Under the pieces are notes generated by a model. The model ran no database searches. It was not told the origin of the DNA and saw nothing but the letters and a program-made list of their open reading frames with translations. From Syntrophaceae bacterium (GTDB taxonomy: Bacteria > Desulfobacterota > BSN033 > UBA1163), in contig JACAEX010000033.1 of NCBI GenBank assembly GCA_013388635.1, forward strand, positions 2,356 through 66,355: DNA of 64,000 bases. Reading direction: 5' to 3'. Position numbers and translations under genes: made by a program. How positions within the stretch are numbered: the stretch's first letter is position 1; each line of letters opens with the position of its first letter. Below are positions 1 to 64,000 of this stretch, piece by piece.

Positions 1-618
1 GGCACCTTTGACGACGATGGCCTTCAGATTCTTCGAGCCCATCACAGCGCCGACGCCCCCTCTACCTGCCTGGCGGTAGAGGTCGCTGTTGATCGAGGCA
101 AATTTCACCAGTTTCTCTCCGGCTGGCCCTATGGATGAGACCCCTACCGAAGCATCGGCCTCCATCTGCTTGAGCATGTTCTCCGTCTCGAAGCTATCCC
201 TTCCCCAGATGAGGTTTGCATCCCGGATCTCGACGCTCCGGTTGTCGATCCTGAGATAGCAGGGGTGATTCGCCCTTCCGCGAATCACAAGCCCATCGTA
301 TCCCGCCTTTTTCAACTCCACGGAGATTCTTCCGCTGGAGTAGCTGTCGCACCAGCCATGGGTCAGGGGCGATTTGGTGATCACCACAAACTTCGACGAC
401 CCGGTCACCAGCGTCCCTGTGAGCGGCCCTGTCAGAAAGAAGAGGAGGTTGTCCGGAGAGAGGGGGTCTGTCTTCGGAGGAAGCATGTCATGGAGAAGCC
501 TGATCCCCAGACCTCTTCCTCCGAGGTATTTTTCATACAGCTCGTCCTGGATGGGAAGGTCTTTTGTCCTTCCTGAACTGAGATCGATCTCAAGAAGTCT
601 TCCGCAGATCGCTTTCAT
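1..618 (-). CDS. Aldehyde:ferredoxin oxidoreductase (AOR family), N-terminal part; runs off the window edge
   Basis: Not in the ORF track because it has no stop in the window. Manual translation from ATG at 618: MKAICGRLLEIDLSSG...YLGGRGLG...TGPLTG...TKSPLT...IGPAGEKLVKFASI...AGRGGVGAVMGSKNLKAIVVKG, the hallmark AOR N-domain motifs. RBS-like AGAAAGGAA upstream. Confidence 0.9.
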   Translation of the reverse strand, partial: MKAICGRLLEIDLSSGRTKDLPIQDELYEKYLGGRGLGIRLLHDMLPPKTDPLSPDNLLFFLTGPLTGTLVTGSSKFVVITKSPLTHGWCDSYSSGRISVELKKAGYDGLVIRGRANHPCYLRIDNRSVEIRDANLIWGRDSFETENMLKQMEADASVGVSSIGPAGEKLVKFASINSDLYRQAGRGGVGAVMGSKNLKAIVVKGA

Positions 619-846
619 AGATTTCCTTTCTCACGGAATAATCTGGACTGATTGAATATAATATAAAATATAGCACACCCGTATTGAAAGTAAACCCTTC
701 GCGGATTACCTGAAAATAAAGGTTTCGTCTCAGGGCAAGGATGCGCTTATGGTCCAGAAATCGATAAGGAGATGAGGGCTTGAGGAAATGGGAGGAGAAA
801 GATAGTGTAGAGAACCTAACACTTCTTTACAATGATAATGAAAGTT

Positions 847-910
847 GTCATTCCCGCGAAAGCGGGAATCCGGTTGAAAAGACTGGATTCCGGATCAAGT
901 CCGGAATGAC
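847..910. repeat. REP-like palindromic doublet
   Basis: GTCATTCCCGCGAAAGCGGGAATCC (847-871) followed by the inverted variant GGATTCCGGATCAAGTCCGGAATGAC (885-910). Each half is itself a hairpin. Confidence 0.75.
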
Positions 911-1018
911 GTGATATGTAAATCCATATCCGAAACAGGACACGAGCTACCTTGAACCTGTTGAGCAAAGGTGTTAAGGGAGTATCGAATCAATTGTCAG
1001 GGAAAGAGGTGATTCTTC

Positions 1019-2779
1019 ATGACCGGTAAGAGGATCAGAACGAAAGAGGTCTTGCAGGCCAAGATGGCGGAGAGAGAGACGACCCCACTGTATAACCCTG
1101 AAGCCCTGAAGAAGCTGCGAACGGAATTTGACCGCTGGAGACAATCAACGGTAAGGGAAGAGGACCGAGAGAACTGGTTCGAGATACCCCGGACGGTTCT
1201 TGGGTCAGGGATCCCCAGAGAGATGCTTTACTCTCCCCTCAGCAACCCTGATCTGGATTACCTGCGCGACCTGGGATACTCTGGCCAAGAGCCTTACACC
1301 CGAGGGATTCACCCGAACATGTACCGGGGCAAAGCGTTCACCATGCGGCAGCTCACGGGATTCGGTGGCCCTGAAGAGACGAACCAGAGAATCAAATTCA
1401 TGCTGGCCCATGGCGGCACAGGAGTCAATGTGCTCTTTGACCTTCCGACGATTCAGATGTATGACTCGGATGACCCCATCTCCAAAGGCCAGGTGGGGAT
1501 GTCGGGAGTAGCCATTGACTCGGTGGAGGATATGGACATCGTCTTTAAAGACATCCCTCTGGACGAAGTGACTGTATCCCTCGTGACCCATTATCCGTCG
1601 AACACGGCCATTCTCTTTCCGATGTATCTGGCGCTGGCCGAGAGGAGAGGCATCCCCTGGACGAAACTCCGGGGAAGCGTTCAGAACGATATCACCCTGG
1701 AGGAGGTTGTCCGCAGCGGACCTGAGTACATTCCTCCGAGAGATTGTTTCAGGATCCAGTGCGACAACATCGAGTTCATCCGTGAACATGTTCCTCAATG
1801 GAACTTCGTGACCTATAACGGCTACAACCTCAGGGAGTTCGGGACCTCTGCCGTGACCGAGATGGCGGTGGCCGTAGCCAATGCCATCGAGACAGTCGAG
1901 GAGATGCTTCGGAGGGGCCGGGATGTGGACTGGGTGGCCGAAAGGATCGCCTTCTTCTGGTCACCTGCCAGTGATTTCTTTGAGGAAGTGGCAAGACTGA
2001 GAGCGGTCAGGAGGCTGTGGTACAAAATCATGAAGCATCGGTTTGAGGCGAAGCATCACCGGTCTCTCTGGATGCGGTGCCACGTCCAGACCTCGGGCGT
2101 CTCTCTGAGAATGGAGGAGCCGCTCAACAACATCATCCGAGCGGCTTACCAGGCCCTTTCAGCCGTCTTTGGAGGGGCTCAGTCGCTCCATGTGGACTCT
2201 TATGACGAGGCCTATTCCGTGCCTACCGAGGAAGCGGCCCTCCTCTCTTTACGAACTCAGCAGATCATTCAGGAGGAGACAGGCGTGACCGACGTGGTTG
2301 ATCCGCTGGGCGGCTCTTTCTATGTCGAGGCCTTGACGAACGAGATCGAGAAACGAATCCTTGATGAGGTGGACGAGATCGAAAAGATGGGAGGTTATGT
2401 GACCGCCATCGAAAAGGGATGGCTTCACCAGAAGATTGCCAATTATTTCTGCGAAGAAAGACGGAGGATCGAGGAGGGCGTGATCAAGATCGTAGGCTAC
2501 AACGTTCATCAGGCTCCTCTCGCATTGCCCGCCATCAATGTTTTTCGCTATCCGGAAGGAGTGGAGGAACGGCAGAGAGAGAGGCTGGCAAAGTTGAGAA
2601 GACAACGCGATAACCAGAAGGTGGAGGCGGCTTTGACTGCCCTTGAAAATGGCTGCAAGAGCGGGAAGAACGTGATGGGGCATGCTGTTGAGTGTGCGAA
2701 GGTGGGCTGTACAGAGGGGGAGATGTTCCGCGTGTTTAAACGAGTCTTCGGGCAATGGAAACCGCCGAGTCTCTGGTGA
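1019..2779 (+). CDS. AdoCbl-dependent acyl-CoA mutase, large (substrate-binding) subunit, MCM family, atypical active site
   Basis: Motifs PYTRGIHPNMYRG, TMRQLTGFG, FDLPT, GSVQNDI, EIAKxR-like EEVARLRAVRRLW, HVQTSG, NNIIR, GGAQSLHVDSYDEA, DPLGGSFYVEALT. There is no B12-binding domain in this chain. Confidence 0.92.
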   Translation: MTGKRIRTKEVLQAKMAERETTPLYNPEALKKLRTEFDRWRQSTVREEDRENWFEIPRTVLGSGIPREMLYSPLSNPDLDYLRDLGYSGQEPYTRGIHPNMYRGKAFTMRQLTGFGGPEETNQRIKFMLAHGGTGVNVLFDLPTIQMYDSDDPISKGQVGMSGVAIDSVEDMDIVFKDIPLDEVTVSLVTHYPSNTAILFPMYLALAERRGIPWTKLRGSVQNDITLEEVVRSGPEYIPPRDCFRIQCDNIEFIREHVPQWNFVTYNGYNLREFGTSAVTEMAVAVANAIETVEEMLRRGRDVDWVAERIAFFWSPASDFFEEVARLRAVRRLWYKIMKHRFEAKHHRSLWMRCHVQTSGVSLRMEEPLNNIIRAAYQALSAVFGGAQSLHVDSYDEAYSVPTEEAALLSLRTQQIIQEETGVTDVVDPLGGSFYVEALTNEIEKRILDEVDEIEKMGGYVTAIEKGWLHQKIANYFCEERRRIEEGVIKIVGYNVHQAPLALPAINVFRYPEGVEERQRERLAKLRRQRDNQKVEAALTALENGCKSGKNVMGHAVECAKVGCTEGEMFRVFKRVFGQWKPPSLW

Positions 2780-2846
2780 GGGCGCGATCTCCCCGTTTTC
2801 CAGGGGGTGGGCAACCGATTCAGAAAAGGAGGTCTTTCGGAAAGAG

Positions 2847-3260
2847 ATGGCCGGAAAGGTGAAAGTACTGCTATCGAAGCTCGGTCTGGATGTCCATAAC
2901 CGGGGGCTGATCACTGTAGCAACGGAGTTGAGGGATGCGGGGATGGAAGTGATCTACATCGGCAACTCGCTTCCGCAGGAGATCATCAAAACAGCCATTC
3001 AAGAGGGCGTGGATGTCGTTGGTGTAAGTTCGTTGGGAGGGGCGCACCTGACCTTGGGGAAGGAGCTGATCGAAGAGGCCAAGAAAGAGGGCGTGAAGGA
3101 CCAGATGGTTTTTGTCATCGGAGGCGTATTCCCGCCGGCCGATGCGAAGAGATTGGAGGAGATCGGCTTTGAGGGGACCTTCCTGCCCGGGGCGACTCGG
3201 GAGCAGATCGTCTCCTCAATTCTTAAGATGGCGTCTGCAAAGAAGAAGAAACCTGCCTGA
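2847..3260 (+). CDS. Cobalamin-binding small subunit of the acyl-CoA mutase
   Basis: GLDVHNRG (DxHxxG base-off motif), GVSSLGGAH, IGGVFP. The start is moved to ATG 2847, after AGGAGG and GAAAGAG. Confidence 0.92.
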   Translation: MAGKVKVLLSKLGLDVHNRGLITVATELRDAGMEVIYIGNSLPQEIIKTAIQEGVDVVGVSSLGGAHLTLGKELIEEAKKEGVKDQMVFVIGGVFPPADAKRLEEIGFEGTFLPGATREQIVSSILKMASAKKKKPA

Positions 3261-3307
3261 GGTTCCGTCAGGGGTTTTTCGATAAGAGAAGAAGGAGGTA
3301 GAAAGAG

Positions 3308-4711
3308 ATGAAGCAGTGGCCCCCGAAATATGATCAGTCTTATCTTCCCTCTCCAAGGTCCAAATATTGGAACAAGGATTTGGAAACCATGGACCCCGAG
3401 GAGAGGGAGAAGAAGATTATCCTGCCCAAGCTTAAGGCTCAATTGAAGTATGCCTACGAAAAGTCGGGCCTCTACCGGAGGAAATGGGACGAAGCCGGTA
3501 TCAGGCCGAGGGACATCAGGTCTCTGGAGGATTTTGAACAGATCCCCTTTCTGACCAAAGAGGAGATTCGGCAGGATCAGAAGGAGCATCCTCCTTTCGG
3601 CAGCAACCTGTGCGTTCCTTTGAAGGACCTGGCCAGGGTGCAGGGTACTTCCGGGACGACGGGCAAGCCTACGGCCTTCGGGATCAGCAAGGGAGACATG
3701 GAGCGCATTGCTGAGTTCCATGCCAGGGCCATGTGGGGGTTTGGACTCCGCCAGGAGGACATCGTTTTTATCGGTTCTTTTTTCAGCCTTTACTGGGGAA
3801 GCTGGGGCGCTTTGATCGGCGTCGAACGCCTTGGCGCCGTGGCCTTCCCATTCGGTGCGGGGGTGCCCGGTCAAACGGAACGGGCGCTGGAGTGGATGAA
3901 AGAGGTAAAGCCCACCGCCTTTTACGGGACGCCCTCGTACAGCCTCTACATCGCTGAGAAGGCAAAAGAGAAGGGCCTGGACCCGGCTAAGGATTTCAAC
4001 TTCCGCATTCTCTTCTTCTCCGGGGAGCCGGGCGCAGGCGTTCCTTCGACCAAGAAAAGAATAGAGGAGACCTACGGTGGAATCTGCATTGACTCAGGCT
4101 CCACTGCGGAGATGGCCCCGTGGATGTCGAACTGTGAGTGTGGATGGAGGAAAGGGATGCATCTCTGGCAGGACGTGGTTTATGCCGAGTTGGTGGACCC
4201 CGTTACGAAACGGAGGGTCCCCTATGGGAAAGAAGGGGTTACTGTTTACACTCATCTGGAGCGGACCTCTCAACCCATGATTCGTTTCTGGGCAGGGGAC
4301 CTCTCCCTGTGGGTCAACGATCCCTGTCCCTGCGGCCGGACCTATCCCCGCCTTCCTAAAGGGATCTACGGAAGAGCGGACGATATGTTTGTGGTGAGGG
4401 GAGAGAACGTCTATCCCAGCGCGATCGAGGATGTGATTCGGGGAATCGAAGGATTCGGAGACGAGTACCGGATCATCATCACCCGGGAAAAGGCCATGGA
4501 CGAAATGATCGTTCAGGCCGAATATAGGAGGGGAGTTGCCCCCGAGGTCATTCCTACATTGAAATCGAAGCTTGAGTCGGAGCTGAAATCTCGCGGACTC
4601 CGGTCGGTTGTCCAGATGGTTGAGCCGGATCAGCTTGAAAGAACCGAATTCAAGGCCAGGCGGGTCATCGATCAACGAACTCTGTATGACGAAATCATAA
4701 AAGGAGATTAG
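3308..4711 (+). CDS. AMP-forming acyl-CoA ligase, PaaK family, 2-hydroxyisobutyrate-CoA-ligase-like
   Basis: GTSGTTGKP P-loop, FSLYWGSWG, AFPFGAG, YGTPSY, FFSGEPG, THLERTSQPMIR, CGRTYPRLP, GRADDMFVVRGENVYPS, FKARRVID. These match my recollection of Aquincola HCL. Confidence 0.85.
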   Translation: MKQWPPKYDQSYLPSPRSKYWNKDLETMDPEEREKKIILPKLKAQLKYAYEKSGLYRRKWDEAGIRPRDIRSLEDFEQIPFLTKEEIRQDQKEHPPFGSNLCVPLKDLARVQGTSGTTGKPTAFGISKGDMERIAEFHARAMWGFGLRQEDIVFIGSFFSLYWGSWGALIGVERLGAVAFPFGAGVPGQTERALEWMKEVKPTAFYGTPSYSLYIAEKAKEKGLDPAKDFNFRILFFSGEPGAGVPSTKKRIEETYGGICIDSGSTAEMAPWMSNCECGWRKGMHLWQDVVYAELVDPVTKRRVPYGKEGVTVYTHLERTSQPMIRFWAGDLSLWVNDPCPCGRTYPRLPKGIYGRADDMFVVRGENVYPSAIEDVIRGIEGFGDEYRIIITREKAMDEMIVQAEYRRGVAPEVIPTLKSKLESELKSRGLRSVVQMVEPDQLERTEFKARRVIDQRTLYDEIIKGD

Positions 4712-4730
4712 GCAGCCGGCCTTTGATGCA

Positions 4731-6125
4731 TCATCTCGGTCGGTTCATGGCGAGTCGGCAGCGATAAAGGATCGAGAGGACCTCAAAGGGCTGCTCGATT
4801 TCAAAGAACGTAGGCACTCCACGCGGTTCGACAAAGGCTTTGCAGTCCTCCATGCATTGTTTGTCACCGCTGAAGGTGATGACGATCGGTTTTTCAGGGT
4901 ATTTCCTTGCCAGTTCGACGATAAAATTGTAAGAGGGAATGCCGGTGTCTTTTGTGAGCATGAGAACTGGAATGACGGCATCGATATTCGGATCCTGGAG
5001 CACTGCTTCCATGGCATCCCGGTAAGCAATCTCCACGCCGTGCATGTATGCAGCAGGCCATATATCGACCGGGTTCCTCATCCGGATATAGGAGGGACTC
5101 ATGTCCTGGAGTTTCTGTCGGGTGGCTGGCTCCACATCCGGGACCTCAAGGCCGAGGCGCGCACAGAGGTCGGCAAGGACGACCAGCATGGCTCCTGAGG
5201 GAGCCATAAAGCTGACACGGTTTCCCTTTGGCAGGGGGATCATGGAAAAGGCCTTTCCTGCGAGAATCAGATGGGTGTAATCCCAGATCCGTACGATCCC
5301 TGCCTGGCGAAGCATGCCATCGACGAGTCGGTCCTCGGCGGCCATGGTTGCGGTATGGGCCACTGCCGCATGCTTTCCTGCTTCGGTCACGCCGCCCTTG
5401 AGCATGACGACCGGCTTGATCCGGGTCACCTTCTTAGCAACCTCCAGGAATTCCCTTGGCCGTTTGATGCTCTCGAGGTAGATCAGGATCGCATCGGTTT
5501 CCGGGTCGTCGGCCAGATAGGCGAGCGCTTCGCTCTCTTCCACATCGATCTTATTTCCGAACCCGATCACCCGCGAGACGCCGAAATGCTCACCGGTCAG
5601 GATATACTTCATCGAATGGGTGGCGAAATTCCCGGTCTGTGCGATATAGGAGACCTTTCCCCGGCGTATCTTGCCCAAGGGGAAGAAGGTGGAGGTGAAA
5701 TGATGGGGTGTTGAAGTGTGGCCTGACGTGTTGGGGCCTATCACCCGTATCCCATTCTCACGGATGATATCCGTGAGCTCCTGCTGGATCTGTGCTCCAT
5801 ATTCATCGTACTCGGCAAACCCTCCGGCCGCGAGGACAAAGTGTTTGATCCCTTTGTGAACACATTGTCGCACGGCCTCGGGCGTCTCCTTTGCGGGAAG
5901 GATGATGATCCCAAGATCGATCCCATCGGGCAGGCTTTCGATCGAGGGATGGACAGGCAAGCCCAGGATATCGCCCCCTTTTGGATTGACGAGATAGAGT
6001 TTCCCTTCAAAGCCATTGGCCAGGATGTTCCGGATCACATCATTTCCGGGTTTACCGGCCGTGTTAGAGGCTCCTATGACGGCAACGCTTTCAGGCTCAA
6101 AATAGGCGGACAGTCGGTGTTTCAT
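4731..6125 (-). CDS. NDP-forming acyl-CoA synthetase alpha-type subunit (CoA-binding protein)
   Basis: FEPESVAVIGAS, VIGPNT, IAQTGN, GNKIDV, phospho-His region AAVAHTA, RNPVDI. No ATP-grasp domain. Confidence 0.85.
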   Translation of the reverse strand: MKHRLSAYFEPESVAVIGASNTAGKPGNDVIRNILANGFEGKLYLVNPKGGDILGLPVHPSIESLPDGIDLGIIILPAKETPEAVRQCVHKGIKHFVLAAGGFAEYDEYGAQIQQELTDIIRENGIRVIGPNTSGHTSTPHHFTSTFFPLGKIRRGKVSYIAQTGNFATHSMKYILTGEHFGVSRVIGFGNKIDVEESEALAYLADDPETDAILIYLESIKRPREFLEVAKKVTRIKPVVMLKGGVTEAGKHAAVAHTATMAAEDRLVDGMLRQAGIVRIWDYTHLILAGKAFSMIPLPKGNRVSFMAPSGAMLVVLADLCARLGLEVPDVEPATRQKLQDMSPSYIRMRNPVDIWPAAYMHGVEIAYRDAMEAVLQDPNIDAVIPVLMLTKDTGIPSYNFIVELARKYPEKPIVITFSGDKQCMEDCKAFVEPRGVPTFFEIEQPFEVLSILYRCRLAMNRPR

Positions 6126-6155
6126 TGCGGTAGGCGGTCAGGAAATGGGGATTGC

Positions 6156-7082
6156 CTATCTTCCCTTCTTTTTTGACGACAACTTCTTCCAGTCCATTCC
6201 AGCCCACTCCTCGTAAAGCCTCATGACCACCGTGGCATCGTTTCGCTCCCATCCGCTGTATTGGGTTTTGAGGAGGAACTGGTGGTAGAGCGCGCCCACT
6301 GGAAGAACCACTCCGAGCTGCCTTCCGGTCTCAAGGGAGAGGCCGAGATCTTTGATCGCGAGAACAGCAGGGCCCTTGGGTTCGAAATTGTTGGCCAGCA
6401 TATCCTCTCCCCTGGCAATCAAGAGATCGCTCGAAGCGGCTCCTGAGGTGATCACATCGAACATGACCTTGGGATCGAGACCTGCTTTAAGGCCCAGGAC
6501 CAATCCCTCAATCGCAGCGGCCTGGTTGAGGTAGAGGATGTGGTTGACGACAAGCTTCAGTGTCGCACCTTCACCGCTCTTACCGACGTAGACCGTTTTC
6601 TTACCGATCCGATCGAAGACGGGCTTGATCTTCTCATAGATGGACCTCTTGCCACCTGCCATGAAGACCATGTTTCCAACCCGTGCTTGGGCAGAGGACC
6701 CGGAGATGGGAACGTCCATCCACTCAATCCCTCTTTTCGCAAGCCTCTTGCCCAGGGCCCTGCTCTCCCACGGGGGCGATGTGCTGGTATCCACCACGAT
6801 CTGGCCCTTTCGGGCACCTGCGATCACCCCATCCCTCCCCTCCACGGCCTCGATCACCGCTTTCCAGGTCGGAAGGGAGAGGATGATAAGGTCCGCTCCG
6901 GTTGCCGCTTCTTTTGGAGAGTGGGCGGCCTTCAGGCCGAGGGGAACTAAACCGGAGATCTGTTCCTTGATGATATCGAAACCTGTGACCCGATATCCTG
7001 CCTTCATCAAGAAGGTTGCAATCGGTGTCCCCATCGCTCCCAGGCCGATGACCGAGACATTCCTTATCTCTGTAATTGACAT
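6156..7082 (-). CDS. NAD(P)-dependent beta-hydroxyacid dehydrogenase (3-hydroxyisobutyrate/tartronate-semialdehyde reductase family)
   Basis: VIGLGAMG, DTSTSPP, DVPISGS, catalytic LKLVVN, KDLGL. Confidence 0.9.
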   Translation of the reverse strand: MSITEIRNVSVIGLGAMGTPIATFLMKAGYRVTGFDIIKEQISGLVPLGLKAAHSPKEAATGADLIILSLPTWKAVIEAVEGRDGVIAGARKGQIVVDTSTSPPWESRALGKRLAKRGIEWMDVPISGSSAQARVGNMVFMAGGKRSIYEKIKPVFDRIGKKTVYVGKSGEGATLKLVVNHILYLNQAAAIEGLVLGLKAGLDPKVMFDVITSGAASSDLLIARGEDMLANNFEPKGPAVLAIKDLGLSLETGRQLGVVLPVGALYHQFLLKTQYSGWERNDATVVMRLYEEWAGMDWKKLSSKKKGR

Positions 7083-7140
7083 TTCTTCTCTCCCGTGATT
7101 GACCTTTGAGTAAAGGTTAGGGAAGCCGGTTTGGCCTCAG

Positions 7141-7168
7141 GTAGGGAACGCATATATGCATTCCCTAC
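7141..7168. repeat. GTAG-family REP-like palindrome
   Basis: GTAGGGAACGCATATATGCATTCCCTAC, a near-perfect palindrome starting with GTAG in an intergenic gap. Confidence 0.6.
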
Positions 7169-7201
7169 AAGAACAATCCCCTGACCTTTAGACAAGGTTT
7201 A

Positions 7202-8260
7202 TTATAAATCCTTCAGGTTGACCGGTTTTCCTGTACGGGCTGAGTCAATCGCGGCCCGGATCAAGGTGAGGGCCACCAGGGCTCCCCTTCCATCTGTTTC
7301 CGGTCTCCTTCCGGTGCGGATGCAGTCCGCGAACTCATCGATTTCTTCGAGGATCGGATCGCCCACCGGTAAAGGGATCGTTTCGGGTTTGTCCTTCGTC
7401 TTTTCGAGGATCTGGAGGACCGTATACCTATCCACGACCGACCAGATCTGAAGGTATTCCTCAAAAGGCACGTTCGGCAGAGAAAGCGTGCAGAAGAGTT
7501 GGGCATCGGTGCCGTAGACGTAGACGAAGTTCGTCCTGAGAGAGGCGTAGGTGGAGCCAAGATAGCCGAGGACGCCTGACTCAAATTGAAAGATGGTCAT
7601 GGTGACGTCCTCCACATCGGCTGGGGTGTAGAGCTTATTGAAAAAGGCGAAGACCTTTTGGATCGGGCCGAAGTAGTAGTTCAGCGTGTCGGCATGATGA
7701 ACCCCCATGGTCATCAGCGCGCCTGCGGGACAGCCCGAGTCGTCTCCGAACCATCGCCACTTATCGGGCGTCAATTCGAATCCCAACCTTGCAGAGAAGT
7801 TGGACTCCGCCATGACGGGTTTGCCGATGGCGCCCTGATCGATCAGCTCTTTCACCTTCCGGAATCCGGATAACCGTCGCATGTCGTGGCCGACGAGCAG
7901 GGTCACCTTTGCCTTTTCGCAGGCCTCCACCATCTTCCTCGCATCGGTCAGGGTATTGGCGATCGGCTTGTCAACAAAGACATGCTTACCGTGTTGGGCT
8001 GCTAAGACGGTCTGTTCCGCATGTATGGCATTCGGCGTGGTCAGCAGGATGCCCTCCACATCGTCCCTCTTCAGAAGATCCTCAAAGCTCTTCTCCTGAT
8101 CGCACCCGTACTTCTTGCTGAAGGCCTGCCGCTTCTCCGGTGTCCGGGTGTAGCAGGTCACCATCCTCACCTTTTTGCTTCTCGCCACAGCATTGGCAAT
8201 GACACCGGACCAGCTCCCAATCCCGACGAGAGCAACCCCAACCTTCTCCTGCTTAGCCAT
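7202..8260 (-). CDS. Gfo/Idh/MocA family oxidoreductase
   Basis: VALVGIGSW, TTPNAIH, HVFVDKPIA, GVHHAD, PETDG. Confidence 0.88.
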   Translation of the reverse strand: MAKQEKVGVALVGIGSWSGVIANAVARSKKVRMVTCYTRTPEKRQAFSKKYGCDQEKSFEDLLKRDDVEGILLTTPNAIHAEQTVLAAQHGKHVFVDKPIANTLTDARKMVEACEKAKVTLLVGHDMRRLSGFRKVKELIDQGAIGKPVMAESNFSARLGFELTPDKWRWFGDDSGCPAGALMTMGVHHADTLNYYFGPIQKVFAFFNKLYTPADVEDVTMTIFQFESGVLGYLGSTYASLRTNFVYVYGTDAQLFCTLSLPNVPFEEYLQIWSVVDRYTVLQILEKTKDKPETIPLPVGDPILEEIDEFADCIRTGRRPETDGRGALVALTLIRAAIDSARTGKPVNLKDL

Positions 8261-8515
8261 GAACTCGTTCCTCCTTCTTTTACGCTTTTTTAAGCATAAG
8301 TTTCTGATTTAAATTTTTTCTACAGAAATTTATACTGATACATCAAATGCTTTTTGTCAAACGATTTTTGGATTTTCTTCTCTCTTAGCACCCTTCCTCC
8401 ACCCTCTTCACAATCAAAATTAGCTGTTGACAGAAAGGGGAGGAGGTGGTACTAAGGAAACTGGTTAAGCCTCGATCTCCGGTGGTCCATTCAGCCCGGA
8501 GGGGGAGCTAAAAAT

Positions 8516-8526
8516 TGGTCAAACCA
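8516..8526. promoter_or_regulatory. Putative FadR-subfamily operator (TGGTCAAACCA)
   Basis: AATTGGTCAAACCATT lies downstream of TTGACA (8427-8432) and upstream of the cupin gene. The identical 11-mer occurs at 46760 and 46861. Confidence 0.6.
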
Positions 8527-8581
8527 TTAGGCAGCTAAACCAAACCAAAGGAGTTCAAAAATTGAGAGGGAGGTCAAGGAG

Positions 8582-8932
8582 ATGCCGTTTTTTAAATGGG
8601 AGGAATTGAATTCCGATTTTATCACCCCCAGTTATTCTCAGGGGAAAGGGCCGGCGATCAAGGGCGAAAAGATCGAGGTCGCCCTCATTCATTATCCGGC
8701 AGGGTCGAGGGCGAAGCCGCATGCTCACCCGAACGAACAGATCCAGGTGGTGACCAGGGGAAAGGCGAGGTATCGCATAGGAAAAGAGGAGAGGGTTCTG
8801 GGCCCTGGAGAGGCGGTCCTCATCCCCGCCAATGCCGAACATGAGGTGGAGATCTATGAAGACATGGAGGTGATCAACTGTAAGGATGTGGTTCCCGGCT
8901 GGAGCGTCTACCACGCGAGATGGGAGAAGTAA
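8582..8932 (+). CDS. Cupin domain protein
   Basis: PHAHPNEQ...IPANAEH cupin metal motifs. RBS GGAGG. Confidence 0.85.
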   Translation: MPFFKWEELNSDFITPSYSQGKGPAIKGEKIEVALIHYPAGSRAKPHAHPNEQIQVVTRGKARYRIGKEERVLGPGEAVLIPANAEHEVEIYEDMEVINCKDVVPGWSVYHARWEK

Positions 8933-8986
8933 CAGGATTCGGACACTGAGACTTCTGATCAACCCTGCCAGAGCAGAGGACGAAGA

Positions 8987-10303
8987 ATGGAATCCTTACA
9001 TGTCGGGATCATAGGAAGTATTCTATTCGTTGCCTTGATCTTTCTGAGGGTTCCCATTGCCTATGGTCTGGGGATTATCGGCACCGCTGGGCTGTTGTAC
9101 GTTTACGGTCCGGCGACCGTCTTTCGATTCATTCCCTTAGAGGTCTATTCGCATACTTCAAACTTCACTTTATCGGCATTGCCGCTTTTTATCCTGATGG
9201 GATACCTGGCTTACTACGCAGACCTCTCCAAAGATTCCTACGATGCCGCCCGGGCATGGTTCGGAAAAGTTCCAGGAGGGCTGGCCGTGGCCACGGTCTA
9301 TGCCTGTGCCATTTTTGGAGCGTGCTCAGGATCGAGCCTTGCAGAATGCGCTGTCTTTTCTAAGATCTCTGTCCCTGAGATGACTTCGAGTGGCTACAAT
9401 AAGAGATTGTCATTGGGGGTTGTGGCTGCGGCTGGAGGCCTCGATACGTTGATCCCTCCCAGCGTCATCATGGTTGTCTTTGGGGTGATGACAGAGACCT
9501 CCATCGGTCAACTTTTAATCGCTGGCATTGTTCCAGGAATCCTCTATGCATGTGTGTTTGCCATCGCCATCATCATTTTCTGCTACCTCAAGCCATCCTA
9601 TGCACCGAGTACGGTGAACATTGATACATCGTGGAGGGCCCGGATGGCCGCTATAAAGAATATCTGGGCCGTGGTTCTTCTTTTTGGCCTTGTCCTCGGT
9701 GCCATTTATGCAGGGTGGGCCACTCCGGACGAGGCAGCCGCAGTGGGTGTTCTGGGATCGTGCCTCCTGGTCGTCTATCGGAAAAAATTCACCTGGAGGA
9801 AACTGAAAGATGCTGCCGTTGACAGCGCCAAGGCGAGCGCGATGATCTTTCTCCTTTTTGGAGCGGCTTCCATTTTTGCTGCCTTCCTTTCGGTCACAGG
9901 GGTGATCTCTGCCCTGACCGAGTGGGTGATGAAAATGAAATTCCCTTTTTGGGGGATCATCCTCGCTTTGATGATCCTTTATCTCCTGATGGGATGTTTT
10001 CTCGATGCCATCTCGATGATGGTTTTGACCATGCCCGTGGTCGCGCCGATCATTCAGGCCCAGGGAGCAAGCCTGGTGTGGTTTGGTGTCTTCATCAGCA
10101 TGATGATGGTCATTGGCGCCATCACCCCACCCCTGGGATTAAATTGTTATGTGATGAAGGCAGCCCTGGGAGACCAGGTGGACCTCAATGACATCTTTGC
10201 AGGGGCCATGCCCTTCCTCGCTCTGATGATCATCATCGCCATTATCATCTGTCTCTTTCCCGAGATATCTTTATGGCTGCCTAATATGATGACTAAGAAA
10301 TAG
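8987..10303 (+). CDS. dctM: TRAP transporter large permease
   Basis: ALPLFILMG, GGLAVA, IPPSVIM, SIGQLLIAGIVPG, ITPPLGLN. About 12 TM segments. Confidence 0.92.
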   Translation: MESLHVGIIGSILFVALIFLRVPIAYGLGIIGTAGLLYVYGPATVFRFIPLEVYSHTSNFTLSALPLFILMGYLAYYADLSKDSYDAARAWFGKVPGGLAVATVYACAIFGACSGSSLAECAVFSKISVPEMTSSGYNKRLSLGVVAAAGGLDTLIPPSVIMVVFGVMTETSIGQLLIAGIVPGILYACVFAIAIIIFCYLKPSYAPSTVNIDTSWRARMAAIKNIWAVVLLFGLVLGAIYAGWATPDEAAAVGVLGSCLLVVYRKKFTWRKLKDAAVDSAKASAMIFLLFGAASIFAAFLSVTGVISALTEWVMKMKFPFWGIILALMILYLLMGCFLDAISMMVLTMPVVAPIIQAQGASLVWFGVFISMMMVIGAITPPLGLNCYVMKAALGDQVDLNDIFAGAMPFLALMIIIAIIICLFPEISLWLPNMMTKK

Positions 10304-10307
10304 AAGG

Positions 10308-10865
10308 ATGGGGGCTTCCTTGGAAAGACTGATTCTATTCCATGAGGAAAATTTGAAAAAATGGGGGGTTTATATCATCAGTACTCCACTGATCGTCATG
10401 ACGATCGTCGAGGTCCTCAATGCCTTCGGCCGGAAGCTTTTTATCCCCTTTCCCTGTTGTCTGGAAGCCGTGGAGAGCCTCCTCGTCATCTCGGTCTATT
10501 TCGGGGTCTCCATCGTTGCGATGGAGGGAGGGCATGTCAATGTGACGATCATGACGCGCAAACTTCCCAATCGGTTGCAACATGCCTTGGATGCCTTCGC
10601 CAACCTCTTGGGGATGTCGGCCTTTGGTTTTCTATCAGTCGGAGCATGGGCTGAGGCATTCAGGGCTTTGCGGATCCTGGAGATGCGGATCGGGGTGTAT
10701 CGATTTCCTCTTTGGCCGTTTAAACTGCTCTTCGCTGTGGGGATCAGTTTTCTGACCATCCAACTCGCGATCAATGCGATTAAATTTGTTCACTTCGCTT
10801 TAGGCCATTCCACCTATGCGGGGGCCAAGGCAAAGCAGGAGGCAGAGGTCTTAATGGAAATGTAG
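10308..10865 (+). CDS. dctQ: TRAP transporter small permease
   Basis: 4 TM segments, GGHVNVTIM motif, located between dctM and dctP. Confidence 0.85.
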   Translation: MGASLERLILFHEENLKKWGVYIISTPLIVMTIVEVLNAFGRKLFIPFPCCLEAVESLLVISVYFGVSIVAMEGGHVNVTIMTRKLPNRLQHALDAFANLLGMSAFGFLSVGAWAEAFRALRILEMRIGVYRFPLWPFKLLFAVGISFLTIQLAINAIKFVHFALGHSTYAGAKAKQEAEVLMEM

Positions 10866-11109
10866 GGATTTGAAGAAAATGGGGGAGGGCTGTGAGTTGA
10901 CATCAGAGGCTCGGAGGCATAATTAGGATTATGAAAGCAAGGGTTGCGGGGCACAAAGAGGTCTTCGAAGTCTGATTCGGGCAATGGCTTCAGGGGTTGT
11001 TTTGATCAGGGAATCTTTGGAAGAGGAGGTGATGGAAAGGGTAAAGATCTGCGGGACGGGAATGCGAGCTCGTCAATGAGCAAAAATAAAGATGATGAGG
11101 AGGACGAAG

Positions 11110-12162
11110 ATGAAAAAGGTGTGCTTTTTTATGGCAGGGGTCATGAGTTTTGCCTTGGTTCTCATGGGCTGGCCGACGAACGGCTTGGCTGTGGAATTAA
11201 AATACAGCACCTATGTCGCTCCAACCTCCTGGCATGGCGAGATGCATCAATGGTGGGCTAATGAAGTCGACAAGAGGACCGGAGGTAAGGTCAAGATCAA
11301 GATTTTCTGGATGGAGTCCCTGACGAAACATAAGGACGGCCTTCCCTCGGTTCAATCTGGGATGTGCGATCTGACCTGGCTCAGCAGTACCTATCATCCC
11401 AGTCAATTGCCACTCTTTTTGATTTTGGATAACCCGGGCAACTTCGGAAATGACTACGTCGCCTCCACGATGGCCATCATGGAGACCCTTGAAAAAGAGC
11501 CCAGTATCAAAGCGGAGCTCGAAAGGGAGAACATCATCCAGATGATGCCTCACATCAGCGGACACACCCAGTTAGCGATGAAGCGATGCCTGGACAAATT
11601 CACGGACATTAAAGGGAAGACACTCAGGACCTATGGAGGGGCAAGGGCCAAATATTATGAAAACCTCGGGGCCAACCCGATCTTCATGCCGTATCCTGAG
11701 ATTTATGAGGCGATCGACCGGGGTACGATTTCTGCCTATGACTGCGCCGTGGTGCTGAGCCACGGCTTCAAACACTATGAGGTAACGAAGTGCATCTATA
11801 AGATCAATGCGGGAGGAGCTCTTGCCTCCGGTGTTTTTATGAACCTCAAGACTTTCAAAGGCCTTCCCGCAGATGTCCAGAAAACCCTCCTGGATCTCAG
11901 GCGAGAATACGGGATCAAGATGGCCCAGAAACAGATGGAGGATGAGGCCAAATACTTCAAAGAGTGGAATACCAAATATGGTGTAGCGCTGAAAGAACTC
12001 ACCCCTGAAGAGCGGAAGCTGAATATCGAAGCCTTTAAGAAGGCCCAGGAGTATATGTTGAAGAAACAGGAGTCCGATGGGCATGGGGCGGTCCGAAAGG
12101 TATGGGACTACTTCATGGCTGCCCGGATGAAGTATGAAGGGGAGCGGGCAAAAAAGAAGTGA
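11110..12162 (+). CDS. dctP: TRAP transporter substrate-binding protein
   Basis: Signal peptide, KGKTLRTYGG, MPYPEIYEAIDRGTI. Start at ATG 11110 after GAGGAGG. Confidence 0.88.
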   Translation: MKKVCFFMAGVMSFALVLMGWPTNGLAVELKYSTYVAPTSWHGEMHQWWANEVDKRTGGKVKIKIFWMESLTKHKDGLPSVQSGMCDLTWLSSTYHPSQLPLFLILDNPGNFGNDYVASTMAIMETLEKEPSIKAELERENIIQMMPHISGHTQLAMKRCLDKFTDIKGKTLRTYGGARAKYYENLGANPIFMPYPEIYEAIDRGTISAYDCAVVLSHGFKHYEVTKCIYKINAGGALASGVFMNLKTFKGLPADVQKTLLDLRREYGIKMAQKQMEDEAKYFKEWNTKYGVALKELTPEERKLNIEAFKKAQEYMLKKQESDGHGAVRKVWDYFMAARMKYEGERAKKK

Positions 12163-12209
12163 TCTCAAAACTGGGATGATCATTATTATCTGAGCAAGAA
12201 AGGAGAAGG

Positions 12210-13181
12210 ATGATGAAACGTCGGATAGGGGTAAGATGGATGGTTTATTTGGTAGTCCTGATGGTTTCAATCCTTGGATCTCAGTTCGTCGGCGCTCAGG
12301 ACTTTCCCACCAGGCCGGTGGTGCTTGTGATCCCTTTTGGTGCAGGAGGTTCGCACGACCTCACAGCCAGAGCGGTGACCAGTGTGGCAGCAGACTATCT
12401 GGGACAGCCGATACTCGTTCAGCTCAAGCCGGGTGGAGGAGGAGCCATCGCCTCGGAATTTGTGTACAAGGCAGCGCCGGATGGCTATACCCTGCTCTTC
12501 GGCGGGACCGGACCCAATACCACGCTTCCAGCCATTGAGAATCGGTCAAAAGGCCCTGACGATTTCGTGGCTGTCTGCCGGGTCAACTACAGCCCTGCGG
12601 TCATCGTGGCACGACCCAATGCACCCTTTAAGACGTTCAAGGAGATGTTAACATGGGCCAAGGCCAACCCTGGAAAGCTGATCTTCGGAAACACAGGGCC
12701 CTGGGGAGCAGGCGATCTCTCCTGGAAGATGATTGTCAAGGAGACCGGCATCGAGGCCAAGAACGTTCCCCATGATGGGGGTGGCCCGGCCCTGGTGGCA
12801 GTTCTGGGCGGCCATGTGGATGTCTCCGGCCTCTTCACAGCCCAGACGCTGCCCCATATCCAGGCAGGAAAGCTGAGGGCTTTGGCGGTCACGGATACGC
12901 GACGGGACCCTTCCCTGAAGGACGTGCCGACATGCAAGGAAGAAGGGGTGAATGTGGTCTATCTGATGTGGCGAGGGGTCCTGGCTCCAAAAGGGACACC
13001 TCGGGCGGTCGTGGATAGACTGGCCGCAGCCTTCAAGAGGATGTGCGAGGACAAGTCGGTGATCAACATGATTAATAAGTTCGGAGATGAAGTCAATTAT
13101 TTAGGTCCTGATGAGTTTGCAAAGGTCTGGCGGGAGGAGTTCGAGATACAGAGAGAGCTTGGCAAGATTTTTAAGAAGTAG
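12210..13181 (+). CDS. tctC: Tripartite tricarboxylate transporter substrate-binding protein (Bug/TctC), orphan
   Basis: FPTRPVVLVIPFGAGG, KPGGGG, PDGYTLL, GGHVD, WRGVLAPKGTP. Confidence 0.9.
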   Translation: MMKRRIGVRWMVYLVVLMVSILGSQFVGAQDFPTRPVVLVIPFGAGGSHDLTARAVTSVAADYLGQPILVQLKPGGGGAIASEFVYKAAPDGYTLLFGGTGPNTTLPAIENRSKGPDDFVAVCRVNYSPAVIVARPNAPFKTFKEMLTWAKANPGKLIFGNTGPWGAGDLSWKMIVKETGIEAKNVPHDGGGPALVAVLGGHVDVSGLFTAQTLPHIQAGKLRALAVTDTRRDPSLKDVPTCKEEGVNVVYLMWRGVLAPKGTPRAVVDRLAAAFKRMCEDKSVINMINKFGDEVNYLGPDEFAKVWREEFEIQRELGKIFKK

Positions 13182-13403
13182 GGAGACCGATTCACCATCA
13201 GGTCCGAAATACGCATCATCCAGTCATGGCCTGAATCCCAATGGCCGAGGTTCAAAAAGGGTCCAGATCTCTTGGTCATCAGAGCTTGGGGATCGGATTT
13301 GATTGAGGGGATTTGAATTCGGTCATTGGGATTTGGCATATCGGGGTTACGGAGGGGATGTCTTTTTTCAAGAGGCCAAATTTTCAAAGGAGGGGAGGGT
13401 TTG

Positions 13404-14417
13404 ATGAAGCACCGTGCTATTGATATCCATACCCATGTGGAATTTGCAGGAACCCTGGACATCCTGAAAAGGCGATATACGGAGGAGGAGATCTTCAACC
13501 GGTTCGTCGTTTCGGTCACGGGTCGTCGTTCGGCAGAGCTCAACCGGGAGATCGTGGCAGGGGTCCGGGATGCGCTGAGGGATCCCGAGAAGAAGATTCG
13601 AGACATGGATGAGAAGGGGATCGGGCTTTCTCTCCTCTCGTCGACGCCCTTTGCCTTCTTTTACGAGGTCGAGGACGATCTCGCGGTGGAACTGGCTCGA
13701 TTCCAGAACGATCAGCTTTCGGAGATGGTGAAGAAGTATCCTGAGCGTTTTGCAGCGATGGCCACCCTTCCTTTGCAGGTTCCGGATCAAGCCCTGAAGG
13801 AGCTGGAGAGGGCGGTCAAGAAACTGGGTCTTCGGGGAGTTGAGATCGGTTCCCACGTGGGCAAGAAGGAATTGGGGAACGAGGCCTTCTGGCCCATCTA
13901 TGAGGCACTGGAGGAGATGAACGCACCGATCTTCATCCATCCCCACCATGTGGCTGGATTGGACCGGCTGATCGATTTTTATCTGAGCAACCTGATCGGA
14001 AATCCTCTGGACACAACCATTGCCGCTGCCAATCTGATCTTCAGCGGGGTCTTTGAAAAATTTCCTCGGCTGAAATTTATCCTGGCCCACGCCGGTGGAC
14101 AGGTCCCTTACATCATAGGAAGGTGGGAACACGGATACCAGGTCAGGCCGGAATGCAAGGACAAAGTCCACCGGTCTCCGATGGCGTTTTTCAAGAATTT
14201 CTATTTTGACACCATCACGCACAATCCGGATGCCCTTCGGTATCTGATTTCGTTTGCAGGAAGCGACCATGTCCTTTTGGGGAGCGATTACCCTTATGAC
14301 ATGGGAGATCAGGACCCTGTGCGGACGGTCTCCAGGCTTCCGAGGATTAAGAAGGAAGACCGAATGAGGATCCTGCGGGAGAACGCGATCAAGCTCTTTG
14401 GCTTGAAGGCCTCTTGA
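13404..14417 (+). CDS. Amidohydrolase-2 family protein (ACMSD/decarboxylase-like)
   Basis: DIHTH, IFIHP, LIGNPLDT, AHAGG, YFDT, GSDYPYDMG. Start at ATG 13404. Confidence 0.88.
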   Translation: MKHRAIDIHTHVEFAGTLDILKRRYTEEEIFNRFVVSVTGRRSAELNREIVAGVRDALRDPEKKIRDMDEKGIGLSLLSSTPFAFFYEVEDDLAVELARFQNDQLSEMVKKYPERFAAMATLPLQVPDQALKELERAVKKLGLRGVEIGSHVGKKELGNEAFWPIYEALEEMNAPIFIHPHHVAGLDRLIDFYLSNLIGNPLDTTIAAANLIFSGVFEKFPRLKFILAHAGGQVPYIIGRWEHGYQVRPECKDKVHRSPMAFFKNFYFDTITHNPDALRYLISFAGSDHVLLGSDYPYDMGDQDPVRTVSRLPRIKKEDRMRILRENAIKLFGLKAS

Positions 14418-14552
14418 CGTAATGAATGTAGAAAAGTCTCTGGTAAAGGCGAGGATGCCAGTTTGGTCGAAGGGTTAAACTGGTCGGTTCAAACAAATTG
14501 GCCTTGGCCCCGATACCAGGCCCAAACTGGCTTCCTGGCCCTGACCTCTTCT

Positions 14553-15857
14553 TTACTGTTTCTCTCTTTTCGGTCGAAAGAGGAGGTGCTCAAAGAGAAG
14601 GGAGAAGAGGATCCCCACGACCAGGCCGTTGCCGACAAAGGAGGCGATGCTGTTAGGGAAGAGATGCAAAAAGGGTTTGGGCAAGATGGAGACCAGAGAG
14701 CCTAAAAGGATGGGGATGCCAACCGTAAAGTACTCTCTCCTCTCCATCCTTCTCTTTCCTGTCATCATCGTATTCATGCCTGCCATCAATTGGGATGCAA
14801 GGGCGACGAAGAGGACAGAGGCGATGACCGAAGCAGGGATGGCGGTGAAGAAGGCCCAGAGCTTCGGGACGAAGGCAGAGAAGATCATGATCGCTCCGCT
14901 CACGGTGAGGACATAGCGGCTTGCCACCCGGGAGACGAGGATCACCCCTGGGCTGATCGCATAGCTCACGGTTCCCATGACGCCAAAGAGTGCCGAGGCG
15001 ATCCCACTGAGCCCGGTGAAGGCGATCCCTCGATGGATGCGGGATTCCAGGCCTTCCCGAGTGACCATTTCCGATACGCCCTGGATGCTTCCCACGGTAT
15101 TGATCATGACGGCCAGATAGGTGACGAGAAAAGAGAGGATCGAGGAGAGCGAGAAAGAGGGTGATTGGCCAAAGAGAGGGGAGGGCAGGGCGAACCAGCT
15201 CGCCTCGCTGAGCAGGGTCAACGATATCCGTCCCTGTGCTAAGAAGAGGAGAAGGCCCAGGATGATTCCGGCGAGCATGGCCGTGGTCTGGAGGAAGCCA
15301 CGCAGCCAGTTGGAGAGAAAGGAGACGAATAGGATGATCAGCAGCGAGGAGCCCCAGACCCCTAACTCTCCGTAGGGGAAGGTCTTGGTTGCGCCGATGA
15401 GCATGGGGATGAGAAAGGGGAGGATCGTCATCGCGACCAGGATCAGGATGACCCCGATCACATTGGGCGTGAAGAGCACGGAGAGCCATTTGAACCATCG
15501 AAAGGCACCGATGGCCATGAGCAACAGAGCCCCGATGATCATCCCGCCCTCGATCGTGGCCAGGCCCTCAGGAGCCAGGATGATGAAGGTGAGGGTGAGG
15601 GCTGATGAAGGCCCTTCGAGAATGGGGAACCGATGTCCTTTCAGGCTCTGGATCAGGGTCATCAGGCCTGTCACGAGGAGCAGACGCTGGGAAAAGCTGA
15701 TCTGGGCTGCAGGTTCGAGTTGAAGGGCGGCTGATCCGAGACCGGCAAAGACGATGATGTTCGGAATGGCCACCATCACCCATTGAAGGCCATAGGCCAG
15801 ACTTTTGAAAAAGGGAGGGGTCTCGTTCAGTTGAAATTGGAAGGAATGCTCATCCAT
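14553..15857 (-). CDS. NCS2 family nucleobase permease (uracil/xanthine type)
   Basis: YGLQW, GHRFPILEGPS, signature region SYAISPGVILVSRVASRYV. About 12-14 TM segments. Confidence 0.82.
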   Translation of the reverse strand: MDEHSFQFQLNETPPFFKSLAYGLQWVMVAIPNIIVFAGLGSAALQLEPAAQISFSQRLLLVTGLMTLIQSLKGHRFPILEGPSSALTLTFIILAPEGLATIEGGMIIGALLLMAIGAFRWFKWLSVLFTPNVIGVILILVAMTILPFLIPMLIGATKTFPYGELGVWGSSLLIILFVSFLSNWLRGFLQTTAMLAGIILGLLLFLAQGRISLTLLSEASWFALPSPLFGQSPSFSLSSILSFLVTYLAVMINTVGSIQGVSEMVTREGLESRIHRGIAFTGLSGIASALFGVMGTVSYAISPGVILVSRVASRYVLTVSGAIMIFSAFVPKLWAFFTAIPASVIASVLFVALASQLMAGMNTMMTGKRRMERREYFTVGIPILLGSLVSILPKPFLHLFPNSIASFVGNGLVVGILFSLLFEHLLFRPKREKQ

Positions 15858-15974
15858 ATGACGTGCCGGGTGAACGGTTCTACGTTAAGATAGTTTGTTA
15901 AAAATATCAACCCGAAAAATCATTGGGATAAGGTGCTTCTTTGAGACTGTTGCATTAAAAGATCAGGAGGGGAT

Positions 15975-16808
15975 ATGGGAGTCAGAGTGGCCGCTATCCA
16001 GACCAGGACGTTTCTTGAGCCCGATGAACAGAGAGAGAATATCAAGAAGGCGGCGGAGCATGTCGCAGAGGCAGCGGCTCAGGGAGCGAAGCTGATATGC
16101 TTTCCAGAGACCTACCCGGGGCCGTGGAAAGCACCGTTGAGTTACTCGCCTGTGAAATCACTGGAAGAGATGGCCTCCAGACATGGTGTTTACATCGTTG
16201 CGGGTGCCAACTGTCCTGTCCCGGGAAGACCGGAGATGGGATACTGCTCTGAGGTTCTTGTCGGTCCGAAGGGTTTGATCGGGAGATACAATCGTACCAT
16301 CCCAAAGGGGCCCTGGATCTATCAAGGAGGCCGCTACTGGGATTTCGATTATCAGGAGGCAGATGAGCTACCGGTATTCGACACGCCCTTCTGCAAGGTC
16401 GGGATCCTGATCTGCAGTGAGGTCTATGCCCCTGAGCTGTCTCGAATCCTTGCCCTGAAGGGAGCAGAGATCATCTTCCTGCCTGCGGGCATCTGTAAAT
16501 ACGAACTTCACGAGACGTGGCGGAACCTGATCTGGTCAAGGGCGATCGAGAATCTTGCCTATACGGTGACGTGCCAGAACATCCTCGGTGCGGAGCATGG
16601 ACTGGCCATGATTTGCAGCCCTGAAGAGATCCTCGTTGAATCCACAAGGCCTGGCATTTTCATCGCGGAGTGCGATTTGGATAGGATCCGATGGCTCAGG
16701 CAGGAGAGCGATGCCTATGGCCCGCCCATGCCTTTCCGAACTAAACCCGGGGTGCTCCGGGATTGGTTTCGTCCAGAGATCTATCGAAGGAACTTCCCAC
16801 AATGGTAA
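15975..16808 (+). CDS. Carbon-nitrogen hydrolase (nitrilase superfamily)
   Basis: AAIQ, CFPET (Glu45), ILICSEVYAPE (Cys147), LALKGAEIIFLP, RAIEN. Confidence 0.88.
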   Translation: MGVRVAAIQTRTFLEPDEQRENIKKAAEHVAEAAAQGAKLICFPETYPGPWKAPLSYSPVKSLEEMASRHGVYIVAGANCPVPGRPEMGYCSEVLVGPKGLIGRYNRTIPKGPWIYQGGRYWDFDYQEADELPVFDTPFCKVGILICSEVYAPELSRILALKGAEIIFLPAGICKYELHETWRNLIWSRAIENLAYTVTCQNILGAEHGLAMICSPEEILVESTRPGIFIAECDLDRIRWLRQESDAYGPPMPFRTKPGVLRDWFRPEIYRRNFPQW

Positions 16809-16920
16809 TAGCCGAGGAGTTGATTTTATGTGGAGAGGAAGAGAACAGTAGGGAACGCCTATATGCGTTCCCTGCTTCCGAGCAATCAAATCAGTGGATC
16901 AACACAGAGGAGGAGGGATG

Positions 16921-18660
16921 ATGAGTTACAAGACTGAATTGAGGGATGGGATGATGATCGACTGGGATGTGCCGATCACAATGGACGATGGCCTGGTTGT
17001 TCGAGCGGATGTCTACCGTCCACCCAGAGAGGGTAAATACCCGGTGATCATGAGTTACGGTCCATATGCAAAGGGTCTTGCGTTCCAGGACATCTATAAG
17101 ACCGCATGGGACCGAATGGCTGAGGAACATCCGGATGTGACCGCAGGTTCAACCAATCGGTACCAGGCCTGGGAGGTGGTCGATCCGGAAAAGTGGGTGT
17201 CGGAGGGATATGTCTGCGTTCGTGTCGATTCCCGGGGATGTGGCCGCTCGCCCGGCTACATCGACCTCTGGTCTCCGCGGGAGGCAAAGGATTTCTACAA
17301 CTGTATCGAGTGGGGAGCGGTCCAGCCATGGAGCAACGGGAGAATCGGCCTCAACGGCATCTCCTACTATGCGATGAACCAGTGGCAGGTGGCATGCCTG
17401 CAACCTCCGCATCTCGCAGCGATCTGCGTCTGGGAGGGCGCTGCTGACTTCTACCGCGACGTGAGCCACCACGGGGGTATTCTCACCACATTTCTGGCAA
17501 ACTGGTACGATATGCAGATCATTCCAGTGCAGCACGGCCTGGGAAGGCGTGGCTACCGGAGCCGTGTGACCGGAGAGTTCGTATCAGGGCCCGAGACGCT
17601 GAGCGATGAGGAGCTGGGTGCCAACCGTTCCAACTACGGGGAGGAGGTCCTCTCCCATCCCCTCGATGATGATTACTGGAAGTCCCGGACACCGGACTGG
17701 TCGAAGGTGAAGGTGCCGCTCTTCTCCGCAGCGAACTGGGGCGGTCAGGGGTTGCACCCCAGGGGGAACTTTGAGGGGTTTGTCCATGCTGCCTCAAAGC
17801 AGAAATGGCTCGAGGTCCATGGGGTCGAACACTGGACCCATTTCTATACCGATTACGGAAGGCTGCTCCAGAAGCGATTCTTTGACTACTTCCTCAAAGG
17901 CATTGACACGGGCTGGTCGAAGCAGGCGCGAGTCCTGCTTCAGGTACGCCATGTTGACAGATTCGTAGAGCGGCATGAGAATGAGTGGCCCCTCGCCAGG
18001 ACCCAATGGACCAAGTTCTATCTCCATCCATCGGACCTGACGCTCAGTCGAGAGCCGGGGAAAGGGACTGGAAGCCTTAGCTATGATGGCCTCGGCGACG
18101 GGCTTACCTTCTTGTCGCCTCCGTTGAAGGAGGAGATGGAGATTACGGGTCCGTCCGCGGCAAAGCTCTTTGTCTCTTCGTCCACGACGGATGCGGATCT
18201 CTTTCTCGTGCTTCGGGTTTTCGGGCCCGATATGAAGGAGGTGGTCTTCCAGGGCGCACTCGATCCCCATACCCCGATTGCTCAGGGTTGGCTCCGGGCC
18301 TCCCATCGGAAGATCGATCCCAAACTGAGCACCGAATACCGGCCCTACCATACCCATGATGAGAAGCAGCCGCTCAAGCCCGGTGAGGTGTACGAGCTCG
18401 ATGTGGAGATCTGGCCCACCTGCATTGTCATCCCCCCTGGTTACCGGATCGGGCTGAGCGTCCGGGGTAAGGATTATGTCTACCCTGGCGGAGGCGGGGG
18501 CAGGCTATCGTACATGAAGAATGAGTTCACCGGCTGTGGTCCATTCCTGCATAACGAATCGAGAGATCGTCCGCCGGAGATATTCGGAGGTAAGGTGACG
18601 CTGCACTTCAAGCCTGACCGGCCTTCCTATGTGCTTCTGCCAATCATCCCACCCAAGTAA
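16921..18660 (+). CDS. CocE/NonD family serine hydrolase
   Basis: ITMDDG..RADVYRP, PYAKG, DSRGCGRSPG, nucleophile GISYY, PepX_C-type C-terminal domain. Confidence 0.9.
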   Translation: MSYKTELRDGMMIDWDVPITMDDGLVVRADVYRPPREGKYPVIMSYGPYAKGLAFQDIYKTAWDRMAEEHPDVTAGSTNRYQAWEVVDPEKWVSEGYVCVRVDSRGCGRSPGYIDLWSPREAKDFYNCIEWGAVQPWSNGRIGLNGISYYAMNQWQVACLQPPHLAAICVWEGAADFYRDVSHHGGILTTFLANWYDMQIIPVQHGLGRRGYRSRVTGEFVSGPETLSDEELGANRSNYGEEVLSHPLDDDYWKSRTPDWSKVKVPLFSAANWGGQGLHPRGNFEGFVHAASKQKWLEVHGVEHWTHFYTDYGRLLQKRFFDYFLKGIDTGWSKQARVLLQVRHVDRFVERHENEWPLARTQWTKFYLHPSDLTLSREPGKGTGSLSYDGLGDGLTFLSPPLKEEMEITGPSAAKLFVSSSTTDADLFLVLRVFGPDMKEVVFQGALDPHTPIAQGWLRASHRKIDPKLSTEYRPYHTHDEKQPLKPGEVYELDVEIWPTCIVIPPGYRIGLSVRGKDYVYPGGGGGRLSYMKNEFTGCGPFLHNESRDRPPEIFGGKVTLHFKPDRPSYVLLPIIPPK

Positions 18661-18685
18661 GATAATGCGCCCCTCGGAGCCCAGG

Positions 18686-20194
18686 TTAATTGGCCTTCTT
18701 GGAAACGGAAGCGGCAGACCTTCTCAGGTAATGGGTGATGAAGGGAAGGATGGCTGATAGCAGAACGATGAACCACATCACCTGGCACAGGGTTGAATCC
18801 CAGAGGCCGCTGAGATTGCCTTGGGAGATGATCAGGGCCTGCCTGAGCGATCTTTCCATCACAGGTCCCAAAACCAGGCCGATCACCAGGGGTGCAGGTT
18901 CATAGCCGTACTTTCGCATCAGATAGCCTGTGACTCCAGCTCCGAACATCACCCAGACGTCAAATAGATTGAGATTATCTCCGTAAGCGCCGATCACACA
19001 GAGAACGAGCACGATCGGCATCAGGTATCTCGGAGCAACCCGGACAATCTTTGCGAAGATTCCGACAAGGGGCAGGTTCAGGATCAGGAGCATCGCATTG
19101 CCGAGATAAAAACTTCCGATCACCCCCCAGAAGAGCTCAGGTCGGTCTCGAAGGAGGAAGGGTCCTGGGGTGACTCCGTGAAGGAGCATTCCGCCGAGCA
19201 GCACGGCCGTGGTCGGAGTAAAAGGCAAGCCTAAGGAAAGCAGAGGCACCATGGCCCCTCCTGCAGCTGCATTGTTGGCAGATTCAGGGCCAGCCACCCC
19301 CTCGATAGCCCCTTTGCCGAATTGGTCGCGACGTTTGGAAAGTCGCCGTTCCAGGCTGTAGGAGGCAAAGGCTGCCATGGTCGCAGCAGGTCCAGGCAGG
19401 AGGCCGATCAGGAAGCCTAAGACAGAGCCCCGTGCCATCGGGGCTAAAGAACGCTTCAACTCCTCCCGATCGGGGTAGAGCTCTCGAAATCTGACGGGAA
19501 ACAGCCCCATTGGTTTCTCTTTTTCTGCCATCACGGAGAAGACCTCTGCAACTCCAAAGAGTCCAGTTGTCAGGGCAATAAAACTGATACCTCCCTGTAC
19601 GGATTCAAAACCAAAAGAGAAACGTTCCACACCGCCCACGGGGTCGAACCCAATGGTTGAGAGCATCAAACCGACCATGATCATGATCAAGGATTTCACA
19701 CGGGATTTCCCGGTCAGGTTCGAAAGTAAAATCACACCCAGGACGGTCAGAACAAAATATTCCGCAGGCCCGAAGGCAAGGGCAGACCTTGCCAGCAGCG
19801 GAGCGAAGAACTGCAATGCGATGACGCTGACCGTCCCGGCAACAAAAGAGCCGATGGCTGCGATGGCCAGCGCAGCTCCAGCCCTTCCTTTTTTGGCCAT
19901 TGCATAACCATCCAAGGTTGTGACAACACTGGCAGGCTCTCCAGGGACATTGACGAGGATTGAGGTGGTCGAACCGCCATACATGGAGCCGTAGTAGATA
20001 CCGGCCAGCATGATCAGACCGGCGGTCGGCCCCAGTTTAAGCGTCAAAGGGATGACCAGGGCCATGACAGCCGCAGGGCCAAGCCCGGGCAGCACTCCCA
20101 CCAATGTGCCGACGACCGCACCGGCAAAGCAGGCGAGGAGATTGGCAGGCTGAAAGGCGATCAGAAGAAATGATAAGATGGTGCGGTCAGCCAT
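18686..20194 (-). CDS. tctA: TTT large permease
   Basis: GVLPGLGP, YYGSMYGGS, NVPGEPAS, GVAGPESANNA, GVTPGP. Confidence 0.93.
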   Translation of the reverse strand: MADRTILSFLLIAFQPANLLACFAGAVVGTLVGVLPGLGPAAVMALVIPLTLKLGPTAGLIMLAGIYYGSMYGGSTTSILVNVPGEPASVVTTLDGYAMAKKGRAGAALAIAAIGSFVAGTVSVIALQFFAPLLARSALAFGPAEYFVLTVLGVILLSNLTGKSRVKSLIMIMVGLMLSTIGFDPVGGVERFSFGFESVQGGISFIALTTGLFGVAEVFSVMAEKEKPMGLFPVRFRELYPDREELKRSLAPMARGSVLGFLIGLLPGPAATMAAFASYSLERRLSKRRDQFGKGAIEGVAGPESANNAAAGGAMVPLLSLGLPFTPTTAVLLGGMLLHGVTPGPFLLRDRPELFWGVIGSFYLGNAMLLILNLPLVGIFAKIVRVAPRYLMPIVLVLCVIGAYGDNLNLFDVWVMFGAGVTGYLMRKYGYEPAPLVIGLVLGPVMERSLRQALIISQGNLSGLWDSTLCQVMWFIVLLSAILPFITHYLRRSAASVSKKAN

Positions 20195-20207
20195 GGATCA
20201 TCTCTCT

Positions 20208-20699
20208 CTAAAAAAGGATCCCTCTGGAAAAGGAGAGCTTTAACCAGACCTCGAAGAGGAGGTAACAGAAGAGGTTCGTTCCTGCAGCGAGGGTTACTGG
20301 CCCTTTCCAATCCTTAGCTCCCATCAGTCTGCTGGAGACGATCACGAATAAGAAGGTGGATGTGAAAAAACCAACTAACTTCACCATCGAGAGATAGATG
20401 ATGAAGACCGCAATCATAAGTAGGACTTTTCTCTCTCCTGTATTTCTTTGGAGGATTTCTCTCAAGAATCTTATTTTCTCTTTGCTTCTCTCCTCTTCGG
20501 TCAGCGATCCGGTTTTCCGAAAGGCGCGAATGAACTCAGAGGCAGCCAAGATCACCCATATCCCACCCGCGAGGAGCGGGAAGACCCCAGGCCCGGGGTT
20601 TGCCCACTGGTCCAGGGGATACCTGGTATCGTAGAGCAGAAAAAAGGCTCCACACAGAATCAGGACGAGGCTGCTTGCGATCTCTTTTCGGATCCCCAT
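20208..20699 (-). CDS. tctB: TTT small permease
   Basis: PGPGVFP motif, 4 TM segments, located between tctC and tctA. Confidence 0.88.
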   Translation of the reverse strand: MGIRKEIASSLVLILCGAFFLLYDTRYPLDQWANPGPGVFPLLAGGIWVILAASEFIRAFRKTGSLTEEERSKEKIRFLREILQRNTGERKVLLMIAVFIIYLSMVKLVGFFTSTFLFVIVSSRLMGAKDWKGPVTLAAGTNLFCYLLFEVWLKLSFSRGILF

Positions 20700-20705
20700 A
20701 GAAGG

Positions 20706-21692
20706 CTATTTTGAAAGTCCGGCAGCGATCATGATCTCCTTTGTAATCTTGTCGACCTCACCCACGAACTTGTAAAAGGCTACAGGGTCGAGATACTGGG
20801 GCGTGGTGCCCACGGAGGCAGCGAACTCGGCCCACTCCTTGCTCTCCACCGCTTTCTTGACAATGGCTGTCATCTTATCGATGACCGTTTTGGGCGTTCC
20901 TTTGGGAGCTGCAAACCCCCTCCACTGGTCAAAGACCAGGTCCACGCCCGATTCCTTCATGGTGGGCACGTTTGGCCAGATGCTAATCCGTTTCTCACTG
21001 GTCACCGCCAGAACTCGAACCTCTCCTGCTTTGACCTGGCTCAGGATCTCTGCAGGATGCTGGCTCGAGGCATCGATCTTACCGCCCATCAGGGCAGCCA
21101 CGGCCAGTCCGGTGCCAAATGGAACATGAACGAGCGGTGCGCCAATCTTGGCAGCCATGGCTACTGGTACCATGTGGGTCACGCTTCCGATTCCGGAGTT
21201 GCCCACGGTGACCTTATTGGGGTTCTGTCTGATATAGGCAACGAATTCCTTAAAGTCTTTCCATGGAGCTGTCTTATTGACTGCAATCGCAACCGTCTCA
21301 AAACCGACTCCGGCGATATGCTCGAATGCCCGATAGTCAAAAGAGATCTGTTTTCTCGCCGCCAGGGTATTGATGGCACCGGAATACCAGATCAGGGTAT
21401 AGCCATCGGGTTTTGCCCGATGGACCTCATTGTAGGCGATCGCTCCGCCAGCGCCTGTCACATTGCGAACCACTAAGGGCTGACCGAGATCCCGCGAGAT
21501 GATCTCGGCGAGCTTCCGAGCCTGTATATCGGCAGCTCCTCCGGCTCCAAACGGATTGATCAACTCCACCTGTTTCTCGGGCCATGCCTCCTTCGCCAGG
21601 CTGCTCCCAGCGCCCCACACCAGTATGGCTGTCAATAGGGTTAAGAAGAGCCATCTCCAATAGGTCTTTAAAGCGGCATCCTTTCTCAACAT
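20706..21692 (-). CDS. tctC: TTT substrate-binding protein
   Basis: WPEKQVELINPFGAGG, NVTGAGG, PDGYTL, WRGFAAPKGTP. Confidence 0.9.
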   Translation of the reverse strand: MLRKDAALKTYWRWLFLTLLTAILVWGAGSSLAKEAWPEKQVELINPFGAGGAADIQARKLAEIISRDLGQPLVVRNVTGAGGAIAYNEVHRAKPDGYTLIWYSGAINTLAARKQISFDYRAFEHIAGVGFETVAIAVNKTAPWKDFKEFVAYIRQNPNKVTVGNSGIGSVTHMVPVAMAAKIGAPLVHVPFGTGLAVAALMGGKIDASSQHPAEILSQVKAGEVRVLAVTSEKRISIWPNVPTMKESGVDLVFDQWRGFAAPKGTPKTVIDKMTAIVKKAVESKEWAEFAASVGTTPQYLDPVAFYKFVGEVDKITKEIMIAAGLSK

Positions 21693-21744
21693 GGTCGTCC
21701 TCCTTTCCTTACTCTGGATCGGTCGTCAAAGATGGATCCGAGGC

Positions 21745-22665
21745 CTACAGCATGGCCCAGGCCTCTTTGATCACCCGCTTTGTGTTTGCGATGATCACTT
21801 CGGATGTCTCCTCCGCAAGAAGTGGTCTGACCTCCGCACTGAGCACCGACCTTTTCTGCGGATTCAGAAGCTTCATATCGAGCAGGAGTTTGAAGAAGTC
21901 TCTCACCTGGGCGGTGTCGATCTCGCCGCCCGGCATTCCGAACCGGGGTTGCAGGTCACCGTAGGTCGGATCCCTCCGGTTGCGGAATGAACAATTTCCA
22001 ATGTGGAAGTGGAGAGGAAACTGCTTGACCAGCGGCAGCGCCTGATCCGGTGTCTCCCTGAGCAAGGGGAAATGGGAGAGGTCTGCAAGGACGCCAAAAT
22101 TTTTAAACTCCTTGCGAACCTCGGCTGCCACCTCGGCTGCATCCTTGAAATGGCCGATGAGAAAACATTTGTCGATGTCGTAGTCGAAGACTTTCAGGTA
22201 GATCTCCATCGGGCCCTGTTCCTTCGTGTACTGGCAAACTTCTTTGAGCGAGTCGATGAGAATCTTTTTGGCCTCTTCCTTTTTCTCCTCTCCGGGATGC
22301 TTTCCTGAAAAGACCCGGATGCAGGAGGCCCCGAGATCAAAGGCCTCGTTGGTTCCATTCTTCATCGCGTTGATCGCCCTTCTTCGCTCCTTTGGATCGA
22401 GGGCATTGAGATCGAGCTTGTTGCTGAACATCCTCGGCTGGTTGGCATAGCAGACCTCCATGTGAGAGGTCTCAAGGAGCTTGCGGGCCTCATTCCGCAC
22501 CTTGACATCTTTTATCCAGCCCACCTCCACAGCCGTCCAGAAGTCGTCCTCCACAATCTTCCGGAGCGTCTCGACAACAGGCCCTTCTCCCTCCGAGACC
22601 TGTGGAAATGCCTTGAAGTGCACGATCCCCAGTTTCATGTAACGATAGATTGAGAAATTTTCCAT
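21745..22665 (-). CDS. Xylose-isomerase-like TIM-barrel protein (sugar phosphate isomerase/epimerase family)
   Basis: DLSH, HFHIGN, YGDLQPRFG, AEVRP. Start MENF at 22665 after GAGGAGGAG. Confidence 0.75.
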   Translation of the reverse strand: MENFSIYRYMKLGIVHFKAFPQVSEGEGPVVETLRKIVEDDFWTAVEVGWIKDVKVRNEARKLLETSHMEVCYANQPRMFSNKLDLNALDPKERRRAINAMKNGTNEAFDLGASCIRVFSGKHPGEEKKEEAKKILIDSLKEVCQYTKEQGPMEIYLKVFDYDIDKCFLIGHFKDAAEVAAEVRKEFKNFGVLADLSHFPLLRETPDQALPLVKQFPLHFHIGNCSFRNRRDPTYGDLQPRFGMPGGEIDTAQVRDFFKLLLDMKLLNPQKRSVLSAEVRPLLAEETSEVIIANTKRVIKEAWAML

Positions 22666-22690
22666 CGATCTCCTCCTCAAAACTTACGAA

Positions 22691-23827
22691 TCAATGAACC
22701 TTGACCACGACCTTGATCGCATCTCCGATCCTCTCACGAAAGTATTTGAAGGCGGTCGGCAGCTCCTCCAGGGGAAAGGTGTGGGTATGGATCAGCTTGG
22801 CATCAAAACGTTTCTGCGCCATCAGCGCGGCCGCGCGATGGGTAGCGCTTCGGCCTTCACCCCGGATGCCGAAGACATAAATATTGTTGCGCACTAATTT
22901 GGCAAGATCCACGGGCACCGCCTCTCCGGGGAAGGCGGCCAGACAGATCCGGCCTCCCCGGTTGACCATGTCCATCGCCTCGTTCAGGGCATTGGGAGCG
23001 CCTGAACATTCCATCACGTAATGGACCCCTCTGCCTTTGGTGATCCGCTTCACCGCCTCAACGGGATCCTCATTTTTGACGTTGATCACGTGGTCCGCAC
23101 CTAACCTGGTCCCCAGGTTCAGTCTGGAGTCCCGTGTCCCTGTGAGGATCACAGGCTGGGCTCCTAAGGCCTTGCCCACGGCCACGCTCATCAGCCCGAT
23201 CGGGCCAGGGCCGGTCACAACCAGGCTCTCTCCCGCAATCAGACCACCCAGGACATCGAGACCGTACATCGCTGTCCCAGCGGTGACGATCAGTGTGGCC
23301 TCCTCATCACTCATGCCATCGGGCACATGGACCAGCGTATTGATATGGTTGACCGCATACTCTGCGAAACCACCATCGGTCGTGAAGCCATTGGCACGGT
23401 GGCCCTTGTTCTGCTCACCATAGTTTAAGCCATAATTGAGACAGGACGTATACATGCCCATCCGACATCTCTCACAACGGCCGCAGCCGGCGTGGATCTC
23501 CACTGCGATGCGATCCCCGATTTCGTATTCGTCCACGCCTGGCCCGAGTTTGACCACAGTGCCCATATATTCATGGCCTGGTGTGAAATTCTTATGGAAA
23601 GGGAGCCCCCCCTTTACCCACGCAGGCAGGCCTTTGGTCAGGATCTCCACGTCTGTTCCGCAGATCGCAACCGCATCAATGCGCACCAGGACCTCGGCAG
23701 GCCCTGGTTCCGGAACCGGTTTTTCGACCAGTCGCAGTTCTTCCGGACCATCCAGAACCCATGCCTTCATGGTTTTGGGAACTGAGAGGCCCTCTTTTTG
23801 ATCGGACGTTCTCATCACTGCCTCCAT
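22691..23827 (-). CDS. Zn-dependent medium-chain alcohol dehydrogenase
   Basis: ICGTD, PGHEYMG, CGRCERC...C structural Zn site, GPGPIG, ECSGA. Confidence 0.92.
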   Translation of the reverse strand: MEAVMRTSDQKEGLSVPKTMKAWVLDGPEELRLVEKPVPEPGPAEVLVRIDAVAICGTDVEILTKGLPAWVKGGLPFHKNFTPGHEYMGTVVKLGPGVDEYEIGDRIAVEIHAGCGRCERCRMGMYTSCLNYGLNYGEQNKGHRANGFTTDGGFAEYAVNHINTLVHVPDGMSDEEATLIVTAGTAMYGLDVLGGLIAGESLVVTGPGPIGLMSVAVGKALGAQPVILTGTRDSRLNLGTRLGADHVINVKNEDPVEAVKRITKGRGVHYVMECSGAPNALNEAMDMVNRGGRICLAAFPGEAVPVDLAKLVRNNIYVFGIRGEGRSATHRAAALMAQKRFDAKLIHTHTFPLEELPTAFKYFRERIGDAIKVVVKVH

Positions 23828-23830
23828 TTT

Positions 23831-24724
23831 CTATCCTTTCCAGAATCGACCGGGCCAATCCCTCTTCTCATCCGGGACCTTGAAATCGAACTTCTTTACC
23901 TCTTCGAGGAAGGCGGCCAGGTGGTCGCTGATCCTCTCGAAAATGGCAATGCCCTGCTTCTCACTCGACCTGAGCGGGTTGCCGATGGTCGCCGTGTCCG
24001 AGTACTCGTGGTGGAGCATCGGGACGAAGATATTCTCAGACCCCTGAAAGATGACGGTGTTGGTCCCATCCTTCTTGGAGAAGGCAGGCCCCATCCACTT
24101 TGGGGCGTGGGCACGATCGGGTTTGGCCCGCTCCATGAAGACCGAGCCCTCATAGATTCCCTTCTCCTTCATATAGGCAATGGTCGTGGAGGTCTCGAGC
24201 TCTCCTGCATGCCAGCCAGGTGTCTCCTCAGGAGGACCCTGGAGAACGTCAGCGACCACCGCGCATTCCCTCTCCGTAGGGGTCTTGTAGTAGGCACAGA
24301 AGCAACCGGTCTCAGCCCTCAGGGTGCGAAGGACCTCTCCCTGAGCACCCATGTTGGTGCCATGATGGGAGACATAGACCAGTTTGTTGAAGCCTGCGAA
24401 GATCAGGCTGCGGCCGATCGCATAGAGAACCTGACGGTAGACCTCGGCAGGAAGGGAGATGCTGCCTGTGCCCCAACCCGGCTCGCCCATATGGTGAGGC
24501 GAGAGGCCAAAGGGCAGGAGCGGAGTATAGAGGACTTTGGCCTTTATCGCAGCCCTCTCCACGCTTCCCATCGTGGTGTAGGAATCGACTCCAAGGGGTA
24601 CATGGCTGCCATGCTTTTCGCAGCTGCCAACAGGAATCATGACGACGTCATTGCCTGCCTTCAGATATTCGGCGATGTCCGTCCAGGGTAGCTCCAATAG
24701 GTTGTACTTTTTTAGTTTTGCCAT
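23831..24724 (-). CDS. Creatininase-family hydrolase
   Basis: PVGSCEKHGSHVPLGVD, SPHHMG, SHHGTN, WHAGELETS, GNP. Confidence 0.88.
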   Translation of the reverse strand: MAKLKKYNLLELPWTDIAEYLKAGNDVVMIPVGSCEKHGSHVPLGVDSYTTMGSVERAAIKAKVLYTPLLPFGLSPHHMGEPGWGTGSISLPAEVYRQVLYAIGRSLIFAGFNKLVYVSHHGTNMGAQGEVLRTLRAETGCFCAYYKTPTERECAVVADVLQGPPEETPGWHAGELETSTTIAYMKEKGIYEGSVFMERAKPDRAHAPKWMGPAFSKKDGTNTVIFQGSENIFVPMLHHEYSDTATIGNPLRSSEKQGIAIFERISDHLAAFLEEVKKFDFKVPDEKRDWPGRFWKG

Positions 24725-24763
24725 CTTGACTCTCCTTTCTTCTCGTTTTAGTCATCATTCTTC

Positions 24764-25369
24764 TTAGCCGTTAACGCTATGAAGAAATGCGACCTTTGCG
24801 CAATCCTCCACCAGGTCGGCAATGTAATAGGCGCTTTCAAGATCAGGTCCGACTGCAATGATGCCGTGGCCTTTGAGAAGGTAGGCCTTGGCCTCCATAC
24901 TCTCTTTCACTGTCTCTGTCACATAATCGCACAGCTCCTTCGTTCCCATAAAGGCAAATTGGACCAGAGGGACCTTCGCGAGATTGACCATTCCGGGCGC
25001 GGTCAGAATGGGAAGGGGTTTATCTTTCAAAGAGAGGGCAGTGGCAAAGGGAGGATGGAGATGGGCAATCGCCATCACATCCCCTCTCAATCGATAGATG
25101 GACGTGTGGAAGGGTGTCTCTTTGGAGGGTTTTAAATCCTTCTTACCCTTCAGGAGATTTCCTTCGATGTCCACTTCAATAATGATCTCGGGTGTGATAT
25201 CTCTTAACGATATCCCACTCGGGGTGATGAGCACACGTTCGGTTTCAGGAATTCGAATGCTGAGATTTCCTCCCCTGGCTGCCACCAATCCCCTCTCATA
25301 GGAGAGGCGCGAAAATCTGGCCAGATCATTCTTATATTTGCTCAGTTTATCTCTCTTTTTCTTAACCAT
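24764..25369 (-). CDS. Class II aldolase/adducin family protein
   Basis: GGNLSIR, ITPSG, PSKETPFH, HLHPPFA, LLKGHG. Confidence 0.9.
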   Translation of the reverse strand: MVKKKRDKLSKYKNDLARFSRLSYERGLVAARGGNLSIRIPETERVLITPSGISLRDITPEIIIEVDIEGNLLKGKKDLKPSKETPFHTSIYRLRGDVMAIAHLHPPFATALSLKDKPLPILTAPGMVNLAKVPLVQFAFMGTKELCDYVTETVKESMEAKAYLLKGHGIIAVGPDLESAYYIADLVEDCAKVAFLHSVNG

Positions 25370-26873
25370 TTGGTTTCATCCTTCTACGGGACAAGAGATG
25401 GAATCGATTTCTGAAGAAGGGGATTTCCTTCAGGGTCAAATAGATCAGGATCAGGATCAGGATGATGCAGATCGGCCTGGTGAAGAAGGGGAGAAAGGAG
25501 TAACTGCTCGTCAGGATAGCCCTGCGGAACTGGACATCGATCAGATCTCCCAGGACCATTCCCAGGACCAGCGGAGCGACATCGAACCCAAAACGCCTCA
25601 TCAACAGACCCAGAATGCCGAAGAGGAAAGAAAGGTAGACATCGAACATATTGGAATTGACCGCATAAGACCCGATGGTGCAGAGGATGATGACCACGGT
25701 CATCACCGCCCTTCTCGGCAGTTGCAGGATCTTTGACATCGGCTTGGCCAAAGAGAATCCCTGGAGCGCAAACATGATGTTGCTCGCAAAATGGATCGCA
25801 ACGACCGCATAGATCCAGTGGGGCTGCTCGATCCACATGGAGGGCCCTGGCCTCAGACCGTGGACCAGCATCATTCCCAAGACAATGGCGGTCGTGGCAT
25901 CTCCTGGGATCGCCAGTGTAAGCAGAGGCAGATAGACACCTGCGCAACAGGCATTGTTGGCTGTCTCTGCACCGATGATGCCCTCAGGATTTCCCTTCCC
26001 AAACATTTCTGGATGCTTGCTCGACCGTTTGGCATGGTCATAACCCACCCAGGCAGCAATATTGGCACCGGTGCCTGGCAGCGCTCCGATCAGAAAGCCG
26101 AGGAAGGTCACCTTTATGGTGAGCCACATCCCCCGGAGATATTGATGAAGAGGTGGAAGGACACCGCTCTTCCCCTGAATCGCTTTTCCCTCTGTGGTCT
26201 GGATGAATTCTGACAGGGCCTCTGCCACGCCGTAAAGGCCGATCAGTGCTGGAATATAGGAGATGCCGCCTTCGATCTGGGTGATTCCGAATGTGTAACG
26301 GAGCGTCCCGTGAAGGGGATCCACGCCTACGAGGGAGAAGAGGATGCCGATGATCCCGGCGATCAGCCCCTTGATCGTTGAGCCTGCGGAAAGGTTGGCG
26401 CAGACAAAGATGCCAAAGATGGAGAACCAGAAATATTCCCAGGGGCCAAATTTCAGGGCCAGCTCTGCGACCAGAGGGGCGGAGAACAAGAGGATCAATG
26501 TTCCGATGATTCCTCCTGTGAAGGATTGGAGCGTGCTGATCCCGATCGCCCTGCCTGCTTCACCCCTGAGGGCCATGGGGTAGGCCTCCAGAGCTGTCGC
26601 AGCGGCTGCAGGTGTTCCAGGGACATTGAGGAGGGTTGCTGAGAGGCTTCCACCGTAAGTCGAGGCGGTATAGGCTGCAATCAGGACCAGCATGCCGTTG
26701 AAGGGCGACATCCCATAGGTCAGGGAGACGAGCAGGGAGATCGTCATCGTGCTCGAGATTCCAGGCATGGCACCGCAAAGGAGCCCGAGGAAGCTGAACC
26801 CTGCGAGCATCAGAAGCCTGCCAGGCGTGAGGATGTCAAGAAATTGGTTGAAGAGAAGACCTGCATCGATCAT
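25362..26873 (-). CDS. tctA: TTT large permease
   Basis: GAMPGISS, YGGSLSA..NVPGTP, ETANNA, IPGDA, GLRPGP. Confidence 0.92.
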   Translation of the reverse strand: MIDAGLLFNQFLDILTPGRLLMLAGFSFLGLLCGAMPGISSTMTISLLVSLTYGMSPFNGMLVLIAAYTASTYGGSLSATLLNVPGTPAAAATALEAYPMALRGEAGRAIGISTLQSFTGGIIGTLILLFSAPLVAELALKFGPWEYFWFSIFGIFVCANLSAGSTIKGLIAGIIGILFSLVGVDPLHGTLRYTFGITQIEGGISYIPALIGLYGVAEALSEFIQTTEGKAIQGKSGVLPPLHQYLRGMWLTIKVTFLGFLIGALPGTGANIAAWVGYDHAKRSSKHPEMFGKGNPEGIIGAETANNACCAGVYLPLLTLAIPGDATTAIVLGMMLVHGLRPGPSMWIEQPHWIYAVVAIHFASNIMFALQGFSLAKPMSKILQLPRRAVMTVVIILCTIGSYAVNSNMFDVYLSFLFGILGLLMRRFGFDVAPLVLGMVLGDLIDVQFRRAILTSSYSFLPFFTRPICIILILILIYLTLKEIPFFRNRFHLLSRRRMKPNG

Positions 26874-27403
26874 AAATAGGTCCGGCCAATCATGAATTTT
26901 AATAGATATTCAAAGACCCCGAGCCTCAGGGGCAATCCGAAGATACAGGAAAAGATTGCGAAGAGACCGACCACCGTTGTAAAAGCGACGATGACTGCGT
27001 AATACCATTTGATACGGGGTGCATAGATCCGGATTCCAATCACGACGAATAATAGACTTGCGGGATAGAATTGGAGGTAAGAGATGCTTACAATGAATAG
27101 AAGAACAAAGGCAATGGTGAAGAGGGCTCTATGAAATTCACGGTTTTTTAAAAAGAGAAAGAGATGGAGAAAGGCCTTCCCATTCGACCCCGCTCCGAAG
27201 AATCTTCCGCCCTGGCTCCGGGCCTTGATCATAAGGCCAGATCCCAATCCTGCCAGAATGATCGACAGGCCTATTGGAACCGCTGCTGGAGCATCGATCC
27301 AGCGGCCCGGGATGGGTAGAGAGGCGCTGTAAAGGATCAGAAAGATAGCCACGCCTATGATCAGGATTCCAAGAAAGAGATCCTCTCTGGGCTGATCGGC
27401 CAT
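26870..27403 (-). CDS. tctB: TTT small permease
   Basis: 4 TM segments, overlaps the tctA start. Probable start MADQ after GGAG. Confidence 0.8.
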   Translation of the reverse strand: MADQPREDLFLGILIIGVAIFLILYSASLPIPGRWIDAPAAVPIGLSIILAGLGSGLMIKARSQGGRFFGAGSNGKAFLHLFLFLKNREFHRALFTIAFVLLFIVSISYLQFYPASLLFVVIGIRIYAPRIKWYYAVIVAFTTVVGLFAIFSCIFGLPLRLGVFEYLLKFMIGRTYL

Positions 27404-27505
27404 GGGTTTGCTCCGGCTCGTTCTTTTGGAGACTAATGCGTAAAAGGATGGGAGGAATGGCACGATCGATTAAAAGATGTAAAAACCATCCCTCCCTTAG
27501 CCCCT

Positions 27506-28543
27506 TTACTCCTTATATCGCTCGATCTTGACCGTCTCAGGGCTTCTTGCAGCTGCGCCCAGGTCGTAAAGAAGCCAGCTGACCACCCGGGTTCCAATCT
27601 CAGCCTGTTGATCCGCTTCCTTGCCAAAGACCCGTGCCGGGATCCAGTTTCGCTTCTTCAGGATTTCCATGAACTCAGGATCCTTTTCCACTGCAAACCT
27701 GGCTGCCTCCACCATCTTCTCGATATATTTCTCAGGCACATCCCGATGATAGCAGAGACCTCGGGAGCCTTTGATCGAGATCAACACCTTCTCCGAAATC
27801 CCGGGCACAAACTGGGTGATCGGAGGGATATCGGGCAATCCCTCTATCTTGAAGGGTTTTGTATCCATCACAGCCAGGGCCCTGAGGCGTTTCTCCTTCA
27901 GAAGGTTGAAGGATTCACCGATGTCGCTCATCCCGACCAGCGTCTCTCCCTTCATCGCTGCAACGGCTGAAGGGTAGCCACCGCCCTGAGAGACCGGGAT
28001 GAATTTTTTGGCTCCTATCTTATTGGCAAAAAGGGCCAGCCCCTGATACCAGGGTCCTCCCACATATTCGAAGGCTATTGGAATGCTCTCCTCCTTCATC
28101 TTCTTGATCAGGTCGTCCATCGTCTTGAGAGGGGAGTTGTAAGCTGTATTGAAGGTGGAAATCCCAAGGGCTGTCTGGGCCACCATTCGGTAATCCCGAT
28201 AAGTGAAGTCGGAGAGACCGGTGGCTGGCATTGCATAGAAGCCCGTGGTCCAGCCAAGCAGGGTATAGCCGTCTTTGGGTTGATTGAAGACGTAGCGCAT
28301 GGCCACGCCTCCTCCCGCGCCCTCCATATTGACAACCGCAATGGGAACGCCCAGAAATTTTTCCATTCCTGACTTGATCGCACGAATGCTGAGGTCGGTT
28401 CCCCCTCCTGCCTTGAATGGGATGACCACGGTGATCGGCCGGGTGGGCCATTTCTCCTCTGCGGCAAAGGATGAAATGGAAATGAACAGAAGGCTGAGAG
28501 CCGCCATTCCAATGGCCATCTTGAAGATTCTGCTTCGTTTCAT
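27506..28543 (-). CDS. tctC: TTT substrate-binding protein
   Basis: WPTRPITVVIPFKAGGGTD, NMEGAGG, DGYTLL. Confidence 0.88.
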   Translation of the reverse strand: MKRSRIFKMAIGMAALSLLFISISSFAAEEKWPTRPITVVIPFKAGGGTDLSIRAIKSGMEKFLGVPIAVVNMEGAGGGVAMRYVFNQPKDGYTLLGWTTGFYAMPATGLSDFTYRDYRMVAQTALGISTFNTAYNSPLKTMDDLIKKMKEESIPIAFEYVGGPWYQGLALFANKIGAKKFIPVSQGGGYPSAVAAMKGETLVGMSDIGESFNLLKEKRLRALAVMDTKPFKIEGLPDIPPITQFVPGISEKVLISIKGSRGLCYHRDVPEKYIEKMVEAARFAVEKDPEFMEILKKRNWIPARVFGKEADQQAEIGTRVVSWLLYDLGAAARSPETVKIERYKE

Positions 28544-28582
28544 CTCTCTCTCCTTTCTCGAAGAAATAGGGTTTAGACTATC

Positions 28583-28990
28583 TCACACCCATGGGTCCTC
28601 TAAGTAGACCGTGCCTGCGGCCTCTTTGCTCGGGCAGTTTCCGTAGGTGAAGATCAGCTCTGCTGTCTCGGTATTGCTCATGTTCAACAGACCGTGAATC
28701 CCTCCTGCAGGCGAGAAGACGATATGGTTCTCCGGAACGATGTACTCCTTCTTCTCCTCGCCGATGAAGACCTTGATCGTCCCCTTTCTGACAAAGAAAG
28801 CGGCATCGCAGTTGGCGTGGTAATGGCGCTGGTTCCTGCCGCCTGGCGGGATGATGGTCCTGCCCATGGTGATCGTCTTCGTTCCGGTGGTGAACTGGTC
28901 GACTCCCCAGGCGATGATGAGGGGAGGTTCATACTTGGTGTCCTTGTCCACCTTGTCTGTGTTGATGATCCTTGGTTCAAGCTTTGACAT
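28583..28990 (-). CDS. Cupin domain protein
   Basis: RHYHANCD...PAGGIHGLLN. Confidence 0.82.
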   Translation of the reverse strand: MSKLEPRIINTDKVDKDTKYEPPLIIAWGVDQFTTGTKTITMGRTIIPPGGRNQRHYHANCDAAFFVRKGTIKVFIGEEKKEYIVPENHIVFSPAGGIHGLLNMSNTETAELIFTYGNCPSKEAAGTVYLEDPWV

Positions 28991-29034
28991 CTTCCTTTCC
29001 TCCTCCTGAACGAATTAAGTATAGTAAAACTCCC

Positions 29035-30534
29035 TCATGGGGAGTTCGTCAGAGCGTTGCGCTTCCAGAGTCTTTTAAAGATCGGTGTCAGCATCAGAAA
29101 GGCGGCCACAGAAAGCAAGGCGGCTGAAATGGGCTTTTCGAAAAAGATCGAGACCTCTCCTCCGGATGAGATCAACGACTGTTGCAGAGACCTTTCAAGG
29201 ATGGGGCCCAGGATCATGGAGAGGATCAGCGGAGCCGGCGGAAACCCTCCTTTTCGCATGAAGTATCCGAGGACTCCGAAGATGACCATCATCCCCACGT
29301 CAAATGCTGAATTCTTCACACTGTAGGCGCCGATCAAACAGATCGTCACCACGACCACAGCGAGGAAGTGGTAGGGAACCCGAAGCAGCCGAACCCAGAA
29401 GCCGATCAGAGGCAAATTGAGTCCAAGCAACATCAAATTTCCGATGTACATGGAGGCCACGACCCCCCAGAAGAGATTGGGATGCTCCTGGATCAGCAAT
29501 GGTCCCGGTCGTATCCCATGGATCATGAGCGCAACAAAGATCATGGCGATCGTCGCGTTTCCCGGGATCCCCAGCGTGAGAAGGGGAATGAAGGAGGAGG
29601 TGGAGGCTGCATTGTTGGCTGACTCCGGAGCAGCAACCCCCTCGATCGCTCCTTTGCCAAATTGTTCCGGATGCTTGGAGACCCGCTTCTCGACCGCGTA
29701 GGAGACGAAGGAGCTGATGATCGCCCCTCCACCTGGAAGCACACCGATGAAGAAGCCTAAGAGAGAACCTCTGACCACCGAGGCCCAGCACCTTCGCCAA
29801 TCCTCCAGAGTGGGAAGGAGCCTTTTTAAAGCGGTCTTGAAGATGTCTCTGACCTCCGGCGCCTCCAGATTGATCAGCACCTCGGAGATGCCGAAGAGGC
29901 CCATGGCGACCACAACGAAATCGAACCCATCGGTGAGACGGGAGAGGCCAAAGGTGAATCGCGTGGCGCCGAGCACAGGATCAATGCCCACAGTTCCCAG
30001 GAGGAGGCCCAGACCACCCATGACAAGCCCTTTGACAATCGATTCCTCAGAGAGGTAGACCGCCATCATCAGGCCTAAAAGAATGAGCGAGAAGTATTCA
30101 GGGGGGCCGAACTTGAGGGCGAAGCTGGCCAGTGTCGGTGCCACCAGGGATAGGCCGAAGATGCTGATCGTTCCAGCGATGAATGAACCCATGGCAGATA
30201 TGCCAAGGGCCGGGCCTGCCCGGCCCTGTCTGGCCATCTTGTATCCGTCGAGACAGGTGACCACAGAGGCAGCTTCGCCAGGGATGTTGAGAAGGATCGA
30301 TGTGGTCGATCCGCCGTACATCGCTCCGTAGAAGATCCCTGCCAACATGATGATCGCAGCAGTCGGATCCATCTTATAGGTAAGAGGCAGGAGCAGTGCC
30401 ACTGTGGCCGGTGGCCCCAGACCGGGTAAAACCCCGATCGCTGTTCCGATCACGGCGCCCAATGCTGCAAAGATCAGATTCCATGGGTTGAGGGCTATGG
30501 AAAAGCCGTTGCCAAGGTTGGTCAGAAAATCCAT
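29035..30534 (-). CDS. tctA: TTT large permease
   Basis: GVLPGLGP, YGAMYGGS, NIPGEAAS, GVAAPESANNA. Confidence 0.93.
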   Translation of the reverse strand: MDFLTNLGNGFSIALNPWNLIFAALGAVIGTAIGVLPGLGPPATVALLLPLTYKMDPTAAIIMLAGIFYGAMYGGSTTSILLNIPGEAASVVTCLDGYKMARQGRAGPALGISAMGSFIAGTISIFGLSLVAPTLASFALKFGPPEYFSLILLGLMMAVYLSEESIVKGLVMGGLGLLLGTVGIDPVLGATRFTFGLSRLTDGFDFVVVAMGLFGISEVLINLEAPEVRDIFKTALKRLLPTLEDWRRCWASVVRGSLLGFFIGVLPGGGAIISSFVSYAVEKRVSKHPEQFGKGAIEGVAAPESANNAASTSSFIPLLTLGIPGNATIAMIFVALMIHGIRPGPLLIQEHPNLFWGVVASMYIGNLMLLGLNLPLIGFWVRLLRVPYHFLAVVVVTICLIGAYSVKNSAFDVGMMVIFGVLGYFMRKGGFPPAPLILSMILGPILERSLQQSLISSGGEVSIFFEKPISAALLSVAAFLMLTPIFKRLWKRNALTNSP

Positions 30535-30611
30535 TCAACACCTCAGGCCCTGAAAACCTCCTAAATAAAGGCGCTTAACCTGATTTTTCATAACTTCAAC
30601 ACCTTCTGATC

Positions 30612-31067
30612 TCAAAGGCCGAACCTTGTCAAGATGCCAGCAGGCAGGGTGATTCCTAAGAGCCAGTCAAAAAGCAGATACGTTCCGATCGATAGAACCA
30701 GGCTCGTGACCAGGAGCGCCCGCCAAGACTTTATACCCATGATCCGAAGCACCACCGCGATCAGAAAAGGGGAGGCGAGCACATAACCCAAAGGTTCCAA
30801 GACCGCTACAAAAGCAGCCAAGACAGCGATGAGCATGGCAGGCCGCTTGATCTCTCCAAGGCCTATCCTCCTTTTGCTTCGGCCGAGCCAACCCTGGACA
30901 AAGATGATCGACGAAAGGATGACGATAATAGCACCGCTCAGGAAAGGGAAGAAGCCTGGCTGGGGCTCTGTGGGTGTTCCCACGCGAAGCCCGATCGCTC
31001 CGATGATCGCGCCGATTCCCAATAGGATGAGAAAAAGGCTCCCCAGAATATCGGTCAGGTTTTTCAT
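30612..31067 (-). CDS. tctB: TTT small permease
   Basis: PQPGFFP motif, 4 TM segments. Confidence 0.88.
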   Translation of the reverse strand: MKNLTDILGSLFLILLGIGAIIGAIGLRVGTPTEPQPGFFPFLSGAIIVILSSIIFVQGWLGRSKRRIGLGEIKRPAMLIAVLAAFVAVLEPLGYVLASPFLIAVVLRIMGIKSWRALLVTSLVLSIGTYLLFDWLLGITLPAGILTRFGL

Positions 31068-31103
31068 GCCGGCTGACCCCCCCGAAAAGATCGACATCCC
31101 TTT

Positions 31104-32057
31104 CTATTTCTTAAAGATCTTTCCTAACTCCTTATGGGTTTCAAACTCCTCCCGCCAGTATTTCGTGATCTCCTCGGATCCCAGGTAATGGAAATCGTCT
31201 CCAAGCTTCTTGATCATGGCGATTGCGGACCTGTCCTCTGTCATCTTCTTGAATGCCAGAGCCAGTTTTTCAATGATCGGCCGGGGCGTACCCTTTGGGG
31301 CCATGATCCCCTTCCAGAGGAGATTGACGATATTGACCCCTTCTTCTTTCAATGTTGGGACGTCAGGAAGGTCGGGATCGCGCCTGGTGTCCGAGACGGC
31401 TAAGGGTCGAAGTTTTCCAGCCTTGATATGGGGCAGGGTCTGGGTAGGTGCGAGGACCACGATATCAATATGGCCGCCAAGGATCCCGAGAAGCGCCTCG
31501 CCGCCTCCATCGTACGGGACGACCTTAGTCGTAATACCGGTCTGATGCATGATCTGTTTCCAGCAGAGATCTGGTCCTCCCCATACTCCTGCATGGCCAA
31601 ATTTGAGTTGGTTGGGATGGGCCTTCGCATACTGGATCAGTTCTTTAAAGGTTTTGTAGGGCGCATGGGTAGGGACGAGGACGAACATCGGAGCGTAATT
31701 GATCCGGCAGACAGCCACCAGATCGTCCGGACCCTTTGATCGGCCTTCGATGGCCGGAAGGGTGGTGTTCGGTCCCGGGCCACCCATCAGCAACGTATAT
31801 CCGTCTGGAGCGGCCTTTGCGACCATTTCAGAAGCGATCGCCCCTCCTCCACCGGGCTTGAGCTGGATGACGATCGGCTGTCCGAGATGATCCGGGGCTA
31901 CGCTGACCAGTGCCCTTGCGGTCAGGTCGCTTGCGCCACCCGGTCCGAACGGGATGATCAGGAGCACGGGTTTGGTCGGAAATTCCTGAGCTTGGACAGA
32001 ATGAACGCAAAAAAGAGAGAGAAGAAAGAGGCTGAGAAGAAGAGATCTTTTTTTCAT
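31104..32057 (-). CDS. tctC: TTT substrate-binding protein
   Basis: FPTKPVLLIIPFGPGG, KPGGGG, PDGYTLL, WKGIMAPKGTP. Confidence 0.9.
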   Translation of the reverse strand: MKKRSLLLSLFLLSLFCVHSVQAQEFPTKPVLLIIPFGPGGASDLTARALVSVAPDHLGQPIVIQLKPGGGGAIASEMVAKAAPDGYTLLMGGPGPNTTLPAIEGRSKGPDDLVAVCRINYAPMFVLVPTHAPYKTFKELIQYAKAHPNQLKFGHAGVWGGPDLCWKQIMHQTGITTKVVPYDGGGEALLGILGGHIDIVVLAPTQTLPHIKAGKLRPLAVSDTRRDPDLPDVPTLKEEGVNIVNLLWKGIMAPKGTPRPIIEKLALAFKKMTEDRSAIAMIKKLGDDFHYLGSEEITKYWREEFETHKELGKIFKK

Positions 32058-32093
32058 TATGTTCTCCTTATCTTGATCTTGGTTTTGGTTTAT

Positions 32094-33221
32094 TTAACGA
32101 TAGAACTCATCCAGGTCAATGGGGAGCTTCAGTGCGTGTCCCCGCTCTGCTGAGAGATCCATGGCCATGGTCAGAACGAGATTCCGATGCCCATCCTCAG
32201 CCGTGGCATGGGGCGTTTCGAGCCCTGTGCAGAGCCGGGCAAACCATGAAATGGTCTCCTCCCGCATCGGTCCCCAGAGCTGGCCAAAGGCCACATCTCC
32301 AGGAGGAAAACTCCCGAGGAAATCGACGTGGCGTTCGAAGTCTGGCTTGTAACCCTCGGGTCTATAGCCAGCCCACTGGGGAAGTTCTGAGGCGATGATC
32401 ACGTCTCGATGGGTATCGTCGATGTCGATCACCCCTTTGGTTCCAACAATTCCAACTTCAATTCCGTAAACCGCCCCTGGCCAGACGATCGGCAGGGCCC
32501 AGCTGATGTTCATGCTCCAGATGGTGCCGTCCTTAAACGTGAAGAGACCGAAGGTGGAATCTTTCGTTCCCCACTGACCCAGGGCTTTATCGACCGAGCG
32601 GGCATAGACCTCCACTGGTTCCTTTCCCTCCAACATCCACATCGTCAGATCGAGACTGTGGGTGCCTGAGACCACCATAGGGGTGAGATGCCTCCGTTCC
32701 TTTGCCCGGCTCACTGTCGGGATGGGGACCATGCGGTTCATGAAAGCCCTGGTCACGACCGATGTCACCTCACCGATCTGGCCGCTCCTCAGTTTTTCTT
32801 TCACCCCTAAGAATCGGCGTCGAAAACGATTGGTATAGCCCACGACCGCGTCAACTCTGCTCTTCTGGATGGCGGTGAGGACCTTGAGGGATTCCTTCAC
32901 ATCCGTGGCCAGTGGTTTTTCGATCAACAGGTCATGCGCTCGCTCCACAGCAGTCAGGGTGGGACCGACATGGTTGGTCTCGTCCGTGGAGATGATGGTC
33001 GCTGTGATCTCAGGACGTCTGAGAAGCTCCCTGTAATCGGTGGTGTAGAAATCGGCCTTCACATCCTCGGCAAGCTGTTTGACCAGATTCTCTTTCACAT
33101 CGCAGAGGCCGAGCCAGGCCACCCCGGGATAACTCCGGGCGAAGAGCGTCCGGATACGACCGATGGTACCGCATCCGACCACTGCCAATCCAATCTCTTT
33201 CTTATGCCCTTTCTTTTCCAT
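32094..33221 (-). CDS. Gfo/Idh/MocA family oxidoreductase
   Basis: LAVVGCGTIG, LIEKPLA, GYTNRF, SGTHSLD. Probable start MEKK at 33221. Confidence 0.87.
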   Translation of the reverse strand: MEKKGHKKEIGLAVVGCGTIGRIRTLFARSYPGVAWLGLCDVKENLVKQLAEDVKADFYTTDYRELLRRPEITATIISTDETNHVGPTLTAVERAHDLLIEKPLATDVKESLKVLTAIQKSRVDAVVGYTNRFRRRFLGVKEKLRSGQIGEVTSVVTRAFMNRMVPIPTVSRAKERRHLTPMVVSGTHSLDLTMWMLEGKEPVEVYARSVDKALGQWGTKDSTFGLFTFKDGTIWSMNISWALPIVWPGAVYGIEVGIVGTKGVIDIDDTHRDVIIASELPQWAGYRPEGYKPDFERHVDFLGSFPPGDVAFGQLWGPMREETISWFARLCTGLETPHATAEDGHRNLVLTMAMDLSAERGHALKLPIDLDEFYR

Positions 33222-33237
33222 GCATTCCCCCCATCTT

Positions 33238-34011
33238 TTATCGAAGGTACCTCCCTCCGCTGACATCGATCGTGATCCCCGTGATGTAACTCGATTCATT
33301 CGATGCGAGGAAGACGACCACAGAGGCCACTTCCTCTGGAGTCCCCAGCCTGCCCAATGGAATTCCGGAGAGGACCTTCTGTTTCTCCTCCTCGCTCTTT
33401 CCATCCCAGAGGGATTGGATCCGATCGCCGGTCATGGTCACGGTAGGAGCCACGGCATTCACCCGGATCCCTGCCTTTCCCCAATCGTAGGCAAGTTGAC
33501 GGGTCAATCCTTCGACCCCTGCCTTGGCCGCGGTATATTGGACCCCTGCCAGTGAAGCCCTCCAATGGCCAGCCAGAGCGGAGATGTTGACGATCACCCC
33601 GCCTCCCTGTTTCACCATCTCCGGGATGACCGCCTGGCAGCATAAGAACGTTCCCTTGAGATTGACATCGACCACAAGGTTCCAATCCTTTTCCTCGATC
33701 TCCTCGAGGAGGTAGGGTGTGTTCAGTGCGCCTCCGGCATTGTTCACCAGGATGTCGATGCTTCCCCAGAGGTTCTTCATCTCCTGGACAAAGAGGAGGA
33801 CATCGGACTTATGGGTGACGTCCACCCTTTTACCGATCACCCGGCCGGACTTCGGGTCAAGCTGCCTGGCAGCCTCAACCGCCCCCTTCTCATCGATGTC
33901 GAGGATTGCCACGCGCGCCCCTTCCTGATAAAGGGCCCTGGCGATCGCGAACCCCATGCCCCGTGCTGCTCCTGTGACCATGGCGTTCTTGTCGAGGAGG
34001 CGTTTACACAT
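33238..34011 (-). CDS. Short-chain dehydrogenase/reductase (SDR)
   Basis: TGAARGMG, LVNNAG, YTAAK (YxxxK), RVNAVAP. Confidence 0.93.
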   Translation of the reverse strand: MCKRLLDKNAMVTGAARGMGFAIARALYQEGARVAILDIDEKGAVEAARQLDPKSGRVIGKRVDVTHKSDVLLFVQEMKNLWGSIDILVNNAGGALNTPYLLEEIEEKDWNLVVDVNLKGTFLCCQAVIPEMVKQGGGVIVNISALAGHWRASLAGVQYTAAKAGVEGLTRQLAYDWGKAGIRVNAVAPTVTMTGDRIQSLWDGKSEEEKQKVLSGIPLGRLGTPEEVASVVVFLASNESSYITGITIDVSGGRYLR

Positions 34012-34038
34012 CTTACTCTCCTTTAAATCAACCCTCTC

Positions 34039-34791
34039 TTAAGCCTGTAGCCTTCGTGAGATCTCTCCCGTTCTCTTCCCCTTAACAGGAGGAGAGGAGC
34101 GGTAGAGGACCTTCAGAAATTCTTTTCCGATGTCTGAGAGGTGTCCTGCCATCAGACGGCGAGCCCGGGAGGCATCGCCCTCTTTGATCGCCTCGAAGAT
34201 GCGCTGATGGTAGTGGAGGGACCGTCTACTGATGTTCGACTCCTGAATGACCAGAGCGATATTCTCCTTAAGCAGGTCCCTTATCTTTTGGATGAAGTCG
34301 TAGAGGATGCTGTTTTTGGCCGCCCTGGCAATCGAGAGATGGAAGCGATAGTCAGCCTCGATGAAACCCGCTGCATCGCCGATCTGAGATTCCATCTGAC
34401 GAAGACTTTCTTCGAGGGCCCTCATATCCTCCGGCTCCGCCCTTTTGGCTGCTGAGGCAGAGAGCTCGGTTTCAATGATCTGACGGACCTCGATGATCTC
34501 TGCGATGTTCCATTCCTGCTGGGACCTGGCGAAGGGAAGGGAGGAGGTTGACTTCCAGAAGGAGTCCGGAGTCACATAGAGCCCCCTGTTCCTCCTCTCA
34601 AGATACCCCATATGAACCAGGGCATTGAGGGCCTCCCTCAACGAGCTCCGGCTGGCAGAAAGCTGCGAGGCCATCTCGATCTCCGGAGGGAGTTTCTGGC
34701 CAGGTGCGAGCTCGCCAGAAAGGATGGCGGTTCGAATCTGATCCAGGATGCCATCGGAAACCAGGATTTTTTCGACCGGTTTCAACCCCAT
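34039..34791 (-). CDS. GntR/FadR-family transcriptional regulator
   Basis: LAPGQKLPPE..MASQLSASRSSLREAL HTH followed by an FCD domain (DYRFHLSIA). Confidence 0.9.
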   Translation of the reverse strand: MGLKPVEKILVSDGILDQIRTAILSGELAPGQKLPPEIEMASQLSASRSSLREALNALVHMGYLERRNRGLYVTPDSFWKSTSSLPFARSQQEWNIAEIIEVRQIIETELSASAAKRAEPEDMRALEESLRQMESQIGDAAGFIEADYRFHLSIARAAKNSILYDFIQKIRDLLKENIALVIQESNISRRSLHYHQRIFEAIKEGDASRARRLMAGHLSDIGKEFLKVLYRSSPPVKGKRTGEISRRLQA

Positions 34792-35068
34792 GCTTCTTTC
34801 CTCTCCAATCTGAAAGCGATTCTCGACCGCCTGACCGATTCCCTGCATTCCGAGAGAATCGTGCCGGTTTGTGGTCTCTCCATATGATAGTCGGTTTGTC
34901 GGGCAGTATAACCAAAGGCATCATCCCTGTCAACCCTTTTTCGCGCTCCTCGGCTGTGATTCAGAGAAGAGACCCCAGAGAGGGAAGTAGAAAAGAATTA
35001 CAAAGCTTATGGATTGACGCTGGGTATATCGGGCGACGGAGCTGCGTAGGAAGGGAGGTAAGCGGCTC

Positions 35069-36667
35069 TCATGCCTGGACCGGCTTGGGCAGCACCTCTT
35101 CTTTTCTCCCCTGGCTCAGGACCTTCCCTTTATGGATTCGAATCACGTGGGTGATACAGTCCAGGATCTCGTCCCTGTGATTGGTCACGTAGAGGAGGTT
35201 GGTTTGGGTATGGCCGATCCGCTCCAGTATTTCTAAGACCCTTTTGCGGTTGGGGATATCCAGGCCATGACAGGGTTCGTCTACAATCAATAAGGCCGGT
35301 GACTTGACCATGGCCCGGGCCAGGAGGATCAGCCGCTTCTGGCCATAGGAGAGATGATGATAGGGCCGATGGGCAATGTCTTCGATATGGAGGGTCTGAA
35401 TCCATCGGTCAACGATCTCCTTCTCCTCTGTCGTAGGATATTGATACAATCCGATGGAGTCGTAAAACCCGGACGCGATGACGTCATAGGCGCTCATCTT
35501 TTTGCGGTACTGGATCTGCAACTCCGAGGAGACGGCTCCAATCCTTTCCCTGATCTCCCAAAGGGATTCTCCGGTGCCTTTCCGTTTTCCAAAGAGCGTG
35601 ATCTGATTTGCATACCCCTGCAGGTTTTCGCCCAGGATCAGCCTTAGGATCGTGGATTTGCCCGAGCCGTTAGGCCCCAGGATCGCCCAGTTCTCTCCCC
35701 GCCTCATCACCCAGTTCAACCCATCGAGTACGACATGACCATCGTATTGGACCGTGGTATCCCTCATCTCGATCAGGGTCTCCGGAAGGTCCTGGTGTAC
35801 CTCCTCACTCAGGAGGCCGCTGTCGATGGGTTCCTTCTTCTCGGTTTCGTAGGAGACACGGTACGTCCCGTCCTCTTTCTCAAGCCGAAGCTGACATCCG
35901 TAAAGCCGACTGATATTTTCAGAGGTCAAGATCTCATCTTTTGGGCCCTGCATAAAGAGCTGGCCGTCTCTGACGAAGAGGAGATGGGTGATGGGAGGAA
36001 GGATCTCCTCCAATCGATGGACGACGAGGACGACCCGCAAGGCGCTTGCCATCAGACGATGGATCGATTCTCTCAGGGTTTGACGGGAGGCCTCATCGAG
36101 CCCATCGAAGGGCTCATCTAAGATTAGGAGCTTTGGGGATTTCATCAGAGCCCGGGCGATCAATACCTTGCGCATCTCTCCGGTTGATAGAGAGGTGATG
36201 CCGCGATGGAGGAGAGGCTGGATTGAGAGAAGGTCTGCGATCTCTGCGCATCTCTTCTGATCAGAGGATGAGAGGGTTCGATCTGCAGGGAGTCCGGAGA
36301 AGATCACATCCCGGGCCGTCGTGCCCTCATCATTCTTGCTTGCGAAGGCACGAAGATCCTCCTGGATTCCTTCATGTTCCATGAGGACCTGATGCGTCTC
36401 AAAAGAGACATAGCCGATCGTATCCCGTTGGGGCGCTGAGGAGAGATCTGTTTCGGAGCCCAAGAAGTTAAAGAGGATGCGGCCGCTTCGGAGAGGGACC
36501 CCTCCCCAGAGGGAACGAACAAAGGTCGATTTCCCGGCCCCATTCGGTCCAAGGATTGCCCAGTGCTCGTCCGCGTGGATCTGCCACGAGCTGTTCTGGA
36601 GGATCGTTCGATCCTGCAGACGAAGCGTCGCATTATCGACGGTGAGGAATGGCCTTTTCTTGGACAT
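35069..36667 (-). CDS. Twin-domain ABC ATPase, ModF-like
   Basis: Two ABC cassettes: GPNGAGKS/LSTGEMRK/LDEP and GPNGSGKS/LSYGQKR/VDEP. The start codon is uncertain (36667 or 36688). Confidence 0.85.
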   Translation of the reverse strand: MSKKRPFLTVDNATLRLQDRTILQNSSWQIHADEHWAILGPNGAGKSTFVRSLWGGVPLRSGRILFNFLGSETDLSSAPQRDTIGYVSFETHQVLMEHEGIQEDLRAFASKNDEGTTARDVIFSGLPADRTLSSSDQKRCAEIADLLSIQPLLHRGITSLSTGEMRKVLIARALMKSPKLLILDEPFDGLDEASRQTLRESIHRLMASALRVVLVVHRLEEILPPITHLLFVRDGQLFMQGPKDEILTSENISRLYGCQLRLEKEDGTYRVSYETEKKEPIDSGLLSEEVHQDLPETLIEMRDTTVQYDGHVVLDGLNWVMRRGENWAILGPNGSGKSTILRLILGENLQGYANQITLFGKRKGTGESLWEIRERIGAVSSELQIQYRKKMSAYDVIASGFYDSIGLYQYPTTEEKEIVDRWIQTLHIEDIAHRPYHHLSYGQKRLILLARAMVKSPALLIVDEPCHGLDIPNRKRVLEILERIGHTQTNLLYVTNHRDEILDCITHVIRIHKGKVLSQGRKEEVLPKPVQA

Positions 36668-36732
36668 GGAACGTTCCGTGCCTCTCATTGGCTCTTCGGA
36701 AAAACCGGACGATGAGGCGAGAGGTCTGGAGA

Positions 36733-37791
36733 TCAGGCTTCCCTCTTCCAGTTTTCGGGTCGGAGTTCTCTCACCTTCTCGCCTGCCTTCCACATCTCAA
36801 GATTGGCCATCTCTGCCAGTTCTGCATTCAATTTCTGCCGGTAGTCGGGCTGACTGTTCCTCTCGAGAACGATCCGGGCTTCTGTTCCGTCAGCCACACG
36901 TTTGTAGAGCTCCGTAAAAAGAGGGGCCACGGCATCGCGAAACCTTCCCTTCCAATCCAGGGCGCCCCGCTGGGAGGTTGTGCTGCAGTTGGCATAGAGC
37001 CAGTCCATTCCCTTTTCTGCAGCCAGCCTGATCAGACTCTGGGTGAACTCCTCGACCGTCTCATTGAAGGCTTCGCTGGGGCTATGGCCATGCCTTCGGA
37101 GTTCGTTGTACTGTGCCTCCATGATCCCCTCGATCGCTCCCATTAAGACGCCCCGCTCGCCCACCAGATCGCTATAGACCTCTTTCTCGAAGGTGGTGTA
37201 GAAGAGATATCCTGAACCGATGGCAATTCCAAGGGCGAGCACCTTTTCTTCCGCCTTGCCGGTATAGTTCTGGAAAATGGCATAGCTCGCATTGATGCCG
37301 CTGCCCTCGAGGAAGTTTCTTCGCACGGAAAGGCCTGAACCTTTTGGGGCGACCATGATGACGTCGATATTCTTCGGCGGGACAACGCCCGTTAGATTCC
37401 GGTAGGTGATTGCAAAACCATGGGAGAAGAAGAGGGTTTTGCCCTCGGTCAGATGGGGTTTGAGCTTTGGCCAGAACTCTTTCTGCCCGGCATCCGAAAG
37501 GAGATACTCGATGATCGTCCCCTTTGCAGCAGCCTCTTCCAATGGGAAGAGCGTCACCCCGGGCATCCAGCCATCCCTCACCGCCCTCTCCCATGAAGGG
37601 GTGTTCGGCCGCTGACCGACGATGACACGGATTCCGTTATCTCTCATGTTGAGGCTCTGCCCCGGTCCCTGGACCCCGTATCCCAGTACTGCGACCGTTT
37701 CATTCTTCAGAACCTCCCGCGCCCTTGAAAGCGGAAATTCCTCTCGAGTGACCACCTGTTCATCCACTCCCCCGAAATTGATAATCGCCAT
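36733..37791 (-). CDS. ilvC: Ketol-acid reductoisomerase
   Basis: VLGYGVQGPGQSLNMRD, FSHGF, VAPKGSG, YSDLVGERGVLMG, EAFNETVEE. Confidence 0.95.
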   Translation of the reverse strand: MAIINFGGVDEQVVTREEFPLSRAREVLKNETVAVLGYGVQGPGQSLNMRDNGIRVIVGQRPNTPSWERAVRDGWMPGVTLFPLEEAAAKGTIIEYLLSDAGQKEFWPKLKPHLTEGKTLFFSHGFAITYRNLTGVVPPKNIDVIMVAPKGSGLSVRRNFLEGSGINASYAIFQNYTGKAEEKVLALGIAIGSGYLFYTTFEKEVYSDLVGERGVLMGAIEGIMEAQYNELRRHGHSPSEAFNETVEEFTQSLIRLAAEKGMDWLYANCSTTSQRGALDWKGRFRDAVAPLFTELYKRVADGTEARIVLERNSQPDYRQKLNAELAEMANLEMWKAGEKVRELRPENWKREA

Positions 37792-38025
37792 GAGCCAAGC
37801 CTCCTGAAATTTTGAAATTGACTTCCAATATTAAGCCATTTCAAAATGAAACGCAACCTCTCGGCAATCTCGAAGGGGGATAGGCGGGCCGGAGAAGCCC
37901 GGGAGGGAGGATCGAGAATTCAAACCCTGTTGCAATTTTGGGGATTATGGGTGAAAATTTCCAGGGTAAGATCAGCACACCTTGAAGGCAAATTCCTTAG
38001 CCGACAGGGGCAGGAGGGATGAGAG

Positions 38026-39321
38026 ATGAGCAGGAAGAGATCGATCAGCTTCTACCATAAAGCTTTGGAAATGCTTCCAGGGGGTGTGAACAGCCCGGTC
38101 CGGGCGTTCAAGGCGATAGGCATTCCGCCTCTCTTTATCGATCGTGCAAAGGGGTCGAGGATCTGGGATGTCGATGGAAATGAATATATCGACTATGTCG
38201 GTTCCTGGGGCCCAATGATCTTAGGTCATGCCCATCCGAAGGTTGTGGCTGCGCTGAAAAGGGCGGTGCTGAAAGGGACGAGTTTTGGTGCTCCCACGCC
38301 TCTGGAGGTTGAACTCGCGGCCAGGGTGAAGAAGGCCTTTCCCTCGATGGAACTGGTCAGGATGGTCAGTTCCGGTACAGAGGCGGTGATGAGTGCCATT
38401 CGAGTGGCAAGAGGATATACCGGAAGGGATAAGATCATCAAGTTTGAAGGATGTTACCACGGCCACGGAGACAGCCTGCTCGTGAAGGCAGGCTCCGGCG
38501 CCACCACTTTTGGCGTTCCCGACAGCCTTGGAGTTCCAGAGGATTTAGCCAGACATACCTTAACAGCCGTCTACAATAACTTAGAAAGTGTGAAGGGCCT
38601 GGTCAGCCAATATCCAGGCCAGATCGCCTGCATCATTGTGGAACCTGTAGCAGGGAACATGGGGGTGATCGCGCCGGAAAGGGGATTTTTGGAGGGCCTG
38701 AGAAAGATCTGCGATGAGGAAGGGATTCTTCTGCTTTTCGACGAGGTGATCACCGGCTTTCGCGTGGCCTACGGAGGTGCCCAGGAACTTTATGGGATCA
38801 GGGCAGATCTCACCTGCCTCGGAAAGATCATCGGTGGTGGGCTTCCGGTCGGTGTCTACGGAGGCAGGGAGAGGATCATGGAGAAGGTCTCCCCTTTAGG
38901 AGGCGTCTATCAGGCAGGCACACTCTCTGGCAACCCCCTTGCCATGACCGCAGGGATTGAGACGCTGGACCTGTTGAGGTCAAAAAAGGCCTATCCCGAC
39001 CTGGAGAAAAAAACATCTTACCTCGTGGAGAACATTTCGATCAGCGCTGAAGAGAAAGGGATCCCTCTCTGCATTAACCACGCCACAGGCATGTTCACCC
39101 TCTTCTTCACAGAAGGGCCGGTCAGGGATTATCGCTCGGCAAAGACGAGCGATACCAACCGATTTGCCAGGTTCTTTACGGAGATGATGAAGGAGGGGAT
39201 CTATCTCCCGCCATCCCAGTTCGAGGCCTGGTTCGTCTCCCTCGCCCATACCCAGAAGGATCTGGATCGGACGATCGAGGCCTGTGATCACGCCTTCAAC
39301 GCAATCTGTTCTAATGAATAA
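38026..39321 (+). CDS. hemL: Glutamate-1-semialdehyde 2,1-aminomutase
   Basis: PGGVNSPVRAF, DYVGSWGP, FEGCYHGH, DEVITGFR, LGKIIGGGLP, YQAGTLSGNP, PPSQFEA. Confidence 0.97.
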   Translation: MSRKRSISFYHKALEMLPGGVNSPVRAFKAIGIPPLFIDRAKGSRIWDVDGNEYIDYVGSWGPMILGHAHPKVVAALKRAVLKGTSFGAPTPLEVELAARVKKAFPSMELVRMVSSGTEAVMSAIRVARGYTGRDKIIKFEGCYHGHGDSLLVKAGSGATTFGVPDSLGVPEDLARHTLTAVYNNLESVKGLVSQYPGQIACIIVEPVAGNMGVIAPERGFLEGLRKICDEEGILLLFDEVITGFRVAYGGAQELYGIRADLTCLGKIIGGGLPVGVYGGRERIMEKVSPLGGVYQAGTLSGNPLAMTAGIETLDLLRSKKAYPDLEKKTSYLVENISISAEEKGIPLCINHATGMFTLFFTEGPVRDYRSAKTSDTNRFARFFTEMMKEGIYLPPSQFEAWFVSLAHTQKDLDRTIEACDHAFNAICSNE

Positions 39322-39442
39322 GTAAGATGGAGCTGCGGAACGATCTGGCGGTCAAACTCGATCATCAGGCCTGCCCCTTGCTCTCCCCTCATCAGAAGTC
39401 TGCAAATATCTTGTATGTCCTAAGGTCCGATGGTCATGAAGC

Positions 39443-39481
39443 GGAGCCGCCCCGCGGACTGAAGTCCGCAGCACCGGCTCC
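39443..39481. repeat. Palindromic hairpin of IS200/IS605- or RAYT-associated type
   Basis: GGAGCCG-cccc-GCGGACT-GA-AGTCCGC-agcac-CGGCTCC at the left edge of the AT-richer islet. Confidence 0.45.
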
Positions 39482-39584
39482 AGCTTAGGCGAACACCCGC
39501 CGAAGCACATCCGCCTTCGTCCTGTTAACACGGGACCTTGGCGTGATACCCTTTTCGTTCGGTTCTGGCAATTAATTTATTTGA

Positions 39585-39623
39585 TTGACGTTTTGTCGTT
39601 ATGGTGTTATAGTTATATAACTA
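39585..39623 (+). promoter_or_regulatory. Sigma70 promoter and palindromic operator of the TA operon
   Basis: TTGACG-17 nt-TATAGT with an extended TG. A perfect 14-bp palindrome TAGTTATATAACTA (39610-39623) overlaps the -10 box. Confidence 0.75.
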
Positions 39624-39638
39624 CAGTAGGAGGAGGTT

Positions 39639-39872
39639 ATGATTACACAAACCAAAAGAGTTACAGTATATCTGGATCCCGAGCTACATAAAGCATTACG
39701 GCTTAAGGCTGTAGAGACCTCCCGTTCAATATCAGAGCTTGTCAATAATGCGATCAGAGAAGCTCTTGCAGAGGATGCCGAGGATATTGCGGCCTTTGAA
39801 GAAAGGGCTAAAGAGCGGTTAATTAGCTATGACGAAATGGTCAAAAGGCTAAAGAAAGATGGCCGCATATAA
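39639..39872 (+). CDS. CopG/RHH-type antitoxin
   Basis: RVTVYLDPELHKALRLKA..SISELVNNAIREAL ribbon-helix-helix, acidic tail, overlaps the toxin start. Confidence 0.85.
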   Translation: MITQTKRVTVYLDPELHKALRLKAVETSRSISELVNNAIREALAEDAEDIAAFEERAKERLISYDEMVKRLKKDGRI

Positions 39873-40116
39873 AGTTCTTTTCAAAGCATCTGTTGAGAAA
39901 GACCTCATCACCATACCCAAGAAAGATTTGAAGAAGATCCTCAAACGCATTGAGGAATTTGCCAATAACCCAAGGCCGTCGAGTTGCGAAAAGTTGGCCG
40001 GTCAGGAAAGGTATCGACTGCGTCAAGGACGGTACCGTATCGCCTATTCGATCCAAGACGTTGAACTTACAGTTTGCGTAGTCAAAGTGGGCCACCGTAA
40101 AGATATTTATCGTTGA
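39859..40116 (+). CDS. relE: Type II toxin, RelE/ParE family
   Basis: YKVLFKASVEKDL...NPRP..CEKLAGQERYRLRQGRYRIAY...VVKVGHRKDIYR. Confidence 0.9.
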   Translation: MAAYKVLFKASVEKDLITIPKKDLKKILKRIEEFANNPRPSSCEKLAGQERYRLRQGRYRIAYSIQDVELTVCVVKVGHRKDIYR

Positions 40117-40238
40117 AGCGAGCACTCGATCGGATGGTTTACCCCCACCGCTGATTATAATCGTGTGTGCCGGGCATGGCACAGAGCCCGTGAGGTGTAA
40201 GTCCTCACACCAGGTATTAGCATTAGAGATCCCGTGAA

Positions 40239-40478
40239 ATGAAGAGTTGCATGGATAATGCGATTAAAGAGATATGCGATAAAGAAGGGGTTTCGGAGCG
40301 GGCATTGAGGCTGGGAGTGCGGACCAGAAAGTTTTCGAGGGTCCGAGTGAAGGTTGCGTATCATTTGAATCATGAGTACGGGATTTCGAGGGCTGAGGTC
40401 GCGCGGCAACTTGGGGTATGTACTTCAGCGATTGCTAAGGCCGTTCAGAACATGGAAGGAGCCGAAAATAAGTGTTGA
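40239..40478 (+). pseudogene. Probable C-terminal remnant of a REP-associated tyrosine transposase (HTH tail only)
   Basis: VAYHLNHEYGISRAEVARQLGVCTSAIAKAV resembles the DnaA-C/TrpR-like tail of RAYT-type transposases. No HUH catalytic domain is seen upstream. Confidence 0.5.
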
Positions 40479-40530
40479 TTTTCAACTATGTCCCTTTTCG
40501 TATTTTAATCTTTTAGACGGAGGTGGAATC

Positions 40531-40932
40531 ATGGACAAAGAGGTTGTTCTTGAGAACGAATATATAACCGTATGGTATTATCCTCAAAAGAAAATCGTCC
40601 ACCATGAATTTCATAAATTTACGTCTGGGAAGACATTTCAGGACGCATTAAGTGCAGGAGCTGCAATATTAGAGAAAAATAGGGCTCAAAAATGGCTATC
40701 AGATGACAGGAAAAATACTGTTATCGGTAAAGATGACATGCAATGGACTAAGACCGTTTGGAGGCCTCGAGTCATTAAGGCAGGGTGGAAATATTGGGCT
40801 CTTGTTCTCCCGGAAAAAGTTATAGGACAGATGGTTATGAAACGAATAATTAAAGAATATGCCGATACTGGCGTTACGGTAGAGATATTCAGCGACCCTG
40901 ATAAAGCCATGAAGTGGCTTGAGGCCCAATAG
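40531..40932 (+). CDS. Hypothetical protein, STAS/SpoIIAA-like fold
   Basis: RBS GGAGGT. KWLSDDR...WRPRVIKAGWKYWALVLP...VEIFSDPDKAMKWL. AT-rich codon usage. Confidence 0.7.
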   Translation: MDKEVVLENEYITVWYYPQKKIVHHEFHKFTSGKTFQDALSAGAAILEKNRAQKWLSDDRKNTVIGKDDMQWTKTVWRPRVIKAGWKYWALVLPEKVIGQMVMKRIIKEYADTGVTVEIFSDPDKAMKWLEAQ

Positions 40933-40973
40933 GGTGTCAGTGGTGTCTTCCTATGCTGCAGAAATCGCCTCCT

Positions 40974-42041
40974 TCAACCTGTCGTTGAGGCCCGAACAGG
41001 ATTCAGGATGGTCGTTGAAAAATCTTTCGATTCGACCCCAGGGGATTCGATCCTTTCCTTTTCATAAAAACTTTCTACCCTTTCGATGATCTGGTCTTCT
41101 TCCAGGGGAACCCTTTCCAGTGACCTCTCCAGACCGTCGAGCCGCTCCTTTGGAAAAAAGGTGAAATCCCCTGAGATGGTGATCTGCTCGATCCTTCTCT
41201 CCGAAATCTCTTCGATGGTCCGGATAAGTCCGCCCCTGGCCTTGTGGAGGCCGTAGTAGACCTCCAGGCCCTCTTTTATCTTCACCCCTTTGGGGACCTT
41301 GGATGTCTTTTTCAGCAGAAACCCTTCTGATGTCATCCAGGATTCTAACTCTTTCATCTTTTCGACAATTTCCTGGTTCAATGAGACAGGCTCGAGCCTT
41401 CCCAGCATCTTTTCAAAACTCTCTCGGAGTACCCTGACGATCTCCTCACGGCGAGGGATCGTTCCCAGCTCTTTCTTCATCGTGGTCAGATTTTCTTCCA
41501 TGGTTTTATGAACCTTATCCCTGAATTTTTCGTCAGGGACCTTCAAGATCCGACTCATCGTTCTGTAGTCAAAATCGAGGAGGATTCCTCCGACGAAGAC
41601 CATACAGTCCCCGATATTCCCTCCGCCCTCCCCTGCGATCTTTCTTCCCTCTCTGGTAATGATGTCGTTGACCGCCCGGTATTCGGCCTGGATTCCGAAG
41701 GTCCTGTAAGTCTCAACAGGCGCCTGTGAGAACCAGGGGTAGATCTCATGGATCGCCCTCGGGAATTTTTGATTCTCCTTCCTCCAGATCAGTTGATAGA
41801 AGATCTGGTTCTCATCGAGATAAGTGGCTCCTCCTCCGACCTCTCTTCGCATGAACGGGATCCCCATCCCTTTGCAGTACTGGAGGTCCACCTCCTGCTC
41901 GGCATCCTGGAAATATCCGATGCTCGCAAGAGGGCGGCTTGGTGATACGATCACCAGGGCCTCGATTCCCATTCGCGCAAGGGCATGAAAGATGAGCATC
42001 GATTGCTGCCCTGGAAGCTTTCCGAGATCAAATAGATACAT
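40974..42041 (-). CDS. lplA: Lipoate-protein ligase (LplA catalytic domain plus C-terminal LplB-like domain)
   Basis: SIGYFQD, RREVGGGATYLD, YRAVNDI...GRKIAG, KARGGLIR, ITISGDF. Confidence 0.88.
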   Translation of the reverse strand: MYLFDLGKLPGQQSMLIFHALARMGIEALVIVSPSRPLASIGYFQDAEQEVDLQYCKGMGIPFMRREVGGGATYLDENQIFYQLIWRKENQKFPRAIHEIYPWFSQAPVETYRTFGIQAEYRAVNDIITREGRKIAGEGGGNIGDCMVFVGGILLDFDYRTMSRILKVPDEKFRDKVHKTMEENLTTMKKELGTIPRREEIVRVLRESFEKMLGRLEPVSLNQEIVEKMKELESWMTSEGFLLKKTSKVPKGVKIKEGLEVYYGLHKARGGLIRTIEEISERRIEQITISGDFTFFPKERLDGLERSLERVPLEEDQIIERVESFYEKERIESPGVESKDFSTTILNPVRASTTG

Positions 42042-42098
42042 GGTCTCCTCCTTTTTGATTGATTTAAGTCTCCGAACTCAGAACTCGAAACCTCGATC

Positions 42099-43286
42099 TC
42101 AGGACTTCATATTTTTGAGCACAAATTCCGTGATGTCCATCACGGTGATCGGGATCTTTTTCTTTCGGGCCGTGCTCATCATGGTGCGCACACACTGCTG
42201 ACAGGAGGTGATCACCGTATCGGCACCGGTGGCCTGGATCTGCTTGAGCTTCTCCTGGGCCAGGGCTGCCGAAAGCTCTGGATCGACCATCTCGAGGTTA
42301 CCTCCTCCACCGCAGCACTTGCACGCCTCTCGGCTGTTTTCCATCTCAACGAGGACCACCCCAGGGATCTGCCGGAGCACCTCTCGGGGCGGTTCATAAA
42401 CACCGCTCCCCCTGCCCAGATCGCAGGGATCGTGATACGTGACCTTCGCCTTTTTCTCCTTAAAGATGATCTTCCCTTCCTCGATCAACTTCTTGAGGAA
42501 CTGAGTGGAATGAAAGACCTCGATATCTGTTTGGTAATCCTCCAGCCAGGTATGGTAGCAAGACGGGCACGCGAAGACCGCCCGCACGACGCCCTTCGCT
42601 TTCATCTTTTCGAGATTGTGCTGGATCAGAACCTCGGCCTCCTTTTTCATTCCTGCTCCGATCAGAGGAAACCCACAGCACCACTCCTCTCCGCCGAGGA
42701 GGGTGAAATCAACCCCGGTCTTCCGAAAGATCTCGACGAGGGCCTTGGGAATCCTGTGGACCATGGGAAAGAAGGAGGCCACGCACCCGACGAAAAAGGC
42801 CACTTCAGCCCTCTCTTTGTCATAAAGGTGATCCGGGACCTCGTCCAGGGACTTGACCCACTCCACCCGCTCCATATTTTCATTTCCGAGGATGTTATGG
42901 ACCTCGGAGAGGTTGGACTTCAGTTGATCCATCGCCTTCGGGAAGTAGCCCATCTCCACCAGGGTCTCCCTCAAGGCAAGCCAGAGATTTTTAGCATCGA
43001 TGGAGACCGGACAGCTCACGCCACATTCACCGCAGAGGGTACAGCGGTAGACCATCTCTGAGAATCTTTTCAACTTCTCCTCGTCCAGTTTTTTAGGGCC
43101 GAAGACCCTTGCCCAAAGGCCGTACTGGCTCCGGATGAAAGCCTTAAAGGCCTGAATCTTTCCCCGGGGATCGATCTCCTCCTGGCCCTTCTGGGCATAG
43201 ACCGGGCAGGATTTCAGGCATTCGCCACACCGGGTGCAGGCATCGATCTCGATCAGTTGTCTGGGAGAGAGGGCTGAGAGCTTCAT
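42099..43286 (-). CDS. Fe-S oxidoreductase with 2x4Fe-4S and CCG domains (HdrD/GlcF-like)
   Basis: CTRCGECLKSCP, CTLCGECGVSCP, FVGC, WCCGFP, YHDPCDLGR, CCGGGG, TSCQQC. Confidence 0.9.
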   Translation of the reverse strand: MKLSALSPRQLIEIDACTRCGECLKSCPVYAQKGQEEIDPRGKIQAFKAFIRSQYGLWARVFGPKKLDEEKLKRFSEMVYRCTLCGECGVSCPVSIDAKNLWLALRETLVEMGYFPKAMDQLKSNLSEVHNILGNENMERVEWVKSLDEVPDHLYDKERAEVAFFVGCVASFFPMVHRIPKALVEIFRKTGVDFTLLGGEEWCCGFPLIGAGMKKEAEVLIQHNLEKMKAKGVVRAVFACPSCYHTWLEDYQTDIEVFHSTQFLKKLIEEGKIIFKEKKAKVTYHDPCDLGRGSGVYEPPREVLRQIPGVVLVEMENSREACKCCGGGGNLEMVDPELSAALAQEKLKQIQATGADTVITSCQQCVRTMMSTARKKKIPITVMDITEFVLKNMKS

Positions 43287-43292
43287 GGCGAA

Positions 43293-44405
43293 TTAGGCTG
43301 CCTCCTTCTTATTGGCAAGCCCTTCCTCATAAAGCCGGGCGAGGAACTCGGTGATATTGTAGATCTCGATGTTCTGCCTTCGCCTCGCATTTCTAAAATT
43401 ATGAAGGCATGAAGGGCACTCGGTGAGCAGAACCTCGGCTCCTGTCTCCTCGATGATCTGGCTCAAGCGGTTTCTTGCAATCTTGACCGAGTCCTTTGGA
43501 AATGCACCTCTGAAGCCTCCTCCCGCGCCGCAACACATGGCGTTCTCCCTGGTTCGTCTCGGCTCGACAAAATTGGGAGCGATCTTGCGGATGATTGCCC
43601 TCGGTTCATCATAGATGCCTGCATGACGGCCGAGATCGCAGGGGTCGTGATAGGTGACCCTTTTTTCCGTCTTCACCTCGAAGTCAAAGTCTTTGAGAAA
43701 CTGGGTGATGTGCTTAACCTCCAGGCCCAGATCCCGGTAGGCAGGATGTTCCTTGAAGACCCGGTAACAGTAAGGACAGGTGGTGATCAGGGTCTTCGCT
43801 CCGGTCTTCTGGAATTCTTGAATATTATGTTGGGCCAATCCTTTCTTGACTTGGTAGCCCACGTCTTCGAGCACCCCACTGCAGCAGACCTCTTCGATCA
43901 TGGTGAAGTCGACCTTGAGGAGATCGAGAAGGCGGATGGTCTCGGCCACGCTCTCCTGCTCCCGATAGGTCCCCACACAGCCTAAGAAGAGGACGTAGGG
44001 AGCCTTTCCCTTCCTATGGCCCCAGTCCTGCCTCTCTTGCTCTCCATAGATGTTGCCATACTTCTCCACGATCTCGCCCATGGCCCTGAAGAGGTTGTCG
44101 TATCCGATCCCGACCAGCTCTTTTCGCATGGCCTTGATCACCTCCTGAGGGTCTGCACCGGAGGGACAGTTGGTCGTACAATTCATGCAGGTGGTGCAGC
44201 GGAGAAGGGCCTGAGCCACGGCCTCGGTCACGGGAAGCTTCCCGTCCATCACCTCTTTGAGGAGGATCATCTTTCCTCGAGCATTGGTAATGGGCCTTTT
44301 GGTCAGGTCGAAGATCGGGCAGACCGCCCTGCAGAAGCCGCAGCGGGAACATTGGGTGATCGCCTTACGCCGGTTGTCGTCGAGTTGCAAATGGTTGATC
44401 ATCAT
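43293..44405 (-). CDS. Fe-S/CCG-domain subunit (GlcF/LdhB-like)
   Basis: CSRCGFCRAVCP, CTTCMNCTTNCP, FLGC, CCSG, YHDPCDLGR, CCGAGG, ECPSC. Confidence 0.9.
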   Translation of the reverse strand: MMINHLQLDDNRRKAITQCSRCGFCRAVCPIFDLTKRPITNARGKMILLKEVMDGKLPVTEAVAQALLRCTTCMNCTTNCPSGADPQEVIKAMRKELVGIGYDNLFRAMGEIVEKYGNIYGEQERQDWGHRKGKAPYVLFLGCVGTYREQESVAETIRLLDLLKVDFTMIEEVCCSGVLEDVGYQVKKGLAQHNIQEFQKTGAKTLITTCPYCYRVFKEHPAYRDLGLEVKHITQFLKDFDFEVKTEKRVTYHDPCDLGRHAGIYDEPRAIIRKIAPNFVEPRRTRENAMCCGAGGGFRGAFPKDSVKIARNRLSQIIEETGAEVLLTECPSCLHNFRNARRRQNIEIYNITEFLARLYEEGLANKKEAA

Positions 44406-44420
44406 TTCACCTGTTAAGTT

Positions 44421-44487
44421 AAAATTCCAAATCCAAAACACCAAATCCAAAATTGTTTCGGGTTTCGTGCTTCGAATTTCGGTTTTT
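44421..44487. repeat. Intergenic low-complexity palindromic repeat, copy 1
   Basis: aaattccaaatccaaaacaccaaatcc...; the core TTTCGTGCTTCGAATTT at 44463-44479 is shared with 49435-49451 (reverse) and 54687-54703. Confidence 0.65.
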
Positions 44488-45855
44488 TCATTTATCCAGT
44501 GCTCTTTTCCCAGGGTTCATAATATTGTTAGGGTCCAAAACCCTTTTGATCTTTCTCATCAGGGCCATCTCCACAGGATCGTGCTCCAGGCTCATGTAGT
44601 TGGCCTTGGAGAGGCCGATGCCATGCTCTCCTGAGAGGGTTCCCTTGAGTGAGATGGCCAAGTCGAAGATCTCCTCCTCGACCTTCTCCATCAACTCCAC
44701 CTGGTTCGGGTCGTACTCGTCGTAAAGGATCTGGGGATGGAGATTGCCATCGCCAGCATGGCCATAGGTCGCGATCAGCATGCCATGTTTTCGGGAGATC
44801 TCCTGGATCCCCAAGAGGAGGTCTGATATTCTTGAAACCGGAACGGTGACATCGTCCAGCACGAAGCTGTGGCTGGCCCGTGCCAGGGTGGCATAAGCAG
44901 ACTTGCGGGCCTTCCAGAGATCGAGCCGGTCCTTCTCATCCTTGGCCGTCTTAATAGAGATCGGATGGTTCTGGTTAAAGATGTTTAAGACGACCTCCAT
45001 TTGGGCCTCCACCTCCTGCCAGGTATAGCCGTCTGTCTCGGTCAGGATCATCGCCTCTGCATCAGGCAGGTCGATGTCGGTGTTCTCCTTAATCGATTTG
45101 AGAGTGACCTTGTCGAGGATCTCCATCACACTCGGAAGCACGCCACTCATCATGGTCTGAGAGATCGCCTTTCCCGCATCCTCCAGCCTGGCAAAGGTTG
45201 CCACTGCGGTCATCGCATGTCGGGGGATGGGATTGATCTTCAGGGTGACCTCCGTAATCACCCCCAGGGTTCCTTCAGAACCGACGAACAGTTTCGAAAG
45301 GTCGTAGCCCGAGACACACTTCATCGTGTAGGCGCCGGTTTGCATGATCTCACCGGTTGGCAGGACGACCTGCAGACCGAGGACATAGTCTCGCGTGGTG
45401 CCGTATTTGGCCCCCTTGATCCCGCCCGCGTTTGTGGCTACGTTGCCGCCGATCGTAGAGACGGAGCTGCTTGCAGGGTCAGGGGGAAATATGAAGCCGG
45501 ACTTTGCCAATGCCCGATTGAGATCGTCACAGACCACGCCTGCCTGGACCTTGGCATAACGGTTCTCAATACTGATTTCGAGGATGCGGTTCATCTTTGA
45601 GAGGTCGATGATGATGCCGCCCTGAATGGGGACCGCCCCGCCGCTCAGGCTGGTCCCTGCCCCCCTTGGGATCAGGGGGGTTTTATGCTCATTGGCAAAC
45701 TTGACGATTTCAGATACCTGCTCCGTCGATTCAGGCCAGACGGCGGCATCGGGTCTATGGACGTTGATCGAGGCATCATAACTGTAGGGCACCAGTTCCT
45801 CCAGCTGGTCGGTGAAATTCTCTTTCCCAACGATCTCAATCAATCTCTTAAGCAT
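44488..45855 (-). CDS. FAD-linked 2-hydroxy-acid dehydrogenase (GlcD/D-lactate dehydrogenase-like)
   Basis: PRGAGTSLSGG, FPPDPAS, NAGGIKGAKYGTTRDYV, GSEGTLG, GHAGDGNLHP, SGEHGIG, MNPGK. Confidence 0.92.
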   Translation of the reverse strand: MLKRLIEIVGKENFTDQLEELVPYSYDASINVHRPDAAVWPESTEQVSEIVKFANEHKTPLIPRGAGTSLSGGAVPIQGGIIIDLSKMNRILEISIENRYAKVQAGVVCDDLNRALAKSGFIFPPDPASSSVSTIGGNVATNAGGIKGAKYGTTRDYVLGLQVVLPTGEIMQTGAYTMKCVSGYDLSKLFVGSEGTLGVITEVTLKINPIPRHAMTAVATFARLEDAGKAISQTMMSGVLPSVMEILDKVTLKSIKENTDIDLPDAEAMILTETDGYTWQEVEAQMEVVLNIFNQNHPISIKTAKDEKDRLDLWKARKSAYATLARASHSFVLDDVTVPVSRISDLLLGIQEISRKHGMLIATYGHAGDGNLHPQILYDEYDPNQVELMEKVEEEIFDLAISLKGTLSGEHGIGLSKANYMSLEHDPVEMALMRKIKRVLDPNNIMNPGKRALDK

Positions 45856-46044
45856 ACGAAATTCCCTTCTCGCTTATCGTCGGTCGAATTATAACCTCTT
45901 CGTCTCCATTACTCCAACCTGATCTGAACGATTCGGCGCTCCTGAAGGAGAGCAGAAATGGCTCAAAGTCTTTCCGCCAAAGGCGGATCCGACTCTGTTG
46001 GATTAGAATGCGATTTTTCAATAAGCGAGCTCAATACCATTCGA

Positions 46045-46746
46045 TCATCGTTTCTGATTCCTGAAGGCCATCACCTCGGATTCGACATAATTTAGATGTT
46101 CAAGCGTTTTTCTCCTCGCCTTATTGGGCGAGCGGTTCTTGATCGCATCGAATATCTGGTAATGCTGACGAATCAGTTTTTTCACCTTTTCTCGATCCGT
46201 GAAGACCCGTGCTACCGATTCCCGGAGAAGCCCGTAAATGGTGGACATGAGATGGGTCTGGATGGTGTTATGGGTTGCCTGAGCGATGGCCAGGTGAAAA
46301 TCGGCATCTTCCTTTTCCCAGGATCGACCTTCGTCAAAGGCCTTGGTCATCTCCACGATGATCTCTTCCAGCCGTTTGATATCCTCGTCCATCGCTCTTT
46401 GAGCTGCCTGAAAGGAAGCCCATGACTCCATCGCCTTTCTCACCTCTATCAGATCGAAGATCTTCTGTGTGTCCGTTTTAATGATCCGGGAGAGGGGGTC
46501 TTCAATCCTTTCCGAGATGACCGATTTGACAAAGGTCCTCCTGGCCTGTTTCACTTCGAGAAACCCCATCGCCACCAATGAGTTCAGGGCCTCTCGGAGG
46601 GTGGGACGGCTTACACCAAATTCTTTAACGAGCTGGCGTTCGGGAGGAAGGCGATCGCCGGGCTTTAGCTTGCCCTCGCTGATGAGGCCTTTGATCTGGT
46701 TTACGATTTCGTCGGAGGCCCTTTTGGGCCTGATCGTTTGGAACAT
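46045..46746 (-). CDS. FadR-subfamily GntR regulator (LutR/PdhR/GlcC-like)
   Basis: IRPKRASDEIVNQI...LKPGDRLPPERQLVKEFGVSRPTLREAL, FCD domain DADFHLAIAQATHN. Confidence 0.92.
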   Translation of the reverse strand: MFQTIRPKRASDEIVNQIKGLISEGKLKPGDRLPPERQLVKEFGVSRPTLREALNSLVAMGFLEVKQARRTFVKSVISERIEDPLSRIIKTDTQKIFDLIEVRKAMESWASFQAAQRAMDEDIKRLEEIIVEMTKAFDEGRSWEKEDADFHLAIAQATHNTIQTHLMSTIYGLLRESVARVFTDREKVKKLIRQHYQIFDAIKNRSPNKARRKTLEHLNYVESEVMAFRNQKR

Positions 46747-46759
46747 GTCGATTCAGGTT

Positions 46760-46770
46760 TGGTCAAACCA
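46760..46770. promoter_or_regulatory. Putative FadR operator (autoregulatory)
   Basis: TGGTCAAACCA 14 nt upstream of the regulator start codon. Confidence 0.65.
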
Positions 46771-46860
46771 TTTTAATTTGAATTCAGTCATGTTGTCAAT
46801 CGAAAAATAGAATCCTTTAAAGATCGAAAGGTTAGGCGGGATATTGGATCGTTATGGTAG

Positions 46861-46923
46861 TGGTCAAACCATTTGTCCAAAAATCATTTTTTGGTTGACA
46901 ACCTCTCTGCGGTTTGTTATAAA
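46861..46923 (+). promoter_or_regulatory. FadR operator plus sigma70 promoter of the ligase/lyase/GlcDE operon
   Basis: TGGTCAAACCA (46861-46871), then TTGACA (46895-46900)-17 nt-TATAAA (46918-46923) with an extended TG. Confidence 0.7.
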
Positions 46924-46959
46924 GCCAGAGAATTTGAGAAGCACCCCAAGGAGGTTATT

Positions 46960-48216
46960 ATGGCTCGTTTATATGAGTATCAGGGAAAACAGCTGCTCAA
47001 GGCAGCAAAAGTCCCCATTCCTCAGGGAGAGGTGGCTACGACACCGGAGGAAGCGGGGAAGATAGCGGAGAAGATCGGGAAGCCGGTCGCGATCAAGGCG
47101 CAGATCTGGGCCGGAGGCCGGGGAAAGGCTGGAGGCATTAAGTTTGCCCAGAATCCGGAAGAGGCCAAAAAGGTCGCCAGCGATCTTCTCGGATCGGAGA
47201 TCAAGAAGCTCAAAGTGGAGAAGGTCCTTGTTGAGGAGAAGCTGGAGATCGACAAGGAGTACTATGCGGGCATCATTATCGATGCCTCCAGGGAGGTGCG
47301 TGCGCCTGTGGTGATGTTCAGCACAGAGGGAGGCATGGACATCGAATCGGTGCCTTCCGAAAAGATTGCCCAGATGCCTGTGGATGTTTTGAGAGGCTTT
47401 CGCCTTTACGATGCCCTCAATCTCGGAGTCAGGCTGAAGGTCCCGACCAAATTCCTTCCAGCGATTGCTCAGGCTGTGATGGGTCTGTACCAGACCTTCC
47501 GGTCATATCATTGCAGGACAGCGGAGATCAATCCTCTGGTTCAGACCAAGGATGGCAAGATACTGGCCGGAGATTGTCGGATGGCGATTGACGACTCCTC
47601 CGTATTCCGTCATCCGGAGCTCGGCATTGAGGTGGCGCGAGAGTCACCCACGCCTCCGACTGAGCTGGATAAGATTGCGTGGCAGATAGAGGAGGGAGAT
47701 CTCCGGGGGACCTGCTACATTGCGCAGATGGTTCCAGAGATAAAGGAGCTCAATTACGTAGGCTATCATGGAATCGGCGGAGGCGGTGCGATTCTCGGGG
47801 TCGATGCCCTGAACCGGCAGGGGCTCAAGATTGCTAACTATGCGGACACCAGTGGAAACCCGACTGCGGCAAAGGTCTACAGGGCGGCCAAAGTGATTAT
47901 TAACCAGCCGGGGATCGAAGGGTATATGCTCGGTGGATTCATCGTGGCGAATCAGGAGCAGTGGCACCACGCACACGGCGTGGTGAAGGCCCTTCGGGAG
48001 GAGATACCCAAGAGGCCGGGTTTCCCCTGCGTGATCCTCCTCTGCGGAAATAAAGAGAAGGAGTCGATGGAGATACTGAAAGAGGGGACGAAAGATTTGC
48101 CCGGAAGGTTTGAGTTCTATGGAAGCGATAAGGTTTACGAGACCGAATTCTTAGCCAAGAGAATGAAGGCGCTGATCCTGGAGTACCGGAGGGACAGAGG
48201 GATAAAGGAGGAGTAG
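46960..48216 (+). CDS. ATP-grasp beta subunit of an SCS/malate thiokinase/ACL-like acyl-CoA synthetase
   Basis: LYEYQGKQLL, IKAQIWAGGRGKAGGI, VLVEE, GGMDIE, AEINPL. The C-domain (ANYADTSGNP, GFIVANQE) diverges from SucC. Confidence 0.85.
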   Translation: MARLYEYQGKQLLKAAKVPIPQGEVATTPEEAGKIAEKIGKPVAIKAQIWAGGRGKAGGIKFAQNPEEAKKVASDLLGSEIKKLKVEKVLVEEKLEIDKEYYAGIIIDASREVRAPVVMFSTEGGMDIESVPSEKIAQMPVDVLRGFRLYDALNLGVRLKVPTKFLPAIAQAVMGLYQTFRSYHCRTAEINPLVQTKDGKILAGDCRMAIDDSSVFRHPELGIEVARESPTPPTELDKIAWQIEEGDLRGTCYIAQMVPEIKELNYVGYHGIGGGGAILGVDALNRQGLKIANYADTSGNPTAAKVYRAAKVIINQPGIEGYMLGGFIVANQEQWHHAHGVVKALREEIPKRPGFPCVILLCGNKEKESMEILKEGTKDLPGRFEFYGSDKVYETEFLAKRMKALILEYRRDRGIKEE

Positions 48217-48219
48217 GCG

Positions 48220-48513
48220 ATGATTGAGTTTAAAGAGAGAACGATCAAAGTCATCATCGACGATAGCAAATGCAAAGATTGTAAGACGCACGCATGCGCA
48301 GCGGGTTGTAAGCTCTATGACAGGGGCATCCTGGTCATTAAAGACGGCAAACCAGCGCTCGCCGGTGATGCGGCCTATGCGGAGAGGGTTGGGACGGAAT
48401 GCCTGGCCTGCGAGTATGAGTGTTCGTTCAGAGGAAATAAAGCGATCCGGATCGAAGCCCCCATTCCAGGGCTGAAGGAGTATTTGGAGAAACGGGGACT
48501 GTCACTTTCATAA
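48220..48513 (+). CDS. Small ferredoxin-like Fe-S protein
   Basis: CKDCKTHACAAGC and GTECLACEYEC (7 Cys). RBS GGAGGAG, 3 nt after the beta-subunit stop. Confidence 0.8.
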   Translation: MIEFKERTIKVIIDDSKCKDCKTHACAAGCKLYDRGILVIKDGKPALAGDAAYAERVGTECLACEYECSFRGNKAIRIEAPIPGLKEYLEKRGLSLS

Positions 48514-48526
48514 GAAGGAGTGAGAA

Positions 48527-49423
48527 ATGGCTATTTTGCTTGAAAAGAACACGACAGTGTTGGTTCAGGGAATTACCGGAAGGGAAGGGTCTGCTCGGGC
48601 GGTTTTCATGAGAGATTATGGCACCAAAGTCGTGGCAGGGGTGACACCCGGACGGGGCGGTGAAGACGTCTCAGGGATACCGGTCTACAATACCGTTGAG
48701 GAAGCGGTAAGAGCACATGGCCGGATCGATGCCAGTGTGACCTTTGTGCCCGGCCCAGGACTGAAAGATGCGGTCTTTGAGGCGATTGATGGAGGAATCA
48801 AGTTTATATCGATGCCGGTTGAGCGGGTCCCTCTGTATGACATCCTTGAGATGATGGCCTATGCAAAGGTTCATGGGGTTAAACTCCTCGGGCCAGGCTC
48901 AATCGGTATCATGAGCCCTGGGATCGCTGTCATGGGATGGCTGGGAGGCACGCCTGAGTTTGCCAAGAGGGTCTTCGTGCCAGGACCGGTTGGCGTGATC
49001 TCAAGAAGTGGGGGTCAATCCGGGACTGTACCCTGGGCCATTAAGGAAGCTGGGATGGGTGTCAGCACGGTGATCCACATCGGGACAGAGCCGGTTCTAG
49101 GTATGTCCTGTGGCGACATCCTGCCCCTGTTCGAGAAAGACCCGGACACGAAGGCGGTGGCGATGTTCGGGGAGATCGGCGGGCCCTATGAGGAGGAGGC
49201 CGCAGAGGCGGTGAGGAAGAAGGAGTTCACCAAACCTCTCGTGGTCTACGTCGCAGGCGCGTGGGCCCCTGAAGGGATGCGGTTCTCCCATGCCAGCAGC
49301 ATCATTGAGAGAGGAAGGGGGTCGGCGAAGGATAAGATCAAGTCGCTCAAGGAGGCCGGGGTCCATGTGGTCGATCGGCCGGATGAGATCGCCCCAACCC
49401 TCAAACGCTTGCTGAAAATTTAA
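48527..49423 (+). CDS. CoA-binding alpha subunit of the SCS-like synthetase
   Basis: VLVQGITGREG, GVTPGRGG, LLGPGS, ISRSGG, IGTEP, FGEIGG, phospho-His RFSHAS. Confidence 0.88.
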   Translation: MAILLEKNTTVLVQGITGREGSARAVFMRDYGTKVVAGVTPGRGGEDVSGIPVYNTVEEAVRAHGRIDASVTFVPGPGLKDAVFEAIDGGIKFISMPVERVPLYDILEMMAYAKVHGVKLLGPGSIGIMSPGIAVMGWLGGTPEFAKRVFVPGPVGVISRSGGQSGTVPWAIKEAGMGVSTVIHIGTEPVLGMSCGDILPLFEKDPDTKAVAMFGEIGGPYEEEAAEAVRKKEFTKPLVVYVAGAWAPEGMRFSHASSIIERGRGSAKDKIKSLKEAGVHVVDRPDEIAPTLKRLLKI

Positions 49424-49430
49424 CCTTGAA

Positions 49431-49592
49431 CAAGAAATTCGAAGCACGAAATCCCTGCCTACCGCAGGCAGGCGAAATTCGAAACGAGCACGAATTACGA
49501 AAATACATTAATGATCGAAATAGGGGGTTTAGAACTTGAAGGATTTGGATTGAAGATTTGTTTCGGATTTCGATATTCGAAATTCGGATTTA
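49431..49592. repeat. Intergenic palindromic repeat, copy 2, with nested CCTGCCTACCGCAGGCAGG hairpin
   Basis: AAATTCGAAGCACGAAA (49435-49451), interrupted by a 19-nt hairpin (49454-49472), closing with tttcggatttcgatattcgaaattcggattt. Confidence 0.65.
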
Positions 49593-49614
49593 TTCCCAAA
49601 CAGGAGGTATGACA

Positions 49615-50511
49615 ATGACTGTGATGAGATCTGTTTTTTATGTTCCGGGGAATAATGAAAAGATGGTGGCCAAAGCACCGGAGATTCCAGCCGACATCAT
49701 CACCCTCGACCTGGAAGACTCTGTTCCACCCGCTGAAAAAGCGAAGGCCCGTGAGATGACCCGTGAGAATCTGAAGTTTGCAGGCTCTGGAGGGTCGACC
49801 GTATACGTCCGGATCAACAACTGGGAGACGTTGATGACGAACGATGACCTTGAGGCGATCGTCCACGAAGGGCTCTCCGGGGTCTGTCTGGCGAAGTGTG
49901 GAGGGCCGGATCATGTCCAGCGCCTCGACTGGAAGCTTGAGGAGCTCGAGAGGAGAAGAGGCCTGCCTGTAGGGAGCATCGCCATCCAGCTTCTCATCGA
50001 AACAGCCAAAGGGGTGATCAACGCCTATCCCTCAGCCATCGCAAGCAAAAGGGTCAACTCCCTGATCTTCGGTGCGGTGGATTACACAAAAGATATGAGG
50101 GTGAAGCTGACGATCGAAGGCGAGGAGCAGTTCTATGCGAGGGCCCATACTGCTGTTGCGGCAAGGGCTGCAGGGTGCATTGCCATTGACTGCCCGTTTG
50201 TGGCGTACAAAGACACCGAGGCATTTGAAAAGAGCACGCGATTTGGCCGTCAATTAGGCTATGAAGGAAGGATGCTCATCCATCCAAGCCAGATCGAACC
50301 CTCTCACCGGATCTACACGCCAGCACCGGAGGACGTGGAATGGGCCAGAGGGGTGGTCAAGGTCTTCGAGGAGGAGGGAATTGCCAAAGGCGCGGCCGCG
50401 GTCTCCTATCAGGGGAAGATGGTAGACACCCCGGTCTATGAGAATGCGAAGACGATCCTGGCCATTATGGAAGAGATCGCCGCCTTCGATGCAAAGCGCA
50501 AAAAGGCCTGA
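49615..50511 (+). CDS. CitE/HpcH family acyl-CoA lyase (malyl-/citramalyl-/citryl-CoA lyase-like)
   Basis: RSVFYVPG, DLEDSV, YVRIN, LLIETAKG, FGAVDY, GRMLIHPSQI, GKMVDTP. Confidence 0.9.
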   Translation: MTVMRSVFYVPGNNEKMVAKAPEIPADIITLDLEDSVPPAEKAKAREMTRENLKFAGSGGSTVYVRINNWETLMTNDDLEAIVHEGLSGVCLAKCGGPDHVQRLDWKLEELERRRGLPVGSIAIQLLIETAKGVINAYPSAIASKRVNSLIFGAVDYTKDMRVKLTIEGEEQFYARAHTAVAARAAGCIAIDCPFVAYKDTEAFEKSTRFGRQLGYEGRMLIHPSQIEPSHRIYTPAPEDVEWARGVVKVFEEEGIAKGAAAVSYQGKMVDTPVYENAKTILAIMEEIAAFDAKRKKA

Positions 50512-50770
50512 GATCAATCCCAGCTAAATGGTTTTCCTTCTTAGTCCGATTCCAAGAAGCAGGATCATTAAGAAGCGAAAGACCATCCCCTTGCTTTGTG
50601 CCTGTGTCGTAATCATGACAAGGGGGTGATCTCCGCGGAGAGGCAATCAGCCTCGTCACCTGACCGCCTCTCCCGTGTAGCGACAGAAGTGTTTTTTAGG
50701 CAATGATGACACAGCTTTCGAGGGGTGAGGTATCCTGTTTTTGTCTTGATCAGTCAAGGAGCTTAAAGGA

Positions 50771-51682
50771 ATGAAGATCGTTCTCGTAGGCCAGGGCCCT
50801 TTTGGAGAGAAGGTTTTGAGGTCTCTGGTTGAGAACGGCGAGAAAGTGGTCGGCGTCTTCTGTCCTCCGGATCGGAGGGGAGAGCCGTTGAGGGAGGCCG
50901 CAGAGCAGGCAGGCGTTTTGTTCTTTCGTCCCTCCCGGATGAAGAATCCCGAAGTCTATGAAGCCTACCTGAAGTTGGAGCCCGATCTGGTCATCCTTGC
51001 CTTTGTAACCGATATCATTCCAGAGAGGCTGCTCGATCTTCCTTCGATCGGGACGATCTGCTATCATCCCTCTCTTCTGCCAAGGCATCGAGGAGCCAGT
51101 GCGATCAACTGGGCGATCATCATGGGAGAGACCCGAACGGGGCTGACAATCCTTTGGGCCGATAAGGGGATTGATACCGGACCGATCCTCCTTCAAAAAG
51201 AGGTGGAGATCGGGCCCCATGATACTGCAGGGACCCTTTATTTTAATACCCTCTTTCCTCTCGGGGTTCATGCGATCATGGAGGCGGTTGAGCTGATCGA
51301 AAAGGGAAGGGCGCCTCGAATCCCTCAGGACGATTCAAAGGCGACCTATGAGCCTCCTTGCGATGATCGGGTGGCGAGGATCGATTTTGGGAGACCGGCC
51401 AGGGACGTCTACAATCTGATCAGGGGGTGCGATCCTCAGCCCGGTGCTTATACAACCTTTAAGGGGAAGAAGACGAGGTTTTATGAGGCCATGCTGATTC
51501 CGGAATCCACGGGAAGGGCCTTGGGAGAGATCATCTCCATCGAGGAGAGTGGACTTCGGGTTGCACTAAAAGATGGCGTCATCCAGATCGGTAGACTGAG
51601 GACGGAGAAAGGGGAGAAGGTTGGCCCGATCGAGTTTGCTAAATTGACCGACTTGAGAGCAGGAGATCGATTTGGAGAATAG
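50771..51682 (+). CDS. Stand-alone formyltransferase domain, similar to the 10-formyl-THF hydrolase domain of ALDH1L1
   Basis: MKIVLVGQ..FG, YHPSLLPRHRGASAINW, WADKGIDTG, LFPLG, GRAPRIPQ..ATYE, C-terminal Fmt_C domain. Confidence 0.85.
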   Translation: MKIVLVGQGPFGEKVLRSLVENGEKVVGVFCPPDRRGEPLREAAEQAGVLFFRPSRMKNPEVYEAYLKLEPDLVILAFVTDIIPERLLDLPSIGTICYHPSLLPRHRGASAINWAIIMGETRTGLTILWADKGIDTGPILLQKEVEIGPHDTAGTLYFNTLFPLGVHAIMEAVELIEKGRAPRIPQDDSKATYEPPCDDRVARIDFGRPARDVYNLIRGCDPQPGAYTTFKGKKTRFYEAMLIPESTGRALGEIISIEESGLRVALKDGVIQIGRLRTEKGEKVGPIEFAKLTDLRAGDRFGE

Positions 51683-51789
51683 GACAATTTTAGACAGGGA
51701 TTTCGGATTGGAGAGGCTTTGAAGATAAACCCTCCGAATTCTTAACTCATGACTCCGAACTGTTTTGCACAAAATTCCAGGAGGTTTTG

Positions 51790-53181
51790 ATGGAACGAGA
51801 GAAGATGGTTGAGGAACTGGCGGGGATCGTAGGGAAGGAGAATGTCCTGTCCTCTGAGACGGACTTGCTCCTCTACGGCTACGATGCCTCCCTCTTCAGG
51901 GGAAGGCCTGACTGCATCGTCCTTCCTGGTTCGACCGAAGAGGTTTCGAAGATCGTCAAGTTCGCCCGGGCGAATGGCATCCATATTGTCGCCAGGGGAT
52001 CTGGAACGAACCTGAGCGGTGGGACCATTCCCACCCAGGGAGGGATCGTCCTTCACTTTTCTCGGATGAACAGGGTTCTGGAGATCGACATCGAGAATCA
52101 GAGGGCCGTGGTGGAGCCGGGGATCTTCACCCTTGTGCTGAAGAACCAATTGGCCCGTTACGGATATATTTACCAACCCGATCCGGCCAGCGAGAAGGTC
52201 TCCACGCTTGGAGGAAATTTCGGAGAAAATTCGGGAGGGCCCCACTGCCTCAAATACGGGGTGACGACCAACCACATCTTAGGGGCAGAGGTTGTGCTCT
52301 ACGACGGTGAGGTGATTCAGGTCGGCGGCAAAGCCCTTGACCATCCGGGTTACGATCTAACCGGCGTGCTAGTGGGATCGGAGGGAACACTGGGAATTGC
52401 GACGAAGTTGATCCTCCGGATCATGCCAAAACCTGAAGCGGTCAAGACGATGCTCGCCATCTACAACTCCCTGGAGGATGCAGGCAGGACGGTCTCCGCG
52501 ATCATTGCCGATGGGATCATCCCTGCGACCTTAGAGATGATTGACCGATTGACGATTAAGGCGGTTGAGGAGTCGATCCACGCCGGATTTCCTCTCGATG
52601 CAGAGGCTGTTCTTCTAATCGAACTGGATGGATTAAAGGATGGGATGGAGAGGCTGGCTGAAAGGATCATGGAGATATGCAGGAAGAACAATGTCCGTGA
52701 GGTGAAGGTGGCAAAGACCGAGGCAGAGAGGGCGCAGCTCTGGGCCGGACGAAGGGGTGCCTTCGGCGCGGTGGCCCGGCTCAGGCCGAACTACTTTGTC
52801 TGCGACGGAACCGTTCCGAGAACAAGGCTGCCCGAGGTTCTGACCAGGGTGATGGAGATAGGCAGGAGATACGGCCTCGCCATTGCGAATGTCTTCCATG
52901 CGGGAGATGGAAACCTTCATCCTCTTATCCTTTTCGATGAGCGAAATGAGGAGGAGCTGAGAAAGGTCCATTTAGCCGGGTCTGAGATCTTGAAATTATG
53001 TGCTGATGCAGGTGGGACGATCAGCGGGGAGCATGGCATTGGCACGGAGAAGATGAAGGAGATGCTCTTCGTCTTCAACTCTCAGGACATTGCGGCCATG
53101 AAAAAGGTAAAGAAGGCCTTCGACCCTGAGGATGTTTATAATCCGGGGAAGGTCCTGCCGGAACAGACGCTCTCTGCTTAG
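51790..53181 (+). CDS. glcD: Glycolate dehydrogenase FAD subunit
   Basis: RGSGTNLSGG, PDPASEKVSTLGG, NSGGPHCLKYGVT, GSEGTLG, FHAGDGNLHP, SGEHGIG, NPGK. Confidence 0.88.
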   Translation: MEREKMVEELAGIVGKENVLSSETDLLLYGYDASLFRGRPDCIVLPGSTEEVSKIVKFARANGIHIVARGSGTNLSGGTIPTQGGIVLHFSRMNRVLEIDIENQRAVVEPGIFTLVLKNQLARYGYIYQPDPASEKVSTLGGNFGENSGGPHCLKYGVTTNHILGAEVVLYDGEVIQVGGKALDHPGYDLTGVLVGSEGTLGIATKLILRIMPKPEAVKTMLAIYNSLEDAGRTVSAIIADGIIPATLEMIDRLTIKAVEESIHAGFPLDAEAVLLIELDGLKDGMERLAERIMEICRKNNVREVKVAKTEAERAQLWAGRRGAFGAVARLRPNYFVCDGTVPRTRLPEVLTRVMEIGRRYGLAIANVFHAGDGNLHPLILFDERNEEELRKVHLAGSEILKLCADAGGTISGEHGIGTEKMKEMLFVFNSQDIAAMKKVKKAFDPEDVYNPGKVLPEQTLSA

Positions 53182-53203
53182 CGTGGGAGAAGGAGAAAGG
53201 AGT

Positions 53204-54565
53204 ATGCCCAGCACCATGAAAACGCTTTCTCGGCTGCAAGAGATCGTTGGGGAAGCCAATCTCATTAAGGATCGCGATAGGCTAAAGGCTTATAAACTGG
53301 ATGGAAAGACCCCCAAGGTGGTTGTCTCTCCGGCGACGGTCGACGAGACCTCCAGGGTCGTGGCTTATGCCTATGAAAAAGGGTTAGCCCTCGTCCCGAG
53401 AGGGAATGGGACAAAGATGAAGATGGGTGGCATTCCCAAAAGGGTGGACATCCTTCTTTCAACCACCCGGCTCAATCGGATAACTGATAAGGACTGCGAC
53501 AATCTCACCCTCTGCGTAGAAAGCGGCATCACCCTCGATGAGGTTCAGAAGACCCTGGCCAGAGAGGGGAGAGGCTACTTTCTTCCTCTCGACCCACCTT
53601 TCTCAGATAAGGCGACGCTCGGCGGGATTGTGGCGACAAATGCGAGCGGGCCCAAGAGATTGCTCTACGGCACAGCGAGAGACTTAATTACAGGTATGAA
53701 GACGGTCTTCCCCAATGGGGATGTGGTGGTTTCAGGTGGGAAGACGGTCAAGAATGTCTCCGGCTATGATATGTGTAAACTCCTGATCGGTTCTTTTGGA
53801 ACCCTGGGCATCATCTGTGAGATGACTTTTAGACTCCTTCCCCTTCCCGAAAAGGAGGCGACTCTCCTCCTCTCCTTCCAAAAGCTGGAGCAGGCCGATG
53901 GATTCGTTCGGGAGATCATCTCGTCCCAGCTTATTCCTGCCTCCATTGAAACCCTCAACCGACCGGCTCTCGATTATTTGAAACGCCAGATCCCTCTATC
54001 GACGGATGGGAATTATCTCGTTGCCATTGGATTGGAGGGTGTTCGAGAGGGTGTGGAGAGACAGATGGCTGAGATTGGGGAACGGGGGAAGAGATACGGA
54101 TGTGTCAACGCGGAGGCGATGGATGGGGAGGAAGGAGAGGCCTTTTGGAAGGCCCTTCGAGACTTCTCGATCTGGAGCGATCCGGATCTCATCTCTCTCA
54201 AGTCGAATTTTTTCCTGTCAAAACACGGGGAGATGATCGCAAGTTATGAAAGGATGACCGCAGAATCGGGTGTTCGATCTGCCTTGATCTGCCATTCCGG
54301 AAATGGGATCCTTTATTCCCATCTCCTCACGGCAAAGGTTTCGCGATCAAAAGCCGAGGTCTTGGCCGGGCTGATTCAAAAGATGACCCTGGAAGCGGTG
54401 AAGAACGGAGGAAATCTGATTGTGGAGTCGGCCCCTTCTTCTCTTAAAAAGAGAATCGATGTGTGGGGAGAGGCCCGGAGCGATCTCCGGATCATGCAGC
54501 GTATTAAAGAGGAGATGGATCCGAGGAGAATCCTCAACCCGGGAAGGTTTGTAGGAGGAATCTAA
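53204..54565 (+). CDS. glcE: Glycolate dehydrogenase second FAD-binding subunit
   Basis: ATLGGIVATNASGP.RLLYG..RD, GGKTVKNVSGYDMCKL.IGSFGTLG, ILNPGRF. Lacks GEHG. Confidence 0.88.
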   Translation: MPSTMKTLSRLQEIVGEANLIKDRDRLKAYKLDGKTPKVVVSPATVDETSRVVAYAYEKGLALVPRGNGTKMKMGGIPKRVDILLSTTRLNRITDKDCDNLTLCVESGITLDEVQKTLAREGRGYFLPLDPPFSDKATLGGIVATNASGPKRLLYGTARDLITGMKTVFPNGDVVVSGGKTVKNVSGYDMCKLLIGSFGTLGIICEMTFRLLPLPEKEATLLLSFQKLEQADGFVREIISSQLIPASIETLNRPALDYLKRQIPLSTDGNYLVAIGLEGVREGVERQMAEIGERGKRYGCVNAEAMDGEEGEAFWKALRDFSIWSDPDLISLKSNFFLSKHGEMIASYERMTAESGVRSALICHSGNGILYSHLLTAKVSRSKAEVLAGLIQKMTLEAVKNGGNLIVESAPSSLKKRIDVWGEARSDLRIMQRIKEEMDPRRILNPGRFVGGI

Positions 54566-54569
54566 CGTA

Positions 54570-54710
54570 CCAAAAATGCGAAATCCGAATGTCGAAATCC
54601 GAAACAGATTCAAAATGTTAATTTTCAAGATTTGGATCTTTTTTGTTTAGAAAATTAGGATTTTGAACATTCGATATTGTTTCGAATTTCGTGCTTCGAA
54701 TTTAGGATTT
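54570..54710. repeat. Intergenic palindromic repeat, copy 3
   Basis: cgaaatccgaatgtcgaaatccgaaac ... gaacattcgatattgtttcgaatttcgtgcttcgaatttaggattt. The two ends are imperfect inverted repeats. Confidence 0.65.
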
Positions 54711-54731
54711 TACGCGAGGAAAGAGTGAATT

Positions 54732-55880
54732 ATGAAACAGGAAGAGCTGAAGACATTGTTATACGATGAGATCGCCAAATGCAATCGGTGTGGCTTCTGT
54801 TTGGCAGTCTGTCCTGTTTATACCGTTAAAGGAAGAGAGTGGGCGACGCCAAGGGGTAAGAATGCGCTGATCCGGGCGATCATCGAGAATAAGATCGATT
54901 GGACCCCGGAGATCGAGGAGACCCTCTTCCGCTGTACCGGATGCAGGCTCTGTACCCAGACCTGTTTTCCTGCTGTGGAGACGAACCAGGGTGTTCTCGC
55001 AGGAAGGGAGTGCCTGGTCGACAGAAGGCAGTACCCAAAGGTTGTCGATCGGGTGGTGGAGGCCCTGGAGAAGAATTTCAATATCTCCGGTGAGTCAAAT
55101 CAAAGCCGTTCGATGTGGGTGGAGGGATTGGGGGAGGTTCCCGATCATAAGTTTCAAAAGGAGAGGGCTGAGGTGATCTACTTCGTCGGATGTGTGGCAG
55201 CCTTCTACCCCATGGCCCATAAAATTCCTCAGACCTTTGTCCGGATTCTGGACAGGGCCGGAGTGGACTTCACCATCCTTGGAGGAGAGGAGTGGTGCTG
55301 CGGGTTTCCTCTGATTCAGGCAGGGATGAAGGAGAAGATGGGAAAACTGGTGGAACACAATGAGCAGAAGGTGAAGGAGGTGGGTGCGAAGGCCGTTGTC
55401 TTTGCCTGTCCCTCCTGTTATCACACGTGGAAGGAGAGGTATCATACCGATGCTGAGCTGCTCCACTCCACCCAGTTCATGGAGAGACTGATCGAGGAGA
55501 AGAAGATTGCTTTCAATAACGGGATTGAGAGGAAGGTGACCTATCACGATCCCTGCGATCTCGGCAGAAACAGTGGCGTTTACGACCCGCCGAGAAATAT
55601 ATTGAGAAAAATCCCCAATCTTCATCTGGTCGAACTGGAAGGAAATCGCCAGCTATCGGTTTGTTGTGGCGGGGGAGGGGATCTTGAGATGATCGATCCG
55701 GAGCTCTCCGCAGCCATTGCTCAAAGGAAGGTCGAAGAGATTCAGAGGACCGGAGCGGACGAGGTGGTCACTTCCTGCCAGCAATGCATCCGGACGATCT
55801 CCGGTTACGCCAGAAAACACAAGATCAAAATCAGGGTCAAGGATATTACCGAAGTGGTCTGGGAGGCGATGGTAAAGTAG
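54732..55880 (+). CDS. Fe-S/CCG-domain subunit (GlcF role, HdrD-like sequence)
   Basis: CNRCGFCLAVCP, CTGCRLCTQTC, FVGC, WCCGFP, YHDPCDLGR, CCGGGG, TSCQQC. Confidence 0.9.
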   Translation: MKQEELKTLLYDEIAKCNRCGFCLAVCPVYTVKGREWATPRGKNALIRAIIENKIDWTPEIEETLFRCTGCRLCTQTCFPAVETNQGVLAGRECLVDRRQYPKVVDRVVEALEKNFNISGESNQSRSMWVEGLGEVPDHKFQKERAEVIYFVGCVAAFYPMAHKIPQTFVRILDRAGVDFTILGGEEWCCGFPLIQAGMKEKMGKLVEHNEQKVKEVGAKAVVFACPSCYHTWKERYHTDAELLHSTQFMERLIEEKKIAFNNGIERKVTYHDPCDLGRNSGVYDPPRNILRKIPNLHLVELEGNRQLSVCCGGGGDLEMIDPELSAAIAQRKVEEIQRTGADEVVTSCQQCIRTISGYARKHKIKIRVKDITEVVWEAMVK

Positions 55881-55887
55881 ATTTAGC

Positions 55888-55941
55888 TTGACAAAGGCTT
55901 TTAAATTATATTATTTCTTTTTGCCATTAATGGTAAGACCA
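55888..55941 (+). promoter_or_regulatory. Promoter and FadR-type operator of the TRAP operon
   Basis: TTGACA at 55888-55893, an AT-rich -10 region, and AATGGTAAGACCAATT (core 55931-55941). Confidence 0.65.
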
Positions 55942-56061
55942 ATTTCGGAAGGAAGATTTTTCAAAGAGGTTGAATTTAACCAAATCTCATGCGAAAGGAG
56001 GTGAAGGTTTTTAGAAGAGGCAGGTTGTTTTCCTTTAACCCTTTTGTGAAAGGAGAAAGGT

Positions 56062-57213
56062 ATGGGAAAGAAAGTTCAAGACAAGAAAAGTGAAGAGAAG
56101 GTTTCTCGTCGTAGGTTTTTGAAGGCCGCGGCAGCCACGGCCGGCGTGACGGCAGCCACCATCGGTGTTCCCGCGTTTCTCAAACATGCTTCGGCCGCAC
56201 CTATCAAATGGAAGATCCAGACAGCCTGGGATGCAGGCACCCTTGGGTTTGTGAAATTTCAGGAATTCTGCAAGAAGATGGGAGAGATTTCGGAGGGTAA
56301 ACTCGTATTTGAAGGTTTTCCTGCCGGTGCGATTGTGGGCACGTTTGAGATGTTTGACGCAGTGAAGGCGGGTGTTTTTGACGCTTACCATTCCTTTGAC
56401 GTTTACTGGGTAGGTAAGGTGCCTGCTTGTACCTTCCTGTCTTCTTACCCATTTGGAATGGATCGTCCGGACCAGTGGGAAACCTGGTATGAATATCTGG
56501 GAGGAAAAGAAATTGCCCGGGAAGCTTATGGCGCACATAATATGATGTACGTGGGACCCATCCAGCATGATGATAACCTGATCCATTCTAAGATACCTAT
56601 TCGATCGTTTGAAGAGTTCAAGGGAAAAAAGATCCGCTATCCGGGAGGTATGATCGCTGATATCTATCGGGCGGCTGGTGTCTCTACCGTGCTCCTTCCT
56701 GGAGGGGAAGTCTATCCTGCCTTGGAGAAGGGTGTCATCGACGCTTCGGACTATGTTGGTGCAGCGGTCAATTACAACCTTGGTTATGGAGAGATTGCAA
56801 AGTACATTATCATGGGGCCTCCCTCCACGCCATGCCTGCATCAACCTGTGGACTTGATGAGCTTGGAGGTTAACATGGGCAGATGGAAGGCTTTGCCCAA
56901 ATATCTTCAGGATATGGTAGAAGCAGTGGTCAAATGGCACTCCTGGGATCATTACGCAGCCATCCAGAAAGCGGATATCCAGGCCTTCGAAGACTTCCAG
57001 AAAAAGCAAGGGGTTACGATTATCCGGCTTAAAGAGTCCGATATTGAGAAGTTCAGGAAGTTCGCCCCGGAATTGTGGGTGACGTGGGCGAAGAAGCATC
57101 CTCTTGCGATGAAGGCCTTCAAGTCTCAATGGGAATACATGAAGTCTATCAAGATCGGCTACTATAAGGATTCAGACTTAGTTGATCTGAAAGGGAAGAG
57201 GTTAACCCTTTAG
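56062..57213 (+). CDS. dctP: Tat-exported TRAP substrate-binding protein, lactate/2-hydroxy-acid type
   Basis: SRRRFLK twin-Arg signal; WKIQTAWDAGT, FLSSY..DRPDQWETW, GPIQHD, LPGGEVYPALE, HQPVDLM. Resembles the Thermus lactate-binding TRAP protein as recalled. Confidence 0.88.
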   Translation: MGKKVQDKKSEEKVSRRRFLKAAAATAGVTAATIGVPAFLKHASAAPIKWKIQTAWDAGTLGFVKFQEFCKKMGEISEGKLVFEGFPAGAIVGTFEMFDAVKAGVFDAYHSFDVYWVGKVPACTFLSSYPFGMDRPDQWETWYEYLGGKEIAREAYGAHNMMYVGPIQHDDNLIHSKIPIRSFEEFKGKKIRYPGGMIADIYRAAGVSTVLLPGGEVYPALEKGVIDASDYVGAAVNYNLGYGEIAKYIIMGPPSTPCLHQPVDLMSLEVNMGRWKALPKYLQDMVEAVVKWHSWDHYAAIQKADIQAFEDFQKKQGVTIIRLKESDIEKFRKFAPELWVTWAKKHPLAMKAFKSQWEYMKSIKIGYYKDSDLVDLKGKRLTL

Positions 57214-57220
57214 AGGCGAC

Positions 57221-57263
57221 TGGGGAGGGGGAGCGGAATATTTTCGATTCTCCTCCCCATTTT
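57221..57263 (+). terminator. Stem-loop between dctP and dctQ (attenuating or mRNA-stabilising)
   Basis: TGGGGAGGGGGAG ... TTCTCCTCCCCA followed by TTTT. Confidence 0.5.
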
Positions 57264-57304
57264 ACGTGGATGGAACGGGCTGAAGATCCTCTGAGGAGAA
57301 GGTT

Positions 57305-57853
57305 ATGGATGGTTTGAGGAAATTTATGATGATTGTGAACAAAACCAACATCTTTGTCGGAAAGATGATGGTTGGGGTGACCCTGCTGGCTGTCTTTGTG
57401 ATCACCTTTGAGGTGGTGATGCGTTATGTGTTTAACCGGCCTACAAACTGGGGCCATGAGAGCATGATCCTCCTTTTTGCGATTTTCTACTGTGCCGCGG
57501 CCGGCTATGCCCACTACTACCGCGCCCATGTGCGAGTGGATGTTTTTTACTCGACTCGCCCTCCAAGAACAAGAGCCTACCTCGATTTGATCACCTCTAT
57601 CTTTTTCTTTCTCTTTGCGATCGTCTTCACCTATACGAGCTGGAATTTTTACTGGAGTTCCCAGACCATGCTAGGTGGAGGTAAGATATTCGGGATTACC
57701 GTTCCCGGAGAACTCTCCTTTACCGATTGGCAACCTCCTTACTATCCGGTCAAGTTTATGATGCCTCTGGGAGGGTTTTTGTTGCTGCTTCAGGGAGTTG
57801 TCTGGTTGATCCGCGATATCCACATGGCTGCGACCGGGAGGGAGATGAAATGA
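57305..57853 (+). CDS. dctQ: TRAP small permease
   Basis: EVVMRYVFNRPTNW, AHVRVDVFY, YPVKFMMP. Confidence 0.9.
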   Translation: MDGLRKFMMIVNKTNIFVGKMMVGVTLLAVFVITFEVVMRYVFNRPTNWGHESMILLFAIFYCAAAGYAHYYRAHVRVDVFYSTRPPRTRAYLDLITSIFFFLFAIVFTYTSWNFYWSSQTMLGGGKIFGITVPGELSFTDWQPPYYPVKFMMPLGGFLLLLQGVVWLIRDIHMAATGREMK

Positions 57854-59163
57854 GTATCGAGCTGATTACCATCACGATGTTTGGATCCATGTTGATCCTT
57901 TTGATGCTTGGGCTGCCCGTGGCCTTTTCCTGTGGGGCGGTGGGCATCATTTTCACTGCAATTCTGCAGGGACCTTCTGCTGTCAATATTGTCCCAACCC
58001 GAATCTTTGGCCTCATGGTAAACTATCTCTTGGACGCCATCCCCCTCTTCATCTTCATGGCCTGTATTCTTGAAAGGGGCGGTCTCATCGGAGAAATCTA
58101 TGAAATGGTCCATCAGTGGCTGGGATGGCTTAAAGGCGGTGTGGCAACAGCGTCTGTTGTAGCATGCACCATGATGGCTGCTATGGTGGGAGTGATTGGA
58201 GCGAGTGAAGTGACCATGGGCGTGATCGCCTTTCCGGAAATGCTGAGAAGAAGGTACGATAAATATATGGCTGCTGGCTCGGTGCTTGCAGGTGGAACCC
58301 TTGGGATCCTCATTCCGCCGAGTGCCATGCTCATCGTATACGGGATGGTCGATAATGTTTCAATCGGCCAGCTCTACGGTGGGGCCTTTTTGCCTGGTTT
58401 TCTCCTTTCCGCCCTGTATATAGGTTACATCTCCGTACGGTCTTATCACAACCCGATAATGGGACCTGCGATTCCCAAAGAGGAGCGTCTGCCTTTGTCT
58501 GGAAAGTTAAAGCTCTCCAAGCCAATTATACCCGTAGCCATTCTGATTTTTCTCGTTCTTGGCACTATTTTGATTGGCATTGCAGCACCCACCGAGGCGG
58601 CAGGTGTGGGATGCGCTGGAGCGTTCGTCATCCTTGCCCTACAACGCAGGTTAAAGTGGAAGGGAGTGGTCGAGGCCTGCGAGAATACCCTGAAATCCTC
58701 GGCCATGGTTCTGTGGACTATGTTCGGAGCCAACATCTTCGTCGCTCTCTACGTCATGGTGGGAGGTGGAAAGTTTGTCACGGACCTGCTTCTTGGAATC
58801 GGGGAAAGATGGGTCATCATTGGTGTCACGCAGCTTATCCTGATCTTTTTAGGTTGTTTTATCGATTGGGTCGGCATTATCATGCTCACCGTCCCGATTT
58901 TTGGCCCGATTATCCGGCAGTTGGGGTTCGACCCGGTCTGGTTCGGAGTGCTTTACGCTGTCAACCTGCAGATATCGTTCTTGTCCCCACCTTTTGGATA
59001 TGCTCTCTTCTATCTCAAAGGTGTGGCACCGCCGGAGATCTCAACGACCGATATCTGGAAGGCAGCAGCTCCATTTATCGGACTCCAGTTCATAGGATTG
59101 ATTCTCTGCATGATCTTTCCTGATATCATCCTGATCGTTCCGAAATTGTTTTATAGAGGGTGA
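57850..59163 (+). CDS. dctM: TRAP large permease
   Basis: AIPLFIFM, GTLGILIPPS, SIGQLY, QISFLSPPFG. ATGA overlap with dctQ. Confidence 0.92.
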   Translation: MSIELITITMFGSMLILLMLGLPVAFSCGAVGIIFTAILQGPSAVNIVPTRIFGLMVNYLLDAIPLFIFMACILERGGLIGEIYEMVHQWLGWLKGGVATASVVACTMMAAMVGVIGASEVTMGVIAFPEMLRRRYDKYMAAGSVLAGGTLGILIPPSAMLIVYGMVDNVSIGQLYGGAFLPGFLLSALYIGYISVRSYHNPIMGPAIPKEERLPLSGKLKLSKPIIPVAILIFLVLGTILIGIAAPTEAAGVGCAGAFVILALQRRLKWKGVVEACENTLKSSAMVLWTMFGANIFVALYVMVGGGKFVTDLLLGIGERWVIIGVTQLILIFLGCFIDWVGIIMLTVPIFGPIIRQLGFDPVWFGVLYAVNLQISFLSPPFGYALFYLKGVAPPEISTTDIWKAAAPFIGLQFIGLILCMIFPDIILIVPKLFYRG

Positions 59164-59190
59164 TATTTGAAAATCGGGTTCATATCGCTG

Positions 59191-59232
59191 GAAACGCCCC
59201 TTTTGAAAGGGGCGTTTCTCTTTTCCCCTTTT
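59191..59232 (+). terminator. Rho-independent terminator
   Basis: GAAACGCCCCTTT-TG-AAAGGGGCGTTTC followed by TCTTTTCCCCTTTT. Confidence 0.8.
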
Positions 59233-59270
59233 GGAAGGGAGGAGATTACCCCTTCCTTATTCTCCAAACC

Positions 59271-59729
59271 ATGATAAACAAGAAGTCTTCTGGCACCACA
59301 AAAACTTTTGTTTATAGAGCCCCCACGATTTATGTAGCCATTTTCTATTTAGTCCTGCTCGCTTGGACAGTTGTCTCCGTTTCTATCATGGGAACAAAGG
59401 GATGGGTCGATTGGCTTCAACTCTTTATGGTTGCTTTTGTCTTCGTCATGACCTGGTTTTTCTCTCTGGGAATTTCTTACAGGGTGGAAATAAACGAGGA
59501 TGGAAAGTTAGAGTTATTCAGCTTCAGGAGGCTCATCAGTATCCATTCCACAAAAATAGCAACGGTGGAGGGCCCCCATCTGCCCCTCGGATTCATCCGG
59601 TTTAGGCTGGAGAGGGAAAAAGCTTACCTCTTCGGAATTCCCAGAAACAGGGATCTTCAGCAGATCTTGGAAATCATCCGCAAAACAAATCCGGGCATTA
59701 AGTTCAAGAATCTTCCGTTGACCCCTTGA
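59271..59729 (+). CDS. Hypothetical membrane protein (2 TM plus possible bacterial PH-like domain)
   Basis: Two hydrophobic segments followed by a beta-rich tail (YRVEINEDGKLELFSF). Start assumed after the terminator. Confidence 0.6.
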   Translation: MINKKSSGTTKTFVYRAPTIYVAIFYLVLLAWTVVSVSIMGTKGWVDWLQLFMVAFVFVMTWFFSLGISYRVEINEDGKLELFSFRRLISIHSTKIATVEGPHLPLGFIRFRLEREKAYLFGIPRNRDLQQILEIIRKTNPGIKFKNLPLTP

Positions 59730-59764
59730 ACGCCAGAGCTCTGGGACCCTCGATTATGGACCGG

Positions 59765-60280
59765 TCAGAATTTGGTCCAATCAATATTCGTTTTTTCAGA
59801 AGGCAGCGGGATAATAAAGACGGGCTTTCGGCTCCGTTGTAATACTGAACCAGCGACGCTTCCAAGAAAGGTCTGCTTCAAGAACCCCTTTCCATGAGTT
59901 CCAAGGATGATCGTGTCACAACCTTCATCATCTGCTGTCTTCAAAATCTCTTCCACGGGATAGCCCACCGGAACAAGGATTTTGGATACAAGCGCAATGC
60001 ATGCGGAGCCCATTTGGTCCTCTATCGTCTTGCAAACTTCCTGGAGACGTTTCTTGATTTCTTCGATATTCCTCTCCTGTTCTCGCTTTATGCTTTCTTT
60101 CACCCGCTTCTCTATCCCAATACCAGATTCATCATACGGGTGGCGAAAGGGCTCAACAGCGTGTAGAATGATAATCTCTGCATTATATTTGTTTGCTAGA
60201 TCTACCGCATAAAAAAAGGCATAATAAGAGTTCTTACTGAGATCTGTCGCATAAAGAATCTTCTTAATTTGCGGATTCAT
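59765..60280 (-). CDS. Universal stress protein (UspA family)
   Basis: IKKILYATDLS, ILHAVE, IILGTHGKG...FLGSVA..VL..S.KPVFIIP. Confidence 0.92.
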   Translation of the reverse strand: MNPQIKKILYATDLSKNSYYAFFYAVDLANKYNAEIIILHAVEPFRHPYDESGIGIEKRVKESIKREQERNIEEIKKRLQEVCKTIEDQMGSACIALVSKILVPVGYPVEEILKTADDEGCDTIILGTHGKGFLKQTFLGSVAGSVLQRSRKPVFIIPLPSEKTNIDWTKF

Positions 60281-60380
60281 CTCTCTCCTCCATTTCTCCA
60301 CCTATTTTCTCCTGCTCTCATTTCAGAGTTATTCAATGCCGGTGGAAGATTTAGTCCAAATTAAGGCTACCTCTGACAAT

Positions 60381-60472
60381 CTCATTCCTGCGAAAGTAGA
60401 AATCCAGAATTTCTTGACATTACTGGACTCCCCCTGGAGTTTAGCCCGTACTTGATACGGGGCGGGAGTGAC
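60381..60472. repeat. Degenerate REP doublet related to 847-910
   Basis: CTCATTCCTGCGAAAGTAGAAATCC (5 mismatches in 25 nt to the 847 unit) ... GGACTCCC-insert-CGGGAGTGAC. Confidence 0.55.
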
Positions 60473-60694
60473 AAATTGATATTTATTAGAGAGTTAATTA
60501 AACCCTATCAGGCTTCAACACCGTTGTCAATAAATTCTGAGAATTATGTTTCTATGCAATCCGCATAATCGTCTCCTGATCTCTGCCTGATAGCCCCCTG
60601 CCAACCGGTAGGCAGGAGGATCCAAAAGCGGGCTGGCTGGCAGGAGGGAGTAGTCCGAGATTTCAGAACTTTCCAGAAATCTCACCAAATTCTG

Positions 60695-60723
60695 TTGACA
60701 ACAAAAGCCATAGATGTTATTTT
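60695..60723 (+). promoter_or_regulatory. Sigma70 promoter for a small ORF
   Basis: TTGACA (60695-60700)-17 nt-TATTTT (60718-60723) with an extended TG at 60715-60716. Confidence 0.65.
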
Positions 60724-60752
60724 TAGTCCAATTCTGAAGAGGGGGTTATCCA

Positions 60753-60872
60753 ATGTTCGTTCTTCCTCCGAATTTCATACTGCTGGTCTGTGTAGCTATC
60801 GTTGTCGGGATTATAGGGTTTCTCATCTACGGCTTCAGAAAAGGTTTTGAAAATATATTCCCTGACGAGTAG
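60753..60872 (+). CDS. 39-aa single-TM small protein (below the ORF-track cutoff)
   Basis: MFVLPPNFILLVCVAIVVGIIGFLIYGFRKGFENIFPDE*. RBS GAGGGGG 7 nt upstream, with its own promoter and a downstream hairpin. Confidence 0.65.
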   Translation: MFVLPPNFILLVCVAIVVGIIGFLIYGFRKGFENIFPDE

Positions 60873-60962
60873 AGTAGTCTCGACACCCCGGGAATCGATC
60901 CTCTTAAGCATTCAAGGGTTAATCCGCCAGTTCTTCTTCAAAAGGATGTTTGGCCGGATAAA

Positions 60963-60997
60963 AACGAACCCCGCTGGAGTTTCCAGCGGAGTTCGTT
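60963..60997. terminator. Hairpin between convergent small genes (probable bidirectional terminator)
   Basis: AACGAAC-C-CCGCTGGA-GTT-TCCAGCGG-A-GTTCGTT. Confidence 0.65.
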
Positions 60998-61115
60998 CTC
61001 TTCAACATTTCTCCTCCCTGAAGATATTCCGGTCACTTCATCGTGAGGGATGGGATTACAGGAATATTGGTTAACTATTCAGAACCGATCAGGCGGAATA
61101 TTATGGACCTTCGAG

Positions 61116-61361
61116 CTAAATCAGATCACCGAGACGGTCGGCGACCCATTTGGCGAGGTCCTTTGCTTTATCCGTATCCCAATAGGGTTTTTGGTCACCT
61201 TCATTTCCGAGCTGAAGCAGGTACTTTTTCCCACCTTTTTCCGGGTTGAGCCCGATGATCGCCACGCCGCCTCCAAAGATCTCCGGGATATTGAATTTTA
61301 GTGATTCGCCGTCCTTTAGCTTTTCCATCCTGCTGATGATCTCTTCTCGACTGAGTTTCAT
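61116..61361 (-). CDS. Hypothetical 81-aa protein
   Basis: Strong RBS GGAGGAG. Minus-strand promoter TTGACA (61457-61452)-17 nt-TAAATT (61434-61429). Protein-like composition. Confidence 0.75.
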   Translation of the reverse strand: MKLSREEIISRMEKLKDGESLKFNIPEIFGGGVAIIGLNPEKGGKKYLLQLGNEGDQKPYWDTDKAKDLAKWVADRLGDLI

Positions 61362-61543
61362 ATACTCCTCCAGACTTAGATTAGAAGCAATGCGGTTACT
61401 TCAGTGCCTCCTTGATCATTTGTTAATAAATTTATCAGTTAATTCATTCTATGTCAAGAATCCGACTCGACTGATTCGGCGGTACGGGGAGTATAAAAGC
61501 GAGGGGGGCAACCATCGGAGACGTTAACGAGCAGTTTTTGTTT

Positions 61544-61783
61544 TTAAGACTTTTTCTTTGCCATTTCCTCCCTTGCTCTGCGGTCTTGTTCTGCTCTCCA
61601 GGCGCGTATTCTTCTCTTCTGCCTATCTGTAAAAGCGGCAGCCAACAGGGCCAGGCCCAGGAGGACCATGAACCCGGCCCTATGGTTATAGCCATTCATC
61701 AGGATATGACGCAGAGCCACAAAAAGGAACCCGATCCCACACCATAAAAAGATTGTAAATCGGGTGAAATAACCTCTTATCAT
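61544..61783 (-). CDS. Hypothetical small membrane protein
   Basis: Two hydrophobic segments and a charged tail, downstream of the Nramp-like gene. The RBS is weak. Confidence 0.5.
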   Translation of the reverse strand: MIRGYFTRFTIFLWCGIGFLFVALRHILMNGYNHRAGFMVLLGLALLAAAFTDRQKRRIRAWRAEQDRRAREEMAKKKS

Positions 61784-61807
61784 CTGAAAATCTCTATTGC
61801 CCTTAGC

Positions 61808-61840
61808 CAGGACCCTTCCCCTGAAAGAAGGAGGGTCCTG
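61808..61840. terminator. Stem-loop after the Nramp-like gene
   Basis: CAGGACCCTTCC ... GGAGGGTCCTG. Confidence 0.5.
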
Positions 61841-61849
61841 TTTGGATCG

Positions 61850-63392
61850 TTACTCCTGATAACCCTCTTCCTTTCTCTTTGCCAGATCAACAATGCCCAG
61901 CAACAGGACGATGAGGTAGACGATTAGCAGGATGACCCAGCCCGTTGTCTTGAATGCCTTATTGACCGCGAAAAGGCTGAAGATCCCATAGAAGATGATC
62001 ATACAGATCACCATCAGGTCTTCGAACCAGTTGGGTCTGATGGCCTTGGGCAGGAACTTATGGTTGACCACCAGTGTCTGAATCCCGCCGTAGACGAAGA
62101 CAAACCCAGCGATATTGGCCTGAATCAGGATGTAGGTTAAGGGTAGTTTTACCACTGAAACCATCATGATGACCCAGATGACCACCAGGGCGAAGACAAT
62201 ATAGTAGATGATTCGGATGTCCCCTTTGATCCAACTCCTCAAACCCGGCCAGAGGTTGTAAAGCATATCAGCCATCTGACGGGTCGCGGAGTCAGTGACA
62301 CCAAGCTGGGTGCCGAAAAGGACCCAGAAACCGATCAGTTGAACCCAGACCCATCCAGGGGTTCCTAAGAATTTACGGATCGCATCACCCTGATAAGCAG
62401 CCACTGCCCAGCCTCCCAATTTGGTCCCTTGAGGGATCAAACCAACGGCGAAGTTCACAGTCAGCCACATTCCGATCCAGCAACCCAAGCCGAAGATGAT
62501 CCATTGATCCAAACGAGCGAAGTGGAGCCAGTCTTTCCAGCGTTTCAGATTCTCGGCAGTGGGTCTAAATACGATTCCAGTGGGATGGACATCAATCTTC
62601 TCCCCTCCGATGGCACCAGAGATGTAACCGACCTCCTTACCCATTCCATACCCCTTATCCCTGGACCAGTTAGAGGAGGAGATGTTGAAAATCCCACCTG
62701 CCGCTGAATAAGCAGCAAACCCTCCCAAAAGCACCGGATCTGCGCCCTCGGGAATCATGCCAAAGGAGAAGAAGCCCTTGGTAACTCTCCAGATCGACTC
62801 GGCAGGAACGTAGCCGATGAGAAGAATCACCATCGAACCGACAATAGCAGCCACAAAAGCCCAGGAGATCTTCTCTAAAGTACTTTCAACCTTTCTTCCC
62901 CATAAGAGCATGAAGAGGACCAGGGCAGTCCAGACCATCCCCCAGACCATTACTGTAACCTTCTGTTCAGGCCCTGGCATCTTGTTAATAAGGATGGCCG
63001 TCCATGCGGTGGCTGAGGTGATGGCCCATCCTGGTCCAATACAGACGACACAGGTGATGATCCAGAAGGGGCCCCATAGCCCAACGTCCGGGTTTTAAAC
63101 GGTTGTAACCGATCATCATGGGCTCGCCGGTATAGATGGTATATCGAATGCACTCAAGGTTAAAAAAGGTCTGGGTAATGCAAGCAATCGTGGTAATCCA
63201 CATCAACATTGGGCCGTACTGGACGGCTGCTGCAGGGCCCATGAGCCACTCACCGCTCCCGATAGAAAGGGAGAGCATGATGGCACCTGGACCAATGAAT
63301 TTAAGAAAGTTCCTAAATCCCCTTTTTGGGCCTTCAGGCATATCCCTGACATCCCAGGGCTGAAGACAACCAGCTTTGATTTGATCAGCCAT
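61850..63392 (-). pseudogene. Nramp-related (YcsG-like) transporter split by a +1 frameshift near 63080
   Basis: 5' ORF has IGPGAIMLSLSIGSGEWLMGP...LECIRYTIYTGEP. The reading continues in another frame as WGPFWIIT...AAYSAAGG...FGTQLG. One extra base separates the frames; the joined product is about 513 aa. Confidence 0.75.
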
Positions 63393-63568
63393 ATTCTCCC
63401 TCCTTCCTTCACCGCTTAGGTGAGCCGGATTTTAAGAAACCGAAAGCTCTATCCTCACCTCCTTTCTCCAACGTTTACCAAGGGACTCAAAGACAGCTCC
63501 ACGATGTAGATTTCACAACAAAGCACCTTTTTTGTCAAGATTTTCGTGAGATGATAATTCCTTTCCGG

Positions 63569-63597
63569 GAAGCCCCGTCCTGTGGACGGGGAGCTTC
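63569..63597. mobile_element. Isolated hairpin resembling an IS200/IS605 end
   Basis: GAAGCCCCGTCC-TGT-GGACGGGGAGCTTC resembles GAAGCCCCGCCCTTCAGGGCGGGG-type IS605 ends. No tnpA/tnpB nearby. Confidence 0.35.
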
Positions 63598-63723
63598 ATT
63601 AGGGATTAAGTTCCAATCACATAGGTCGGGGTTGGGTAAATGATAATTTTGCTTGACAATTATTTTAAATCTTTTAATGTAATAGTAGTATTTTTCAGAC
63701 AGGTCAAGGATGGAGGAAGGACC

Positions 63724-64000
63724 TTGGTTGAAGAGAGGATCAAGGACGGGACAAAGATATTGAACCTGTTGAGATCGATGGCCGACTACAAACCCCACTT
63801 TGAGATCATCGGAAACTACCGCCTGATCGATGACGGCATTCGACCCGAGGCCACCATCATGATTCGTGCCAATGGTAAGGAGATGCATGAGGCCGATACA
63901 GGGGCAGGGCCTGTGGACGCACTGGCCAGGGCACTGAAAAAGGCACTCAAATCGATCTTTCCTGAGATCGAAGGGGTGAAATTGATCGACTTCAGTTCGA
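63724..64000 (+). CDS. Stand-alone LeuA/CimA allosteric (regulatory) domain protein, partial
   Basis: TTG start after GGAGGAAGG: (M)VEERIKDGTKILNLLRSMADYKPHFEIIGNYRLIDDGIRPEATIMIRANGKEMHEADTGAGPVDALARALKKALKSIFPEIEGVKLIDFS. The G.GPVDAL..AL.KAL...VKL.DF pattern is the LeuA dimer domain. TTGACA at 63653 upstream. Confidence 0.75.
   Translation, partial: MVEERIKDGTKILNLLRSMADYKPHFEIIGNYRLIDDGIRPEATIMIRANGKEMHEADTGAGPVDALARALKKALKSIFPEIEGVKLIDFSS

Follow-up and report, generated by a model that had tools for sequence, protein, structure and literature searches.

A ferredoxin-like gene between the subunits of a predicted ADP-forming acyl-CoA ligase paired with a CitE-family lyase

In the 64,000-nucleotide stretch of Syntrophaceae bacterium DNA analysed here (the window), a small ferredoxin-like gene lies between the beta and alpha subunit genes of an acyl-CoA ligase and is followed by a gene for a CitE-family lyase. 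We lean towards reading this locus as a three-component ADP-forming acyl-CoA ligase paired with the lyase, most likely serving the malyl-CoA pathway of glycolate degradation. The ligase would have a beta subunit of the ATP-grasp type and an alpha subunit with the phosphohistidine, and a small ferredoxin-like Fe-S subunit would bind to them. To our knowledge, no enzyme of the succinyl-/citryl-CoA synthetase family is known with an Fe-S subunit.

Organization of the locus

The beta, 97-aa, alpha and CitE genes are consecutive on the + strand; 3 nt separate beta from the small gene, and 13 nt separate the small gene from alpha. The open reading frames are as the original prediction had described them. 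The features of the locus are:

46960-48216, + strand: beta subunit, ATP-grasp N-domain and CCS/ACL-like C-domain; ATG start at 46960, preceded by AAGGAGG
48220-48513, + strand: ferredoxin-like predicted third subunit, 97 aa, 7 Cys; preceded by AAGGAGGAG
48527-49423, + strand: alpha subunit, CoA-binding domain and phosphohistidine loop RFSHASSI; preceded by GAAGGAG
49609-50511, + strand: CitE/HpcH-family acyl-CoA lyase, candidate malyl-CoA lyase (Pfam HpcH_HpaI PF03328, 137.6 bits)
50771-51682, + strand: Fmt-like formyltransferase, accessory (Pfam Formyl_trans_N and Formyl_trans_C)
51787-53181, 53132-54565 and 54732-55880 (unit 51787-55880), + strand: GlcD-, GlcE- and GlcF-like genes (Pfam)
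56062-59163, + strand: TRAP transporter DctP, DctQ and DctM (Pfam), with a lactate-type binding protein at 56062-57213
46045-46746, - strand: divergent GntR/FCD regulator (Pfam GntR and FCD)
42099-45855, - strand: divergent unit of a GlcD-like gene (44488-45855) and two CCG Fe-S proteins (43293-44450, 42099-43286) (Pfam, NCBIfam)
46760-46770 and 46861-46871: two exact TGGTCAAACCA boxes in the regulator/beta intergenic region

Among metagenomes, matches to the window's sequence were confined to hot-spring DNA metagenomes.

The beta subunits form a separate clade

Pfam searches of beta returned ATP-grasp_2 (189.8 bits) and Citrate_bind (28.1 bits) and no match to the Ligase_CoA domain, while alpha carries CoA_binding, Succ_CoA_lig and Ligase_CoA. 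All the motifs quoted in the original prediction are present in the translations: ANYADTSGNP and GGFIVANQE in beta, SRSGG and FSHAS in alpha. Its view of the beta C-domain as CCS/ACL-like held, given the Citrate_bind match in place of Ligase_CoA and the GGGG and GNP motifs common with 6HXQ_B, but 'ACL-like' was too strong a label for the enzyme: its clade stands apart from CCS/ACL, and beta as a whole scores best against Thermus SCS (3ufx_B, 222 bits, compared with 153 bits for 6hxq_B and 87 bits for 6hxj_A). The ligase chemistry appears intact, since neither the ATP-grasp nor the CoA-binding domain is missing and alpha keeps its catalytic His; the residues flanking this His are subfamily-specific.

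It is hardly credible that this is an ordinary operon for SucCD (or MtkAB) in which an unrelated ferredoxin gene lies between the subunits by accident, even though SCS proteins give the best overall matches (3ufx_B for beta, 2yv2 for alpha) and beta is annotated in the sources as 'succinyl-CoA synthetase beta subunit'. NCBIfam scores fell below the cut-offs for SucC (254 vs 370), MtkA (NF010647; 181 vs 604) and SucD (286 vs 336), beta shares only 26-35% identity with SucC and 27-30% with MtkA, and the alignment of E. coli SucC to beta ends at residue 327. In the beta tree, MtkA is nested within the SucC clade, and the beta subunits studied here form a clade of their own (support 100/95) outside SucC/MtkA and outside CCS/ACL, in line with the original prediction that they are not ordinary SucCD/MtkAB. 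Together with the invariant gene order and the fusion of the small gene to beta in relatives (see below), these scores and the tree contradict the ordinary operon.

The same C-domain evidence bears on a citryl-CoA synthetase with a CitE-type citryl-CoA lyase, that is, a two-step equivalent of ATP-citrate lyase or, in reverse, an ATP-yielding route like that of Desulfobacter. Beyond the Citrate_bind match and the motifs common with 6HXQ_B, this would be in keeping with a sister group (P0275) that lies in Icd-beta-alpha-CCL-aconitase clusters and with a fused relative (P0271) beside PrpD, CCL and aconitase-like genes. Yet the FSHASS loop and IGTEP of alpha differ from CCL-partnered relatives, which read FGHAGA, suggesting a shift in specificity, and the window's subfamily sits in an inducible-looking hydroxyacid operon (GlcDEF, TRAP, LldR/GlcC-like regulator) without TCA-cycle genes. 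We regard citrate as a very unlikely substrate.

Conserved association of the small gene with the ligase genes

A homologue search with the 97-aa protein gave 232 homologues, and relatives of the small gene were found in 272 species. Gene neighbourhoods were counted in 80 fetched loci, each from a different species, with the loci that had room as denominators. Beta lies upstream of the small gene in 75 of 75 loci, alpha downstream in 79 of 79 and CitE further downstream in 75 of 77, an arrangement far beyond chance. Beta carries this domain as a C-terminal fusion in sister lineages (15 of 150 beta representatives from 50%-identity clusters); all these fusions fall inside the one clade with 100/95 support, other branches of which carry a separate gene of 84-92 aa with 8 Cys (L084, L087, L091). 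From its constant position between beta and alpha and its fusion to beta, the small protein is predicted to be a real, conserved ligase partner and a true third component, and the three proteins may well associate physically. The three-component ligase of the original prediction stands at the level of genes: the subunits lie outside SucCD/MtkAB, and the ferredoxin gene is present across the loci.

Predicted Fe-S clusters and their role

The 97-aa protein has Cys at positions C18, C21, C26, C30, C61, C64 and C68, arranged as Cx2Cx4Cx3C ... Cx2Cx3C, and this 7-Cys pattern is kept in 198 of 201 subfamily members. Weak Fer4 matches were seen in 59 of 64 members, the Pfam Fer4 scores being below threshold, and a PDB search with the small protein found no homologue at the sequence level. 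Its AF2 model (pLDDT 86) nevertheless predicts a (beta-alpha-beta)2 ferredoxin fold with two Cys motifs; the best Foldseek matches were 2waq_D, 2pa8_D and 9a0b_B, with probabilities of 0.90-0.96 but weak E-values (at least 0.02). The model of a beta-Fdx fused protein (pLDDT 87, pTM 0.78) places a confident Fdx domain after a disordered linker. The motifs and the predicted fold together point to Fe-S binding. By ferredoxin logic, cluster 1 would be a [4Fe-4S] on C18, C21, C26 and C68, and cluster 2, left with three Cys ligands only (C30, C61, C64), would be a [3Fe-4S] or site-differentiated cluster.

Cys number varies between lineages (8, 7, 4 or about 0). Several lineages retain the domain or its tail but lack the ligands of one cluster or of both, and P0258 is a Cys-less remnant that still has the C-terminal tail. 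Such losses show that the clusters are dispensable for ligase chemistry in general, and the redox gating that the original prediction raised lacks support in the form given there; the near invariance of the 7 Cys in the window's subfamily suggests that they do matter there. Because of the losses, the predicted Fe-S subunit most likely has a structural or regulatory role (assembly, docking, O2/redox sensing) and not a catalytic one, and we count in favour of this that among the top fold matches is a structural Fe-S domain, the one in archaeal RNA polymerase subunit D.

The near-invariant Cys would also suit a working electron carrier that links the module with an oxidoreductase such as GlcDEF or PFOR, or a redox step in another reaction. 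Fe-S oxidoreductases often adjoin the locus (GlcF/CCG proteins, PFOR, and OFOR in L027), and JGI labels some homologues of the small protein as PFOR delta subunit. Electron transfer is unlikely, however: the reactions of ligase and lyase are redox-neutral, the domain persists where cluster ligands are lost, its fusion partner is beta and never an oxidoreductase, and it occurs in L089 and L091 with no oxidoreductase called in the about 10-12 kb examined for each.

Neighbouring genes and the proposed pathway

Downstream of the lyase and the formyltransferase (the latter in 42 of 80 loci and restricted to closer relatives), the GlcD/GlcE/GlcF-like set is predicted to be a 2-hydroxyacid dehydrogenase of the glycolate oxidase type: the GlcD-like protein reaches 531 bits against the TIGR00387 cut-off of 568, the GlcE model gives 155 bits and the CCG protein 100 bits against GlcF. 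A GlcD-family gene is present in 59 of 80 loci. The divergent unit is predicted to be a dehydrogenase of the D-lactate/glycolate type. TRAP genes stand beside 11-13 of 80 loci, and the binding protein in the window matches 2zzv, the Ca-lactate binding protein TTHA0766 of Thermus, with 460 bits, which confirmed the 'lactate-type' label given to it earlier. Other neighbours among the 80 loci are an AGXT-like aminotransferase (7), 2-hydroxyacid dehydrogenase (6), LctP (6) and PFOR (4), as well as LarA.

The divergent regulator is most similar to PdhR (175 bits), LldR (175) and GlcC (126), with all three scores below the NCBIfam cut-offs, and a homologue lies upstream in 23 of 80 loci. There are three copies of TGGTCAAACCA in the window, a number reached in 11 of 100 shuffles and not significant alone; the two in the intergenic region are candidate FadR-type operators (TGGT-N3-ACCA).

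These neighbours suggest glyoxylate as the 2-oxoacid, on account of the GlcDEF-like genes, the lactate-type TRAP, LctP, the AGXT-like aminotransferase and the PdhR/LldR/GlcC-like regulator. Glycolate would be imported, and the GlcDEF-like enzyme would oxidise it to glyoxylate; the lyase would join glyoxylate and acetyl-CoA to (S)-malyl-CoA; and the ligase would convert malyl-CoA, ADP and Pi to malate, CoA and ATP via a phosphohistidine intermediate. This reading, with substrate-level ATP synthesis, is plausible because it fits both the neighbours and the malyl-CoA pathway known from anaerobes, which has been described for Desulfofustis glycolicus, Syntrophobotulus glycolicus and Moorella (sp. 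HUC22-1). The frequency of CitE and GlcD-family genes across the loci and the score of CitE against Methylobacterium malyl-CoA lyase (5ugr, 127 bits) also count in its favour. The genes of the locus may be those of this pathway, known physiologically in anaerobic glycolate degraders; a literature search found no paper naming its genes. In D. glycolicus, a glycolate-oxidising sulfate reducer, strain DSM 9705 encodes a beta subunit of this clade (WP_073373350.1) that is 58% identical to the window's beta. This D. glycolicus protein clusters at 90% identity with the beta of L090, a locus with the gene order DctP, then beta-Fdx-alpha-CitE. The AGXT-like and 2-hydroxyacid dehydrogenase neighbours echo the serine-cycle cluster sga-mtkAB-hpr-mcl of L081 and L083.

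Counted against glycolate are the lactate-type TRAP binding protein, the LarA and LctP neighbours, which suit lactate equally, and the fact that some enzymes made of GlcD and CCG subunits act on D-lactate, the analogous two-subunit DVU3027-28 being a D-lactate dehydrogenase. Counted against malyl-CoA are the citramalate-type neighbours of ligase relatives and the CitE scores, which are about equal for malyl-CoA and citramalyl-CoA lyases (5ugr, 127 bits; CLYBL 5vxc, 118). CitE also scores 136 bits against 1sgj and 139 bits against the RipC citramalyl-CoA lyase model. The same ligase and lyase could then act on citramalate, with pyruvate (from lactate) and acetyl-CoA in exchange with (S)-citramalyl-CoA and then citramalate, or in the direction of ATP-dependent citramalate cleavage. 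PFOR lies immediately 3′ of CitE in L045, L047 and L051, and relatives of the ligase adjoin glutamate mutase (L087), a class I fumarase/mesaconase-like gene (L092) and methylaspartase (L094), which for those relatives indicates citramalate. These last, however, belong to other subclades, with CCL-type lyases instead of CitE; the GlcD/GlcE/GlcF trio is typical of glycolate oxidase, the AGXT-like and glyoxylate-reductase-like neighbours indicate glyoxylate, and citramalate is not required by any coherent catabolic route from lactate. We therefore consider citramalate rather unlikely. If the malyl-CoA reading is true, anaerobes probably gain ATP from malyl-CoA during glycolate breakdown.

Comparison with known systems

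CcsAB with Ccl (Hydrogenobacter thermophilus, 6HXQ) is likewise a two-step ligase and lyase. CcsA shares PPTE..D.RG, the GGGG loop, (G/S)GNP(P/T)A and G-G-x-x-AN with the C-domain of the window's beta, and an insertion in the window's alpha is also present in the CCS-like alpha of L085. A CCL-type lyase (citrate-synthase fold) is used by same-clade branches (L087, L089, L093) and by the Fdx-less sister pair L085. In contrast, CcsAB forms a separate clade (100/99 vs 100/95), the window's lyase is of the CitE/HpcH type, a ferredoxin-like subunit is added, the alpha His loop reads FSHASS, and the context is hydroxyacid catabolism and not the reductive TCA cycle.

For MtkAB with Mcl of the serine cycle the proposed reaction pair is identical, and AGXT-like and 2-hydroxyacid dehydrogenase genes are common to serine-cycle clusters and some loci here, but MtkAB is not known to have an Fe-S subunit. 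The proposed ATP-forming direction agrees with the anaerobic malyl-CoA pathway. SucCD (E. coli 1JKJ, Thermus 3UFX, archaeal alpha 2YV2) gives the highest whole-protein scores and has in common the alpha/beta architecture, ATP-grasp, CoA-binding Rossmann domain and phosphohistidine; the window's beta, of a separate clade, differs in SGNP for GGGA and ANQE for IVRC, and there is a third subunit. ATP-citrate lyase (Chlorobium AclAB 6HXJ, human ACLY) shares a Citrate_bind-type beta C-domain, ANY..(Y/T)SG.P and the coupling to a C-C lyase; the match is much weaker, the ligase here has no fused citrate-synthase-homology module, and ATP-citrate lyase is not known to have an Fe-S component. Small Fe-S modules (archaeal RNA polymerase subunit D 2PA8/2WAQ, HgcB, PFOR delta) resemble the small protein in its predicted ferredoxin fold and two Cys motifs; in the window motif 1 is Cx2Cx4Cx3C, motif 2 is without its first Cys, and the predicted partner is an acyl-CoA ligase.

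Organization of the ligase locus

The open reading frames of the window bore out the predicted arrangement of beta, a 97-aa gene with seven cysteines, alpha and a CitE-type lyase, with gaps of 3 nt between beta and the small gene and 13 nt between the small gene and alpha. All motifs quoted in the original prediction were found in the proteins.

Genes of the ligase operon and the adjoining lyase
46960-48216, + strand: beta subunit; ATG start at 46960 with AAGGAGG ahead
48220-48513, + strand: small ferredoxin-like gene (Fdx), 97-aa ORF; own ribosome-binding site AAGGAGGAG
48527-49423, + strand: alpha subunit; GAAGGAG ahead
49609-50511, + strand: CitE/HpcH lyase (CitE); PF03328, 137.6 bits vs. 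a cut-off of 25

Downstream of CitE follow, in this order, a gene for an Fmt-like formyltransferase, GlcD-, GlcE- and GlcF-like genes and a DctPQM TRAP transporter, and divergent to the ligase operon lie a GntR/FCD regulator and a unit of GlcD and two CCG proteins. The 213-nt intergenic region between the regulator and beta contains two exact TGGTCAAACCA boxes (46760-46770 and 46861-46871) with the FadR-type pattern TGGT-N3-ACCA, a further copy of which is present at 8516-8526. Directly next to the first box lies a strong promoter-like site on the minus strand (TTGACA-18-TAAAAT, 46799-46770). Alpha and CitE are separated by 185 nt, which include an AT-rich hairpin (49562-49588) whose stem is 12 bp long; it might act as an attenuator or processing site, or belong to a repeat element. 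The last gene of the divergent GlcD-CCG-CCG unit encodes an LplA-like lipoate-protein ligase (40974-42041, minus strand); the genes scanned, from about 36.7 to 63 kb of the window, included none for a lipoyl-domain protein. The sequencing runs found for this organism are three hot-spring DNA metagenomes, with no RNA run among them.

Conservation of the small gene as a partner of the ligase

Homologues of the small gene could be detected in 232 cases, with products of 87-138 aa (most 91-97 aa), and the seven-Cys pattern C18, C21, C26, C30, C61, C64, C68 is kept in 198 of 201 members of its subfamily. A scan with one genome per species gave relatives in 272 species, of which the best 80 loci were examined; nearly all of these are labeled Thermodesulfobacteriota or 'delta proteobacteria' (Syntrophales, Syntrophorhabdales, Desulfobacterales-like). 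The ferredoxin gene kept its position between the two subunits throughout this sample, with beta directly upstream in all 75 loci that had room for it and alpha directly downstream in 79 of 79. CitE comes after alpha in 75 of 77 loci, and a GlcD-family gene is found within 6 kb in 59 of 80.

As the 80-locus sample was ascertained via the small gene, a second, exhaustive search of 1.84 billion representatives was started from beta. It revealed fused forms of 521-541 aa (40-56% identical) that carry the ferredoxin-like domain at the C-terminus of beta. Of the computational evidence gathered, these fusions speak most strongly for both proteins acting as one unit. Among unfused relatives, a separate gene for 84-92 aa lies between beta and alpha in loci L084, L087 and L091. 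The lineage of beta homologue P0258 keeps only a Cys-less remnant with the C-terminal '..VPGLETYREKL' tail. Context look-ups showed no small gene between beta and alpha in the P0247 lineage, nor in the three neighboring clades looked up (P0275, P0286 and P0289). A gene-calling artefact or a frameshifted C-terminus of beta was rejected, since a ribosome-binding site of its own precedes the small gene, which is separate in 80 species.

The ferredoxin-like module

The small protein gave no match in Pfam and NCBIfam at E <= 0.01. No sequence homologue was found in the PDB, where a profile search returned chance matches only. Its best Fer4 score was 13.8 vs. 24.5, and sub-threshold Fer4 matches were obtained for 59 of 64 members. 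An AlphaFold (AF2) model built from 64 sequences reached a pLDDT of 86; its Foldseek matches were essentially all Fe-S domains of the ferredoxin-like type, but they were weak (E >= 0.02, TM-scores 0.4-0.5). At the top stood HgcB and the structural Fe-S domain from subunit D of archaeal RNA polymerase. In the model of the fused protein P0246 (pLDDT 87, pTM 0.78), a disordered linker leads to an Fdx domain predicted with confidence.

The first motif of the small protein reads Cx2Cx4Cx3C vs. CxxCxxCxxxC in bacterial ferredoxins, and the first Cys of the second motif is missing (G58) in 198 of 201 subfamily members. Fused and out-group forms combine Cx2Cx4Cx3C with a canonical Cx2Cx2Cx3C, giving 8 Cys. 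In the subfamily of the window, the loss of this Cys from motif 2 goes with a one-residue deletion. Following standard ferredoxin ligand logic, on which this assignment rests, C18, C21, C26 and C68 would hold one [4Fe-4S] cluster, and C30, C61 and C64 would form a three-Cys cluster. In the lineages of P0251, P0254 and P0301, all four ligands of the first cluster are gone and precisely the four of the second remain, and P0257 and P0258 are nearly Cys-free. Because this Cys loss is coherent, cluster by cluster, the pattern argues that the motifs do bind clusters, and also that the clusters are dispensable for ligase chemistry as such.

Family placement of the ligase

Both ligase subunits scored below the cut-offs of the SucCD equivalog models of NCBIfam. 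For beta, 253.9 was obtained vs. a cut-off of 370 (NF001913) and 245.6 vs. 375.6 (TIGR01016), and for alpha 286.4 vs. 336 (NF004230) and 282.6 vs. 353.2 (TIGR01019); the MtkA model NF010647 gave 180.9 vs. 604 with beta. Identity of beta is 26-35% to plasmid-borne SucC and 27-30% to plasmid-borne MtkA. Its C-domain matches Citrate_bind (PF16114, 28.1 bits vs. a cut-off of 26.8), a domain present in all 120 beta homologues listed, and no Pfam match to Ligase_CoA (PF00549) was found in the protein. SGNP and GGFIVANQE stand where the SucC type has GGGA and GGIVR(C). Solved structures matched by beta were Thermus succinyl-CoA synthetase (SCS; 222 bits), Hydrogenobacter citryl-CoA synthetase (CCS; 153), E. 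coli SucC (136) and Chlorobium ATP-citrate lyase (ACL; 87), the alignment with E. coli SucC reaching only to residue 327. With the Hydrogenobacter CCS chain 6HXQ_B, beta has PPTE..D.RG, GGGG and (G/S)GNP(P/T)A in common, which SucC is without.

Maximum-likelihood trees of beta were built with PDB chains and with MtkA and SucC from annotated plasmids as references. The beta of the window belongs to a clade of its own with 100/95 support, outside SucC/MtkA, and every fusion falls inside the same clade; its sister is a CCS/CCL-like pair without an Fe-S gene (CCL, lyase of citrate-synthase fold). The SucC/MtkA/Thermus clade (100/100), where MtkA nests within SucC far from our beta, and the CCS/ACL clade (100/99), which holds 6hxq_B and 6hxj_A, are both separate from it. 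The ACL-likeness that the original prediction had read from the beta C-domain was thus upheld by the Citrate_bind match and by the GGGG and GNP motifs shared with 6HXQ_B, but not by the placement, which lies outside the CCS/ACL clade. The ligase therefore represents a branch of its own, neither an ordinary SucCD/MtkAB nor a CCS/ACL member, although its acid-binding domain is CCS/ACL-like. An ordinary SucCD with a stray ferredoxin gene was rejected on the sub-cut-off scores, the own clade, the fusions and the constant gene order. At the family level, computation thus gives good support to a ligase of three components that forms a distinct clade.

The catalytic His of alpha is kept, and the loops RFSHASSI and HIGTEPV occur throughout the CitE-partnered subfamily; alphas of relatives with CCL-type lyases have an RFGHAGA loop. 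A phosphohistidine role is predicted for this His, in a loop RFSHASSI vs. the SucD-type G-H-A-G-A.

In the Fdx-less sister group, locus L085 (3856-9660) has the order Icd, beta, alpha and CCL (a 260-aa citrate-synthase fold), with aconitase adjoining. This module is of the citryl-CoA synthetase/lyase type but falls outside the clade of the CCS/ACL references.

The CitE lyase and the candidate substrate

CitE scored below the cut-offs of the equivalog models of characterized members (TIGR01588, 209 vs. 443; RipC, 139 vs. 375; the haloarchaeal malyl-CoA lyase model, 80 vs. 500), and its matches to the PDB did not separate malyl-CoA from citramalyl-CoA lyases by score. As the constant partner of the ligase is an acyl-CoA C-C lyase, the expected ligase substrate is the CoA ester of a hydroxy-di- or tricarboxylic acid. 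Recurring neighbors in the subfamily are GlcD/GlcE/GlcF-like dehydrogenases, TRAP transporters (11-13 loci) LctP permeases (6), AGXT-like class V aminotransferases (7), D-2-hydroxyacid dehydrogenases (6), LarA-like racemases (5), CitF-like transferases (5) and PFOR (4). In the window, the divergent regulator resembles PdhR, LldR and GlcC, and GlcD2, the GlcD-like gene of the downstream set (51787-53181), scored 531 bits vs. a glcD cut-off of 568.

The ligase/lyase pair probably serves a malyl-CoA route from glycolate, in which glycolate would be converted to glyoxylate, glyoxylate and acetyl-CoA would condense to malyl-CoA, and malyl-CoA with ADP and Pi would yield malate and ATP; malate/malyl-CoA is proposed as the ligase substrate from genomic context. 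Such an anaerobic pathway of glycolate/glyoxylate degradation has been known by enzyme activities since the 1990s, with descriptions from Syntrophobotulus glycolicus, Desulfofustis glycolicus and Moorella. A Desulfofustis MAG carries DctP and then beta-Fdx-alpha-CitE, and its beta shares a 90%-identity cluster with WP_073373350.1 of the type strain D. glycolicus DSM 9705, which is 58% identical to the beta of the window. The malyl-CoA pathway of Moorella was reportedly treated by Sakai et al. in 2008.

The main rival is that citramalyl-CoA, instead of malyl-CoA, is handled by the pair. This follows from the TRAP binding protein of the window, which is nearest to a lactate binder, from two-subunit GlcD+CCG enzymes that can be D-lactate dehydrogenases, from the CitE scores, which fit either lyase, and from methylaspartate-pathway genes that adjoin other branches of the ligase family. 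Three such branches are distant relatives: L087 (1667-6574), with Fdx and a CCL-type lyase, lies beside glutamate mutase; L092 (104-3760), without Fdx, beside class I fumarase-like genes; and L094 (76-9233), also without Fdx, beside methylaspartase. No lyase gene was seen in the examined stretches of L092 and L094. The surroundings of the three suggest a role in a citramalate/methylaspartate pathway.

The Fmt-like gene had brought up an oxalyl-CoA or formyl-CoA role, which was set aside because more distant loci keep the core without this gene. The formyltransferase (50771-51682, 3′ of CitE, N and C domains) is kept in 42 of 80 loci, closer relatives only. It has no obvious part in the malyl-CoA route and may provide a link from glyoxylate and glycine to C1 metabolism.

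Further arrangements were observed in other relatives. L089 (3081-10989) has the order PrpD, CCL, fused beta::Fdx, alpha, aconitase-like large and small subunits, PrpF and GntR, with an ABC transporter adjoining, and looks like an uncharacterized tricarboxylate catabolic pathway. L027 (1287-3928) contains beta-Fdx-alpha without CitE, beside a three-gene 2-oxoacid:ferredoxin oxidoreductase (alpha, beta, gamma) for which no delta-subunit gene was found among ORFs of >=110 aa. In L042, L043, L064 and L065, a conserved protein of ~490 aa with no Pfam match is encoded just 3′ of CitE (e.g., L043 8332-9810).

Significance

Many structures have been solved for the textbook enzymes succinyl-CoA synthetase, citryl-CoA synthetase and ATP-citrate lyase. 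We found no description in the literature of an Fe-S subunit or domain in this family, and none of the solved structures listed as matches to beta and alpha is described with an Fe-S component; nor did we find any gene assigned to the anaerobic malyl-CoA synthetase. With a conserved Fe-S subunit, the superfamily would gain a new architectural class, spread over at least 272 species for the subfamily alone, plus the fused forms in sister lineages, and it raises the mechanistic question of why a redox-neutral ligase should carry iron-sulfur clusters. The genes are candidates for the step at which the anaerobic malyl-CoA pathway forms ATP by substrate-level phosphorylation, for which D. glycolicus DSM 9705 offers a cultured organism for study, and an ATP-yielding bypass of malate synthase is of interest for the design of synthetic glyoxylate and photorespiration pathways.

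It is conceivable, albeit rather doubtful, that the beta-Fdx-alpha ligases are an unrecognized, anaerobe-specific branch of NDP-forming acyl-CoA synthetases with an integral Fe-S module, which would control activity or assembly in response to redox state or O2, or bind the lyase into an ACL-like supercomplex; that the three-Cys cluster of the 7-Cys subfamily has an open iron site serving a separate function; and that this subfamily is the malyl-CoA synthetase long sought as the ATP-conserving enzyme in anaerobic glycolate oxidation.

Comparison with known systems

The bacterial-type 2x[4Fe-4S] ferredoxin has two CxxCxxCxxxC motifs, whereas the small protein departs from both and stays below the Fer4 threshold. 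In SucCD the C-domain of beta is of the Ligase_CoA type, unlike the Citrate_bind type of the window's beta. As regards MtkAB, MtkA lies inside the SucC clade, whereas our beta, 27-30% identical to it, lies in a separate one. The partner lyase of CCS/ACL has a citrate-synthase fold (Ccl or the CSH module) and that of the window is CitE/HpcH, CCL-type partners being confined to other branches of the family (L085, L087, L089 and L093).

Follow-up and report, generated by a model that had tools for sequence, protein, structure and literature searches.

The gene at positions 50771 to 51682 of the window, as we call the whole 64,000-nucleotide stretch of Syntrophaceae DNA that was analyzed, encodes a stand-alone 10-formyl-tetrahydrofolate (10-formyl-THF) enzyme of the prokaryotic FDH-N-like clade, which also supplied the N-terminal domain of eukaryotic ALDH1L1 (FDH). 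In Thermodesulfobacteriota and Nitrospirota, the gene is a constant member of an operon of anaerobic glycolate/glyoxylate breakdown. Its product may best, if tentatively, be explained as moving formyl groups reversibly between 10-formyl-THF and a thioester (formyl-CoA).

The open reading frame is intact, starts with ATG downstream of an AAGGAG-type ribosome-binding site, and encodes 303 amino acids, in which Pfam detected Formyl_trans_N (1e-35) and Formyl_trans_C (4e-19). The motifs quoted by an earlier sequence-only reading, which had called the protein a stand-alone domain of the ALDH1L1 N-terminal type, were all present in the translation, namely, YHPSLLPRHRGASAINW (residues 98 to 114), WADKGIDTG (residues 129 to 137), LFPLG (residues 161 to 165), and GRAPRIPQDDSKATYE (residues 179 to 194), and the call itself agreed with both the best PDB matches and the clade placement. 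The top six PDB sequence matches were FDH/ALDH1L1 N-terminal domains (FDH Nt), the best of them reaching 3e-64 and 220 bits with ∼50% identity across 274 residues, compared with 170 bits for the best-scoring Met-tRNA formyltransferase (Fmt). The structure model (pLDDT 96) had FDH Nt 4qpd as its first-ranked Foldseek match (TM 0.89), with Fmt structures scoring nearly the same, so that the fold alone does not discriminate. In a tree of formyltransferases inferred by quick search (LG+G4, one Fmt outgroup), a 64-row clade with 99% SH-aLRT held the window protein and seven Aldedh/PP-binding proteins (ALDH1L), apart from Fmt; a formyltransferase tree had been proposed as a check in the sequence-only reading. 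This clade joins stand-alone proteins of ∼305 amino acids with the ALDH1L proteins, but the window protein is not the direct sister of ALDH1L; nearer are further stand-alone proteins as well as a Chloroflexi group. The full ALDH1L1 architecture was not found, the protein having the two formyltransferase domains only and no fused phosphopantetheine carrier or aldehyde dehydrogenase, and no aldehyde dehydrogenase or carrier gene occurs in its operon. As judged from the PurU family score (TIGR00655, 20 bits against a cut-off of 286) and the PurU architecture (an ACT domain plus a single formyltransferase domain), membership in PurU is excluded, but not a PurU-like role.

The active site is that of FDH in most respects. 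Residues H99, S101, and D135 correspond to the catalytic FDH residues His106, Ser108, and Asp142, and the folate contacts R107, D131, G133, T136, and Y193 correspond to Arg114, Asp138, Gly140, Thr143, and Tyr200, with Phe89, replaced by Ile82, being the sole exception among the listed contacts (residue roles and list from PMC4388273). Throughout the FDH-N-like clade, ALDH1L1 included, the Asn at position -2 from the catalytic His has disappeared; Cys97 takes its place in the window protein, in whose clade C97, C197, and C220 are invariant. Cys97 was considered as a built-in formyl acceptor, an idea weakened by the occurrence of Ile, Val, Ser, or Cys at this position among ALDH1L proteins and of Gln in most other subclades. 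Since the position is Cys in the window's clade and Gln in the subclades linked to oxalyl-CoA decarboxylase (Oxc) and formyl-CoA transferase (Frc), the specificities of the two could differ.

The public annotation of the window protein is Fmt, and a second Met-tRNA formyltransferase would fit the two-domain fold common to Fmt, whose structures align almost as well as FDH Nt, but this reading is barely conceivable. The protein scored 168.4 bits against TIGR00460, under the cut-off of 201.5, and an 8-residue deletion removes the Rossmann-domain loop that recognizes initiator tRNA (KGRG......PVK), leaving a segment of 12 residues (12 to 15 in its clade) versus 20 to 21 in 30 Fmt-type sequences. 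The Asn-His-Asp set of Fmt (N.H.SLLP) is incomplete, with His99 and Asp135 kept and Asn replaced. Moreover, the sequence-only reading had seen no def gene nearby, and a canonical def-fmt pair indeed lies elsewhere in the genome, on contig C106, where the true fmt scored 313.5 bits against the same cut-off and the adjacent def carries GIGLAACQ, EGCLS, and HEIDH; the window gene, located in a catabolic operon, is thus not the only fmt-like gene. The charge of the C-terminal domain, used as a test of tRNA binding, did not discriminate (+4.2 for the window protein and +1.6 for Fmt). On these sequence criteria, the protein is judged not to be a Met-tRNA formyltransferase: it shares the Formyl_trans_N plus Formyl_trans_C architecture and fold and is 33% identical to the genome's own Fmt, whereas its family score is too low, both the tRNA loop and the Asn are missing, def is not linked to it, and the genome carries a true fmt as its paralogue.

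The genes around the formyltransferase were assigned as follows.

46045..46746 (-), GntR/FCD regulator of the same class as GlcC, divergent from the operon
46960..48216 (+), beta (ATP-grasp) subunit of a divergent succinyl-/citryl-CoA-synthetase-like ADP-forming CoA ligase
48220..48513 (+), 97-aa Cys-rich ferredoxin-like open reading frame between the two ligase subunits
48527..49423 (+), alpha (CoA-binding) subunit of the succinyl-/citryl-CoA-synthetase-like ligase
49609..50511 (+), CitE/HpcH-type acyl-CoA lyase, directly upstream of the formyltransferase and probably a malyl-CoA lyase
50771..51682 (+), predicted stand-alone FDH-N-like (ALDH1L1 N-domain-type) 10-formyl-THF formyl transferase/hydrolase, 303 aa
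51790..53181 (+), GlcD-like FAD 2-hydroxy-acid (glycolate) dehydrogenase subunit (TIGR00387 score of 531 bits, slightly short of the 568 cut-off)
53132..54565 (+), GlcE-like second FAD-binding subunit
54732..55880 (+), GlcF-like Fe-S/CCG subunit
56062..59163 (+), TRAP transporter: DctP (56062 to 57213), DctQ (57305 to 57853), and DctM (about 57850 to 59163)
59160..59729 (+), conserved 189-aa open reading frame unassigned to a family, found after DctM in many related loci

These flanking genes agree with the hydroxy-acid/CoA operon described in the sequence-only reading, and the operon is predicted to serve anaerobic glycolate/glyoxylate breakdown by the malyl-CoA route. A promoter/terminator scan found nothing that separates the formyltransferase gene from its neighbors. 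The 260-nt spacer between the CitE-type gene and the formyltransferase gave no Rfam match at an E value of ≤1 to a THF/ZTP riboswitch or conserved RNA, and the corresponding spacers of 17 related loci did not align among themselves. The divergent neighboring operon in the window ends with a lipoate-protein ligase gene (LplA).

Results from related genomes revealed that the order SucC-SucD-CitE-formyltransferase recurs in ∼50 of the 74 genome loci, in Thermodesulfobacteriota and Nitrospirota, usually with GlcDEF and a TRAP transporter, and that the CitE-type lyase immediately upstream is 73 to 95% identical across these ∼50 loci; given this order, the formyltransferase is always found among CoA-thioester enzymes. 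In another family, the window's TRAP transporter (76 to 83% identity) directly precedes an FDH-N-like formyltransferase, and in locus L018 a class III CoA-transferase takes the place of the ligase. In several loci of related subclades, enzymes of formyl-CoA metabolism are close by. The formyltransferase lies next to Oxc in L064 and L084 (564 bits, cut-off 557; 79% identical copy), on one strand with a TPP enzyme and a bona fide Frc in L092 (725 bits, cut-off 504), and 5 to 7 kb upstream of bona fide Oxc (974 bits) and Frc (732 bits) in L112. Of the two Oxc-bearing Chloroflexota genomes sampled, only one has the gene beside Oxc. Other neighbors were a class-V, BhcA-like glyoxylate-type aminotransferase (L051, L065, L018, and L037), a purH-like gene after the formyltransferase (L049 and L050), and, in a locus of another subclade, a GcvH-like gene and a CCG protein directly upstream (L060). 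Relatives at 50 to 56% identity occur in unrelated contexts (gltX/HDAC-like, biotin genes, and EF-G), and among other subclades P0135, P0124, P0122, and the metagenome set L085 to L160 showed mixed, mostly uninformative contexts (biotin genes, EF-G, and transporters). A 2-oxoacid:ferredoxin oxidoreductase beside the formyltransferase in another family was considered as a glyoxylate/oxalate oxidoreductase, a reading that was rejected: with a beta subunit above the PorB equivalog cut-off and an alpha subunit that resembles PFOR more closely than oxalate oxidoreductase, it is an ordinary pyruvate:ferredoxin oxidoreductase (PFOR).

In the proposed scheme, the substrate would be taken up by the TRAP transporter and oxidized to glyoxylate by the GlcDEF-type enzyme, the CitE-type malyl-CoA lyase would act next, and the SCS/ACL-type ligase could draw ATP from malyl-CoA. 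Asp135 and His99 would activate a pantetheine thiol (free CoA) to accept formyl from folate N10, or transfer would run the other way. What the analysis establishes is the identity of the protein, its clade, its residues, and the conservation of the operon; the thiol/CoA partner and the direction of transfer are what we infer. A formyl-thioester side branch of glyoxylate metabolism would thereby be coupled to the folate C1 pool, which could then be used by the genome's formate-THF ligase (Fhs) or by Wood-Ljungdahl enzymes; an Fhs able to use 10-formyl-THF is present in the genome, for which reason a replacement of Fhs by the ligase and formyltransferase was rejected. Precedents for such chemistry exist: ALDH1L1 Nt hands the formyl group to a 4'-phosphopantetheine thiol, a thiol being needed in vitro (PMC8748788, PMC4388273), formyl transfer to CoA was proposed for the N-domain of HypX (PMC6802093), and the stand-alone LctF makes formyl-CoA from 10-formyl-THF and CoA in vitro (PMC11730586).

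The CoA partner, also suggested in the sequence-only reading, is plausible and gains support because the gene keeps company with CoA-thioester enzymes and related subclades adjoin the formyl-CoA enzymes Oxc and Frc. Against it, neither the operon nor the genome contains an enzyme known to produce or consume formyl-CoA (the window's genome gave no bona fide Oxc or Frc), the malyl-CoA route accounts for all neighboring genes without the formyltransferase, only one of the two sampled Oxc-bearing Chloroflexota genomes has the gene beside Oxc, the Cys/Gln difference separates the window's clade from the Oxc/Frc-linked subclades, and the unrelated contexts of relatives at 50 to 56% identity imply that the function of the clade may be general folate housekeeping. 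It is distinctly doubtful that part of the glyoxylate formed from glycolate is oxidatively decarboxylated to formyl-CoA, for example by a PFOR-type enzyme taking glyoxylate as a 2-oxo acid, with the protein acting as a catabolic formyl-CoA:THF formyltransferase that would pass the activated formyl group to folate, for ATP formation by formate-THF ligase or for use in the Wood-Ljungdahl pathway. The main rival, more credible though still somewhat unlikely, is a PurU-like 10-formyl-THF hydrolase, which would free formate and THF when glyoxylate-derived glycine overloads folate with C1 units on glycolate. Such a role is consistent with hydrolysis of 10-formyl-THF by the isolated ALDH1L1 N-domain in vitro (PMC8748788, PMC4388273), with the failure to find PurU in the 95%-complete genome, with the aminotransferase, purH-like, and GcvH-like neighbors, and with the housekeeping contexts of some relatives. 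However, hydrolysis wastes ATP obtainable via Fhs, a high price for anaerobes that live close to the energy limit, the hydrolase reaction of ALDH1L1 itself goes through a thiol, and the constant pairing with CoA-thioester enzymes, as well as that with Oxc/Frc in sister subclades, is left unexplained.

Formyl transfer with a protein-bound thiol as acceptor or donor, whether on a 4'-phosphopantetheinyl carrier or on a dihydrolipoyl GcvH-like protein, is improbable, and its dihydrolipoyl variant is thinly supported; in ALDH1L1, such a transfer takes place within one polypeptide. The natural acceptor in ALDH1L1 is carrier-bound pantetheine (PMC8748788), and the L060 arrangement and the lipoate-protein ligase of the neighboring operon would suit this reading, but no carrier-protein gene was found in the window's operon or the ∼50 syntenic loci, and the GcvH link comes from a single locus in a different subclade. 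That the protein N-formylates a small amine, such as glycine or another glyoxylate-derived amino compound, is very improbable. Most members of the wider superfamily formylate amines, and aminotransferases are neighbors in some loci; the Asn conserved in the amine-formylating PurN, Fmt, and ArnA is nevertheless replaced by Cys97, and ALDH1L1, the only characterized enzyme with this loss, uses a thiol or water as the acceptor.

Glycolate is a major algal exudate, and the present analysis flags an extra gene whose presence the anaerobic malyl-CoA route for its degradation leaves unexplained. To our knowledge, the fates currently assumed for formyl-CoA are CoA transfer (Frc) or hydrolysis only; if the protein joins formyl-CoA and folate in primary catabolism, a gap in the fate of formyl-CoA would be filled, and the synthetic C1-assimilation pathways via formyl-CoA that are under engineering would gain a natural part. 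The formyl-CoA/folate bridge could then be a general one, shared with oxalate- and 2-hydroxyacyl-CoA-degrading bacteria. The catabolic formyl-CoA:THF step, if true, would give glycolate oxidation a previously undescribed C1 branch that conserves energy. In addition, the prokaryotic stock behind the N-terminal domain of ALDH1L1, an animal folate regulator, is made visible, and the label "methionyl-tRNA formyltransferase," under which thousands of FDH-N-like proteins are publicly annotated, is wrong for the clade.

Compared with known systems, the operon resembles the malyl-CoA pathway of anaerobic glycolate/glyoxylate degradation in Syntrophobotulus glycolicus and Moorella sp. HUC22-1 (summarized in PMC8092247) in having a glycolate dehydrogenase, a malyl-CoA lyase-type enzyme, and a malyl-CoA-synthetase-type ligase, to which related loci add oxaloacetate decarboxylase or pyruvate:ferredoxin oxidoreductase, whereas the route as described has no folate enzyme. 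With the ALDH1L1/FDH N-terminal domain, the protein shares the sequence identity noted above, two sub-domains, the same supported clade, the His-Ser-Asp triad, the Tyr200 equivalent, the motifs YHPSLLPRHRGASAINW and WAD.G.DTG, and the loss of the catalytic Asn; it differs in being prokaryotic, stand-alone, without carrier or aldehyde dehydrogenase genes nearby, and encoded in a catabolic operon, and in having Ile82 for Phe89 and the invariant Cys97 for Ile104. [quoted passage not shown] LctF of Streptomyces lactacystinicus, compared here by its description rather than by sequence, belongs to a PKS/NRPS secondary-metabolite cluster for lactacystin biosynthesis and feeds formyl-CoA to an acyltransferase; it is likewise a stand-alone Fmt-like protein, and its in vitro formyl transfer from 10-formyl-THF to free CoA (PMC11730586) is the very activity proposed for the window protein.

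The operon that holds the stand-alone formyltransferase (FT) in the window contains the following features:

48220-48513, +, 97-aa Cys-rich ferredoxin-like ORF (C..C....C...C and C..C...C), between the ligase beta and alpha genes
50771-51682, +, FT, intact ORF of 303 aa with an ATG start and an AAGGAG-type ribosome-binding site upstream
59160-59729, +, 189-aa ORF without a Pfam or NCBIfam match, 3' of DctM
Window operon, divergent succinyl-/citryl-CoA-synthetase-like ligase, beta and alpha subunits
Window operon, CitE/HpcH lyase (CitE), with citrate lyase beta and malyl-CoA lyases as nearest solved relatives
Window operon, GlcDEF-type glycolate dehydrogenase (GlcD 531 bits, just under the cut-off of 568)
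Window operon, TRAP transporter and GlcC-class regulator

The gap between ligase beta and alpha measures 300 to 800 nt in many related loci, and the 189-aa ORF also follows DctM in at least nine related loci (36 to 52% identity), being a conserved partner of the TRAP transporter.

FT carries the Pfam domains Formyl_trans_N and Formyl_trans_C, and the ALDH1L1-type motifs quoted in the sequence-only reading were all located where that reading had placed them. Its description of FT as a stand-alone ALDH1L1-type domain was borne out by a search of all PDB sequences, in which the top six matches were N-terminal domains of 10-formyl-THF dehydrogenase (FDH), with 220 bits for zebrafish 4qpd (3e-64, ∼50% identity over 274 residues) versus 170 bits for the best Fmt. 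The predicted FT model, built on 40 relatives, had a mean pLDDT of 96 and ranked 4qpd first in Foldseek (TM 0.89); since the alignments to structures of Fmt and ArnA were nearly as good, fold alone cannot tell them apart.

The further claim that FT is not the tRNA formyltransferase Fmt held on several grounds. Against the Fmt equivalog model FT scored 168 bits (cut-off, 201.5), whereas the true fmt of this 95% complete genome lies on another contig, C106, and scored 313 bits; FT is thus not the only fmt-like gene. The C106 gene overlaps by 4 nt an upstream ORF with the peptide-deformylase motifs GIGLAACQ, EGCLS, and HEIDH, and a third paralogue, on contig C14, is ArnA-like, with the formyltransferase fused to an epimerase/dehydratase. 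Fmt recognizes the initiator tRNA by means of an insertion (KGRG......PVK); pairwise alignment revealed that FT lacks these 8 residues of the genome's own Fmt, and the segment spans 20 to 21 residues in 30 Fmt-type sequences, 12 to 15 in the window's clade, and 14 to 15 in ALDH1L. FT is not a member of PurU either, and full ALDH1L1 identity was ruled out by the absence of both the carrier and the ALDH domains.

An exhaustive profile-free search with FT yielded 1,814 cluster representatives (E ≤ 1e-30), and a tree was inferred from 115 of the best of these together with loci-derived relatives and the genome's Fmt. In this tree, FT fell with ALDH1L-type proteins in a 64-row clade (99% SH-aLRT) that also comprised many ∼305-aa stand-alone proteins and seven long proteins. 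The long proteins were ALDH1L-type by Pfam (Formyl_trans_N/C plus Aldedh), two of the seven (P0164 and P0178) having PP-binding in addition. The subclade of the window protein itself (98% support) did not pair directly with ALDH1L; other stand-alone proteins and a Chloroflexi group were closer. The FDH triad His106, Ser108, and Asp142 and the contacts Arg114, Asp138, Gly140, Thr143, Tyr200, and Phe89 have been described (PMC4388273); the triad is conserved in FT as H99, S101, and D135 and the contacts as R107, D131, G133, T136, and Y193, with Ile82 replacing Phe89. Clade, triad, folate contacts, and fold all place FT within the FDH-N-like clade of prokaryotic proteins, to which the ALDH1L N-domains also belong.

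Fmt (N.H.S) keeps an Asn two residues ahead of the catalytic His, whereas FT has Cys97. This Asn is missing throughout the FDH-N-like clade: most subclades have Gln there, ALDH1L has I/V/S/C, and the window's subclade has Cys. In 121 close family members, Cys97, Cys197, and Cys220 are invariant. Cys97 stands at the site of the Fmt/PurN catalytic Asn, next to the formyl-binding His, and together with Cys197 is confined to the window's subclade and a few neighboring ones; a role as catalytic nucleophile was not adopted because ALDH1L accepts several residues at that position.

A word-indexed search retrieved more than 120 clusters at 67 to 74% identity to FT, nearly all of 303 aa, from Thermodesulfobacteriota/'Deltaproteobacteria' metagenomes, the named ones being annotated as Met-tRNA formyltransferase. 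Scanning species-representative genomes gave 74 loci; when the window's proteins were mapped onto these, ligase-beta, ligase-alpha, CitE, and FT stood in this order in about 50 of them, from Syntrophaceae, Syntrophorhabdus, Desulfobacterales, Desulfohalobiaceae, and Nitrospirota, usually with GlcD-GlcE-GlcF next and a divergent GntR/FCD regulator and DctPQM TRAP transporter close by. Identity across these loci was 73 to 95% for CitE and only 60 to 73% for FT. Among 201 sampled genomes of the phylum, an FT-like gene (E ≤ 1e-60) occurred in 27 and a CitE orthologue (≥79% identity) in 14, and the two were adjacent in all seven genomes of the window's family. Variants included the Desulfohalobiaceae loci, which keep TRAP-ligase-CitE-FT without GlcDEF; L018, in which a class III CoA-transferase replaces the ligase; and L051, L065, L018, and L037, which carry a class-V aminotransferase closest to the aspartate-glyoxylate aminotransferase BhcA. 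L014 has two tandem FT copies between CitE and GlcD (10001-12300; sharing 68% and 59% identity with FT of the window). Further genes after FT in related loci were as follows:

L031, 11620-12321; L044, 10902-11582; L053, 4454-5218; L057, 14955-15692: SAM-dependent methyltransferase of ∼230 aa
L057, 11369-14026: oxaloacetate decarboxylase alpha (HMGL-like plus PYC_OADA) and Na+-pumping beta, between FT and the methyltransferase

In Desulfobacterales and Desulfohalobiaceae the operon has the methyltransferase (Methyltransf_11, weakly BioC/UbiE-like, below every family cut-off) directly 3' of FT, except that the decarboxylase genes intervene in L057.

The malyl-CoA route is known from the physiology of Syntrophobotulus glycolicus and of Moorella sp. 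HUC22-1; glyoxylate and acetyl-CoA give malyl-CoA, which yields malate and ATP, and malate returns through pyruvate to acetyl-CoA (summarized in PMC8092247). Judged by its gene content, the window operon, with the oxaloacetate decarboxylase or pyruvate:ferredoxin oxidoreductase (PFOR) of related loci, matches this route, and the L057 decarboxylase favors a route via malate/oxaloacetate for operons of this family. The malyl-CoA route requires no folate enzyme, which makes FT an unexplained constant of the operon.

Relatives also occur elsewhere. A second family within the phylum has a 51 to 55% identical FT that follows a DctPQM transporter 76 to 83% identical to the window's; FT there lies beside a PFOR with PorB above the equivalog cut-off and an alpha subunit best matched by PFOR 9bt4. 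The FDH-N-like gene, with Gln in place of Cys97, closes the DctPQM operon in L166, L169, and L170 (genomes G024, G195, and G101) and converges on por gamma/alpha/beta and a cytidylate-kinase-like/BON protein. Other relatives at 50 to 56% identity are found behind gltX alongside an HDAC-like gene, so the wider clade is not limited to the glycolate/glyoxylate pathway; 53 to 60% identical relatives lie just 3' of gltX in L161, L164, and L167 (G154, G051, and G009), with the HDAC-family gene close by in L164 and L167. A ∼41% identical subclade in metagenomic loci L098, L101, L102, L107, and L113 directly follows BioA-, BioF-, and BioD-like genes and precedes a Rieske oxygenase, which may tie the clade to the chemistry of biotin or a pimeloyl carrier.

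Four loci, representing at least two or three distinct clade lineages (38 to 51% identity between them), place FT with enzymes that use or make formyl-CoA. In L064 and L084 (copies 79% identical, gene order rearranged) it adjoins an oxalyl-CoA decarboxylase (Oxc; 564 bits, cut-off 557) and class III CoA-transferases; in L092 a TPP enzyme, a bona fide formyl-CoA transferase (Frc; 725 bits, cut-off 504), and FT, 88 nt downstream, share one strand; and in L112 the genes 5 to 7 kb downstream include Oxc (974 bits) and Frc (732 bits), both bona fide. Only two of 251 sampled Chloroflexota genomes had Oxc, one of them beside FT. These Oxc/Frc-linked subclades have Gln, not Cys, ahead of the catalytic His. 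The ALDH1L1 N-domain transfers the formyl group of 10-formyl-THF to the thiol of a 4'-phosphopantetheine arm, and the 'hydrolase' activity of the isolated domain is thiol dependent, e.g., on mercaptoethanol (PMC8748788, PMC4388273); the same transfer, to bound CoA, was proposed for the HypX N-domain (PMC6802093), and the stand-alone Fmt-like LctF was shown in 2025 to form formyl-CoA from 10-formyl-THF and CoA in vitro (PMC11730586). Because of this chemistry and the four loci, we tentatively propose, as the likeliest of the readings considered, that FT may move formyl groups reversibly between folate N10 and a pantetheine thiol, in the simplest case free CoA. Against this proposal count the Gln of the Oxc/Frc-linked subclades and the Chloroflexota genome with Oxc apart from FT. 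Moreover, neither bona fide Oxc nor Frc was found in the 95% complete window genome, and we know of no formyl-CoA producer among the operon enzymes; a PFOR accepting glyoxylate might supply formyl-CoA, or, in the L018-type variant, malyl-CoA might donate its CoA to formate.

A doubtful though serious competitor is hydrolysis of 10-formyl-THF in the manner of PurU, which was not found in the 95% complete genome; glyoxylate-aminotransferase, purH-like, and GcvH-like neighbors in some loci and the housekeeping settings in which remoter relatives lie would suit it, but hydrolysis would lose ATP recoverable by the formate-THF ligase that the genome has, and the constant company of CoA-thioester enzymes would be left unexplained. 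Transfer to a protein-bound thiol of an ACP or lipoyl protein is improbable: a GcvH-like gene occurs at one related locus and a lipoate-ligase operon adjoins the window's, yet the operon has no carrier gene. Formylation of an amine, from which the missing Asn detracts, appears slightly more improbable still, while a second Fmt is scarcely credible, being ruled out as far as sequence can show. Of the sequence-only reading, the observation of an ALDH1L1-type domain in a conserved glycolate/glyoxylate operon was confirmed, and the interpretation was partly supported.

A literature search found no published description of this operon with its formyltransferase. The proposed formyl-transfer chemistry is itself already known, and the likeness of FT to LctF lies in the proposed activity, compared by LctF's described chemistry; what is new is that an enzyme of this type has a conserved place in an operon for primary, energy-limited catabolism and that the FDH-N-like clade is repeatedly linked to formyl-CoA enzymes.
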